A stretch of 64,000 bases of DNA from Takakia lepidozioides (Eukaryota > Plantae > Bryophyta): assembly GCA_030704615.1 (NCBI GenBank), contig CM060731.1, forward strand, positions 47,368,001 to 47,432,000, read 5' to 3'. This document shows, in pieces, positions 1-64,000 of this stretch; the first letter of the stretch is position 1; every line of letters starts with the position of its first letter. The notes below the pieces were generated by a model, which searched no databases, was not told where the DNA came from, and worked only from the letters and a program-made list of their open reading frames with translations. Made by a program: the position numbers and the translations under genes.

Positions 1-1307
1 TAAGCCGTAGGTGACAGAGCTCTAGCATAATAAGAGCAACATTAGATTTGGCCTAGTGTTTTATTTACACAAAAACTGTGAAGTGTAAAAGTCAACATGT
101 AGTTAAACAGTGTAATGAATGTTATTCTAACCTGACAATAACCATAATCAGAACGTGGCATAACCATAATGAGCACTTGTAGGGTCACATGTGGGCCCAA
201 ACTACATGTATGATAGACGCATCAAGGGGCGGAAGGGGCTAGTGGTTAATTTTTGTTCAGCAAATTATAACAAATTCATACCTACACCAAAGCAAAAAAT
301 TGCTCTCTAAGGGAGCGCCATCACATTATAACATACATGACACAATATAAAGTGTTTTGTGAGATAAAAATCCCTGAGCTTAAAAAGACGGACTTTGGGC
401 ATCCTATATATATATATATAGTTTTGCTTATGTAACTACTGTAGTACCTTGGCAAGTTCGACACAAATTTTAATGTTTTAAAGACTGTTGAAAATTCTGG
501 AAATTAGTGTTATGAAATTAAATAATTTCGTGAATGATAATAGAGTATCTTTGGAAATATTCCATATTTCGAAATGGAATTCTCAAAATAAAATAAATAT
601 TCGATATAAGAGTGTTGAACTTGCCAGGTACTACGGTATATGACAAAATATATGTTGTGTATGTATAGTTTTTTATATGTATAGTTAGAGTTATCCTAGA
701 ATTTTTCCCTTCTGCCTTCATCTTGAAAAACAAATCCCGTGCTGTAGGTACCAAGGTTTGACATCACGATCGACTACTGGCATCCATCCACTCACACCTC
801 AATCCGTTCAAAGGACCAAGATTCGTACTCCACAAATTTCGCGACACATGATTTAATGTTCCATAATGTGTTGTTGTATCCGAGTAATTAGCCGATCTTC
901 CACGGCTAGAAGTCTGCAGCCATGATCCACAAAAGTTGCGTCATATATCATAAAAGTAGTACATGACAAAGAGATTGCATTGTACAACTGATTTAAATCT
1001 ACATACACAGTTTAGTAGCTTTAGTACTTTTCATATAATTTAACCTCTAACGAACTATACAATATTATTTCTATTTTTCCTTTCCCAACTGATTAACACC
1101 CAATTTTAATTGTGATAGTTTGAGACATTTCTAGTTTCGGTCCAATGCTAATGTTAAGAGAAGTATATAGTTGCTGAAAAATTCTATACAAAGATTTGAA
1201 GAAATCTACAACAATTATGTTCGAGTTAGTGCGGTTGGAGATTTTTTGGGAAGGAAACAATTTAAGCGTATGGCAACATGGTTATGAATCAACCAAATGA
1301 TCATTAC

Positions 1308-1664
1308 CTGCTTCATAGTACATCTGGAATCCACTTGAGCTGGGGTATGGGCTTTTTTAATTGTACGTAATAAATGTGACAACAGCATAATTTCCTGGAA
1401 TCTCTACAATTACAGAATTATTTTGCATTCCAGCGATCTTTTTAATGTTGTGTTGATACACAAAAACTTCGATATAGTCTTGGTCATCGTAGCCCGTGGC
1501 CACGGTGGTGAAATTGAGAGTAAGGGACTTGGTATTCTTCACATCAATGATATACTCACAAAATTCTCCGGGAGCATAAGGTTGCACCCCAATACCATTC
1601 ACAAATACTCCTTCTTGAATAAAACCATGTTCTTGAGTATATACTCCAGAATTAGAGCAAGAAT
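1308..1664 (-). pseudogene. CUB-domain-like exon (phase 1-1, 357 bp, one in-frame TAA)
   Basis: AG acceptor at 1666-1665 and GT donor at 1307-1306. Translation DSCSNSGVYTQEHGFIQ...PYAPGEFCEYIIDV...LTLNF...DYIEVF...GNYAVVTFIT...SSGFQMYYEA fits the CUB consensus (C..G.I, Y...C.Y/W.I, L.F, DYxEV, V.F, GF..Y). Stop at 1357-1359. Confidence 0.6.
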
Positions 1665-2152
1665 CTATATGCACAGTGAAAGGTCGACAAGTTGTCAACA
1701 TCTTCTACAATGTACTTTTTTAACTGGAGACAGTGTGATGTCAAAAAAAGTAGTACTTCATCTTAATTATATCACATATTAGTCTCAACACATATCTGTT
1801 TGAAAATGGTTTATTATATGAGGTTGCCATATTAGTTGTAAAACCTTCAACACATCTGATTTATAAAACGTTGATATAGAAGTGATGTGTAATAAAGGGA
1901 GAAGACTCTGACCATGTAACCAGCAGAATGAAGAGCCACTCTGTTTTTTAGCTACTGCCTCTTTTGGGGAGGTTGACCCTATGGAGATATAACATATAAT
2001 ATGTTTCACGAGTTGGATATTTACGAAGTAATCATAGTTGTTGAGAATTATTGTGACTTTAGGTAGTGACTCTTCTACATTAATTGTATTTTATAGTCAC
2101 ATCCACAAATGACTTTGAATTTACTAAGTAAGTTGTACACGTATTATACCAT

Positions 2153-2479
2153 TGTCAAGTTATTTTACCACTAGTGTGAAACTAGCTAGGAAATAGCTAG
2201 CTTTTACATATTGACATTTGGGATTGGCCCAAGTGTCAATCCAGGGGTCAAGGCAGATTTAGGCCCTGGAGTGGTTATCTTCACGGCAAGCGCGGAAGGC
2301 TCATCTTTCTCGAGTTGAGCCTCACCGCGCCTAGCTATGGCGCCGTAGTGTGGATTCCCCATGGCGTGGGGTGCACTTGGCTTGACTTGTATTTGAGTGA
2401 TGAGGTTATATATGCATGAGTTTATGCTTCAGCTTTGTGAGCTCACATGAGCTTGTGCTTGTATTCTTCTTCTTTATCA
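2153..2479 (+). repeat. Repeat A1 (327 bp), left terminus of the outer element
   Basis: Matches 20820-21146 with 2 substitutions seen by eye. Starts TG, ends CA. Confidence 0.95.
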
Positions 2480-2495
2480 CTCGAGAAAGATCAGC
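2479..2495 (+). promoter_or_regulatory. Putative self-priming primer-binding site
   Basis: ACTCGAGAAAGATcAGC at the end of A1 is the reverse complement (16/17, 13 contiguous) of 2299-2315. No TGG tRNA-type PBS is present. Confidence 0.6.
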
Positions 2496-3904
2496 TCATA
2501 TCTGTGAGTGCCAGATACGAGTTAGTTGTAGCACTTGTGGTTTTTGCTTGAGAATGAGAGAAACCAAGTTGTTATGCAAGGAGCACCGTGGAGCTCTTGG
2601 TTGTTAGAAGCGGAGGCGATGTGGGTTACGAGGTGGTAGACCTTGGCATTCGATCTTCAGCTTCAGAGATGAAAGCACCATGCTGCAGGTAATTCCAGAG
2701 CACCTTGATGGTTCCAGATTGTGTACATGCATGAGCAAGCACGATTGGGAAGAGGACCAGTCAAGAGCAGGTTATAGTGGCTTTGGTGGCAAAGCTGAGA
2801 ACTGGACTTGGGAATGCGAGCTTTCATTGTGTGAAGGATTGCAAGACCAAGCGAAAGGGCTGATTTTGCTTGGGGCAAATCAGTGCACTTTGTGGAGTAT
2901 GGTGATATTGGGTTTCAATCTCGAGCTTCAGCATTGAGAGGGCTCTTGTCATGGCAAGAGCAGGGCTGGAACAGGAGCTAAGAGGTGCGGCAAGGCCATG
3001 GAATGTGCACCTAGGGTTTCAGAGCTTGGAAGAAGAGCTCTTGCACCACAAGAGAAGTGTCTTGTGGCTGGAAATGTAAGCCTTAGGGTTTCAGGAGCTT
3101 GGCAAAGGCTGTGGAGTGCTTAGTCTTGTCTTAGAGAGCATCAAGGAGCCAAGGAGCCAAGATAGGGGGCTGATATCTCTTGTGTGAAGAGGTTGCATGT
3201 GTGGAGCGTGTATTCAGCTCATTGAAGCTTCCATCTTCAAGCTTGGAGGGCAAGCAAGGAAGAGGGGGCTGGTTTCCCTGTAGGGCATGTGGAGCATGCT
3301 TTCAGCCTGCTGAAGCTTGTATTTTCGGGTTTGTGGGTGCAAGAAATGAAGCAAAGGAGCTGATTCTCTTATGGTGAGAGTGAAGCATGTGTGGAGCATG
3401 CCTTCAGCCCATTGAGGCTCTTGTTTTCAAGCTTTAGAGAGCTAGAACGGAAGGTCTAGGGCTGGTTTCCACTTGGAGTGAAAGAAAAGCACTTGTAGGG
3501 CCTATGTGAGTTGGGGTTTCAACTTCAAGCTTGAAGGGAGCGCAACTCTTGAAGCAGCAGGTGTAGGGGGCTGGAATAGGCTCTAAGATAGATGTTATGG
3601 CCAAGGAGAGTGCTTGAATGAGTGCTCACAAGGGCTGGGAACCAGCAGGGCTTGGTTGTTTGCCATTGAGTTTAGTGGCGTGTTTGGGGAGGCTAAGTGA
3701 GAAAGAAGGCTTGGTTTGTGGCAACTACCTCATGGCTTAGGGCTACTATGGTGGTGTGTGGGAGCCGAAAGAGCAAGAATACCTTGCTGATTTCCTCACA
3801 GCCGCCATAGCTCGGTGGAAAGAAGCCTAGAGTCCAAGAGACACAAACCCTAGCTTGGCGTGGCTAAACCCCTTGGAGAAATGGCTAAACTGCCAGAGCG
3901 GCCA

Positions 3905-4963
3905 TGGATGGGGCTGTGACGGGCTGTGCCCATGGCCTTTGGGGCTGTGATGGGCTGTGAGGGGCTGTGACAGGCCATGCCTGAGGCCTTTGGGGCTGTG
4001 ACGGGCTGTGTCAGGCCGTGCCTGAGGGCTGTGGGCTGTGTGGGCTGTGATGTTGAGGGCTGTGACGGGCTGTGCGGGCTGTGACGGGCTGTGCCCAGGG
4101 CCTTTGGGGCTGTGATTGGGCTGTGATGTGGGGGCTGTTGAAAGGGTGTTGCCTGAGGCTTTGAGGCTGTGTGAGGGGCTGTGACAGGCTGGTGCCAAGT
4201 GGCCTGTGGGCTGTTGGTGACGGGGGGGGGCTGTGTGGGAGGGGCTGTGACAGGCTGTGTTCCCATGGCCTTTGGGGCTGTGATGGGCTGTGAGGGGCTG
4301 TTGTGACAGGCCGTGCCGAGGCCTGTGGGGCTGTGACGGGCTGTGCGGGGCTGTGACAGGCTGTGCCCATGGCCTTTGGGGCTGTGTGATGGGCTGTGAG
4401 GGGCTGTGATGGGCCATGCCTGAGGCCTTTGAGGCTCTGACGGGCTGTGAGGGGCTGTGGACAGGCTGTGCCCGTGGCCTTTGGGGCTGTGAGGGGCTGT
4501 GACAGGCTGTGCCCAGTGGCCTGTGGGGGCTGGGCTGTGCCGGGCTGTGAGGGAGTTGTGATGTGACAGGCTGTGCCCCATGGCCTTTGGGGCTGTGATG
4601 GGCTGTGAGGGGCTGTGACAGGCCGTGCTTGAGGCTTTGAGGTGTGACGGGCTTGTGTGAGGGGGGCTGTGACAGGCTGTGCCCCATGGCCTTTGGGGCT
4701 GTGATGAGCTGTGAGGGGCTGTGACAGGCCGTGCTTGAGGCCTTGAGGCTGTGAGGGGCTATTGACAGGCGTGCCTGAGCTTGAGGCTTGTGAGGGGCTG
4801 TGCAGGCCGTGCCTGAGGCCTTTGGGGCTGTTGTGACAGGTGAGCCCAGTGGCCTGTGGGGGCTGTGACAGGCTGTGCCCGTGGCCTGTGGGGCTGTGAG
4901 AGGCGATGTGCCGAGGCTGTGACTGGCTGTGCCCCAGTGGCCTGTGGGGGCTGTTGTGACGGG
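3905..4963 (+). repeat. Degenerate G/T-rich tandem array (GGGCTGTGA core), left part
   Basis: Dozens of GGCTGTG(A) units. The array resumes at 11932 after the nested element. Confidence 0.9.
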
Positions 4964-5685
4964 TGTCGCGGCCCTTTGCCTTGAGGGCAGGGGGTCGGGA
5001 CACATGAGGGGCTGCCCCTGTGGTGGGGGCAGCGGCAGCGATAGGTATGGGGGGCTGAAGCACCCTTGAGTGCCCAAGGCACTCAAGGAGGCGGAGGCGC
5101 TCACTAGGTGGAGCCCGCACACCGGGTTGCGGTGGAGGTGGCTCCACAAGGGGTGGTGGTAGCTTAGTGGGACTTAGTGGGGGTGGCATAGGACTCACCA
5201 TGGGGTGGAGACCTCGAGGTGGGAGTCGTGGGGAGTCTTGGGACTCATCACGGTCCATTGGGGCCGCGGTGAGTGGGCCAAGACTCACCGCGACTCACCA
5301 CCGGGAGTCGAGGGTTTTCGTGGTGGTTCGCCATAAAATGGCATGGCTGGTTATGAAACCCCCGCGGACAGCTACAGAAGTATATATAGGGAGTAGTAAC
5401 CCCGAGAACGGTGCAAGCCCGTTGGTGACCAAAAACTAGTGAGTAAGCGAGCGAGCCGGAAAGCGACCAAAGAGTGGGGAGCTGTTCCGGACTGCCATCT
5501 ACCAAAGGGAATTCTCCTAGTCCCAAATAGGTGGAGGGTTTAGAGGGAAGCGGAAGGGGACCGTTATGTCCCGGTGAGCAGCCGAAACTCCAAGTTGGCC
5601 CGGCGGCCAGGTTGGGAGTCAGGCGCGCGCATCAAAGCGAGTAACTATGACTTGAAGGGGAGTTTACCGAATGAGGTGTGCGACA
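4964..5685 (+). repeat. 5' LTR of the nested chromovirus (722 bp)
   Basis: Near-identical to 11208-11931 (two 1-nt indels seen). Confidence 0.95.
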
Positions 5686-5687
5686 CT

Positions 5688-5699
5688 TGGTATCAGAGC
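5688..5699 (+). promoter_or_regulatory. Primer-binding site, tRNA-iMet
   Basis: TGGTATCAGAGC 2 nt after the LTR-terminal CA. Confidence 0.95.
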
Positions 5700-5740
5700 T
5701 TAGAGTTCAGTACGCGATCGTCCTTGGGATTGGCCTCATC

Positions 5741-8700
5741 ATGGGGTCGGGCAAGCCGAAGCGAAAGCGGAACGGCCCAAAAGATGATGACCCCGGTGAG
5801 CCCGATGGGGGCGACGTGTCACCGAGGCGGCCGTTTGAGGAAGCGATTAATGTTTCCGAAAACGAGGCCGCTCAGGAGCGGGAGGAATCCGAGGAGTCGG
5901 AGCCCGAGGAATCTTTGAGAGCTCCGACAAACCAAGAGATGCCTCCCATGCCGGCAGCCTTTTGGGAAGGGTTGTTGGCGCAGTTTGGCGGGACGTTGAA
6001 AGACGTGTTGAAGGCGGCTAATGCCACTTCCACCAAGGCAAAGTTTAAGGTGAAGCCTAAGGAACCCGGCACCTTCGAGGGCGTTCGAAACGGAAGGCAC
6101 TCAACACCTGGCTCCTGGAGCTAGAGCAGTACTTCCGGGCGGCCAAGTTGAGTGACGAGGATCGGGTGGAAGTGGCTCCCACCTATTTGAGGGGCTATGC
6201 TCAACAATGGTGGCAGAAACGCCTTCACGACCGAGGCCCAAGCCCGGAAACCTTGAACTGGAGTGAGTTCAAGGAATTGATGAAGAGACAGTTTGTGCCC
6301 CTCAACGCATCCTGGCTTGCCCGGGACAAGATGAGGAATTTGAAGCAAACAGATGACATTCGGGGGTATGTCCAGGCTTTCAATGTGCTGTTGCTCGAAG
6401 TCGCGGACATGGCAGAACCAGAAATGGTCTTCAACTTTGTGGCGGGACTGGCCCCATGGGCTAGGCGGAAGTTGGAGGAGAAGCCACCCAAGACTTTGAA
6501 CGAGGCAATTGAGAGAGCTGAATGTTTCTCGGATGTCCCTAGGGGTGAGAGACAAGGCCGTACGGAGCTGAACCACAAGAAGACCCGGCGGGAAGGTGAC
6601 TCCTCCCGACCGGAAAAGAAGTGGGATAGGCCACGCGGCGAAAATGGCACGTGGAAATCGAAGGGAGGTCCTTCACACGTCAAGGCGGCACCCGGTGCTT
6701 CGAAAGGAAAAGCGGGTGGAGCGACTTATGGCGGACAGAAGGCGACCTTTGATGGAGTGTGTTTCAATTGCGGGGAGCCCGGGCACATGGCCAAGAAGTG
6801 CACGAAGCCCCGGCAATTGAACATGACTCGGGCGACCACGGAGCTGTCGGAAGATACCATCAGTCGCTTGGTGGAAGCGGTGGTCGCCAGGACTTGCAAG
6901 GTAGGCAAATTTTCTTGTGAGTTGTATCAGGAAACTGGCGCCTTACGAAAAGGGAGTCAGTTATTGTTCGTGGATGGGATAATATCCGGAACTAATGTGT
7001 CGTTGTTGGTGGACACAGGAGCGTCGCACTCCTTCATGACGCCGGCGGCGGCGCGAAAGTTGGGACTCCCGACAAGTGACGTGGGGGCCTCTATTGAGGT
7101 GCGCTCTGCCAAAGGAGAACCTCAGTTGGCGACAAGGTTGGCGTTTGATGTTCCTCTTCAACTGGGGAGTTGGGAGGGACGTGAGAACTTCACTATCTGC
7201 GAGATCGATGGAGTGGATCTCATTTTGGGAATGACCTTTTTGAGCAAATCCGGAGCGGTCATAGATGGCCGCAAGAGAGTAGTCACGCTGCCATGTGGGA
7301 ATGGTGGCGAGGTTTTACGAGTGTCGGAAACGCCCAAATCCGTGGGAGGGCGAATAAACCTTCTATCAGCAAAGGAGTGGGCCGTGGAGGAGACACACGA
7401 GTCCCAGTTTTTGCTTTACATTAGAGAAGTGAAAGGAGAAGGCGATGGGGAGCCGAGCCCAGATTGGATCAAGGGGATTTTGGAGAAATACCAGGATGTG
7501 ATGCCGGAGGATTTACCAAGCGGCTTGCCACCGCGAAGAGGAGTTGACCACAAAATTGAGGTGATACCGGGATCGGAACCGCCTGCCAAGGCGCCCTACC
7601 GGTTGAGCCACAAAGAGTTGGTCGAGCTGAAGACTCAGCTCAAAGATCTAATGTCAAAGGGGTACATCCGGCCGAGTAAGTCACCTTACGGAGCCCCGGT
7701 GCTATTTGCAGACAAGAAGGATGGGACGCTGCGGATGTGTGTCGATTACAGGGCTCTGAATAAGGTGACTATCAAAAACCGGTACCCTTTGCCAAGGATC
7801 GACGACCTCTTCGATCGGTTGGCAGGAGCGAAGTATTTCAGCCGGATCGACTTGCGCTCCGGCTATCACCAAATTCGGGTGGCGGAAGGAGATGAGGAGA
7901 AGACCGCGTGCAGGACAAGGTATGGTTCATATGAGTTCTTGGTGATGCCTTTTGGGCTCACCAATGCACCAGCGACATTTAGCACGCTGATGAACAGCCT
8001 TTTCCAGGAGTGGTTGGATGACTTTGTGATCGTGTACATCGACGACATCTTGGTGTACTCGAAAACAAAGGAGGAGCACCTGGAGCACCTCAAAAGGGTG
8101 TTCCAAAAATTGCGAGAAGGGAAGCTGTATGCCAAAGCTTCAAAGTGCGAATTCGGGGTCACAAAAGTGGAGTTCTTGGGGCACGTGATTACACAGGATG
8201 GGATCAAAATGGATGACAGAAAGGTGAGGGCGATCTTGGACTGGGAGCCTCCGACTTCGGTCCCGGGAGTGCGATCCTTCCTAGGACTCGCCTCCTATTA
8301 CCGGAAGTATGTGAGAAATTTCGCCAAGATCGCGGGGCCGCTGTCGGACCTTCTGTGTAAATCCAAAGTCTGGGTATGGAACACATTTTGTGGCCAAGCT
8401 TTTGCTGAATTGAAGCAGCGGATGACGGAAGCTCCAGTCTTAAAAATCCCGGAGTTCGATCGTCCGTTTGAGATTCATACAGATGCATCGGACTTCGCAA
8501 TTGGGGGTGTACTTATGCAAGATGGACGTCCAGTGGCTTACGAAAGTAAGAAACTGAATGAAGTGGAGCGACGGTGGCCGACGCACGAAAAAGAGATGAA
8601 GGCGGTGGTACATTGCCTTGAACTCTGGCGCCACTATGTTGGTTCCAACCCAGTGAAGGTGTTCACGGACAATGTCACGGTGAAGTATTTTGCCACGCAG

Positions 8701-10301
8701 CCCAAGTTGTCCCCAAAACAACTTAGGTGGCAAGATACTTTGGCAGTGTTCGACGTGGATATCCAGTACAAACCGGGACGGGACAATGTGGTGGCCGATG
8801 CTTTAAGTAGAAAGCAGCAGCTCTTGTTGGTGTACAAGGGCGAGACGGCGCTCCAAAGGAAGATCCGGAAGGCTTGCCGGAAGGATGAGCTGGCAAAGTG
8901 CGTGATGCAGAACTTGAGAATGGGGGTTAAATCGCAGTTCCACTTGCAAAACGGACTGCTCCGGTATAAGCAAAAACGTCTCTATGTGCCAAAGGGAGGG
9001 ATCAGGGATAGTCTCTTGAGAGAATGCCATGATAGCCCGCTTGCGGGCCACGGTGGAGCCAAGCGCACTGCGGCACTCTTGAAGAAAGAGTATTTCTGGC
9101 CCAAACTGAGGGAGGAGGCAGAGGAGTATGTAAAGACATGCACCACATGCCAACAAAACCGGAGCGAGTATAAAAAGCAAGCGGGGCTGTTACAACCCTT
9201 GCCGATTCCAGAGGGGACTTGGGAAAGCGTCTCGATGGATTTCATGACTGCTATGCCGCTGTCAAAAGGATTCGATGCAATCATGGTGGTGGTAGATAGG
9301 TTCAGTAAAATGGCCCATTTCATCCCCACCAAGGAGACGGCAACTGCGCAGGAGACAGGGCGACTTTACTTCGCCCACGTCTTAAAGCATCATGGAGTCC
9401 CGAAGGATATTGTCTCGGACCGCGACCCAAAGTTTACGAGTAAATTCTGGAGAGCACTTTGGAAGAAGATGGGGACGAGGCTGAAGATGAGCACCGCCTT
9501 CCGACCTACGACGGACGGCCAAACGGAAAGAGTGAATTCCGTAGTGAAGCAATTCTTGCGGAATTACGTGTCGGCAGACCAATCAGACTGGATGGAACAC
9601 TTAGACGCGGCAGAGTTCTGTTATAATAACACAGAACACTCCGCGACGGGAGTTTCCCCTTTGTGTTGGTCTATGGAAAAGCACCTCTGGTGCCGACAAG
9701 TTGGGCCGCCCAGGACGTTGAGGAACCGGCAGTAGCGGCGGTACTGGAAGAACGCGAGCGTTTGTTGAAGCTCGCAAAGTACAACATTGCCAAAGCTAGG
9801 AAACGGTATGAAAGGCAGGCGAATCGGAAGCGGAGGGAAGTGAAGTTTGAGGCAGGCACAGAGGTCTGGTTGAACATCAAGAATTTTCGACTACCTCCGG
9901 AAATGAGTCCGAAGTTCGTACCTCCGTATGCGGGTCCCTTTCGCATTCGGAGGGTTATGAATGAGGATGTGTATGAATTGGAGCTGCCAGCAAACAGCAA
10001 GGTGCACCCAGTATTCCATGTCTCCCTTTTGAAGCCTTACTTCAAAGATGAAGCACGTCCGAATCGGCAGCAAGTGTTGCGTCCGCCACCTATGCTGTTG
10101 GATCATGAAAATGAACCCGAGTACGAGGTGGAGGCAATACTTAAGTCGAGGAGGTTCAAGAACCGAGAAACGGAGTATCTCGTCAAATGGAAGGGCTATC
10201 ATCTTGTGGAGGCATCTTGGGTGCGTGCCTCAGAAATGGGAAACGCATCCGAGGCAGTTGCAGCGTTCGAAGGGCGACCTCAAAAGCGGAAGAAGCGTTG
10301 A
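5741..10301 (+). CDS. gag-pol: Gag-Pol polyprotein of the chromovirus (two frameshifts, near 6100 and 9660)
   Basis: CCHC knuckle [14 protein letters not shown]; protease LVDTGA; [15 protein letters not shown]; RNaseH TDAS; integrase HH-CC, SMDF, SDRD, GQTER; GPF module; chromodomain [10 protein letters not shown]...YLVKWKGY...ASW. Split over ORFs 5678-6124, 6148-9735 and 9663-10301. Confidence 0.93.
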
Positions 10302-11207
10302 TGGGGACATCAACCTTGGAGCGTGGGGGAGGAAATGCATGCTTAGCCCGGTTTAGCTAGCTCAGGAATCCGATTGCAAAAACTTGTATTGTACAAAAAT
10401 TTGTGATAAAGGAAATGGGTTCCAAATATTGTGCGTCCTATTGTGTTTGGAATGGTGATGCATGGTGTGGTTGGCTGGTGTGTAGAATGCATGCTAGCTT
10501 ACAAAAGTGGGAGAGGTAAATTGGGTTAATCGTGTGTTTGCGCAGTGCCGAAATCGGGTGACTCCCATCCAAGGGGCAAGGAAACTTGCGCCTTATTTGG
10601 GAGTTCAAGTGCTAGTGCGCACCTGGCGCGTGCGCGTACTATAACTGCGCTACCGAGGGGGTTGCCTTGTAGTGCGGGCTAACGCGGAAGCTACGTGCTT
10701 CCGTTCACGTACTATAATCGTGTAGCCTCGGGACGAAGTCGTAGTGCGGCTTCGGCGTGTTCCCGTACCTCAGGCCAGCATTCCAAGGCGGACCCAATTG
10801 TAGTGATTGGGGCGCACGGTTGGTTCAAGGTTATCTTCCTAGTCAAAGAGGGTTTCAGGTGAACCCTTGCTCAAGGTGATGCCAAAAGCGGCATCATGAG
10901 CGATCGCAAGCAATGTTGTTGCAGTAAGGCGATTCGATCCTCGGGGAGGATCGTTCCTTGGCCTTGAAGTAGGCCAAGAAGAGTGCACTGGGAGGAGCTG
11001 GAGAGGCTCCACCCTTGGCCGGGACTTGGAGGAAGTCGGCCGAACTAGCTAGTGGAGAGTGGAGTCAAGTGTGGGGTTTGGTTCTTTGCCATGGGACGCC
11101 ATGGTACGGAAACAAACTCCTTGATGTGGGACGCCACAACTTGGATGTTCGTTTCTACAAAATGGACAAGTCGATGAGGACATCGACTCCCTGTTGGTAG
11201 GGGTGTG

Positions 11208-11931
11208 TGTCGCGGCCCTTTGCCTTGAGGGCAGGGGGTCGGGACACATGAGGGGCTGCCCCTGTGGTGGGGGCAGCGGCAGCGATAGGTATGGGGGGCT
11301 GAAGCACCCTTGAGTGCCCAAGGCACTCAAGGAGGCGGAGGCGCTCACTAGGTGGAGCCCCGCACACCGGGTTGCGGTGGAGGTGGCTCCACAAGGGGTG
11401 GTGGTAGCTTAGTGGGACTTAGTGGGGGTGGCATAGGACTCACCATGGGGTGGAGACCTCGAGGTGGGAGTCGTGGGGAGTCTTGGGACTCATCACGGTC
11501 CATTGGGGCCGCGGTGAGTGGGCCAAGACTCACCGCGACTCACCACCGGGAGTCGAGGGTTTTCGTGGTGGTTCGCCATAAAATGGCATGGCTGGTTATG
11601 AAACCCCCGCGGACAGCTACAGAAGTATATATAGGGAGTAGTAACCCCGAGAACGGTGCAAGCCCGTTGGTGACCAAAAACTAGTGAGTAAGCGAGCGAG
11701 CCGGAAAGCGACCAAAGAGTGGGGAGCTGTTCCGGACTGCCATCTACCAAAGGGAATTCTCCTAGTCCCAAATAGGTGGAGGGTTTAGAGGGAAGCGGAA
11801 GGGGACCGTTATGTCCCGGTGAGCAGCCGAAACTCCAAGTTGGCCCGGCGGCCAGGTTGGGAGTCAGGCGCGCGCATCAAAGCGAGTAACTATGACTTGA
11901 AGGGGAGTTTACCGAATCGAGGTGTGCGACA
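11208..11931 (+). repeat. 3' LTR of the nested chromovirus (724 bp)
   Basis: Direct repeat of 4964-5685, preceded by the G-rich tract GGTAGGGG. Confidence 0.95.
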
Positions 11932-12240
11932 GACGGGCTGTGAGGGGCTGTGACAGGCTGTGCCCATGGCCTCTGGGGCTGTGAGGGGCTGTGAGGGGCT
12001 ATGACAAGCCGTGCCTGAGGCCTTTGGGGCTGTGAGGGCTGTGAGGGGCTGTGACAGGCTGTGCCAGTGGCCTGTGGGGCTGTGACGGGCTGTTGGCGAG
12101 CTGTGACGGGCTATGAGGGGCTGTGACAGGCTGTGCCCAGTGGCCTATGGGACTGTGATGGCTGTGACCAGTGAGCTGTGTGGGCCTGTGCTGGTCTGTG
12201 GTGGCCCGTGTTGACCTGTGGACGGCCTGTGCTGACTCGT
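11932..12240 (+). repeat. GGGCTGTGA array, right part
   Basis: Same units as 3905-4963, decaying toward about 12240. Confidence 0.85.
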
Positions 12241-12876
12241 GGAGGCACTGGTGGACTGCCTAAGGACTGGCATGTGGTCTGGAAGGCCGAATTTTGAAGC
12301 TCGTGGAGGGCGGTTTGAGGAGTATCTTCATGATATTCCCATGGTCATGCAAGTGAGGGAAGAGAGGAGAGGAAGAGTGTTGGGATGAGGGCATGTTGGG
12401 GTTAGGCATTGCTTTAGCTTCTCTTCCTCGTAGTTTCCACCCTCTCATTAGGCCAAGACCTTTCCGTAGGTGGAGGCAAGAGTCAGTCCGGGTTTGGGCT
12501 GGGGTGTCCTTGCAGGAGCAACACCGTGGAGTTGTTTTTGGTGTGGGGCCTACACCTGTACCTGCATACTTGACTGTGCGCCATGCTAGTTTTGTGTGGG
12601 CGCTTGTTTTTATAGGTGATTGGTCCGGATTTGATCACCGGCCAGTCCTAGAGCATGCTGTCGATGGTGAGGCTGGGGTGATGACCAGCCGGACCATCAT
12701 TGTTTCTCCTGTGGTGAGGTTGGAGGTGATGACCAGCCAACCATAGGAGTGCTTGCGGTGGATGCAGGTACAGGTGTAGGCTATATTAGGTACTTAGTAT
12801 TCCAAACCATAAGCCGCAACATGTTCTCTACCCGGTTACCTTGTGGAGAGGGGGTTAGGGACATGTTCATGACCGG

Positions 12877-14140
12877 TTGAGTGTCAACACGGAGGTGCCA
12901 CTAGTTGCTGGGGACAGTGCCGGTTCGAGCACTAGCGATACTAGTGGGTACACGAGACGAGGTGTGCGGTTTAGGCCACCTTCACCTCCTGTGTCTTCCA
13001 CGGAAGGTTCTGATTCGGATTGTGAATCAGGAGGACTCATACCGGCAGTGCAAGTTGTTTCTTTGTCATTGTTGTGGGACACAATGGAGGAGATGTATGG
13101 AGCTACCAAGGGGCCACGAAGGTACTCTGGGGCGGTGGGCACCATCGAGTTGGATGATTTTATCCAAGAGTTTGATAGTTGGTGTGATTTGCAGCAAATG
13201 CGCAATCCACAACTATTTACGCCGTTCATGGCATGGAAAGGGCTGTTTCAGCACCTTGAGGGGCCGCCTATGGATGATTACCATGAGTTCAGGCGGGGGC
13301 ATGAGGTTAAGATCGAGGAGTGGAGGATGTACTGGTCACCCGACTATGTCTCCATCACTAGGGGCACTAGAGCCACGAGGGCAGTGGCTACACCTGCCGC
13401 TGCACCGGCAGCTTCAGCAAGTAGCAGTGGAACTAGTGGGACTGGTGGTACAGTAGCTACGACGTCCACCCAAGCCACTACCGCACCAGCACTAGCACCC
13501 GTGCCTGCCTTCAACCCTGTTGTGGAGTTCTTCGAAGAGTTGAGAGGGAACTACCAAGGGGTGAGGACAGAGAAGTTGCGGAGCTTGCAAGAGTTCCAAC
13601 GGAAGCCGACCGAGAGCTTGAGGGAGGCTTTCACTCGCATGAGGCGCTTGATAAATGTAACCCAAGGGGTTACGGAAGCTCAGGCAGTCCAATTCTGGTA
13701 TGGGATATTGGACAAGGAGTTGAGGAGAAGGGTGCGGGATGCAACTCTCCTACAAGCGGCCCAACCCACCTTAGCAAATGTGTTTTTGCTGGCAGAGCGG
13801 ATAGAGCTCAACATGGTGGAGGAACGAGTGGTCATGGTGGGATTTGCTAAGGAGACACCACGGGGTAGTGGTGCTCCTAGCCAACCACTACCTCGTGCTC
13901 AAGGCAACAAGGGGCTCAGGTGAAGCTCAGGGAAGGGCAGAGATGACCTCAGATGCAGGGGTCTCTCCCTTCATTTGCTGGCCAACAACGGGCGGAGGTG
14001 GTGTGCTGGACATGTGGAGGACCCCATGTCAAGAAGGATTGCCGAGAGGGAGGCACAGGGTCGGCACATGCATAGCCTGCACAGTTGCAGTGTAGGCATT
14101 GTGGCAAGCACGGGCATGGACAGGCCCAGTGTTATGGTTT
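12877..14140 (+). pseudogene. gag: Gag of the outer element with two CCHC zinc knuckles (stop and frameshifts)
   Basis: ORF 12877-13923 is retrotransposon-Gag-like (FQRKPTESLREAFTRM...QFWYGIL). It is followed by CWTCGGPHVKKDC (about 14004-14042) and CRHCGKHGHGQAQC (14091-14132). Confidence 0.8.
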
Positions 14141-15662
14141 GCATCTTGAGTTGCGCCCAGGCCAGTTCCAAGGGAACAATGGTGGCCGGGGGCGAGGTGG
14201 AGCAGCCCAGAGAGGACGAGGTGGCCAGCCACGAGGTGCAGGCCAAGGGCAAGCTCAACGTGGCCAAGGACGCGGAGGTCAGGGTGTTGACCAAGGCATG
14301 GCCAACCGGCTTCAGCAGCTAGAGCAGAGGCTCGCTGCCATGGCTACAGCTCAGGTGGTACCGGCTCTAAGGCCGGATGGTCCACCTCCTGCTCCTAAGG
14401 GAGGAGATATGGGAGGCATGGGATTCATGTGTGGAGCAGCACTACCACTAGTGCAGGTGGAGTCTGCTGCAGCCGTGACTCGAGGAGCAGCACGAGTTCC
14501 TGAGCCACGAGGTGCAGAGGTGGAGTTGGATCCACAGCGTGGGGAGGCAAGCCGTCAGGCTAGGCTTCCTCAGTCATTCACATTGGCGGAGACAGTGTCA
14601 ACGCCATCCATGGCACCTAGTTCTCGCCCGACGGTTACCAAGGCGGAGGTTATTATGCCATTGGGGAGAGCTACACGGGTAGCACCACTACCTAGTGTTG
14701 CCAAGGCTGCGGCTGCTAGTGTGCTGCTAGGAGCGGCCACATCTGTGTGCCAGGCTCCATTGTTCTTGGCTACCATGATTGCGACGCCGGGGGTAAAACC
14801 AGCTGAGGTGTTCAGGCTGGCAGCTACACTCTGTGAGAGTGGGGAGGTTACTTCATCTTCTGCGGAGATAGTGGGAGGTGTAGTGTCGGAGGGATCCTCG
14901 GATTTGAGGGTCAAGACTGCTATGGCGGCGCCATGGCAAGCTGCAGCTGCCAGGTTGATGGAGCTGCCAGCTAGGCCAGCCATTGAGCGCGCCATGGTGA
15001 CACCTGGAGTTGTCATGTTAGACAACCAGGATGGCATTTTCTGTTTGAGTGGACCGGCAGGCAAGAGGTACCGGCCACTGCGGGTCTTGTTGGACTCAGG
15101 AGCTCAGCCATTGATGCTGGGCAAAGCTGCTATTGCAGGCTTGGGCCTCACGGAGACGGATATGGAGCCTTGTCCTTTCCAGATACAGACGTCTCTGGGA
15201 GGATCGGAGCAGGCTCGGGGCATGACACGGCGTGAGTTGGCTATCAGACTACGGCCGGATCACCCTATAGATGGCTCAGTGATGCGAGCCAAGGCCATTG
15301 TGACAGACGTAGTCTCATACGATGTCCTGGTTGGTGGGGCAGTGTTGTACCCCATGGGCTTCACCCTGGATTTTTGGGAGGAGTCAGCTTCCTATAGGCC
15401 TGTATGGCAGTCAGGGGAGGGCCGGCGTGTGCAGCTCCCTGTGACGTTCATAGGAGGAGTTGCGGTTGCCCAGCGATGCAAGATGCCGACACTAGCAGCA
15501 TTCACAGCGGCAGTGAGTTGGCCTAGAGAGTTGCTTGAGGGCAATGCTCATTCAGAGGATGTACCACCTCCGGGAGAGCAGGATGACATGTATGGTATGG
15601 CGGAGTTGCCTACCATGGTTGCTCAGACTCCATTGTGGGGCACGAGCAAGGATTTGCAGTAG
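14085..15662 (+). pseudogene. RG-rich linker and retropepsin aspartic protease of the outer element
   Basis: VLLDSGAQPLM active-site motif and distal YDVLVG motif. Confidence 0.85.
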
Positions 15663-15804
15663 GATGCTGATTGACGGGTGCAACAAGCCTGGGTGGAGGT
15701 TTTTGTACCGTCAGGAGAGGAGGAGAGTGTGGGGATTGCACCAGGACCACCTCAATTGTCTCCATTGGACACCACACCTATTGTGTGGCAGTATCCGGAT
15801 GAAG

Positions 15805-16755
15805 GCATTTGTCTTCTGGACTTGTTTGGCGGGATCAGCACCGGATTGGCTGCTGTGTTACAAGCAGGTGTACGAGTTCGGCGTTACCTGTATGTGGAGA
15901 GGGATGAGACTGCACGACGCGTTTCACTTCACCATGTTGCTTAGTTGGTGCAGCGGTACCCTGAGTTGTTGTTGGTGTCTGCAATTCGTGGATATCAGCA
16001 GGCCTTGCCAGCAGACATTTCGTTGCTGGGGGCGCAAGATTTGGAGCGGGTTGGCTCCATTGATCTGGTAGTGGCAGGTTGGCCCTGCCAAGGGCATTCA
16101 TCAGCCGGGCATGGCAATGGATTGCAAGACTCGAGGTCGGGTCTGTTTTGGAGATGGTGCGGGTTTTGCGCCACTTACAGCTTCATCAAGCTGTATCTCC
16201 AGCATACATCTTGGAGAATGTGCCACTGATGGGCGATTCTCGGGCCAGGGTGATGGCCAGTGCGCATCAAGTCCGCTCGTGACTTGGGTTAGCACTGTTG
16301 CTAGATGCAGCTACAGTGGGGTCACGGGCTCATCGTCCACGGCTATGGTGGACTAACTTGATGCCACCCGCACTCCTCAAGCGTGCATTTGGTGGGGTGC
16401 AGTGGCCAGCACATCTCACAGTGGATAACATTCTGGACACAGGGAGGCAGTCTCAGCGTGTGAGACACGATGACCGTTCGCCTTGGCAGTGGTCAACAAG
16501 GTGGGTCAACCACGAGCAGCATTACCTACACTGCTCAGCTTCCCAGGATCGCATGCTTTCCGGGATAGTGGACCTGGCCTCCTGTGGGATGCTCAGTTGC
16601 AGCAGTTAGTGGAGCCTAATGCTGACGAGCGTGAGCGGGCAATGGGTTTTACCACTGGTACCACGGCGGTGTCGTCTCTTTCTGAGGCATCACGTCGTCA
16701 AGTGTTGGGGCAAGCAATGGATCTCAATTGCTTGACCTGGATTATCGGCTTGGCT
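15805..16755 (+). pseudogene. C5-cytosine DNA methyltransferase domain embedded in Pol (disrupted)
   Basis: Ordered motifs: I LLDLFGGIS, II YVE, IV AGWPCQGHS (catalytic PC at 16083-16088), VI LENV (16211), VIII HRPRLWW (16331), IX ERERAMGF (16627), X LGQAM (16705). The domain is spread over ORFs 15678, 15945, 16079, 16298 and 16483. Confidence 0.93.
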
Positions 16756-17178
16756 CTGGCTGAGCAACGCAGAGTGCGGAGTACACTTTCCTCAATGGTC
16801 TCTCTGCCTACCGAGACGGTACAGGCAGTGAGTGGGGGCGAGCATGTGAGGACCACGGGGTGCATGCATCCATGGCACACGTGGGAGGTGCTCGAGGTTC
16901 AGAGGGAGTTGGCAGCCAAGGCGGCTGTGATGGATGAGGTTGGGGATTCTTCTCGGGTTGAGGAGGTCCTCAAGGATGAGATGATGGGGCAGGATGAGGC
17001 CTTGTCATTGACTGAGCAGGCAGGGAGTATTGCTCAGGAGGTTGCAACATAGCAACCACTGGACGCGTCATCTACCTCTAAGCCCACTGGACTTAAGGTT
17101 GCAGTTACGGAGGACAATTGGGAGCCTGACATTGGACCCATTGTCACCGGAGGAGAGAGACGACGTATACGGCGGTTC

Positions 17179-18560
17179 TTGAGGGCTTACAGGAATTGCT
17201 TTGCCTTCAGTTTGAAGGACTTGGGAGCACTGAAGGGTCAAGAGATCCGTATTGAGTTGGCCACTGACACGCCAATCTTTCGGAGACCCTATAGATACAG
17301 TGACATGGAGAGGTCTTTGATTCAGATGAGGACTCAAGATCTCTGGGAGGCAGGTTTGGTGGAGCTCTCTGGTGGAGAGTATGCTTCAGCCACAGTGATG
17401 CCAGCCAAGAAGGATGTCTATGGCAATTGGATGGAGAGACGTATGTGCGGTGATTACCGGCCTGTCAATCGTCAGACCAAGTCCGATAAGTATGCCATGC
17501 CAACACCAGATGAGATCTTTGATGCCATCGGGCATGCTAAGGCCTTTAGCACTTTGGATTTACGATCCGAATATCACCAGTTGCCAATCAAGGAGGCGGA
17601 CAAGCAGAAGATGGCATTCTGGGGGATCAATGAGCACGGCAAGGATTGCCTATATCAGTGGCGGGTTCTTACCATTTGGGCTTAAGAATGCTCCTGCAGA
17701 GTTTCAGAGAGTCATGGATAGGATTCTAGCAGGGGTGGACTTTGCTCGGTGCTACATAGATGACATCATCATCTTTAGTGTTACGATGGAGGAGCATGAG
17801 AGACACCTTCAGGTGGTATTGGAGCGCTTGAGAGCGCACGGATTGAAGTTGCATCCGGGGAAGTGCAAGTTTTTCCACAACCAGATTGAGTATCTGGGTC
17901 ACATGATATATCCTGGAGGATTGGGGGTACATCAGACTAAGGTAGAGACCATTGCACAAATTCCACGCCCCACGGATGTGAGCCGAGTTCGAGCTTTCAT
18001 GGGGTTGGCAAACTATTATAGACGGTTTGTCAAGGGATTTAGTACCATTGCAAAGGCTCTAACCAAGCTGACCAAGGTGGACCAGGAGTGGCAGTGGGAA
18101 GATGAGCAGGAACGAGCTTTTCAAGAGCTCAAGGCGAGGTTGACCTCGGCGCCTATCTTGAGACGACCTATCAGGGGGCGTCCCTTTCAGCTGCATACGG
18201 ATTGGAGCATGCTGGGGCTTGGAGCGGTGCTCACACAGGTGGATGATGAGGGAAGAGAGTTCGTAGTGGCTTATGCTAGCCGCTCGAACAACGCTGCAGT
18301 GGCTAAGTACAGCTCATATGAGGGAGAGTGCTTAGCTGCAGTGTGGGCCGTGGCACACTTCAGGTGCTATCTATACGACAATCTTTTCACCCTTGTCACG
18401 GATCACCAGCCACTCAAGTGGTTGATGGAGTCAGACAAGCTTACGGGGAAGCTTGCACGGTGGGCACTCATACTCCAGGAGTATGACTTTCAGGTTGTAC
18501 ATCGACCAGGTTTGGTCAATCGGGATGCGGATGGATTGAGTCGCAATCCATGCATGAGCC
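17179..18560 (+). pseudogene. pol: Reverse transcriptase and RNase H of the outer element
   Basis: RMCGDYRPVN, LPFGLKNAP, YIDD; RNaseH LHTDWS, EGECLA, TDH, ADGLSR. Frameshift near 17665. Confidence 0.95.
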
Positions 18561-18899
18561 AGCAGGGTGACACTGGAGCTCGGTGGCATGGTGAGACGGA
18601 CGAGGAGATGGTGTCGGATGGCACGCATCTGCATTTTGTGTATCTTGGCATCGGGAGGTCAGGTTGGACCTACAACAGGGATGATGTAGAGGGGTGTCTG
18701 AGGACCCTGAGGCTAGTGATGAGCCAGGTGGTGCCAGAGATATACATGAGGATTCGGCTGTGTTGGACTACCTCCGCACGGGAGACACGGCAGCCACTGT
18801 GACTGCCAGAGAGAGGGATCGGATCCTGCAACGAGCCAAGAGGTTCAAGTGGGAGGGGATACACCTACTTCGAGTAAATGGGGGGGTGGGTGGGATGTG

Positions 18900-20153
18900 C
18901 CTTGGGGCACCCCACACAGCGTGGGTTAGTGCGGCATGCACATGACTTTTGGAGTGCGACGCACTCACAGTTTACTGGGGGCAGGGTGGGGGTATGTACG
19001 AGGTGCAACAGTGGCTAGGTGCATGGTGTGTGACAGGGTGCGTGCTTCATTCAACGCCCCTACACCACAGTTGCATCCTTTACCAATCATGGGATTGGGC
19101 TACAGGTGGAGTCTTGACTTCGCAGGACCGTTGCCACTGACTATGCGCCACCACAGATATGTGTTGGTATGGTGGAGCACTTCTCCAAGTGGATTGAGTT
19201 GGTTCCATTGCCTGACAAGGCTAGTGAGAGGGCTGCGTATGCATTCTTGGATCGTGTGCTTAGCCGATTTGGTGCTCCAGCTGAGGTACTCACGGACCAA
19301 GGGAGAGAGTTCTTGGGGAGTTTCAGGCTTTGTGTGATAAAGCCTTGATAGACCACCGCACCACTTCTCGGGATCATCCTGAGGCCGATGGCTTAGCAGA
19401 GAGAGTTGTTCAGACGGTGAAGAGGGGTTTGCGCAAGTATGGCTTGCAGAAGGGACACCTAGGAGATTGGGATCTTCAGGTTCCTTGGTTAGCCATGGGC
19501 TACAGGTTCAGCAAACAAGCATCACTTGCCTCCTTCTCACCATATTTCCTTCTCTTTGGCCGAGAGCCGGATTTGCCTGCAGCCATTCGTAGGGACACTG
19601 CTCAAGTCCTTAACTTGACGATCCGGACGTGTGGGTACGTGCATGTGATCAGCGTGCAGAGTTGTTCAAGAAAGTCATGCCCATGGCTTTTGAGAACCTT
19701 GCCATTGCACAGCACCGTGATACGTTGAGGTATGCCACTATACGTGGTGGAGGATATCGTCCTGGGGTTCGGAGGTTTAGCCCTGGTGACTATGTTTATT
19801 TGCAGCAGACTGCTCCTACGACTCTGGATGTTACTGCAGGGCGTGTTATTCTGAGGGTTCGCGAGGTGTTGCCCTCAGGGGTCCTAATCTTAGAGGGTCG
19901 GGATGGCATGACTTGGAAGGACCATGTGCGTAATTGTGCGCCATGTCACCTTCCCAATGTCAATGGCAGAGTTGACCCAAATTTGGCAGTGGTACCTGCA
20001 GGTTTGAGGTGCATGCTCTGTGGATCTGCCAAAGGGGCAGCCACCATGCTGGTGTGTGATCGATGCTCAAGGGGTTGGCATATGGGATGCTTGACACCAC
20101 CTCTTGAGAAGGTTCCTGACAGAGATTGGTTGTGTCCACACTGCTTGGGATAG
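18900..20153 (+). pseudogene. DDE integrase with C-terminal PHD finger (frameshifted)
   Basis: RCMVCDR zinc motif, WSLDFAGP, LTDQG, HPEADGLAER, FSPGDYVYL. C4HC3 motif CMLC...CDRC...WHMGC...WLCPHC at 20010-20150. Confidence 0.9.
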
Positions 20154-20632
20154 TGGCAGTGGACATGACTGGAGGCAGCTAACAAGACATGGGAGGCCAA
20201 GCTCATAGGAGTCAATACATGAGATCCCAAGCTCAAGTTCACAGGTTGCAAGACGGCGACTAACGATGGGGCAACTCTTGCACCCGGCCTCTTGATCTAT
20301 CGAGTTTGAGAGCGGTGTTAGCCCAAAATGTTACAAGAAATATAGATTCATCGGTATACTATGAGGCATCACAGTGAACATGAAATACTACATGCCAGTG
20401 AGGGTTAATCAGCACAGGTGTAGTTGTTACTGACAATATAAGTTCTTCAAAGGCCTGTTGACATTCAGCTGTCCATGCAAACACTGCATCTTTCTTCAGA
20501 AGCTTGCTCAATGGTGCTGCTATCTGTGCATACCTTTTGACAAATTAGGGATAATGGTGGAGGACTTAGTGAGGCTATGGTCACTATCACATCTTGTGGC
20601 TACCTGGACTTAGAGGGACCTAAGCACCAGCT

Positions 20633-20640
20633 AGGGGGGA
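20633..20640 (+). promoter_or_regulatory. Polypurine tract of the outer element
   Basis: AGGGGGGA immediately before repeat B1 (T-TGTGTGG...). Confidence 0.6.
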
Positions 20641-21323
20641 TTGTGTGGACTAGTGACTGCCATAGTGGGCAGCATAGTGACAGCCTAGTGACTGACTAGT
20701 TGTAGCCTAGTGGTTGGACTAGTGGTGGACTAGTGGTATACTAGTGTGTGGTGTGCCCATGTGTTGTGTGGTTTTGGACAGCGATGTAGTTGTGTAGCGA
20801 TATGTATGCGCACGACAGCTGTCAAGTTATTTTACCACTAGTGTGAAACTAGCTAGGAAATAGCTAGCTTTTACATATTGACATTTGGGATTGGCCCAAG
20901 TGTCAATCCAGGGGTCAAGGCAGATTTAGGCCCTGGAGTGGTTATCTTCACGGTAAGCGCGGAAGGCTCATCTTTCTCGAGTTGAGCCTCACCGCGCCTA
21001 GCTATGGCGCCGTAGTGTGGATTCCCCATGGCGTGGGGTGCACTTGGCTTGACTTGTATTTGAGTGATGAGGTTATATATGCATGAGTTTATGCTTCAGC
21101 TTTGTGAGCTCGCATGAGCTTGTGCTTGTATTCTTCTTCTTTATCATTGTGTGGACTAGTGACTGCCATAGTGGGCAGCATAGTGGCAGCCTAGTAACTG
21201 ACTAGTTGTAGCCTAGTGGTTGGACTAGTGGTGGACTAGTGGTATACTAGTGTGTGGTGTGCACATGTGTTGTGTGGTTTTGGACAGCGATGTAGTTGTG
21301 TAGCGATATGTATGCGCACGACA
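20641..21323 (+). repeat. Right terminal block B1 (20641-20817) - GC - A2 (20820-21146) - B2 (21147-21323)
   Basis: B1 and B2 are 177 bp with 3 substitutions seen. A2 matches A1. Confidence 0.95.
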
Positions 21324-21573
21324 CCATGCACCTCTAGTTATTGTGTTGAGGTGCATCCACCTTCTCTACAATGTAACAGAAGGTACATGCCTCACCTTGG
21401 GGTTCTGGTTTTGGGTGGCCTCTCCCTAGAGGCCTACCCTTCACATCATAACTAACATCTAACTATAGTAGACATACTATCAGGAAAAAGAACTATGAGT
21501 TTGAGCAAACTGAATACCTATCAAGACTAGATCAGTAATTACATTTAAGATTTTGAGGGATGTAGTTATCGTA

Positions 21574-22929
21574 CCATATTTTTGGAGTTGACAACCTTGA
21601 TTTGATAGACTCCATAATTGCTGTACAAGGTATTGCGTTCCATTAATACCAAATAGATTGTAGACCACATTTGTGTTTTTATCTTGCAATGGATGGTCGT
21701 TTGGGTAGCTACTGCATATACTGATGTTATACCCACCGTGATAGTCCCCATACATACTCGGATGACCGCAATATCCGTAGTCGCCTGCACCATATACATA
21801 TAAGCACATATCAGCCACTTCACTACCCTCAGTTACATTATAAATCCAAGCGTCGAAATATGGGTCAGTGGTAGTATTTGCCACTTCATTCATCATCATA
21901 TTCAATAGTGTATCTAGGGCTCCATTTGGGGAGACATGATGATTGGGGGGTTGCCAACTGGCCCGACTCAAAAAGTAGACATCGCATTGTTGATTAAGAT
22001 TGTTTTCTTAAGAGGGTAAGGGAAGGTATGCCCAGAGAAGGTTTGTACTATTTTTACATTCTGCTTTGGTTTGTATAGTCCAATTGGCTAAACAATAGGA
22101 ACCATGGAGGGAACAGTAAACATCTCCACAATTTGTTACATCTGTATTAGTGAAAATTAAAGTAAATCCCGTTCGCATCAATAGGTAAGATGCCCGACGA
22201 ATTTTCCAACTGCAAATTTGTTGTTATGATATCGAATAGATCACGACCATCTGCGTTGATAGATGTCCCATGTGAATAGAAATCCTTCGTCTCCATCGCA
22301 ATAGTTACAACGTTGCTGACACGACTTTTGGAGTTGTGAGAATAATACTCGGTGGCAATTTGCCACCAGTTGGCTAGGTTAGGAAACTCCTTAATTGGGG
22401 ATGGCGGGGTCAAAGAAAGAAGTGCATTGCGCACAACACTCTGAAAGCTATCAGACCATTGTCCATACCAAATGATGTAAATGTAAATTGGATCAGACAT
22501 CACTTCTCCACCAAAAGTTTTCATTGTGATCACCGGAGGCCGCCATGGTGGTAGAGGTTGTTTAACTAGGTCCTCATGACTTATGTGTCGCACATTATGG
22601 AATTTGGGGCCCGTTGGTGCTTGGTAGTTTGTTGTCGCAATATTATTAGACTGCAACATACTCGAAGAGTCATGGGCATTTATAGTGGACAACGCTAGAG
22701 ACCCATCGCCATTTGAATATGCTTGAATGTTGCACATACTCGGACAAGTCAATACACTGATATATATTAGAAAAACAAAGCTCGCCCCAGTTGCTGTGGG
22801 CGTATCGTTTGTCTTTTGCTTCCCATCATGACCTCTATAGTTCACCAAGATTATGTAAGTACTACAACCTTGAAAAGACCATACAACCAGTGATGTGCAA
22901 CTTACAATGACAAAAAGATATAAATCCAT
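21574..22929 (-). pseudogene. PHI-1/EXORDIUM-like protein (frameshifted)
   Basis: GGEVMSDPIYIYIIWYGQW, LANWWQIATEY, SPNG.LD, TDPYFDAW, EVADMC, YN..GING..YLVQQLW. Frame breaks lie in 21972-22160 and a phase-1 GT donor follows QKY at about 21573. Confidence 0.8.
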
Positions 22930-24384
22930 GAAGTCAGACGTTATTTCTTATATCGAATTTAGAGGTTGCTAGAGCGATGATAGCAAAGCATGAAAATTGA
23001 ATATTGACAGTTGTATATGATCCAAGCATCTCTTTTGTCAAGTAGATTTTTAAACATTATAATAATACCTCAATCGAACTTTTCTTGGATATCCTAGATC
23101 CTTTTGTTGTTATGTCTATAACATCCAGCATTGTTTAATGAACTTGAATGAAAATGTTCAAAGTCCTCATAAGAAGCAAAACCTTTCCATCTTTTGACAT
23201 TATGACCAGACATTTACTTGCAAAATTCATGATTGAGTGATTCATATTCTATGTAGTATGTATTAATTTATATTTGAAAGTATGTAACTTATAATTGAGT
23301 AATAATTTGAACATCGAATTGAAAGCATAGCATAGACCCTGATAGCAAAAACAACAATTTATCCTCATTATTCCATTGATGTGTAATGTGATTCATGCAA
23401 GTTTATTCGTTTACCAAAAATACCCTATAGTTGTATTTCACATCATAATGACGTGACGTGAATATTTCAAAATATTCAAAGAATAATAATGCAAAATGAC
23501 ACTACGATGTGGATTCATGATGTGACTTACGACATGTTTAGTCCCTATAGAGTCATTTTGTGCAACCTTGATTCACACAATAACGTAGTGATATTATGGA
23601 TGGTTGTAACAACCACTATCATTAAAAATTTGACTAAAATTAATTTATGTAATTTATAAGTTGGCAATTATTGACCATTTGGAACTGGACCTCACTCTCA
23701 TATTGCCAACATATATGGTCACAACTTAGGGGGCTTATTTATAAGCTCAGCTATTCTATTAATTAATATAGCTTTGGTTCATGTTTGTGTTTTTCTCTAG
23801 GGCCATCCGTGAGTAGAACCCACTAAAGTAGGTACTAACTTAATATTTAATAAGTATAAGAGACATGGAAATGAGCGCTCTTCTCCTTCTTAGGGTGGCG
23901 GCCCCAACCCCGTCAAGCGGCTGTCGACCTTTCTAGAAGGTTGCCCCACACATGTCAACCCTAGAAACCACCACTTGACACATGTACTGTACTTACCCCA
24001 ATTTGCGCCTGAACCATCATCCAAATTTAATAGTTGTCGCGTTCTTCCAATCTTTCTTGGACCCCCTTACACGAGGGGCTCACGCAGGGCTGACGTGACA
24101 TGAGCGCAGGCTGACGCACTGTGACGTGGTGTGAGCCCACGCTCACGCCACGTCAGCCCGAGCGGAGGCCACGTCAGCAAATGCCAAAGGACGGGTGGTC
24201 GAAGAAAGGGTACCTATTCCTATTGCACCTATATCCGTGGGAATAGGCATCTACAATATGATGAAATTAGGCCCCATTATGTAAGAAGACCCCATGGCTT
24301 CAATGAATAGGTAGGACTGTAAACCGCCGACCTATTGCATACAAGACGACAAAGAATCCACCATATTCAAATGCATTCAATACC

Positions 24385-25340
24385 TAGCAGAAATGGTGTG
24401 CTTTGAAGCAAACCGTTTCTGCCCCATCCAAAAGGCTTTTTTGAGGTCTCTTCAGACAACAACAGAAAGCATGGAGGGTAATTGAAAGAGATTGCATACA
24501 TAGCAGAAATGATGTGCTTTGAAGCACACCGTTTCTGCTCCACCCAAAATGTTCTTTTTGAGGTCTCTTCAGACAACAATAGAAAACATGGAGGGTACTT
24601 GAAATGGGTTGAATACATAGCAGAAACGGTGTGCTTCGAAGCATATGGAAATGAGGTCAGGTAGGATGGTGTGCAGCACCGCACACTGTTTTCCAAACCA
24701 ATCACACCACACCACTTTCCTACATTGTTGTGAACCCCAAAGAGCAGCCCCCATCACTTGCGCGGCCTTGCTTTCGTAGTATACATCCTCCACATCTTCA
24801 TCCATTTCCTCTGTCTAGACCTCCTCTATCTCTACAAGTGGGTTCACGACAATCACTCTCTGCATCTTCCCCTGCAATGTTTCGACAGACGGGTTAATAT
24901 CCGGACTGCAGAGATGGTGTGCGATGCCGCACACCACTTTCCTACATTGTTGTGAACCCCAAACAACAGCCTTCATTCCTACCCTTCCAGTCAAAGCACA
25001 CATTCAAAAGGAAGCTTAAACGATGTGCGGCGCCGCAGACCATTTGTGCATTCTTCTCTACCCTCTTCAACACTCCATGGAACCTTCTCCATGAGCTTGA
25101 TGGGGTCCCAAATTCGGTGTTTTTCAATGGGGAGAAAGGGTGTTCAGCACCGCACACCATTTCTGCCCATTGAAAAACACTTTTTTCACACCCTTTTTCA
25201 ATGGGCAGAAAGGGTGTGCGACACCGCACACATTTTTTCCAATCAACTAGGGGGGAATTTTACAAAAAAAAAAAATCCCTTGGTTTGTTGGAAAATGCCA
25301 GGTGTGCGGCGCCACACACCCTTTTTGCCCATTGGAAAAG
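24385..25340. repeat. Array of about 9 related palindromes GGTGTGC-N6-GCACACC, including 116/117-bp tandem units
   Basis: Units start at 24385, 24501 and 24618. Further palindromes near 24669, 24916, 25023, 25139, 25213 and 25301. Confidence 0.75.
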
Positions 25341-26559
25341 CACAAATCTTGCAAGCTAAAGCAAGGGAATAAAAATGGCCTAACTAAGCACTTTTCCACA
25401 TTTCATGGGCAATGCTGAGCATAATATCTGGACTTCGGAGAGTCAAATTCTTAACAAACTAGCAGGGTTTATAAGATTCTCCAGCTCCTAGGAATTAGCT
25501 TCCAGTACTATAAGTTTGGTGTATATTTCTTCAAGCATAGCCCCATACTAGTAACTACTACAGTTCTTAGGATGTTCCTTTTCCCTTGCAACAATTTTAG
25601 CTCTAGCTTGTCTTGAGGAAGTGATCATGTGATGCGAACTTCGACATATGTGAGCTGCCATGAACTGTCTATATTTTACTGTCTAGAGTCTGCGTCATCA
25701 TTTCCAACTAGTTTGGTGTTTCTCCTTACTGCAAATCAAGGTTCCTGCTCAAAAATACAACCTGTACACATATTGACTCAAATGGGGACAAAAATTGCTC
25801 AAACCCATCCGTGTGGTTTAGAGCTATCTTTGAAGTCTACAAATCAAGAACTTGAACCTGCCACTAGACCTCATTTCCCCCAATTTCTCTTCTTAATTGT
25901 ACCCACTGTCAAAATCACCGCAATAGGTAGTATCCTTGGCAACTGTGCTCTTAATTTAGCCTTGTCTGTGACAAACAAGTCGTTCAGCACAGCTCAGTAT
26001 AAAGGTAAAGTGCACTTATGCTAATGTTCAAGAGTTCATGGTAAAGCTATTTGCAGGCCTATGGGATTTGAATTTGCACGATTTGCTTGCCACTTTTGGC
26101 TCACTTTTGGAAAAGCGAGACTTCGGTCTGCGTGTTGTATCCATGTTGGCTGACAGCCGTCATATTGTACATATGTTCAATTTGTAGGGATCGCTAACAA
26201 GAAAGTAGCGTTCTTGCATGGTGCATGGAGTTCCATGATTTGCGGTTATAGGTGCCATCCGCGGTAATAGGTACAGTACCTTCAAAAAACCCTAAGCCAG
26301 CCACTGCTCATGTGAACCAGGCTCACGTTCTAGCAACCCTCGAAATAGTGCTACAATGACACTTCATCCATCCATGCAAACCTATTTATTTATTTTGACT
26401 ATCATGGTGCTCTAAGTGCTAAAAGAAAAATGACCACTCTCACCCGTGAAGCTAACAAACAAGCCGTAGCCTCCATAAGCCATACCAAAGTACACATTCA
26501 GAAATGGTCTCAATCTATAGTGCTCCACCACAAGCTATCAAACCATTTCTGGCACACCA

Positions 26560-27320
26560 AATCCACCACAGACATACAAATCCGACAACCACTCAAATTT
26601 AGATACGCACAATACATGGGACACCAACGTAAACATATCTTTTGGCCACGCCTCTTCCCATCCCCTTACTGCATACTATGCTTTATACCCAACACGCACG
26701 TGATACCTGGCCACACCTCCTTAGCCAATGTACACACCCAACCATTCATGGCCAATATATCACTTGCCACAACCACGCAGTTTGGCACATCCATAAACTC
26801 CTTAGCCGTTCTGAAACCAGGTGGCACTCACTTATTAATGCAGGCACCTATCAGGGGCGCCCACCAGACCACACTGTATCGCCATGGTTGCTTCTTTGCG
26901 CATGCACCAGATTACCATGCACCTGCCCTGCCAGGCTCTGCCCTGATATTCTACTTGCCATAGGCCTACCCATTAACACACCACCACCCACTGCACCTGA
27001 CTATACATTTCATAGAGTTCATATACGGCCATGATCGCTATTCCAACGACTCAATTATGGAAAAACGGCAAAAATAAGCCCCGCTCATCCTCGCATTCCG
27101 CCGACGAGGTTGGAACATTGGTCTGCTCTATGTTATCACTGCCGGAACCAAAGGAGACATACACAATGCCAACATTGATGCACTACACGACAACTTCAAA
27201 ATCCCCATCCTCCCTATCCACAAATGTTTCAAAGCAACCCACCTCACGGCGCCCTACTCCCTCACAACCATCATTACTAACAAATGGCAACTGGAATCCA
27301 ATCCAGCAACGGCACCCTAG
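26560..27320 (+). mobile_element. 3' fragment of an RLE-type non-LTR retrotransposon (degenerate)
   Basis: Across frames: CILC...DTWPHLLSQC zinc knuckle, (R>C)HNHAV, CPDILL, IEF...K..K, GW. This is the order of a restriction-like endonuclease domain. Confidence 0.65.
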
Positions 27321-30300
27321 GTACCCCAGGGTACTCCTGGGTACAGGGGTACCTGTACCCAAGGGTACCAATGGTGTTTTTTTTTTTTTTTTCAAGTTAC
27401 CTGGTGTCCTCCTGGACACCCGTCTTTCTTATAGGGCCCACCACCCAAAGGGGCAGTAGCCGTAAGGTGAAGTGGCTCTTAGTTACGCCAGTCTTGACCG
27501 GAGTCTTCTCTCTATCTCTGCTAAAAGAAAATAACCAATGTTGTGCTGGTATATTATTTTAAACATACCCTCCGGGTCCGGGTAAGAAGGAAATTTATTT
27601 TGTCTTACCTTTAGGGTCCGGGTGCACTGTATTTTCAAAATTATACTTTGCCTTGCCTTTATGTTTGCATACATCGGGCGTGGAGTAGGGCCACTTGGAG
27701 TCGAATAGGAAAGCCGGGGTGGACTAGATTGACGAGCACCAAGGAAGGGCACTGCAATTAGATATAGCCATAGAGCATCATAAACACCACACACGACCCA
27801 AGGTTGATTTCCATCTCACCTTCTATTCATTGTGTTTATTTTACTTATTTTCTTATGTGATCCACGGCCAAGAGAGCCGATTGAGATGTCCAGGGACAAA
27901 GAAGCCACCTGATGGAAGTTGACATGTGATTGTGAGACCAAGGAAAAGATTCTCTCTAAGCTTACATCTGTATGAGGGAGGTATCAAGAGCAACAAAACC
28001 TTCCATTTGCATTTTTATTATATTTATGTATTTATTTATTTGAGTACAACTAGAATGTTATCTAGTTGTTCGTGGATTGGGAGCCTTAGTGAGATTGTTT
28101 GAGAGAGTTGAAAGGTAGTCTTGTCTATTGTTCAAGCAAGAGAGTGTGGAGATAGGGTAGTGGGATGAGGGCATGAGTGTGGAGTTATGAATTGCTTTAG
28201 TCTCTCTTCCTTGTAGTCTTTCACCCTCTCTAGGCCAAAACCTTTCCATAGGTGGAGGCAAGAGTCAGTCCGGGTTTGGGCTGGGGTGTCATTGCAGGAA
28301 CGACATTGTGGAGGGGATCCAAACACAAGAAAATCAAGACAACAACTCCCCCACACCAAACCTGTAGAACCTCACATCTGAATAGCACTAGAATTGATAC
28401 CTTGGTCACAGTGAGCATACGGCTCACCAGAAAGCATCCACTAACCCCAAGCAAGAGAGAGAGAGAGAGAGGCAGCGGAAGGGTTGGGTTTTTTTTTTTG
28501 TTAGTTACTACTTACTATAGTACCTAGTGGGCTGCACACGCAAGGCCCCAAAATAAACGCAAACATGAACCATAGATGTATTAATAGGGACACAGCTAAA
28601 TAAATAAGGGGCCCTGGTTCATAACTTTAACAAGGAAGATAAGTTCTTACATTGCTCCTATTATCTGCCTCCTAGAGAGGTCCGGATGCACAGCGGCCAT
28701 CAATGCGCAGTCCTCTTTGAGGTTGAGAAGTTGACCCCATTTGGTAGTGCCGTGCTTTCCTTAGGAGATGAATGGAGTTCCAGTGATAATTTTAGTCTTT
28801 AATATTTGACGCCTCCCGAATGAAGCGTAAATTATGGTGTCTCTTCACCCCGAAGGGTTACTGCCTTCCGCTAGGAAGGTGGACACGTTTGTGACACCAA
28901 AGGTGGATTGAACCCACAACCACTTCCGAGGTGGTATGTGCCCATTACCACTGGGCTACAACTTGGTTGTCTCCCAGTGATAGAATTGTCTCACCCTTCC
29001 AAATGTCTGGGCTGTGTTCGTCGATGGTTCGGAGTTGTCTATCACAATACATTGAAATATTGGATTTATCCTAGTGACTATACAAGTAACAACCACCCCA
29101 GAATTCTTGATGGGTATACTGCAAATTCTCAAGTTCAATTAGGTCCACACCTTTCACCCATACCATGAGGCCTTGTCCCTCTCTTTGTAGAGAAATCCTC
29201 TGGAATAAGATGTCCCTAGCTTAACGACTGCTGTTCCATAGCTTACAGTGACGCACTCATTGTTTGATGGCAGATCCGTTCCCTCAAGTCCACCTAGCAT
29301 GTAACTAAAGTAAATCAGACAATCCTCAATTTGCGACAAAGCCTGAATGTATGATCTAGTCTAACAACTAGGAGTGTTGTCCCAATGTCTATGTCTCTTT
29401 CCTTCATTCTCTCCGGTGAGTATGACCCCAAAGCTGATACGACCAGCTTTATCCCTGTTATGGACTCTTTGGCAACTAGACGTACTAGGAAGAGCAGGCT
29501 AACAATGGGGTTTTGATCAAACCTGCCTTGGCATAACCTACATGCCTGAGAGCCAAGTCACTGTCAAACAAAAGCATGAGTACTACCCAGATAAGTCAAA
29601 AGAAATGTACCAGGAGATTCACCTCCGAGCAATCTTCTCCCACTCAATATTTTCTGCAATGAGCAATCGCTCCGAGGCCAGCTTCCAAATCTCCCGTCAC
29701 TGTGTGTGAGGGAACTCACTGCCGCACCTGCCATCTTATACCAAAAACATGTGAATACCAGGTAGAAGAGACAACAAATCGAAAAAAAATAGTTAACCAA
29801 TAAGTAGTAGACAGATACTCTTCCGCCTTTTTGTCAAGAAAGCCCAGAGGTTTCCATCATCTCACAAAAGACTGTCTTTTACTGTCCCTTTGTCACAAAA
29901 CCTTCACACAACATAAATGGCTCCCAAATGAACCACACAAAGTCAGAAGCAACATATGAGGAATGTGCAGGGACAAGAACTGCTTCCTCAGCATGCCCTT
30001 CATGAAGGATTAAATGTTCCACCATTGGCTGAAGCCTCCATCGCACTGGTTCCATCTCCTTCAGAGCTTCCAACATTGCTGAGCAAAGTGGCACATTTCC
30101 TCTGGGATCCCATCGCTGCACCAGCTCATCTAGCTGCCCAACTTGAGCTACCACATCCACATTGACGTCATCCACCTCCCCAAAACTTCCGTTTCCTGGT
30201 TTGTCCCAACTCCCTCTCGGCAATCAACATCTTCAGGGGTTCAAGGGCATGCCATCGTGTTCCCTTGAGGGATAACGAAGTGGAGATAAGCCATCAGACT

Positions 30301-30679
30301 CCACTACTGCACCATCCGTGTGGCATTCTTCCCTGCCAACATAAAAACCCCACCAACAATGAATGGCACAGAAAGTGGACGTGGTCAACGAAATCTGGGC
30401 AACAGACTGTCTTGTTTACAGATTTCGCAATTCAACTGCATATAGCGCATTTATGTACAGCACACCGAGCTCAGTCTTGCTCAATCTCAAGCGTTGCTCA
30501 GTCTTCAAAGGCCTTAGCAGTAATCATTTGTCATTCAGATTGTCTGCATTATTTACTGACTCAAGCCCTGCAACTGTTGGTTTCATACAGAGGCTCTAAA
30601 GGAGGCGCAAACAAACAACAAACATTAAAACTCAGCACCACCTTGCAATTGGATTTTCTCATTCCCATCTTTCATGCCT

Positions 30680-31224
30680 GTGTCACCAAGAACAGACCTA
30701 TCTGAGAAGTGGTGAAAGCCGTGGGCACAACGAATTGCCCATGGAGATACATTTGGTGGCAGTGCGACTCACCACCCATGAAGGTAATGGCCAGCTCTCA
30801 TTGTGGTGGCAAAGACATTATTCCTTTTGTTACTCCGCAATATAAAGGGCATGTCAGCTACATATCCACCCTCCCTCATCTCCCCTCACAATCTATTCAG
30901 CTAAGGATGAATCTCCTCAATGTGTGGATGTAATTTGTATCTATAATTGTTAATGTCAATGCAGCTGCACCCTGGTTCCTTTCTGATACCTCTGGTGATC
31001 CGTCATTGTTCTCACCTTTGTTCTCATCATCCAACCTGCCAGCTGCGGCATACATGTCGGATAGAAGCACATAAGCCACAGAATGATGTGGATCCTCCTT
31101 AACAAAGCATTTTGCAGCATGTTGAGCTCCGGTCTCATCCCCATGAATTTGGAAGGCCCCCAGCAAGGTCCCCCACACCGAAGCACCTGGTTCAATTGGC
31201 ATATTGTTGATAAGGTGCTCTGCC
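30680..31224 (-). pseudogene. Degenerate tandem copy of a PPR E/E+/DYW tail
   Basis: EAEHLINNMPIEPGASVWGTLLGAFQIHGD...AYVLLSDMYAAAGRLDD parallels the upstream gene. HNE.LAITF, HTATK and FHHF remnants at about 30700-30810. Confidence 0.75.
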
Positions 31225-33780
31225 TCACCAGTAATCCCCACAGGAACAAACCCCATCTTGGAAGTGGTGAAAGCGGTTGGCATCCCGAACAACAATTGCT
31301 CGTGCAACAATCTTGGAGATGAACTTGGTGGCAGTGTGGCAGTCACCACACACCCTTTGGTTGTTGATGACACGGAGGGGTGTCCCAGAGGCCGTACTGA
31401 TGAGACCAAAAGAAATGGCCAATTTCTCACTGTGGTGGCAAAGAGATAATTCCTTTTGCTCCTCCTCCACATCATGCAATATAAAGTCTGTGGCAGGGAT
31501 GTACCCAGTGTCCTTAATCTGGCCAGACAATCTCTTCAGCTCAGCATGTATTTCCTCAATTTGTGGATGCAATTTGTCATCCACAATGAATGTATGCACC
31601 CTCTTGTCCACTTCAATCCAGGAACGACCTGGTTCCTTTCTGACACCATTGTCCTTCATCTTTTCTCTAACCTTTGCACTGTCATCCCACCTACCAACTG
31701 CAGCATAGATGTTTGATAGCAGCACATAAGTTGCAGGATCAGATGGATCCATCTTGAGAAGGCAATTTGCCGCACGTTCTGCTATCTCCACATCACCATG
31801 GATCCTGGAGGCACCTAGCAAGGCCCCCCATGCAGTAGTATCTGGTTCAATTGGCATTTTATTAATCATATCCTCTGCCTCCACCAATCGTCCTGCACGA
31901 CCAAGGAGGTCCACCATGCAGCCAAAATGCTCCACTGTAGGCATGAGACCATGATCTCGTCTGATGCAATCAAAGTAGTAACAGCCTTCATCCACTAGGC
32001 CCGCATGGCTGCAAGCAGAAATAACAGAAGTGAAGGTAATACTATCTGGCTTCACACCTTTCTGTTGCATTTGTTCAAATAGTTGGAGGACATCCCTACC
32101 ACAACCATGCTGGGCATATCCTACAATCATTACGTTCCATGAGATCACATTTCGTTCAGCCATATTGTCGAAAACTTGACGTGCATCTTTAACACTCCCA
32201 CATTTGCCATACATCTCAACAAGGCTTGTGTCCAAAACAACGTACGACGCAATACCAGATTTGACGATCTTGGCATGAACCTGCTTGCCCATTTCCAGGG
32301 CTCCTAGCCTGGCACATGCATTGAGAACAGATATGAATGTGACTCTGTCAGGCGTAACCTGTTCTTGCTGCATTTCATGATAGATTTTGAGGGCTTCTTC
32401 AGCATGCCCATGCTCAGCATATCCTGCAATCATTGCACTCCATGAGACCACATCTCGTTCAAGCATCTTGTCAAACACTTGAAGCGCATCTTCTAGATTC
32501 CCACATTTAGCATACATATCAACAAGCGCATTCTCCAAATTAATGTACGATGTAATTCCAGCTTTAATGATGTCAGCATGGACCTGCTTGCCCTTTTCCA
32601 GGGCTGCTAGGCTAGCACATGCACTGAGAATGCAAACGAACGTGACCCTGTCAGGCATCACCGCTTCCTGCTGCATTAGATCATAGATTTTGGCAGCCTC
32701 TTCACCATGCCCTTGCTGAGTATACCCTGAAATCATTGCATTCCATGAGACCACATTTCGTTTGGCCATTTTATCGAACACTTTCCGCGCATCCTTTACA
32801 CTCCCACACTTGGCATACATGTCCACCAGGGTTGTATCCAGTATAATGTCTGACAAAATCCGTGCTTCGATGAAATCAGCATGGACATTCTTGGCATTTT
32901 CCAAGGCTCCTAGACTGGCGCATGCATTGAGAACGCATATGAATGTGATCCTGTCAGGCGTCATCCCATGCCGTCCCATTTCCTCATAGATTTGGAGAGC
33001 CTCTTTATTGTGGCCGTGCTGAGCATATCCTGTGATCAATGCATTCCAGGACACCACATCGCGTTTGGCCATTCTATCGAACACTTGACGTGCATCCTTT
33101 ATGCTCCCACATTTTGCATATGTGTCCACAAGGGTATTTTCTAAATTAATATATGGAGCGATCCCAACTTTGATAATGTCCGCATGGACCTGCTTGCCTT
33201 TTTCCAGGGCTCGTACACTGGCACATGCATTGAGAGCACATATGAATGTGACCCTGTCCGGGGTCACCCATTCCCATTGCATTTTCTCATAGATTTTTAG
33301 GGCCTCATTGGGATGCCCATGTTTCACATATCCTGCCATCAGCATTGTCCAAGTGACTGTATCTCGGTCAGGCATCTCCTCAAACACTTGTTGTGCATCC
33401 ACCATGCTCCCACACTTGGCATACATGTTGACAAGGGTGTTGCCGACAAAGGTGTTTGGCTTGAATCCACTCTGGATAATGTGGGCATGCACCTGCTTTC
33501 CCTCTGCCAGGGCTTTCATGTTGATGCACCTTTGTAAGAGACAAATATACATATTGTAGTCTGCCCGGATGCCTCCTTGGTCTAGAATGTGCAGCACCTC
33601 TTTCATTTTTCCCTGCTTACACAGTGCTGACACAATTTCATGCCTGCCAGACAAAATGTTGACTTCCTGTCTTGGCCCTGTATTGTAAGAAGTGGTTATA
33701 GTGGATTTGCCACACCAGCTGCCTGTTTGATGTCCAACAAACAGTTGTATTGAATGCAAACCTGGCACCCTGCATGACAA
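31225..33780 (-). CDS. PLS-class pentatricopeptide repeat protein, DYW subgroup (C-to-U RNA editing factor)
   Basis: Repeated P-L-S motifs (MYAKCG...A..VFD.M..RDVVSWNAMI.GY), E/E+, PG box KEPGRSW, HSEKLA, CGDCH, terminal DYW. The true start is uncertain because the ORF opens at TTG. Confidence 0.96.
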   Translation of the reverse strand: MSCRVPGLHSIQLFVGHQTGSWCGKSTITTSYNTGPRQEVNILSGRHEIVSALCKQGKMKEVLHILDQGGIRADYNMYICLLQRCINMKALAEGKQVHAHIIQSGFKPNTFVGNTLVNMYAKCGSMVDAQQVFEEMPDRDTVTWTMLMAGYVKHGHPNEALKIYEKMQWEWVTPDRVTFICALNACASVRALEKGKQVHADIIKVGIAPYINLENTLVDTYAKCGSIKDARQVFDRMAKRDVVSWNALITGYAQHGHNKEALQIYEEMGRHGMTPDRITFICVLNACASLGALENAKNVHADFIEARILSDIILDTTLVDMYAKCGSVKDARKVFDKMAKRNVVSWNAMISGYTQQGHGEEAAKIYDLMQQEAVMPDRVTFVCILSACASLAALEKGKQVHADIIKAGITSYINLENALVDMYAKCGNLEDALQVFDKMLERDVVSWSAMIAGYAEHGHAEEALKIYHEMQQEQVTPDRVTFISVLNACARLGALEMGKQVHAKIVKSGIASYVVLDTSLVEMYGKCGSVKDARQVFDNMAERNVISWNVMIVGYAQHGCGRDVLQLFEQMQQKGVKPDSITFTSVISACSHAGLVDEGCYYFDCIRRDHGLMPTVEHFGCMVDLLGRAGRLVEAEDMINKMPIEPDTTAWGALLGASRIHGDVEIAERAANCLLKMDPSDPATYVLLSNIYAAVGRWDDSAKVREKMKDNGVRKEPGRSWIEVDKRVHTFIVDDKLHPQIEEIHAELKRLSGQIKDTGYIPATDFILHDVEEEQKELSLCHHSEKLAISFGLISTASGTPLRVINNQRVCGDCHTATKFISKIVARAIVVRDANRFHHFQDGVCSCGDYW

Positions 33781-36700
33781 AACTTCCAGTTAAGAGCATT
33801 GTGTTCAAAATATCTACAAACTTCGAAATATTTCAAAGGATAGGCTTTTAAAATTTTCTAGCAAGGTTACAGCTCCATCTCAGTCATCTAGTTTGGGATT
33901 TGAACTGTGGCCATACGTTCTACTCAACAGTACCTTTTGTCTGGAGGTCCATGCTGCACAAGATTAGGACCATTGCCACACTGTGCCTGATCTTGTGTCA
34001 TTGTGGCTAGCTCTGAGTTCATCCAAGGGGAGCTGAACCATCTCTCCATCCATAGGACCTCCTTTGCCTGTTTATGTTTGAAGTCCCAGATTTTCTGTCA
34101 AATCACCAGTGTGCAGCACAGCAGCAATGACTTCAACCAGACCTACTCCGACAGACTACCAAAATTACTGGGCATCTCTCAAATCTGTGGGAACAACTTT
34201 TGACAAGCAATTTGATGCCCTGCTAATCAGGAAATCCCGCCTGCAAGGACCAGCCATAAGATCCAAGTGTTGCAGCTGTATAAGAAAAAAGACCAAGCCT
34301 GCTGTTTATCTGAGCAAATGGAGACAAGGCAAAACAAGATCCCCTTGAGTCAGAGCCCTCTTTGACAAACTCTTTTATACTGTGTTTGAGGATGGCCTCA
34401 CCTTCCAAACCTGTACCCCCACCACTGTGAAGGATCCAAGGAAACCCCGTGCCACAGCCGTTCTTTGCACAATGCTTGGCCTGTATGCCAGAACTGGTGA
34501 GAGCATTAGAACAATCCCAGCTTCCGATGGCAAGGGGTGTTAAGTAGCTTTGCCAGGACTGTAGCAATCAAGAACTCAGCTGATTGTCTACTGGACCGCA
34601 GCTGCTATCAGAACACAAGCAGCTCGGTTCGCATTCCAACAGACATCCGCCGATCCAGCAGCTCCTTGCAAAATTGTATACTGGCGATGAGGTTTGTGGA
34701 ACTCAAGGTGTTGTTGCCGCAGATAGCAACTTGTCCCGCCCAGCAATGATTTCTTTCAGCTTCAACCAACAGATAACAGTGTGAAAATAAATATGTCAAT
34801 CTTTCCTTCTGTCAAGAGATGCCACGCCATGTTTCCAATTCAAAGGGTTGGTTCACATCTGTGAACCACAATTTGGTAAAACCGGGTGATTGCTCGTCAG
34901 TATGGAATACGTCAGTTCCGCACCACGGCTAAACGGGTTTGGACCTCCCTCTGTGTCTCTCTCTCTCACACACACACACACAGAATGGCAAAGATTTGGA
35001 GGAAGCTCATGGAGTTGGACAAGGGTTTCTGTCATTCTCAGTTTTCTCTACGGCCCTTGTTCGATCCCACGGAGGGTGACTCGCACACATCGCCCTGTCT
35101 CTTCATGCTGTGGGAAACTTGGCTCCCACGTCGGGTACACAGACAGATTGCCATGGCCCTCTGAGATGTGTGCAGTAGTGGATGGAATAATCATTTCTGG
35201 GCGTTCTGCGGTGCAACATTTGAAGCTAATCATTTGGCCGCCAAAGCTGCAAGGGACCGTTTGGTTCATCACCTGAATGGACGACCTACTATGTTGATGA
35301 GATCACGACAATCCTGGCTGAGGTCATGATCCCACTGGTGCTTGGTGTACGAGATTTATTTGTGATTGAGATCCGTCATGGACGGTGGCTCTACTGAGAT
35401 TCGGCGAAGCCCCGGTGGCCATAAAAATGAAAATGATGGGACCTGAAGGGTTGCGCCTTAATCCTGGAATCAAAAGGAGTTGACAACTGGAGAGCGACCT
35501 TCTCAGAACTTCCTCAACGCCGCAATAAAGATTACGTTGTCATCATTGCGAGCAGAGAAGTGGGAATGGTAACCGCCCACTTTGATCTGGGCCTGTTTTG
35601 CAAACTTCTCCTCGTTGGTGTTGGCTCGTTTACGTCCATCTCACCGACGCAATTGTGTCAGAAGCTTACCTACTACCTACCCAGGGAGAAGAAGAAAGGA
35701 AGTGAATTGAATGAGGATGGTCTGACGTTGGACTTGTGCCGAATATGAAGGGAGTCATAAGATACTCGTGGAGGGAACCAGCTCAGTCAACTGCATAAAT
35801 TCTAGGACTAGCTTCTCCTTGTTCATCTTTCTTTCCGATCTCTATGTCTCTTTCGTTTTGCCTACAGAATCTCAACAAAGGTTCCCACGAATTGTCTTTC
35901 AAAACATGCACTGTGTAGTCCAGCTGAATTACCAAGCATAGACCAGGGCACTTTTTGGAGCAGTGTTGTCATTGCCAGGTTCTCTCAACGACGTTGTAGG
36001 TCATTGTTTTTCTCCATTCAGTTGGTCATCCATGCAGTGTCTGCTGAGTAATGCGTGAGAAATCTGTGGCGTGCGCGTCCTGCGCTTCTTTCAGCTGCCT
36101 CTTTGTGAAATGTATAGACCTGGTAGGATCAACTATGCCTGCCCGATGGCGAAATGACTGGAAGTTCTGCGAAGTCCAGCTGATTCGACGAGCTTTCTTT
36201 TGATCAATCTGGAGGTCTTTTATGGATTCTAAACCGCGGAGCAGCAATGGTTGTTGACATGGAGAAATTTCCTTCCAACATTTGTAAGTTTGAGCTGGGG
36301 TCCTCTCTCCCCTGATGCCATTCAGACACCACCTTTCTTTCGATCGAATGTCTTATAAACATAGGAATTTGTTGATGCTTATTTTGCGTTCTTCCTATTG
36401 TGCATGCGAACTTTGAAGGATTTGTGACATTTCGTGATCTTGATCATTCATAACACACTGACGTAACTCCACAAACTTCTCTGTCAAATGTCGGAAATGA
36501 TTATTCCATGGATGCTTGACGCAAGCGTTTCACATGTTTGTTCGAAGCAAGGCTGCCTCCACTATGGATTCTCGCTGATTTATGACCTGCTATTTGTTGT
36601 ATGGAGGTGCAGGTCTAACAGGCAGGATCTGGACCATCTGTTCCAGAGGTCAGGCTGGTTGACGACGTTATATTCACTCGAAGCTCCAAGACCTGCTTTT

Positions 36701-37516
36701 CAGTCAATTTTGCAAACTCTTACATTGACCTGCTCAGCCCCAGAGTAAACTGCTAGTCACAGGTAACTTGTGCTGGATGCCTGGCCAATCTTGAACCAAA
36801 TTTGCTGCCAATGCCAATCTAGATAGCTCTGCCCATGTTTTGAATACTTCTGTTCTGTGAAGTTTCCGGTGAAGGTTTTTGAGTGGTTTGAATGAGTAGA
36901 TACCAACACCTTTGGAAAAGCTACTTTTCTCCAAATGCATGTGTTGGCTTTCCCAATGTTTACTTTGAATCCAGGGGCCTGTCATTCCCCAGCCATTCGT
37001 TGAGTGAATAGACCTGCCTGATGATACATGTATTTGCCTGATCCTGTAATATGTGACCACTGTCACCATGTCCAGGATTCATTGCGGTCACCATGTGTGT
37101 GGTGAAATGCAGATCATCAAACCATTGCGCTATGACGCTCCGTCCCTGAAGCTGATAGCAATGCTGTATTGCTCAAGATGGTAGCCTCAAAACACCATGG
37201 CTAGTGCATTCTCAACGCCCTGTCCCTCCGTGTACAGCTCTTCGAAGGCAGTGTTCTGGCAGGAAGCAAGCAGTTAAGGCACCTACCCAAGGAGTTTCCA
37301 AAATTTGAGGACCTGCCTATATTTGCATTGATGAGCATACGAGATCTCTCTCAATGAGACTTGGTGAGCTCGGAGGCAAGAGTGTCGAATTTTGTCAAGA
37401 AGGCTACTGTGTACATGAAAGAAGTTTTACTTTAATCCATGCCAAGCTTTGTCCAGAAACAAATTTTGGGACGTGATTGCATGGTTTGGTTTCGGTGACC
37501 AGTCATTGTTGTCACA

Positions 37517-38809
37517 ATGTGTCTGCCGAGACGCCGACTCCCAAAGCAGGTAGCAGTTCACAAGGGCACTCGATCCACGAGATCTAGATCCAAGTCGAGG
37601 GTTCCGGAGGACAGCAGCCTGGAGATAAGCACAATTTTCACTTCCAGCCAGTTGTCAAAAGAGTCCGAGGTCTCGACTGGCAGTTCAAAATCTTTGGCAG
37701 GCTTAAAAGATATGCTCTCTGATGGTGCACACATTTTCAGTTACAAAGACCTCGCCAAGGCAACAGACCATTTCAGCCCTGCTAGGAAAGTTGGGACCTC
37801 AGTGTTCCGAGGTACTGTCCTGGGCGCGGAGGTCGCTATAGTGGCGGTGGAAAAGAACAGAGGTGAACACCAAGATTTCATTGAGGAGATCAGAAAATTG
37901 TGCGTAGTGCACCACTCCAACCTTGTGAAGCTATTCGGTGGGTGCATGAGCGGCGATAATGTATATCTTGTTTATGAGTTCATTCCAGGTGCTAACCTGC
38001 GGCAGTGCCTGCACAGCACCATCTCCCCAGGCTTTTCAGCTCTAAAAGCCTGGGCAGCCAGAGTTCACATTGCCCTTGATGTCGCCAAAGGTCTTGAATA
38101 CCTCCATGACCATACAAATCCACCCTTTGTGCATAAGTATGTCAAGAGCAGCAATATCCTTCTGGACAGTGAACTCCGTGCCAGGATTGCGAATGTGGGA
38201 GTTGCTAAAATCAGAGGAGAAACCCCTGTAGAACCTGGGGTTGAAACCTGCATGGCATATAGTGAAGACTTCAGATCAATCCCAGAAGGAGAGAGGTCGA
38301 GAAGGTCTAGACCATCCCTTGGGCGGTCTTTTGGGAGGTCACTTGGGCGATCTCGCAGTATGAGGATCACTGGGACACATGGATATATGGCCCCAGAGTA
38401 TATTTCCCGTGGTCTGATCACATCGAAGCTTGATGTGTTTGCCTTCGGTGTCATTTTATTAGAGATTCTGTCTGGTCAGGAAGCGGTAAGGCTCCAGCGA
38501 AATGTAGATGACAACTCTTACAAAAAAACTCTTCTTCCAGAAGTGATAGCAGCAATTTTTGCAGAGGGAGATCCCAAGAGTAGGCTTCGGGCTTGGATGG
38601 ATCCTCTGCTCAGGGATTCCTTTCCTTTGGATTGTGCATACAAGACTGCACAGTTGGCCAGGAGATGTGTGGAACCTGCCCCTGAGTTAAGGCCCCCGAT
38701 GAGTAGCGTAGCAATGACCCTTCAGCAAATTTTTGCAAAGTCTCAGGAATGGGAGGAAAAAATGTCAGCATCCAAGGGCTTCATAACCAGTTCAATCAAG
38801 GCACGCTGA
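37517..38809 (+). CDS. Receptor-like cytoplasmic (pseudo)kinase related to LysM-RLK kinase domains
   Basis: Intronless 430 aa. FSYKDLAKAT, HHSNLVKL, LDVAKGLEYLH, GTHGYMAPEY, DVFAFGV. No signal peptide or TM segment is visible. Confidence 0.88.
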   Translation: MCLPRRRLPKQVAVHKGTRSTRSRSKSRVPEDSSLEISTIFTSSQLSKESEVSTGSSKSLAGLKDMLSDGAHIFSYKDLAKATDHFSPARKVGTSVFRGTVLGAEVAIVAVEKNRGEHQDFIEEIRKLCVVHHSNLVKLFGGCMSGDNVYLVYEFIPGANLRQCLHSTISPGFSALKAWAARVHIALDVAKGLEYLHDHTNPPFVHKYVKSSNILLDSELRARIANVGVAKIRGETPVEPGVETCMAYSEDFRSIPEGERSRRSRPSLGRSFGRSLGRSRSMRITGTHGYMAPEYISRGLITSKLDVFAFGVILLEILSGQEAVRLQRNVDDNSYKKTLLPEVIAAIFAEGDPKSRLRAWMDPLLRDSFPLDCAYKTAQLARRCVEPAPELRPPMSSVAMTLQQIFAKSQEWEEKMSASKGFITSSIKAR

Positions 38810-38827
38810 GATTCCTCAGATAATAGG

Positions 38828-38860
<33 letters not shown>

Positions 38861-38866
<6 letters not shown>

Positions 38867-39302
38867 CTCATAAGACGTTGTTTGCCGTAGCCTTGTGGCC
38901 ATTGACCCCGCTCCCAGTTTGAGCGGGAACAAAAGGGACAGAACCTACCTCTGTCAGGGGCTGACGTTGGTAGTAAGACTTACCTTCATATATAGAATTA
39001 ATCCGGGTTTTCCAGATATCCTCTAGAAATCCCTTCACACAAGCATCAATCTGCTGTGTGTGATTTGCCCAAAAACTAGGCCTCAGGAGGGCCTGGGCTT
39101 TTGGCTCAGCCTCGAGACTTTCAAAGTTGGTAAACAGGGGTACAGGCACAATTCCCTTGATAGATTTGAAGAGAGCGTCTCTTTGGTGAGAGAACCCCGG
39201 ACAGTGTATCAGAAAATGAATACTGTCTTCAGATTTCCCACACAACGGGCAATTGCACTCTCCCTTTCCTCTCCGCTTCTGTTTGCTGTTCAAAGGTAGG
39301 CT
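38861..39302 (-). mobile_element. 5'-truncated LINE copy inside a (GA)n microsatellite
   Basis: Near-identical to 53359-53800. (GA)n on both sides. Confidence 0.92.
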
Positions 39303-40921
39303 GTCTTCTGAGAGAGAGAGAGAGAGAGCTGTCAGGTGATCATCAGCTGCTAGACAGAGAGAAAATTATCCATTGCCATACCTCCAATCCATTGATTCTG
39401 GAGTGGCAATGCACTTGTGCTTCCTTAGTCAAAGATGGAAATTGATTCAAGTGTTTGAGCTCAACAGCCTTTGCCCACTGCAGTTGATATGATATCTCTC
39501 TCTATGACCTCTGCAGTATGCACCTACAGAAGCATTGGTAACGGTTCTGACATTAAGACTGCAGAGTATGGGCAAAGGCAACAGAAAACTCACAGCAGGA
39601 GTGTTTTGTCCCTCTGTCTCACTTCATGTATCCAGCTATTATGACAGCAAATAATGGTCTATACTCAGCACCGGTGATGGAATTTGTGGTGCTGCCCTCA
39701 GGTTTTGCCCAATCTGCAGTAGTCACTTTCGTGTTTTCTTAGTTCCAAATCTCCTGTCCTGAAACGGCTGTAATAGATGGGACCCAAGTTGATAACTTCA
39801 AGGTTGGCCTTGCTTGGAGTTACATTTTCAAATACTAATTGTTCCTGAACTGATAGTGGGATTAAATCAATGGGGCAAGAAGATTTGCAACTACAACTAG
39901 AAACTTCTAATGGGACCGTCAATTATGTTAAGGAGTATGTGAATTGGGTAACAGCACTACTGACGATTATGACAGCTCTTGTTAGCATATTTGTGCAAAG
40001 AGACTATGTATTTGACAACAAGGTCTCTCTAGACATTCACCCAGACAATTCCTGTGAAGATACTAAGTCAGCCTCGAGGCCACATGACCACATGACCACG
40101 CTCGGTTTGGAACACAGGAGTAAAACAGGGCAGGGATTAACAAGGCAAGGCAACCATGTAACAACTGAGCAATCAAACAGCCACTGTCTGAGCTCAGACC
40201 TTGTTGCATGAGTAAAAGTCTCCACCTTCCATGCTTCCACAGACATTGTTGAAAGATTTCACAGCTATTCTTGCCCATTTGGTTTTCAAGAACAGTCCTG
40301 ATGCAGGACCACCTGCAGTTAAAATGTCTTTACCAATGTCCTACATGCCTAAGTCTAACAAAACAACAAAATGTTCTGTACCTGAGACTTCTGTCATGAT
40401 GAAAGATATTGTTTCAGATTATGAAAAGGGGACACCCTCACATATACAATTTGAGGTCATTATCATTCTTTTACATTGGGTCTGTAACACAAGCCACTAC
40501 ACCTGGGTAAGGCTAACAGATTTCGCACTCTTCTTGTACTCCTCTATGTTTTTTGAAACTTCAGTAACAAGTATAGGTTTCTTGAGAAAAATTAACCCTC
40601 ATGAGAGAGAGACGGTTGTGCAAAGCTGTCAGTGGTAACACTAATCATCAATGTGCCCTTGTGCACGATGAGATTTCACTCTCACCCAACTTTACACATC
40701 TGGAGATCCTGAGAAGTAGAGGAAGAAAGGAGGTTTATGTACCTTTTGAGTGTAGAAGTGGGTGACGGCAGCGTCATGGTATCTTGATAAGATGAAAAGT
40801 TGATCTTCCATATAAGTGACATCTATGAATGATTTGAGGATCTGTGTATGTTATAAACCAAACTTAGGTCTTGGTTTCTGTGAACATGTCACTAGTAAGA
40901 TCAACAATATGAAGATCCAAG

Positions 40922-43900
40922 TTATGTCAGTTTCAACTTTTTTAACTGTAGCGAGCTGCCACCGATAGCAAGCTTGGAGCCTGCTTTGAAGAAGCAGAAG
41001 ATCAAGGAGAGCCCAATTCCGGCCACCAACATGAAGCCCTCAGGTTGATGCATCACATTCAGAAATGGATATGGGTACACCTGCAACAGTCCCTAAATCA
41101 GCTGTATGTGTTCCATGTTGGCCTTAGACAAACTCACAATGGCAAATGATACAAGACATAAATGAACGTCATGCAATCCTCCGCTTTTCTCTCCAAGCTC
41201 TTTTTGCAGAAAGGCGTTCTCATTTGTGGTGTGCAGCTCTTGAGCTACATTGAAGCTTTATGAGAGAAGCGGGGGATCTGACCTTATTCTGAGCAGCACA
41301 GATGTGTATCCATATAGCATATAATATGCCAAACATCATAGCTATCTGGAGTGACCATTTCCTGGGGGAGGGAACGATGAGATCAAGGACAGCACACGGA
41401 AAAATAGAGAACAAGTCAACGTCTACATCATGGGAAGGAAGTTTGCTAGTATAGTTTCAACAATTCAACACCCGCAGACAGGAGGCAAATCACGTGAATC
41501 AAAAAGTTAACAGGTGTGAGATCCATTGCTAGAGGGGGAGAAGTCCAACAAATAGTGTCAGAATGCATTCAAGGGAAGCATAAATAACAATGAACATCTG
41601 AGCACAAAAGGAGCTACAGTGATCAAGGAAAGTGATTGCTCCAACCGCCCAGAATTTGGGGGACGGTAGTAAGAGAGGTAAATGAGAAACAGGAAGGTAA
41701 AAGGAGCACCTAAAAGTGCGCTCTGAGATGAAGATGTCAATCCAGGTGACACCAGCATTGGCCACATGCACTATGATTGTTAGCCACACTGGAGTCCCCG
41801 TAGGTCTGCAGATGCAATAAGCCTTTAAGAGCTCCCATAATATCTTCATATCTCTCCAGTATTCATAAATGTGAGTCCAAGAAGCGTGATGTAGAGAATT
41901 CCACAGGCACCTAAATCTAGCCAAAAATAGACACAAACACAACAAATAGAAAAGGAAGCATAAGACACTGAATGAAGATCACTTAAAGATGACAGAAAAA
42001 AATGGTTGTCTTAGGACGTACAAGCCTCGTTCAACTGTTCGGTCAGTGGTTGCAGCCAAACCACCTTCAACAGGCTTGCTGGTGAGGAAATATATGGTCC
42101 AATGGAGGAGGGTAATGACATTGGCAATACCAAAGCTGGCACATGACAGATCATCGGCTAATCGCTTCACTCCCTTTGTCTGCCAATCAAGTTAGAAGAT
42201 GGCTCTGAATACACCAGTTCTGGTAGGGGAAATCACTGAGACTAATAAGTCATCCATTGCAGTTTAAGAGAAGTGAGCAAAGTAATACAGGTACTCTAGT
42301 GCATTGCTGGATCAAGACCAGGGTTGTAGAAGCAAGAGCAACTCGGCGGAGCTTGTTGACATTGAAGGCTTGCATCTAAAGTAAACTTCCCCAAATGCAG
42401 CCTTTCTAGTTATCTGGAAGGTTAGACTTAATTCGTTCGTCTAAACCAGCAGGTTTTGCTGCTGGACTGAGCGAATCAGTGCCAGTGAAAGTGCCTCCCT
42501 CCTCCTTCCTCTTATAACATCTGGCTGAGTCCATACTGGGTACAAGGTCTATGGCCGCAAAGAATAACAACTCTGTCCCTCCCCCTCCCATATGACTACT
42601 CTTCTGCTTGAGAGCTTCACTTCCCTCTGTCAAGCACTTCCATTCTACTGTGTCTCGCATACCTCTGGAAAGAGATGTGACAGAAGACAGGTGAATAGAG
42701 CCACCATTTGGAATGTGAAGCCACAGAATGTCAAGTACTGCAAATCAGCAATGCAAGCGCTGCTTCAGTTGAATATGCATGAGTAGAACTTGACATTTGT
42801 GTGTGTTAAAACATCATTGAATAGGATTGAATTTCCAATTCCCAAACACAAAATGTATGAGATAGGCATGCATGAATGCCATCAATGCAGATTCATTTTA
42901 AAAACAACGGCAGACAACAACTGCACGCATGGCCGCATGTGTGCAGTACACAGTGTAGCATGTGGCCTAATTGCAAGCAAACAGGAAAGGCTGAGGTCAG
43001 ACCTTGAAGAACCAGCCAAAACCCCCAGACTGTGCAAGCAAAGAAGCTTGGGGCCCAAAATGCCAGGAGAAAACATACAGGAACCTGCTTGCACACCACG
43101 GACTATAAGTAGAAGCATGCATGATAAGGTTGTTCCGGCACATTGTTCGTACAAACTCACAGATAGAAACTTTCAGAGAGTGGTGCTCCATGTGCAGAGG
43201 ATGGATTTGGGCGTGTACAAGACAGACAGAGGAAAGAATTTAGGGCAGGAATGCGACGAACAGCCACATGACCCCTGAGCATTTCACTCTCATCCAAATT
43301 CAAGTGCTATCTTGATCCTAATCCCAGGCATCACTTCATTTATTTTTCCAGAAACAAATCCTTCTCATTTAATCCAATTTGGCAGAGTCTGTATGTCGTA
43401 GCACCCCGGCACTATATACATCACCTTGACAGTGACAACCAAGGGTGCTGCTTGTCTGGTGGGACACTGTCAAGGCCTCTGGTACATAGAAAAAGAACAG
43501 TAAAGCTGAAAGTAAGAACATTTCATGACAACTGGGAACTAAACCTGGAATGTGTTAAACGTTATAGATCAACTAAGAATTTCGGATTGATTGATCCAGG
43601 AGCACACTGACCTTGTACACAGCCTGGATGGTTTCTTTTTCAGGAAGAATATTCAAGCTCTCATTGGCCAATTGTCCATTAGGATGTCCTTAGCGTTAGA
43701 AACCTCCCTGCTAATCTCGTATGCATGCCAACGGGCATTAGACACTCTACCGAATATGCTCTTTAATGTTCTCTGATTGACATTGACAGAAACACCACGT
43801 TTTTCTGCCATCAACCAGACTAGACAGGCAGGGTCATAATCTCAAAAGATGGTTTGCCGATAGGAAAATGTAACATAATTGACTGCATTGAGGCTCTTGA

Positions 43901-44275
43901 ATATATGGTGGAAAATTATTCTGTGGATTTGAAAGGAAACACTGAGATTCACAGGCGATAGATCTCTGGATCTTTTTCATCAACCGCGAACTTACAGATA
44001 AAGCATACATTAAATTACGAGGATAATTTCTCAAATTTTCAGTCCAAAACGAAAAGCGTTTACGAGAATAAGAGCGAAGAACGGGCAAAGTTGCATTCAC
44101 GGAAATGTCGAGGAAATAAAGCCGGAAAAAACGAAACCGTTCACAATCGTAGATCTCTACAATTGAAAACGATGGAGCGATGGACGCACATAAGAAACGA
44201 TGCGAGGTAGAAGAGGAAGGAAGCGTTTGAGGATGGCAAAGCCACATTGTTCGACCGGCCGCCACCTGCTGCCAT
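40922..44275 (-). CDS. FAR-17a/AIG1-like multi-pass membrane protein (about 7 exons)
   Basis: Spliced peptides MAAGGG...FLFYLASFL / YVFSWHFGP...GGFGWFFK / YLTFCGFTFQ / LADDLSCASFGIAN...LHWTIY / IVHVANAGVTWID / YAIWIHIC / YPYPFLN...KLT*, with GT-AG borders. The KYLT, H and YPFL motifs fit the family. Confidence 0.75.
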
Positions 44276-45903
44276 CACCGGCACTTTCTCCGATCAATCC
44301 AATCGAAGCCAGATATCTGATTCCAATCAAGCCATTATCTGAGAAAATATGTAAACCTGCAGTGCTGCAGATGAACCAATAAGATTCGACTCGTGAGAGC
44401 GAAAGATGACAAACATTCCACCCAGGGCGACAGCAGCAGCGATGACGACGCTACTCACGGCCCGGCTTCCGTGGAGACCTTCCACTTTATTACTTGTCGG
44501 AGCCGAGACTACGCTTTCGTGTCATCCTCTTCTACCTTCCCCCGGTACCACCTCCCGTAGCGGATGAACAACTCTAGATGATAAATTCATAATTGGTGCA
44601 ACCACTATTCATGCGGTCGTGGCACCTATTATGTGCAACTGCCACAATTGGAAATCCATTAAATTATGGATGAAAATTGGATCTCTCCATTCACAAAAGC
44701 ATCATCGTTCCGGCAAAGATATGCGGATGTTCTGGAAGAGAAAAACTCCTTTGTTTTGATCATTGCTGAGGTTGGGTGCTGCTTACGCAAGAGGTTGCGT
44801 AGGGCGTGAGCGTGTGACAGTGTTTTTCTTTCTGGCGAAAAATCGCCAGATTTCGACCTGGAAACTCGGTCAGCTACTTGTACAAAGGAATTATGGGGGG
44901 TAAAATCTGAGATTTTCGCCAAAAAGCACCGATAGATAAATTTCAGGAGCCTAATTTTGCCAACGTGGCCGAATGATAACGTGACACCGGGAATATAGCC
45001 ACTTTTCTAACTTTGTCACCTCGATATTCTCTCCACATGGGCACTAGGTGGAATTCACAGGTGGCCCCGCCAGCGATTTTGGAAATATGAAAAAAAATTA
45101 CTGACGTGTGAGCACAAGGGCTAGTCCCCGAATTCCGGTGAAATGAACTTGGCGAAACCAAACATTATGCGAAACTAACACATAAAGAACAAGTAGCCCC
45201 TATACATGATGAAGAGAGAAGACTCCATCCGCAGCCGGCGTAACTAAGAGCCACTTCGCCTTCCGGCTACTTCCCCCTTTGGGAGGTGGGCCCTAATACC
45301 TGATGAACATCTTACCTATAGGCCTGGCTTTTTCTCCATAACAGGCGCGAGAGTGCAGTGAGACTTCACCTCAATTTGCAAGTTCTCGCCCATAGCTAAT
45401 TTCTCACACGGAAACTCTATACCAAATAGCCTGAGAAGAAATCACACTGAAGATAATTTCGCATGGCGAAACTGTGTACCAACTAGCCTGAATTGGATGT
45501 AGGATTGTTGGGTGATGGGATTCCATACAAAAAGTTTGGACTCAAGCTATACCACTAAGGGTTTCTCAATGCGAAACCCACCGTTGCATAGGTTTGTGCC
45601 CATATCACCAAGTATTTCTCAATGCGAAACTCATCTGCCCCTATAAGTTTAGGGTTTATGGCTACACTACTGAAGTTTTTGCCTCGTTGAATTGGTGCAG
45701 ACGTACCATATATATGCAGGTGTCCTCGATATCCGCTTATGGTTTTTTTCCGTTTTGGAAAAATATAATTCCAATGACCGAGGTTAAGAAAACATAAAAC
45801 TCCCATGACAGTGGGTTGTGCTCACGTTGTGCTCAGGGCCCACCCCCGAAAGGGGACAGTAGCCGCAAGGCAAAGTGGCTCTTAGTTCCGCTTGCCTCGG
45901 CCG

Positions 45904-45905
<2 letters not shown>

Positions 45906-45972
<67 letters not shown>
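45906..45972. repeat. (CT)n microsatellite
   Basis: Uninterrupted CT dinucleotide run. Confidence 0.95.
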
Positions 45973-45977
<5 letters not shown>

Positions 45978-48179
45978 AAGAACAACCCATAAAATGGGTA
46001 TCACAAAGCGAAACTTGGATTTTCACCAACGATATTGATTTTCTTTTTTTTCTTTTTTTGTAGGTTTCTCCCTTTCAAGCTTTCTATATGTTTAAAGTTA
46101 TTTTTACACACCTATAGACCCTATTAACATATAAAGACCCTATATTCGTCTATTATATGTATTTCCGTTGGCATACATATCACCCCCCAAACCGTGGATC
46201 CTGCTCACACTGGTTTTTTTTTTTCTGCTCACGCCATACCACCCTCAAGAGATTTGGAAGAAGGTTTTTATTTGGAAGCATGGGAAGAATCATGGGGGAT
46301 TCACTCACGATATTAATTGGAAACATCTTAAATGGAAGGTTAACCATTGAACTCCCAGAATCGCCATGGGCTGAAATCCAGCAGAGATGGTGGGGTTGGA
46401 TTCCCCTTGTATCTGTGCCAGCCAATTGTTTAAATTATACTTGAAGGGGTTGGATGCTTTGGAGAAGGAGGCTAGTCACCAGTGGTGTGTCGGAACGCCC
46501 ACTCCCAAAATGAGAGGAGTCTCCTATAGCCACACATGGGAGCGGACACTCTGGGGGAGGCGATTGGAACCCCAGTATAGTATGCTGGGATGTTTGAGAT
46601 GTTCTAGATAGGTGGAGACTAAGGACAAAAAGATCTTCCACATTTTTATTTTTTTGGCACACTTCTATATATGATAATATGGGGGATAATAATATAGTAA
46701 GAGAATTGGCAACCGGGACCGTTATAGAATCGGGATAGATCAGACCTTCAGATATATAGGAGAATAAGTTTGCAGGATAGTCCAAGAATTAAAATGGGGG
46801 ATCAATCAACATATGAAGCTGCAAGGTAGTTTGTTTGTTTGTTTGTTTGTTTTGTTTTGTTTTGTTTTGTAGCATTGAGATCTCCCAAACGCGGGCCCGA
46901 CCTGGTGCTTGGTACCGTTGGAAAGCCCTTGATAAGAAGGGGTGCTTGGTCTCATCATTTTTGTGTGTGACTCAGTTTTGAAACTTCAAGTAGTTTTGGT
47001 CGTTGGAAATTCGTGAAAAATAGCAAAGTGGGTTGTCTTGGAACAATGATTTGATATATTATTTCTCAATAAATCCATAGATAAAAAACCCCTCACATAC
47101 GAAGATGGATATCATTATTTCAATATTTTACGTCGTTTCCTTTCATAATCATCCAATATTGTTCTCCTTCGTCTACAAAGAAGCATGCCTCCTAGACGTC
47201 GTGGCGGTGGCCTCGACATAAGAGACGCACTTGGATACATAGGGGATTGCACTTGAACTTAGATGACACTGGACACTTGGGACAACGGCATAGGCTACCC
47301 TAGTATACCCTAGTAAGCTACACAATGATTTGAAGTAATGACTATTGTATAAGCGGGTCCAAAAATAGACAATATGAAGATGATAGCTGTTAAATGGCAA
47401 ATAGTTTAGGTGCCAATTTGGGTTTGGAGTGGGTAGAGTATAGGTGTCAAGTGGTGGTTTCTAGGGGTGACATGTGTAGGGCACCCTCTAGAAGGGTCCA
47501 GGTTTGCTTGATAGGTGGAGTTGCCGCCCAGAGATGGTATTTAAAGGAGAAGATGACAACGCAATCCTCGAATAGCCAATGGCAGGGAGCAAGGCACTTA
47601 AGTTGAGTAGTTAGGATCATCTATTGTTAGGGTTATGCGGGTAAGAGGAACACAACTAGGTTAACTTAGCGGCAGCTAACCTAGCTGGCTTCAAGAGCGT
47701 CCGTCCGTGTATCCGGCCCACCGTGTTTAAGGAGGAAACGGACAAAAAAAGCTTGGTAGGTTGAGCACTTTCATGTACATGGCGGTGGAGCTGGTTGCTC
47801 AGTCAGTAGCCCCATAAAATCACAGCTCGGTTACCAGGTTGGTCTCATGTACGTCACACTAAAGTCCCAAAATTATCACCCGGCCACCGAGCTCCATATG
47901 ATTGTTTAATTGCTGGAGGAGACCCGGCTCTTTCCTCCAAGTGTCCGCCAAAATCTTAACTTTGCCGCCTATCATTATTAATATAGGTTAGCTAGTAGCA
48001 GGGAGTTCACACCAGTTTTGGGCGAACATAGAGTCATCAAGATATGAACTTGGATATTAATGTATCCGGACCCGGAATATTCGGCATTTTTTAGGAAGGA
48101 ATGCAAGTGCCTATGGCCACAGGGCGGCAAACATCGACCATAGCTCTTATGTTAGGTTCAGCCCCCGTCTTGTTTCCTG

Positions 48180-48435
48180 GGTAGTGTACACCAGTTGCTC
48201 TGTTTGTAAAGCCCTGGTCCTGTTGGAGTACAATTGTTGGGCAGCTCACACAAAGCAAATTGATGTTTGTGTGAAGGGATATCTCGAAAACCTGAACTAA
48301 TTATCTTTACTATGGTAAGTCATGCTAATGGAGTGAGTCCCTCACAAAGGTAACATCTATTTCTCACAAAATTGGACACAAGGTCGATGGCCACAAGGCT
48401 ACATCATTGAGCAAACAATGCCTTACGAGTACATT
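48180..48435 (+). mobile_element. Old diverged 3' end of the same LINE family
   Basis: GATGTTTGTGTGAAGGGAT and GATGGCCACAAGGCTAC...CTTACGAGTACA resemble the 3' end at 59860-60047. Confidence 0.7.
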
Positions 48436-48582
48436 TTCTCTGTATCTATTAGACCATAGGCTGGCAATGAGAGGGCTCAACATCTCCATGAAAATCCGTT
48501 GAGCCAGTTCCAGAAGCTTGAGATAGTTCAAGAAGCTATTTTTGGTTTTTCGGGGTAATCTGGACAGGTTCTAGAAAATGAC

Positions 48583-48970
48583 GACGATCATATGACATAG
48601 CATGACGACAATGATGTGGATGACGATGACATGGCACTAGGGCACCCTATTCCCGCTCTATGCTAAAACTAGTCTCTAACCTTCAGTCGTCAATAGATCT
48701 AGAATTTATGCCATGAATCGGGCATAAGTATATTGGAAAAAACTAATATCCACCTAACACTCGTTTACACATATAGGACGATCATATGACATAGCATGAC
48801 GACAATGATGTGGATGACGATGACATGGCACTAGGGCACCCTATTCCCGCTCTATGCTAAAACTAGTCTCTAACCTTCAGTCGTCAATAGATCTAGAATT
48901 TATGCCATGAATCGGGCATAAGTATATTGGAAAAAACTAATATCCACCTAACACTCGTTTACACATATAG
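48583..48970. repeat. 194-bp tandem duplication
   Basis: 48583-48776 = 48777-48970, no differences seen. Confidence 0.92.
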
Positions 48971-49283
48971 GTTGAAACTTCACTTCTTACTAAACATGTG
49001 TCATTGTCTTTTAACTTTGTCTTTTCTCCCCTACCGTACTCTGTCTTTTTTTTCTATGCACTAGGTATCCACCAAGACGAGCTTGGCTATGGGCTGTAGC
49101 CGAGCGGCGAGTCCATTCCAGTGTTGGATTGGCATCAAGTATATTACCGTCGGGTCCTGGTATATGTCTCTTAAGTGAGATACCAGACTAGAACTGGTCC
49201 CATGCATAGTTTGAAATTGATTTACCAGTCTAGTCTAAGTAATTGATGCATTATAGTTTCATGATGCATTGGTATCAATAGAA

Positions 49284-49947
49284 GGGCCGGTTTACACGAG
49301 GGCCCGGGCCCAAGACCAAGCTAGAAACAAGAAATCCTATTGGTCAAGAGCCTCAAATCGGGCCCAAACGGTTTACACGAGGGTCCGGGCCCAAGACCAA
49401 GAAAATGACATGGTTGCCTAGATGGCATGATTTATGGCGCCAAATTCTTGGGCCTAGCCCAACACAAGGAATGCTCTTGGGATGGAGACCCAACTCTCTC
49501 CCTTGGACCCAAGAAACCTAGCATTAAATATATTTGTTTAAGCCTATCACAGCCGTAGGATGGAAACATGTCGCAGATGGGGTTGTACAGAGGTAGAGAC
49601 TAGAGACTCTCGAAGGCCACCACGTGAGGCAAGTGCTGCCATGTTGAATCATCAGCCCTCTCTATCTCTTGGACCTCTTTCCATGATGAAGTCATCAACA
49701 ATCTAGCATATTGCAATCGTTTATACTAAGTTGTTGCAATGCCAAAATGGTTGTAATCATGTGCTTGAAGAGGACCAAGGCCATAGGAATATTATTACTT
49801 CTTGCTTCTATGGTTCAGGGATCCAAGATTTGATGGGAGACATCGCGAAGCGAAGAAGAGAGACAGTGGAGGGGGCGGGAGAGTGGCTGATATAAAAGCT
49901 CTAGTCCTCATGATTTCTTGGGCCCTGGCCCTTGTATAAACCGGCCC
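49284..49947. mobile_element. Tourist/PIF-Harbinger-like MITE
   Basis: About 32-bp imperfect TIRs GGGCCGGTTTAYACRAGGGCCMGGGCCCAAGA. Flanks GAA/TAA (imperfect 3-bp TSD). No ORF. Confidence 0.7.
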
Positions 49948-51963
49948 TAAGTATGGCACTTAGTATATATAATGAACACTGGTATTGATGAAAAAGCCAC
50001 AAAAAGAAGGCAGCCATGTTCAAAATAGACACACATCACATGAATCCGTATACAAGTAGACAACCATTCAAACTTATGTGTCCCAAAGTTTCAAATGGTG
50101 CAGCAAAATAAAAGGAACGTCCTGTGATCTACCTCAAGCCCGAAACAGTGCCTTGAAACTACATATAGCAACACCTTATAGACAACATATTCACACCAGG
50201 CAAGAGAGGAGGTTGGCTTGCAGGAAACTTGTATGAATACTGGTGCCCTGAACGTATACTAGACTGGTGTGGTATCTACGCTTATCGTCCGACTAGTATG
50301 TGGGTACCTTGGTATGGCCATGGGTATTGCCCAACCGTAGACCAGGCTAGTCTGTTATAATATCCAATATATATACTGGGCCTCAGACCATATACCAGTT
50401 CAACATTGGTCGGTGCATGCCAGGCCACAGCGGTGAAATACCGTACATAAACAAACTTGTTGGCAATGCTCATCCACGTTTTCCCAAATCACCATCCAAA
50501 TCGACATCCAAAATTCATCCTGCATGCAAGGAGCCTGGATTATCTTAAGATTATCTACATAGAAGTAGTTGTAAAATTAAAGTGTAGTACCCCGACCTAC
50601 ATTGAACCCAACACGCCAACGGAATATCAGGGTGTGGAATATCAGGGTGTGGTGCCCACCCTTGCATTGAACCCTATATCCCATGAAAAGCGGGCACTGA
50701 ATATCGTTCCGTGCACTGAACTCGAGCGCCGTATTCAGGGCCTCGAATACGCCCCTGAATCCAAGTCAACATGACCAGCCCATGTCTAGCGCGTGGGTGT
50801 CAGCAGCTTGGCAAAGAGCACGGCCCTCCTGCCAATGGGAGTCGAGTTGCGCGGGGGATAGCGTGGGCGATTCAAGGGCAAGGGTGTGCGCGAGGAGGAG
50901 GGGCTGCCTCGCCACAGAACCCAACAGGCCCTAAATCGATCACGTAATTCTGGCGTTAGAGGGAGTCTTTCGGGCTCAAGGGTGGGGATGCTCTTAGAGC
51001 ATCCCCACTCTACACCTCTACTGACCCCTGCACCCGTACTTCTCGTATATAGGTTCAAGTTTGCCTCCAAACGTACCACACCCTTGCCCCGCTGCTGTAT
51101 ACACCGTTAAGGGCGGACACTGAACTGCCTCTCTTTCACTGCATATGTGCAACCGAGTCGTCCCGAGATGGATATGTCAGTGCGTGCTGGCGTGCATGAG
51201 AAGGTTTATGAAGCGTGTCAGAGCGTATGAGAATGTCGCTGGGAACTCTAGCAAGGCGGGGCATGACGAGGGGTAAGGGCCCCTTCACACACCTTTTGAG
51301 AGTCCTGAACCAACCTCTTCAAAATGGACGTAGTGGGGCCATTTCCTTGAGAAGGGTGGGGATACTCTAAGGAAGGTGGTGAAGAGGGAGTCACTGAAAA
51401 GCACAATGTCAATGAAGGAATTATATGTCAATTCATAAGAAAATGCTATAAAACAGCCCCACAACAATCATGTCAATCCAACCTGGAGATTGACGGAATT
51501 CCTTGTCACAAAGTTTGAAGTCATGGAATGGACAATGCCATGCGGCCTCAGACAAAAGAACACTAGCTAGTTCCTACTTCTTAGGCAGGAGTTTCCTGGA
51601 TGACTGGAAAGAATAAAATTATGCTACAAGCATCCCCTTTAAGGACATGGAGGGTGAATTTCAAGCAGCATTGTTACTTTGACTCTGTGGATAGCTGTGT
51701 TTTGCTCCAAGTGATCTGCAGTATGGCACTGACCGTGGTTCACCCTTAGCCGGCCTGGAGCCATGCTGCAGAGCTAATTGCATCTTTTACATCAAATTTC
51801 TTCGTATTTTGGTTGGTGAAAGTTAGCTTGAGTTGCCAGTGATGTCTGGATTGTCAGGCTAAGACTGGGCCTCATCCCGTGAACAAGTTGTTTCATACTC
51901 ATTCTGTTGCGGAAAACAGAACGTAAGCTCATAGGAATTACGCTAAGCAAGAGAGATTGAAGT

Positions 51964-54900
51964 CTAGTTGGGCCAAGAAACTGGTGGATCTGGCTGTGCC
52001 GCCCCATTCTCCACCACAGCACGAACAACATCTGGTGGGATTTCGTCCAAGTCCAAACCTTTTTCAATGGCATCAAAGTGGTGGAAAAATGATGGGCCTG
52101 ACGTACACCATTCAGGGTTCAAATCCCCAGGCCTCGCAACCTTTTGCCTGCAGATATAACCAAATTGCATATGTTCACAACTTTGTATTGAAAATGTGAC
52201 CAGTGATCGAAAAAATGGGGCAGGTAGAAACACTTTTCCTTCTCATCTTTTCTCTCTCCAGACATTCTCTTAACAAATCCTTGACCATCCACTGCGAACA
52301 CTGGCTACAGTGAGGGCAGTAGTCTCAGCCGAATATGAACTGCCCCAGGGCCATTCATGCTAACACAGGGCTTTCAGAATCAGCCTGAGATTGCCACAAT
52401 TCTCACCCATGGTTGACCTCGGGTTACAGGGAACTCAGTGTTGATTTTAAGGCTGGTCCAAATCAAGCAAGGAACCACAAAATGAATCCATCACTGCTAC
52501 TCTACACCCCGACCTTCCAGAGATGTGAGATAAGTAGCACTGATTTCATCTTCACACTGCTCTGTGAGAAGGATGAAGAGAAGGGGTATACAGAATGTGT
52601 TTATTGCTGAATCCATAACAAACTTGGCTATGACATACCCTCGAGGCCATGGTCCTCACAGGATTTTTAACTCTACCACAATCAGGTGTGGGATTCCTAC
52701 CCAGAAGCATAGAAACTAGCCTGAAATTGCCATGGGTCACTAACAGAGGGAGACAAACCCCACGGATTTTTAAACAGCCAATGCACATTTCAGGGAACAG
52801 GAAAGTGGGGGAGTAGGAGGACAAGAAGATAGGAGAACAAGGGTAAATGCCAATCCAAAAGGCTTGCTACACTGATACAATGTATCATAGCTTCCACATT
52901 TCCAGCAGAGAGATTCTTTAACCTTTTATACCGAAAATGAGAGAGAACCTGAGAGAATTGAGATAATGGAATACCATTCTTGGTCGTCAATCATACAATC
53001 AGTCATGCCAAAGGACCGAAGTTCATCTGCACTGTGGTGTATGCTCAAACTATACCTGCGTCCATCTAGCCCCCACATTGATATGAGTCCCATTGATATG
53101 AACTTCTTGTTAGTACTCAAAACATACACAGCACCTAGAGAGGGAAACTGTGTTATCTGAAGAAATGCTTACACAAGGCTAAGCCAATCTAAACCAAACT
53201 TTCGTGGAATTGTTTCGTTAAATCACCCCAGCCTTTGGCAAGCTGTGCAAGGATGTGAAAATGGCCACTCCAGCTTGTGTTAGAGAGAGGGAGACTTCTA
53301 GTAGCCGTTGTGATCATCCTCGAGTAAGTTTCACCAGGCCACAAAGGGAGTGGGAGAGATTGTACTCATAAGACGTTGTTTGCCGTAGCCTTGTGGCCAT
53401 TGACCCCGCGCCCAGTTTGAGCGGGAACAAAAGGGACAGAACCTACCTCTGTCAGGGGCTGACGTTTGTAGTAAGACTTACCTTCATATAAAGAATTAAT
53501 CCGGGTTTTCCAGATATCCTCTAGAAATCCCTTCACACAAGCATCAATCTGCTGTGTGTGATTTGCCCAAAAACTAGGCCTCAGGAGGGCCTGGGCTTTT
53601 GGCTCAGCCTCGAGACTTTCAAAGTTGGTAAACAGGGGTACAGGCACAATTCCCTCGATAGGATTGAAGAGAGCGTCTCTTTGGTGAGAGAACCCCGGAC
53701 AGTGTATCAGAAAATGAATACTGTCTTCAGATTGCCCACACAACGGGCAATTGCACTCTCCCTTTCCTCTCTGCTTCTGTTTGCTGTTCAAAGGTAGGCT
53801 TCCTGCCCTGAGTTTAAATTTCAGTCTAGTGCCGAGAGTGGGTAGACCCTTGAGGTCATCCAATATGTCCTCCCCCATGTCACTGACTGGAAACAAGTTC
53901 AGGGAAGTTTTCTGCCTAACTTCATTTTCATCAGACAATCTCATGGCAACAGACATGGCTTTGGACACTACAGCCTCTAAGTCAGATTTATCCAGCAGGG
54001 TTAACACTTGCGGATCCAGGTCCAGGTCCTTGAGAATCTCTTCTACTCTCTTCTGTCAGGACTTAGCCTGTTTGACAGGGCGGTCCTGTTTCCAAGATAT
54101 AGAGTCGATTAACTTAGGATATCTGGTGTTGGGCATATGTTGCAGCTGACCCCACCATCTGACCTTGAATTCATCTCGTCGGGAGCTTAAGGACGGAATG
54201 CCAAACTCACCCTGAACAGCCACATTGGCTGTTTTGGAGCATGCTGACATACACTCCTTAAGCACCCCCACTTGAATGGATTCTAGAGACTTAGCCTGGT
54301 TGGAGTTATCAACCCATATAGCAGATCCGTACTCCAAGGCAGGTCTAATAACGCGACAAAGCATGGTTTTCTTAACCTCAGAGTTGACCCCTCTGCAGTG
54401 GAAAAATTTAGTGAGCCCCAGAGCTTTGCCCTTGCCAGTTTGAACAACTTTGCGGATATGTGCATCCCAATTACAATTGGAGGAGAACTCAACGCCCAGG
54501 TAAGTGTAGGAAGGGAGGACCGGGATCTCTTGGCTACCCCACTGCCACTTAAGATCACTTCCTCCCTCTCCTCTGTCGTTGAATGCTACCACTGCACATT
54601 TGCTGACATTAGCCTTTAGCCCCCAAAGATCAAAGTATCTCTTCGCGCACTCAATCAACTCCTGGAGATTGGTTGGAGTCTCCCCTATGCCTGCGAAGTC
54701 ATCCGCAAACATAAGGGCTGGTATGGTGGTATCACCCACCCTTAACCCAAATCCCTCACTTTCCACATCCTCGAGGAGTTGATTGATAAAAACATTGAAG
54801 AGCAGAGGGGAGAGAGTACATCCTTGAGCTACACCTTGGTCTATGTCAGAGAAGTTGGACTTCTGTCCGTTAACAGTGACACAGCTTTTGGTGTGAGCAT

Positions 54901-57900
54901 ACAAGTTGTGGACAACTCTCCACATCTTTCCCTTGATCCCACAAGACCAGAGGCGGAACCATAGGCCATCTCTCCACAGTGTCATAAGCCTTTTTGACAT
55001 CCAGGAAAAAAGCGTAAGTGGGTTTCCCTTCTTTTTTCCTTCCCTGGATAATCTGGCTTAGAGTGAAGATATGATCCACACAGCCCCTGTTTCGCCGAAA
55101 GCCAGCTTGGCCTTCGTGGAAACAACCTCTAGACTCCAGATCAACCTCGAGACGAGTACTTATAACTCTGCAGAATGTCTTGCCAACAGCATTGAGGAGC
55201 GTGATGCCATGGTAGTTCCCCGGTTCTTCTCTGTCACCCTTCTTGTATAGATTGACAATAACCCCCTGTCGCCAGCGAAAGGGGATCATTTCAGTCTTCC
55301 AGATAAGGTTAAAGAGGAGAACTAGGGCCTCTATCATGGGATCGCCACCGTGCTTGATAAGCTCGTTGACAATACCATCAGGTCCACCAGCTTTATATCC
55401 ATTTAAAGGTTCAATTGCTTCCACAATCTCAGAAGAACTAATGGGAGCGTTATGAGCCATTGAAATATACTCCAGTTCATCAGGGCTGTTTTGAATCATA
55501 GTAACAGTTTTTCCAACTGTGTCCCTCCATTCAGCAGAAGACCCCTCACTGTTAGACCTAGAAGTTCTGCCAAGGATACTGCAGTGTTTTTCAAAGGTTT
55601 TGACAATGTCAACCGATGAAGTCACCACTGCACCTTTAGTAGTCTTCAGCGCTTGTACTTGCTGACTGTTTTTAGGCTTGTACAAACGTTGAAGGGCCAA
55701 CCAGAATTTCTTGTCATTACCACCATGGTGGTTTGAGTTTATTTCACTGTATAACTTGTCCCAGTATAATTTCTTCTGAGACCTAACAAGCTGATTGATA
55801 TCTTTACGGAGCTGGTAGTACCTCGCCCACAATTCTCTGTTGGTTTTCAAATTGCAGCACTCTTTATAAAGGGCTCGTCTCTCAGCTATCTTGAGTTTGA
55901 TCTCATTGGTCCACCAATTAACAGCTCTACCGCAGACAATTAGTTTCCTCCCAATGATCTTGTCAGCCACGGAGGAAACGAAACTCTCCCAAGAGTCCAC
56001 TGCTCTTTTGCGTCGTCAGAGCGAGACTGAAGTTCTTGGAGCGATTGGACAAAATGAGGGAGAGCCTCTTCCAAGGCCCGGACGTACTCAGCCTTGACCT
56101 CCTCATTATGGAATTTTTCTATGCACCACTTCCGAATCGAACGTTTCACAGATCTCTTGGTGTTGGGAAAACACCGTTTGATCTCAGTCCAAACCAGGAA
56201 GTGGTCAGAGGTACCAATATCAGTTCTGTCAATCAACACATTGGCACACTGGGGAAACAAATTTTTGTCCATTATGATATAGTCCACAATGGAACGTTCC
56301 CCAGTTTGGGATTTCTCACGAGTCCACTGCACTTGGTCACCTCTTGTCCTGTTATTCAAGGTCAAAAGCTGAAGCTCTTCCAGACAGTTAATTAACCGTC
56401 TGCCATTAGAATTCAGCTCGTCCTCACCAAAAGGCCCAATGATATCGTCCTGATGGAGCCCTTTGCCCACCCGGGCATTGAAGTCACCCAATAGCACTAC
56501 CTGACCTTTGGCAAGGAATGAAGCACAGTCCAGCTTTACATCTTCGAAGGCTTTGTCTGCGTCAGCACTAAGGGTCCCCTCTGTGGGCATGTAAACACAA
56601 CCCACAAAGAGGTCCTTTGTACTCATGCCGCCCTTCAGATTCAGTTTCAGCCAGATACTATGCCCGTACCTCAAACCCTTGTTGATAATTTCACAATTAT
56701 CAAACAAGAAATCACGGACAAAGAATCCAACCCCTTTTTGACCGCGTTTGGCAGAGGCTGCCTTGAGAGTACACATCCTACCTGCCCATTTATAACCATT
56801 GACATCTCCAACCAGTTTATCCGACGTTTCCCATGTTTCTTGCCCAGCACAGATATGAATATCATTAGTCCGAAGGACTTGTCCCACTTCGAGTTGTTTC
56901 CTGTGGTTAGTAAGCCCTGAGAAGTTGAAAGTGGCCAGCCGCAAGCCAGCCCTTTGCATGTGAATTGTTTGTCGTCTAGGTAGCTTGTGATTGCTCCTGG
57001 ACGGCCAACCGTTCTGCAAAGGGGGGACAGTTACCCCATGTGTAGATTTTGCTCGTCTTGTGTAAACTTTGAGAATTGGTAAACCATTCAGGGTACCAAA
57101 TCCTTCAGTTACACGACGCACAGGCTCCGCACACTTAGGGGCATATTGTCCGTCAGACTGCTTGGGGACAATTACCCCGTGTATAGATTTTGCTCGTCTT
57201 GTGCAGACTTTGAGGATTGGTAAACCATTTAGAGTACCAAGTCCTTCAGTTACACGATGTTCAGGCTCTGCACACTTAGGGACAGATTGTCTGTCTGACG
57301 GCTTGGGGACAATTACCCCGTGTATAGAATTTGTTCGTCTTGTGTAAACCTTGAGGATTGGTAAACCATTCAGAGTACCAAATCCTTCAGATTCAGGACG
57401 TTCAGGTTCTGTACACTTAGGGGCATCTTGTCCTTCTGGCTGTTTGGATTCAACCTCATCCAGAGCATCAAACCGATTAGAAACTCTCAAGTTGAAGAGT
57501 GGGAGAGAGAGAGAGAGATGACAAGCCCATGATACAATTTGAAATGAAAGGATCAAAGGATCCACACATTTGAGCTACAATGAAAAGCGAGAACAGAAAC
57601 TGGATTGAGTACAACGCACCGGCCACCACGGCCAAGCTCCATCACAAGCATGCCGGTGTGGCCAAAATTCCAAAGGCCTTCAAACTGCTGCACACTCCAT
57701 TTGAACCAACGCATCAGAAATACACGCAGTGTGAGCCCATGGGACACAAGGATCAGGTTCATGTTGTTAGAGTGAGTCTCAGACCGCTGGAAACGGCCCA
57801 TATCGATATCCGCTCTCAGAGTTTCCCTGAATCCTGCATTACTTCCAAAATTTGTAATTAAAATCTAAATTATTCAATGCACCTGAAGCCTCAATCAGAC

Positions 57901-60900
57901 CAATGAGACTGTAACTGGCACAGCCACGTGCAGAAATTCTTTCTAATTTTTGGCTGACCGATGACTATCAATCCAGAGGGGGAGTCTGATAACAGAAAGA
58001 AATCACTCAGAAATTTACATACTGACCTGTGGCCTGCCACAGTTGTCTTAAGAATCCCATATTGCACCATGCAGGAACAAGAAAGGGTATGAAGGCCTGC
58101 AGGAGTTCGTGGTGGGTTCTTGGTGACAAGCAACAAAGTGCAGACAAGGTTTAAATGGTAGGTAAACTTGCCTGTGATGCGATCATAGACATCGGCAGCA
58201 GATTCACCATTTGGGAACCGGTAGAAGAAACGGCCATAACGAATTCTTACAGCTTTCTCCACCTGCATGCGCTCTCGGTCCTGAAAGTTGCCTGCACATT
58301 CCAGGACACTGATTGCTTAGGTATTTCAGAGCTACTATCCAAGAAATCATGGCAGAAGTTTACTTACACATCTTAGAAGTACAGATACACTATGACCAGA
58401 GAAGAGCATGAGGAAGGCCCATGCTGTAACTGACAAGTGTTTTGGCCTAGTTGGGCTTCAGGTGTAACTTGTTTTGGATAGCAAGCAGTTCCACATATTG
58501 GACCATCTCCTGACATTGTACCTTTGACAAATTATGGATTCCAGTAATCCTAGAATTTCCTTATGTAGACTTGGTCGTGACAAGCTCCTTGTCAATATGG
58601 ATTACAGATCAACATTCTCTCAGTTCATATGCCCTTGGTTTGTTTTTCCCCATTTTGATTCTCTTTGCGGTTAAGGTGGGTGATACCACCATACCAGCCC
58701 TTATGTTTGCGGATGACTTCGCAGGCATAGGGGAGACTCCAACCAATCGCCAGGAGTTGATTGATTGCGCGAAGAGATACTTTGATCTTTGGGGGCTAGA
58801 GGCTAATGTCAGCAAATGTGCAGTGGTAGCATTCAACGACAGAGGAGAGGGAGGAAGTGATCTTAAGTGGCAGTGGGGTAGCCAAGAGATCCCGGTCCTC
58901 CCTTCCTACACTTACCTGGGCGTTGAGTTCTCCTCCAATTGTAATTGGGATGCACATATCCGGAAAGTTGTTCAAACTGGCAAGGGCAAAGCTCTGGGGC
59001 TCACTAAATTTTTCCACTGCAGAGGGGTCAACTCTGAGGTTAAGAAAACCATGCTTTGTCGCGTTATTAGACCTGCCTTGGAGTACGGATCTGCTATATG
59101 GGTTGATAACTCCAACCAGGCTAAGTCTCTAGAATCCATTCAAGTGGGGGTGCTTAAGGAGTGTATGTCAGCAAGCTCCAAAACAGCCAATGTGGCTGTT
59201 CAGGGTGAGTTTGGCATTCCGTCCTTAAGCTCCTGACGAGATGAATTCAAGGTCAGATGGTGGGGTCAGCTGCAACATATGCCCAACACCAGATATCCTA
59301 AATTAATCGACTCTATATCTTGGAAACAGGACCGCCCTGTCAAACAGGCTAAGTCCTGGCAGAAGAGAGTAGAAGAGATCCTCAAGGACCTGGACCTGGA
59401 TCCGCTAGTCTTGACCCTGCTGGATAAATCTGACTTAGAGGCTGTAGTGTCCAAAGCCATGTCTGTTGCCATGAGATTGTCTGATGAAAATGAAGTTAGG
59501 CAGAAAACTTCCCTGAACTTGTTTCCAGTCTGTGACATGGGGGAGGACATCTTGGATGACCTCAAGGGTCTACCCACTCTCGGCACTAGACTGAAATTTA
59601 AACTCAGGGCAGGAAGCCTACCTTTGAACAGCAAACAGAAGCAGAGAGGAAAGGGAGAGTGCAATTGCCCGTTGTGTGGGCAATCTGAAGACAGTATTCA
59701 TTTTCTGATACACTGTCCGGGGTTCTCTCACCAAAGAGACGCTCTCTTCAAAGGGAATTGTGCCTGTACCCCTGTTTACCAACTTTGAAAGTCTCGAGGC
59801 TGAGCCAAAAGCCCAGGCCCTCCTGAGGCCTAGTTTTTGGGCAAATCACACACAGCAGATTGATGCTTGTGTGAAGGGATTTCTAGAGGATATCTGGAAA
59901 ACCCGGATTAATTCTTTATATGGAGGTAAGTCTTACTACCAACGTCAGCCCCTGACAGAGGTAGGTTCTGTCCCTTTTGTTCCCGCTCAAACTGGGCACG
60001 GGGTCAATGGCCACAAGGCTACGGCAAACAACGTCTTATGAGTACAATCTCTTTGCGGTGATAGTATGTATGACCTCTTCTGTTATTGTAGAACAATTTA
60101 GTTTCATCTCAACCTCAGTGTCTCCCTTTCCCAAAGCTGTACTAGAGGTCCATGCGAAAGGCATTTCAACAATGGAAATCAGAGAAAGAGAGAAGCAGAG
60201 AAAGTAAAACCTACAAAGAGGGAGAGAAAAGAATGTACTCATAAAACGTTGTTTGCCGTAGACTTGTGGCTATAGACCCTGCGCCTAGTTTGGATGGAAC
60301 AAGAGGAACAGATACTACCATTGTGAGGGCTCACTCCAGCAGTGGGACTTACCTTGATATAAAAGTGGGAGAGAAAGAGAAAGTGGAAAGGTTGGATGGA
60401 AGTAATACCCACCAGTATCTTGTGCTCGCAACCGCGGCTCCTCCCTCACACCGGCAATGCGCTCATACTCAAAGGCCATGCCAATACCTCGCAGTGTCTG
60501 CAATGTGCGCCTGTAGGGTGATACATAGAAGAAGACCTGCCAGTCATCTTCTCCATCACTCTCAATGATCTTGCGAATTCTCTTGCCGCACTGCACTGCT
60601 TGCTTCCATCCGTCCTCCGTTAGAGCAATCCTGGAGTCAGGGATGCAAGTGTAGGCGTTCTCATCAATGTGCCCTTCACTTTGGCCATGACGGATGAGGA
60701 TGATTCTTTGAGGCCGGGGGGGTTGTCCTGAAACATTTTTGTTCAATTAGACTGGTTTAAATTGCAGAGCTATAGATTTGCACAGCTCTTGGCACAGAAG
60801 GAACACATGCAATCACATCTGAGAATCAATGCAAAAGACAAAGAATATCATATTTTCACCTTGTCAAGTGGCATGAAGGTGTGAGATAGGCTTCATCAGC

Positions 60901-61950
60901 AAGGTCACAACATGAAAGAATTTGGAATTCTGAAGGCAATAAGCCTGGAAAGCCTTAGTGTCTATGACAATGTCCCTTGTGATCAAGTGGACTGATCTGG
61001 GCATCCTACAATTAGGGATTGACTTGACAGGATAAGAATAAGTTTAGAATAAACTCCACATTATGGCAAGGTGAGGAAATAAGGAGAGCACATCCAAAGA
61101 GAGGTCCAAATAGACAAGGCAACCACATTCTAACTGCTAGCCTTCCGGATGTTCCTTGTTGGATGCAGTGAAGGCCTAGATTGTCCACATTGTGCTACCT
61201 TCACCCCAAACCCTAAACCAACCAACAGCAACTAGATGATTCAATGTTTAACTGAAAAAGGTTTGATCAGCTCCTTGCCCCAAGTATTCCCTGTGGCAGA
61301 CGGGAGGGGTTCTTCTCAGAATTTTCACAAACCTTAGTTTGTGTCAACCTGGTCGTTTAGTTAGCCACAAAGTTTACCAGATTGTTATAACCATAGTTAA
61401 TCACGAAATGGGCCTAGTGTTACAGCTCCAATGGCACAGCCGATGAGTTGCACTCACTGAGGAAAAACATATGTAACTGGGAATGCATATTTGCTACATT
61501 GCTCACACGCTGTCACCGACTACAAATTCACCGAGAGCAACAAAAATGCGTAAGGTACATCTTCAAGTACGAATCATACGCACCATTATCCTGCTCAGAA
61601 AGTGCAGACGATATTGCACCCTTATCGAAATGCATGTTTTTGCCCCTAGGATCAGCGTCAAGCTTCCTGAAGCTCTTGATTTTCTTGCTAGGCCAGCTCT
61701 CTGCATTTAGAGGATCGTGGTGGGGCCGAGTCTTTGAGCATACTAGCTGTGTTGACTTCTTGTCTCTCTTCCCAAGTATGCACCCATTGATAGGATGACT
61801 GAGAAAATTTTGAGGAAATCCCGAACTGAACTCACCCGCTTTCGGAGGTATGAGGGCAAGCGGAAGAATTTTGGAAGTTTGCCTGGACGGAGCAATTGGC
61901 ATGTCGACCAGGACCGCCGCTTGCTGTACTACCACAAGTAACACTGCCAT
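51964..61950 (-). CDS. Phosphoglycerate-mutase-like (histidine phosphatase, AT74-like) gene, about 6 exons, LINEs in introns
   Basis: RIILIRHGQSEG (about 60700), VSPYRRTLQT, RFPNGESAADVYDR (about 58200), LVSHGLTLR (about 57740), YSLSIHHS (about 53040), WCTSGPSFF...* (51964). The 5' exon at 61560-61950 is the least certain. Confidence 0.85.
53359..57496 (-). mobile_element. APE-RT LINE, near-complete ORF2 (frameshifted), no poly(A)
   Basis: APE motifs ATFN, QET, GDFNAR, DYI, SDH; RT motifs QAGFR, FLDVKKAYD, QGCTLSPLLF, FADD, YLG; terminal CPLC...H...C. TSD GAGTGGGAGAG at 53348-53358 and 57497-57507. Confidence 0.95.
58672..60048 (+). mobile_element. 5'-truncated copy of the same LINE
   Basis: Reverse-orientation match to 53359-54745. 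TSD CTCTTTGCGGT at 58661-58671 and 60049-60059. Confidence 0.93.
60233..60320 (-). mobile_element. Short diverged 3'-end fragment of the same LINE
   Basis: TGTACTCATAAAACGTTGTTTGCCGTAG matches the family terminus. Confidence 0.75.
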
Positions 61951-62659
61951 CACTCTTCCTCCAAGTCCCGCTTCCTCTACCTGCCTCTCGTCTCTCTCTA
62001 CGTGGTAGGCATTCTACCCTTCTCTGTCTCTCTCGAATCTCTTGAAACCCTCACCACCTTCTTCCCTCCCCATTAACCCCTCACTGACTGCCTGCAGAAT
62101 CTCTCTCTAAATCACTAACTGCGAAACCTACATCAACTCCATTTTTCCTGTTCTCAATTCCAAGCTCCTGAAAATTCAACGCCACTATACACGCAAACAC
62201 CTACTTGTTGCCATCCATGAAAACCGCATCCGACAGCACTATCACTCATCCGTATGATCGGCATCCCAGCGACAGTGAGCTGCAGCGTACTCCCACTCTT
62301 CCTCCGACATGGCCTTCTATCTCTCTCTCTCTCTCTCTCTCTTCTTCCCTCATTTCTCGCCATAGCTGCATCTTTGCAAGGAAAGTATCTCCACGTGGCA
62401 GTACACGGTTCGTCAATTTGTGAATTCACAGCTATTTATACTATCTAATTCAATCTGTTCCTTTGGGACGGATTCCGTTCATCATCACTCAATTTACATC
62501 CGCCGTTCGACCTCTTCAGTCCAGGGACATGTTTTGCTCGTGGGGTTCCTCCCAACAACCAATGGACCCAGATATGCATAAATCAACCAATTCCATTTCT
62601 CCATTTCTCACCTATTCTCATGGATATTGAGCTGACAAGCAAACAAGGCTTCCATACAT

Positions 62660-62842
62660 ACAAGATGAGGGAAGTTTTTTGCCTTCATCAGCATTCAAGT
62701 CAGCTCCATCTAGCAGGGTCAGTTCTTCTTGCCTAATATTCAGGCACTTGAAAATCTCCTCTACACCTTTCCACCAGTGCTTAACAGGGCGGTCTTGCTT
62801 GCAAGAAATAGAGTCCAGCATTCTACGATATCTGGTTTTAGG
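62660..62842 (-). mobile_element. Diverged LINE fragment cut by the Copia insertion
   Basis: RYRRMLDSISCKQDRPVK...VEEI resembles RYPKLIDSISWKQDRPVK...VEEI of the long copy. Confidence 0.7.
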
Positions 62843-64000
62843 TGTTAGAAGTCAGCTCAGATTTAGTTAGCTAGGGTTCTGTTAGGGTTTTTTGACGGCT
62901 AGGGATAGTTCTACCAGAAGGTTCCAGCCACCAGAAGTTTCTAGAGAACTCATGTAGGATTTAAGGGAAAAGCTGAGGCAATGCCCAACACTTCTTCTAG
63001 CATTTTGGATGTGCTATCCTAGTAGATTGCAGAAAGAGGAGGAGGAGAAGTCCAGCATCTACTTTTGTAAGTTCTTTTTTTTGCAGTAAGGAGCATTCTT
63101 GTTAGGACTGACACTTCTTGTTAGTACTAACTCTTTGGTTGGTTTAGGCTGTCAGTTTTTGTACTGCTGCTTGTGCTAGAAGCTATCTGTCAATATCTCT
63201 AGGAGGTAGAGGACAGGTCTAGTTTCCAACCTGGCTCTGACACCAAGGTCTAGTTTCCAACAGGTTATGGGCCCACAAGACATTACAACTACTTGGACAG
63301 TTGAGCCACTGGATGGTAACAACTATAAGAGTTGGATCTACACGATGCAGCTCCTGCTCTCTTCAAAGAGCCTATGGTCAATAGTGGCTAAAAAGCCTTC
63401 AGAGGATAACCTGAAGGAGGAGAGATGGATCCAAAAGAATGAGCTTGCAATGGCAGCTCTAGTCACAAACATGAGATCAAAGCTGGTAGTTTTGGTAAGG
63501 AATCTTACAACTGCTCATGAGGTCTGGCAGACCTTAAGTGAGGTGTATGAGGCAGATGCAATGGGGAAAACATATGTCATATGGAAACAGCTCATGGACT
63601 TGAGAATGAGAGAAGGTGAGAGTGTAGCCATTTACATTGCCACTGTTAAACCCATGTGTATGGAGATAGTTGATGCGGGAGAACCCATGACTGAATCACT
63701 TCAGATCATGACCTTGTTTGGCACCTTGCCAAAGAGTTATGACATGGTGGAAACCGCATTGGCTACTCATGGTAAGAATCGACTGAGTTGGAAGTATGTC
63801 ACTTCACAACTCATCATGGAAGAAAGCAAGCTGACTAGGGATAGCTCAAGTATGGACAATGCCCTGACGGCTACTTCCATCAAGAAAGATGGAGCATGTT
63901 TCCGATGCGGCAAATTTGGGCATTTCCAGTAGGACTGCAAGGTGAAGATTGACAAGTCCAAGAAGGACAAGTGGAGACCAAGGAAAGGGAAGTCTGTACA
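62843..64000 (+). mobile_element. Ty1/Copia retrotransposon 5' part: LTR 62843-63262, PBS 63263-63275, gag (runs off the window)
   Basis: TGTT...AACA, then GGTTATGGGCCCA, then a Copia-type Gag. Confidence 0.85.
63267..63932 (+). CDS. gag: Copia Gag (premature TAG inside the CCHC knuckle)
   Basis: LDGNNYKSW, TAHEVWQTL, LPKSYD, CFRCGKFGHFQ*DC. Confidence 0.85.
   Translation: MGPQDITTTWTVEPLDGNNYKSWIYTMQLLLSSKSLWSIVAKKPSEDNLKEERWIQKNELAMAALVTNMRSKLVVLVRNLTTAHEVWQTLSEVYEADAMGKTYVIWKQLMDLRMREGESVAIYIATVKPMCMEIVDAGEPMTESLQIMTLFGTLPKSYDMVETALATHGKNRLSWKYVTSQLIMEESKLTRDSSSMDNALTATSIKKDGACFRCGKFGHFQ

Follow-up and report, generated by a model that had tools for sequence, protein, structure and literature searches.

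A DNMT3-bearing Ty3/Gypsy retrotransposon in a moss genome, with a likely readthrough stop behind the methyltransferase and a likely attachment site inside its LTR

Why would a retrotransposon encode the kind of enzyme that normally silences it? The question is raised by a 64,000-nucleotide stretch of the Takakia lepidozioides genome (hereafter the window), in which an earlier note had seen a cytosine-5 DNA methyltransferase (DNMT) inside a retrotransposon polyprotein. According to the available text of de Mendoza et al. 2018 (PMC5890265), DNMT3-bearing Gypsy elements are described in the alga Klebsormidium nitens only (KnitGypsy-Dnmt3), and their acquisition is seen there as specific to that lineage; here we find one in a land plant. 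The element of the window is of the KnitGypsy-Dnmt3 kind, a variant from a land plant in which, judging from sequence, a stop likely subject to readthrough joins the DNMT with Gag and an attachment site likely lies inside the LTR. With moderate confidence we propose that it is one decayed member of a Ty3/Gypsy family widespread in bryophytes, which would package a DNMT3 at Gag level by means of a leaky stop, methylate its own cDNA and integrate through the internal LTR site. The observations from which this account starts are the domain order, the conserved stop with its context and purifying selection on the methyltransferase.

The element and its methyltransferase

The element occupies positions 2153-21323 of the window (Table 1; related loci and proteins are given below by L and P numbers). 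Its gag-PR-RT-RH-IN order with a DDE integrase is that of Ty3/Gypsy, and TG...CA termini, a short target duplication, a primer site and a purine tract are all present. The two identical terminal LTRs typical of that group are not found, the ends reading A...B-GC-A-B, and it is no chromovirus, since a PHD finger and not a chromodomain follows the integrase. PAT/Ngaro-type is the label for split-repeat elements with a tyrosine recombinase; a DIRS/PAT/Ngaro identity was rejected because of the DDE integrase and the 4-bp duplications, and no tyrosine recombinase was matched in the 12 element frames scanned. The integrase fragments of the window copy gave no direct Pfam match. Its Gag region is damaged by a frame break near 13910 and stops at 13944 and 14073.

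Table 1. Features of the DNMT-bearing element in the window
Feature	Position	Strand	Remarks
Left target duplication, CCAT	2149-2152		right copy at 21324-21327
Repeat A1	2153-2479	+	starts TGTC, ends CA; 99.4% identical to A2 over 327 bp
Predicted self-primer	2303-2314	+	12-bp perfect complement of 2480-2491
Primer-binding-site position	2480-2491	+	immediately 3' of A1; not tRNA-type TGG
GC-rich tandem array, ~51-bp unit	3903-12200	+	5' leader; repeat families D2-D4; split by nested element
Nested unrelated chromovirus	4963-11931	+	725-bp LTRs; gag-PR-RT-RH-IN-SH3-chromo; without DNMT
Gag with zinc knuckles, ORF1	13084-14150	+	Retrotrans_gag E 0.001; collinear with Marchantia P0006
Aspartic protease (LLDSGAQ)	14955-15450	+	weak Pfam match; relatives E 1e-5
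DNMT3-type C5 methyltransferase domain	15777-16770	+	motifs, Pfam, profile and fold comparison; broken
Motif I, LLDLFGG	15813-15833	+	
Motif II, YLYVE	15885-15899	+	
Motif IV, DLVVAGWPCQ	16062-16091	+	
Motif VI, YILENV	16205-16222	+	
Motif VIII, HRPRLWW	16331-16351	+	
Motif IX, ERERAMGF	16627-16650	+	
Motif X, RRQVLGQAMD	16693-16722	+	
Conserved amber stop, CAA CCA context	17050-17058	+	in RT frame; predicted readthrough site
Reverse transcriptase and RNase H	17116-18550	+	RVT_1 E 7e-22, RT_RNaseH E 3e-34; frame break near 17668
DDE integrase, frame-broken	18930-19620	+	motifs read; aligns with rve-bearing P0077
Integrase C-terminal region to PHD finger	19614-20153	+	PHD ~20010-20144, PF00628 E 3.9e-11
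Polypurine-tract-like G run	20629-20639	+	immediately 5' of B1; conserved in relatives including distant L076/L077
Repeat B1	20640-20817	+	ends GACA; 98.3% identical to B2
Palindrome GACA-GC-TGTC	20814-20823		B1/A2 junction; putative internal attachment site
Repeat A2	20820-21146	+	pairs with A1
Repeat B2	21146-21323	+	right end of element

Six-frame translation bears out what the earlier note had read: the seven DNMT motifs follow one another in canonical, non-permuted order (15813-16722), with protease upstream and RT downstream, and the catalytic C, E and R-x-R are retained. The Pfam DNA_methylase check that it proposed gave a match on the motif-IV piece (E 1.8e-8, 34.6 bits against a cut-off of 22). 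When a profile of 14 relatives was compared with solved structures, DNMT3A came out best (E 3e-19), followed by DRM (8e-12), with Dnmt2 and HhaI at about 1e-6 to 1e-5. For the predicted structure of the relative P0004 (pLDDT 61, pTM 0.67), all 40 listed Foldseek matches were DNMT3A/B/C. By profile and structural model the element-borne domain is almost certainly a DNMT3-type C5 methyltransferase, nearer to DNMT3 than to DRM, Dnmt2 or bacterial enzymes.

The earlier note overlooked that the frames of this domain are broken. In the window the DNMT is spread over three frames: in-frame stops interrupt it at 15942 and 16280 and the frame breaks near 16149 and 16482, which leaves this copy unable to make the enzyme; upstream there are further stops at 15660 and 15672, in addition to the two in Gag. 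These lesions belong to the window copy or its lineage, because other copies read otherwise: at stops 15660, 15942 and 16280 they differ in four read sets (in X1, by 97-100% of summed depth), and at both DNMT frame breaks many carry one extra base. These frame breaks may partly be assembly errors. Small indels also occur in the young nested chromovirus, whose 725-bp LTRs are identical except for two gaps of one base and whose ORF has one frame break, which hints at assembly indel errors and at possible artefacts in the DNMT element as well. The terminal repeats of the latter are nearly identical (2/327 bases differ in A and 3/178 in B), so the insertion is young, and an already decayed lineage mobilised in trans would have given rise to it.

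The CpG observed/expected ratio of the element (0.51) is not lower than that of the LINE and host genes in the window (0.37-0.46), and depletion of CpG and CWG does not separate it from the rest of the window; the CpG ratio weighs against our account. A 155-bp piece of the 5' leader (12381-12531) recurs at 28161-28313 with 86% identity. The LINE-like region (53355-60052) has endonuclease and RT frames on the minus strand (54056-57574) between long inverted repeats of ~1.4 kb (53355-54751 and 58664-60052, 98%), part of which recurs at 38847-39302. Host genes code for a Phi_1/EXORDIUM-like protein (22147-22947, minus strand), a DYW-type PPR protein (31225-33789, minus strand) and a LysM-receptor-like kinase domain (37499-38809, plus strand; best named matches in mosses at 57-59%, liverwort 46-47%, ferns ~40%). 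The PPR gene and the kinase are signs of a moss host.

Split repeats and a candidate internal attachment site

The ends of the element are split repeats, A1...B1-GC-A2-B2, with TGTC/GACA termini. As a purine tract precedes B and a primer site follows A, the working LTR is likely B-GC-A, with B1 representing its U3-like 5' portion and A1 its 3' portion. The palindrome GACA-GC-TGTC then falls within the LTR; it is exact in L007, L008, L070 and L076, occurs with transitions in L035, L042, L047, L063 and L077, and together with the upstream CACGACA (with CG and CAG/CTG inside) is conserved across families that are ~50% identical in protein. Target duplications of 4 bp flank the window element and were found among seven other loci as well (five exact, one at 3/4, one eroded). 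From this sequence pattern, the attachment site likely lies inside the LTR and is cut at the internal palindrome. Separately, at L035:14718-17324 lies another element, more distantly related (53% in RT-RH), which shares the purine tract, the B-A-B end and a near-palindromic junction.

The primer site is complementary to an upstream LTR segment, as in elements of the Tf1 type. Among 2000 shuffles of A none reached a 12-bp complement, and a different 16-bp self-priming pair occupies the same place in L061/L065/L070. The pair is thus supported by covariation: the sequence differs between two families and complementarity is kept. Segment 2303-2314 is likely, as a prediction from sequence, the 5' end of the RNA. 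Transcription would then begin near 2303, the first 12 bases would prime reverse transcription at 2480 in a Tf1-like manner, and plus-strand synthesis from the purine tract before B would produce a linear cDNA of the form (B-GC-A)-body-(B-GC-A). The nested chromovirus has an ordinary tRNA-Met-type primer site (TGGTATCAGAGC, near 5690). Primer sites complementary to the RNA 5' end are likewise described in the accessible text on Tf1/Tj1 of fission yeasts and the Tcn1 clade of mosses (PMC4600332, PMC6317226), but those elements have ordinary two-LTR ends, and Tcn1 chromodomains, whereas the moss element has a PHD finger, a DNMT and split repeats.

How would such a cDNA yield the observed ends? 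Among right ends of the large family with an intact purine tract, 6/13 continue into GC-A and 7/13 stop after B, a count that leaves out L045 (contig end) and the deleted L032, L049/L050, L052/L053 and L064; 4-bp duplications accompany both forms. The A/B seams are alike in L008, L047, L063 and L070, contain filler in L042 and retain nine bases of the primer site in L052/L053. Since the seams vary and one holds part of the primer site, joined cDNA ends are favoured, and the A2/B2 seam would represent the joined ends of linear cDNA; it counts against this model that in one family four seams out of six are nearly the same, a precision beyond that of typical end-joining. No left end is preceded by B-GC (0/22, of which 21 are distinct), so that use seems confined to the upstream palindrome. 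A plain 2-LTR circle that could be cut at either palindrome predicts the mirror form A-B-GC-A-body-B, which is seen at none of these left ends, so that an extra asymmetry is needed. In the standard strand-transfer scheme of retroviruses, the upstream LTR copy becomes double-stranded first; by that scheme the upstream palindrome would be the first to become double-stranded here too. The DDE integrase would cut the palindrome inside the upstream LTR, not the DNA ends, and insert with a 4-bp duplication. Joining of the free outer ends, either before insertion (as a 2-LTR circle) or after it, would give A-body-B-GC-A-B, and loss of one repeat would leave A-body-B.

Parts of this scheme have precedents. 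In the available text of PMC1180852 and PMC4372172, the integrases of foamy virus and HIV-1 cleave palindromic 2-LTR junctions, so that a DDE integrase likewise acts at an internal palindrome and leaves integration-ready ends; there the palindrome arises by end joining on a side route, whereas the moss palindrome is encoded by the LTR and would serve the main route. The repeats of KnitGypsy-Dnmt3 were called 'the same as that of a DIRS retrotransposon' in PMC5890265, which the split repeats of the moss element match; the available part of that account gives no priming or integration model. SymbioDIRS-Dnmt3 of Symbiodinium and the PAT/Ngaro-type elements share the A...B-A-B layout, and SymbioDIRS-Dnmt3 a DNMT3 too, but the moss element differs from them by its DDE integrase and 4-bp duplications as well as by its purine tract and primer site.

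The use of a single site could also be explained by a restriction-modification logic, in which the integrase cuts GACA-GC-TGTC and a DNMT made at Gag level methylates, and thereby shields, the second palindrome and the genomic ones. In favour are the conservation of the palindrome and CACGACA (CG, CAG/CTG) across families so divergent in protein, the joint occurrence of DNMT and split repeats here and, by the accessible description, in KnitGypsy-Dnmt3, and the lack of the mirror form at all 22 left ends. Nonetheless, host CHG methylation would explain the junction transitions of old copies just as well and the timing of strand synthesis alone could yield the asymmetry; we consider this explanation unlikely. 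If true, it would mean that the DNMT decides which palindrome is cut and protects those in the genome.

A conserved stop between methyltransferase and reverse transcriptase

A stop is found at the homologous site of the DNMT-RT linker in 55/56 copies (55 loci plus the window), L079 alone being without it; 53 were counted automatically, and L055 and L075 were added by inspection. It is mostly amber, with TAA in 14 automatically counted copies and in L055 and L075. The strict TAG-CAR-YYA context is present in the window, L030, L076, L077, L078 and L082, whereas the largest locus group has CAA CCC; the background of CAR-YY after TAG/TAA within the window is 0.9%. The CAA CCC context of that group and the TAA copies weigh against our account. 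In L082, which was examined separately, one amber alone splits open frames of 1162 and 905 codons. At the protein level, seven Klebsormidium-clade proteins end ~12 residues past the DNMT, among them KFL_013780020 of K. nitens, which is Gag-PR-DNMT and in this respect like the moss ORF1. The stop at 17050, which the earlier note had also missed, is therefore a family trait and not a lesion private to the window copy. Since it separates DNMT from RT, ORF1 is Gag-PR-DNMT, the RT-IN-PHD part would likely depend on readthrough, and the DNMT, lying upstream, is expected at Gag level. The description of the domain as sitting 'inside Pol' overlooks this stop, by which the DNMT comes to lie with Gag, ahead of a likely readthrough site.

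By analogy, the conserved amber stop is likely a leaky readthrough site. In the available text of PMC2754532, CAR YYA after UAG is the readthrough signal of TMV in plants, likewise an amber codon in CAR-YY(A) context governing a downstream polymerase; the moss stop differs in sitting after protease and methyltransferase, not at the usual gag/pol border. If the TMV rule applies, a minority of ribosomes would read through and add RT-RNase H-integrase-PHD, and the protease would then free the individual domains. In KnitGypsy-Dnmt3, according to the accessible text of PMC5890265, DNMT, RT and RNase H belong to one ORF; in the moss element the frame is the same, with the conserved stop in between. 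PR-DNMT-RT runs in one open frame in the related elements P0097, P0229 and P0234 and in Closterium P0221, and chlorophyte-type elements have the DNMT between RNase H and integrase. Consequently, a Gag-level dosage of the DNMT is not required throughout the lineage.

What might the enzyme do at this dosage? It is established that Gag fusion favours packaging. In the least secure step of our account, the abundant packaged DNMT would methylate new cDNA within the particle, probably at CG given its kinship with DNMT3, and the cDNA would reach chromatin already methylated. Alternatively, Gag-PR-DNMT might act mainly outside the particle and methylate host chromatin or, in trans, the element's own genomic copies, in a self-limiting or PHD-aimed manner. 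The same stop predicts a high dosage for such a role and a PHD finger does terminate the integrase, but ORF1 is without a chromatin reader of its own, the PHD lies on the readthrough side and the Gag fusion argues for packaging; we are inclined to doubt this possibility. Host-benefit models, which would agree with it, were raised in the available text of de Mendoza et al. (PMC5890265). The same text reports de novo CG methylation in yeast by the DNMT3 domain of SymbioDIRS-Dnmt3, and no methylation in yeast by the K. nitens domain, a result that the authors call inconclusive.

There is also the view that translation truly ends at the stop and that a spliced or subgenomic RNA, or else re-initiation, supplies RT-IN; the DNMT would still be on the Gag side, with no readthrough. 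The largest locus group does have an ATG two codons 3' of the stop, but that ATG is missing in the window, L030, L076-L078 and L082, which keep the frame and CAR-YYA, and this view seems to us quite improbable.

Family spread, selection and meaning

The earlier note was right to point to Klebsormidium, KnitGypsy-Dnmt3 being the closest known element, and understated how common such elements are in land plants: they are present in liverworts and mosses and highly multicopy in the window species, in whose read set X1 28,343 contigs match 2.4 kb of the element. The DNMT piece matches 76 proteins among 1948 candidates, the best at 81% identity and named ones from Marchantia, Calypogeia and Sphagnum mostly at 70-76%. 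Marchantia P0006 (Mp_4g09160) is collinear with the window from gag to DNMT in one frame, an uninterrupted Gag-PR-DNMT model. A metagenome scan confirmed 119/375 pattern matches; 80 loci were kept, all 80 with a DNMT and mostly in the order gag-PR-DNMT-RT-RH-IN-PHD. Many of these come from a single peat-moss-like family, and certain insertions are represented by two assemblies, so that independent lineages number ~7 (window, L030, the large family, L072, L076, L077/L078 and L082).

A profile search returned 411 representatives at E 1e-30 or better, of which the best 150 comprise one PR-DNMT-RT group and a larger RT-RH-DNMT-IN-PHD group; more distant named members come from Closterium, K. nitens and Scenedesmus. 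The larger arrangement defines a sister Gypsy group (P0085-P0209 and P0359-P0360; one cluster is from Scenedesmus) with the DNMT between RNase H and integrase and a terminal PHD, which we did not find reported in the literature searched. Bryophyte elements group with SH-aLRT 90 in a quick DNMT tree and 99 (starred) in a quick RT tree, and the RH-DNMT-IN group, into which the DNMT-only fragments P0087, P0089 and P0146 also fall, with 97 and 100 (both starred); the base of both trees is not resolved. The DNMT tree, which covers element DNMTs and leaves out host DNMT3, separates bryophyte, Closterium, Klebsormidium and RH-DNMT-IN groups, their order being unstarred and the two outgroups long. The RT tree has 48 rows and two outgroups and leaves out P0221 and the K. 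nitens RT.

Neither a viral nor a bacterial source was supported: among 68 pattern matches in viral contigs there was one weak locus (34%), and among 87 in genome contigs one element of the family, read as contamination. This element, L082 (CADCWO010000201.1), is near-intact, sits in a cyanobacterial metagenome-assembled genome and is likely eukaryotic contamination. Two further observations are a DIRS-like protein (P0073) in which one frame encodes RT, a related C5 DNMT and also a Dam adenine methyltransferase, and a reversed, heavily decayed DNMT-bearing element within L063.

The dN/dS comparison that the earlier note had proposed gave 0.03-0.23 between families for the DNMT, where dS was finite, and 0.015-0.04 for RT-RH, synonymous sites being near saturation; within the decayed large family values are 0.36-0.66. 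By these sequence comparisons the DNMT is under purifying selection between families, a feature that, together with the Gypsy domain set and a non-permuted DNMT3, is shared with KnitGypsy-Dnmt3 in the accessible text of PMC5890265. That the DNMT is a captured host fragment private to the window copy and evolving neutrally, a case named by the earlier note as refuting its claim, is itself refuted by these comparisons: the window copy is broken and, by a strict pattern, only 6/81 loci have motifs IV-X in one stop-free frame, but the domain sits at the same position in liverwort, moss and algal elements, is under purifying selection, and where the window has its premature stops, other copies in X1 read differently in 97-100% of their summed depth.

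In the literature we found no report of a DNMT-bearing Gypsy element in land plants, nor of the DNMT-RT stop or the internal-attachment model of the ends, in a search outside which lay most subscription journals and Repbase Reports. The available text of Sarre et al. 2025 and a 2026 preprint cites 'streptophytes' and adds no new cases, the words 'methyltransferase' and 'PHD' are absent from Neumann et al. 2019, and the accessible parts of PMC11982613 and PMC9033089 held nothing relevant.

The known range of DNMT3-bearing Gypsy elements, so far a single alga, thereby comes to include land plants, among them the tractable model Marchantia. It is tempting to go further and to envisage a Gypsy lineage spread across green plants that combines a mid-LTR attachment site, a Gag-level DNMT3 and a restriction-modification-like pairing of integrase and methyltransferase, but we hold this broader picture to be doubtful. 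The internal attachment site would account for the 'DIRS-like repeats on a Gypsy' that the 2018 paper left unexplained, and the stop 3' of the DNMT predicts the dosage of the enzyme. Standard LTR finders would miss elements with split repeats, and their DNMTs could be miscounted as host genes. Finally, because Marchantia Mp_4g09160 is uninterrupted, the question of why a retrotransposon carries an enzyme that normally silences it becomes directly testable.
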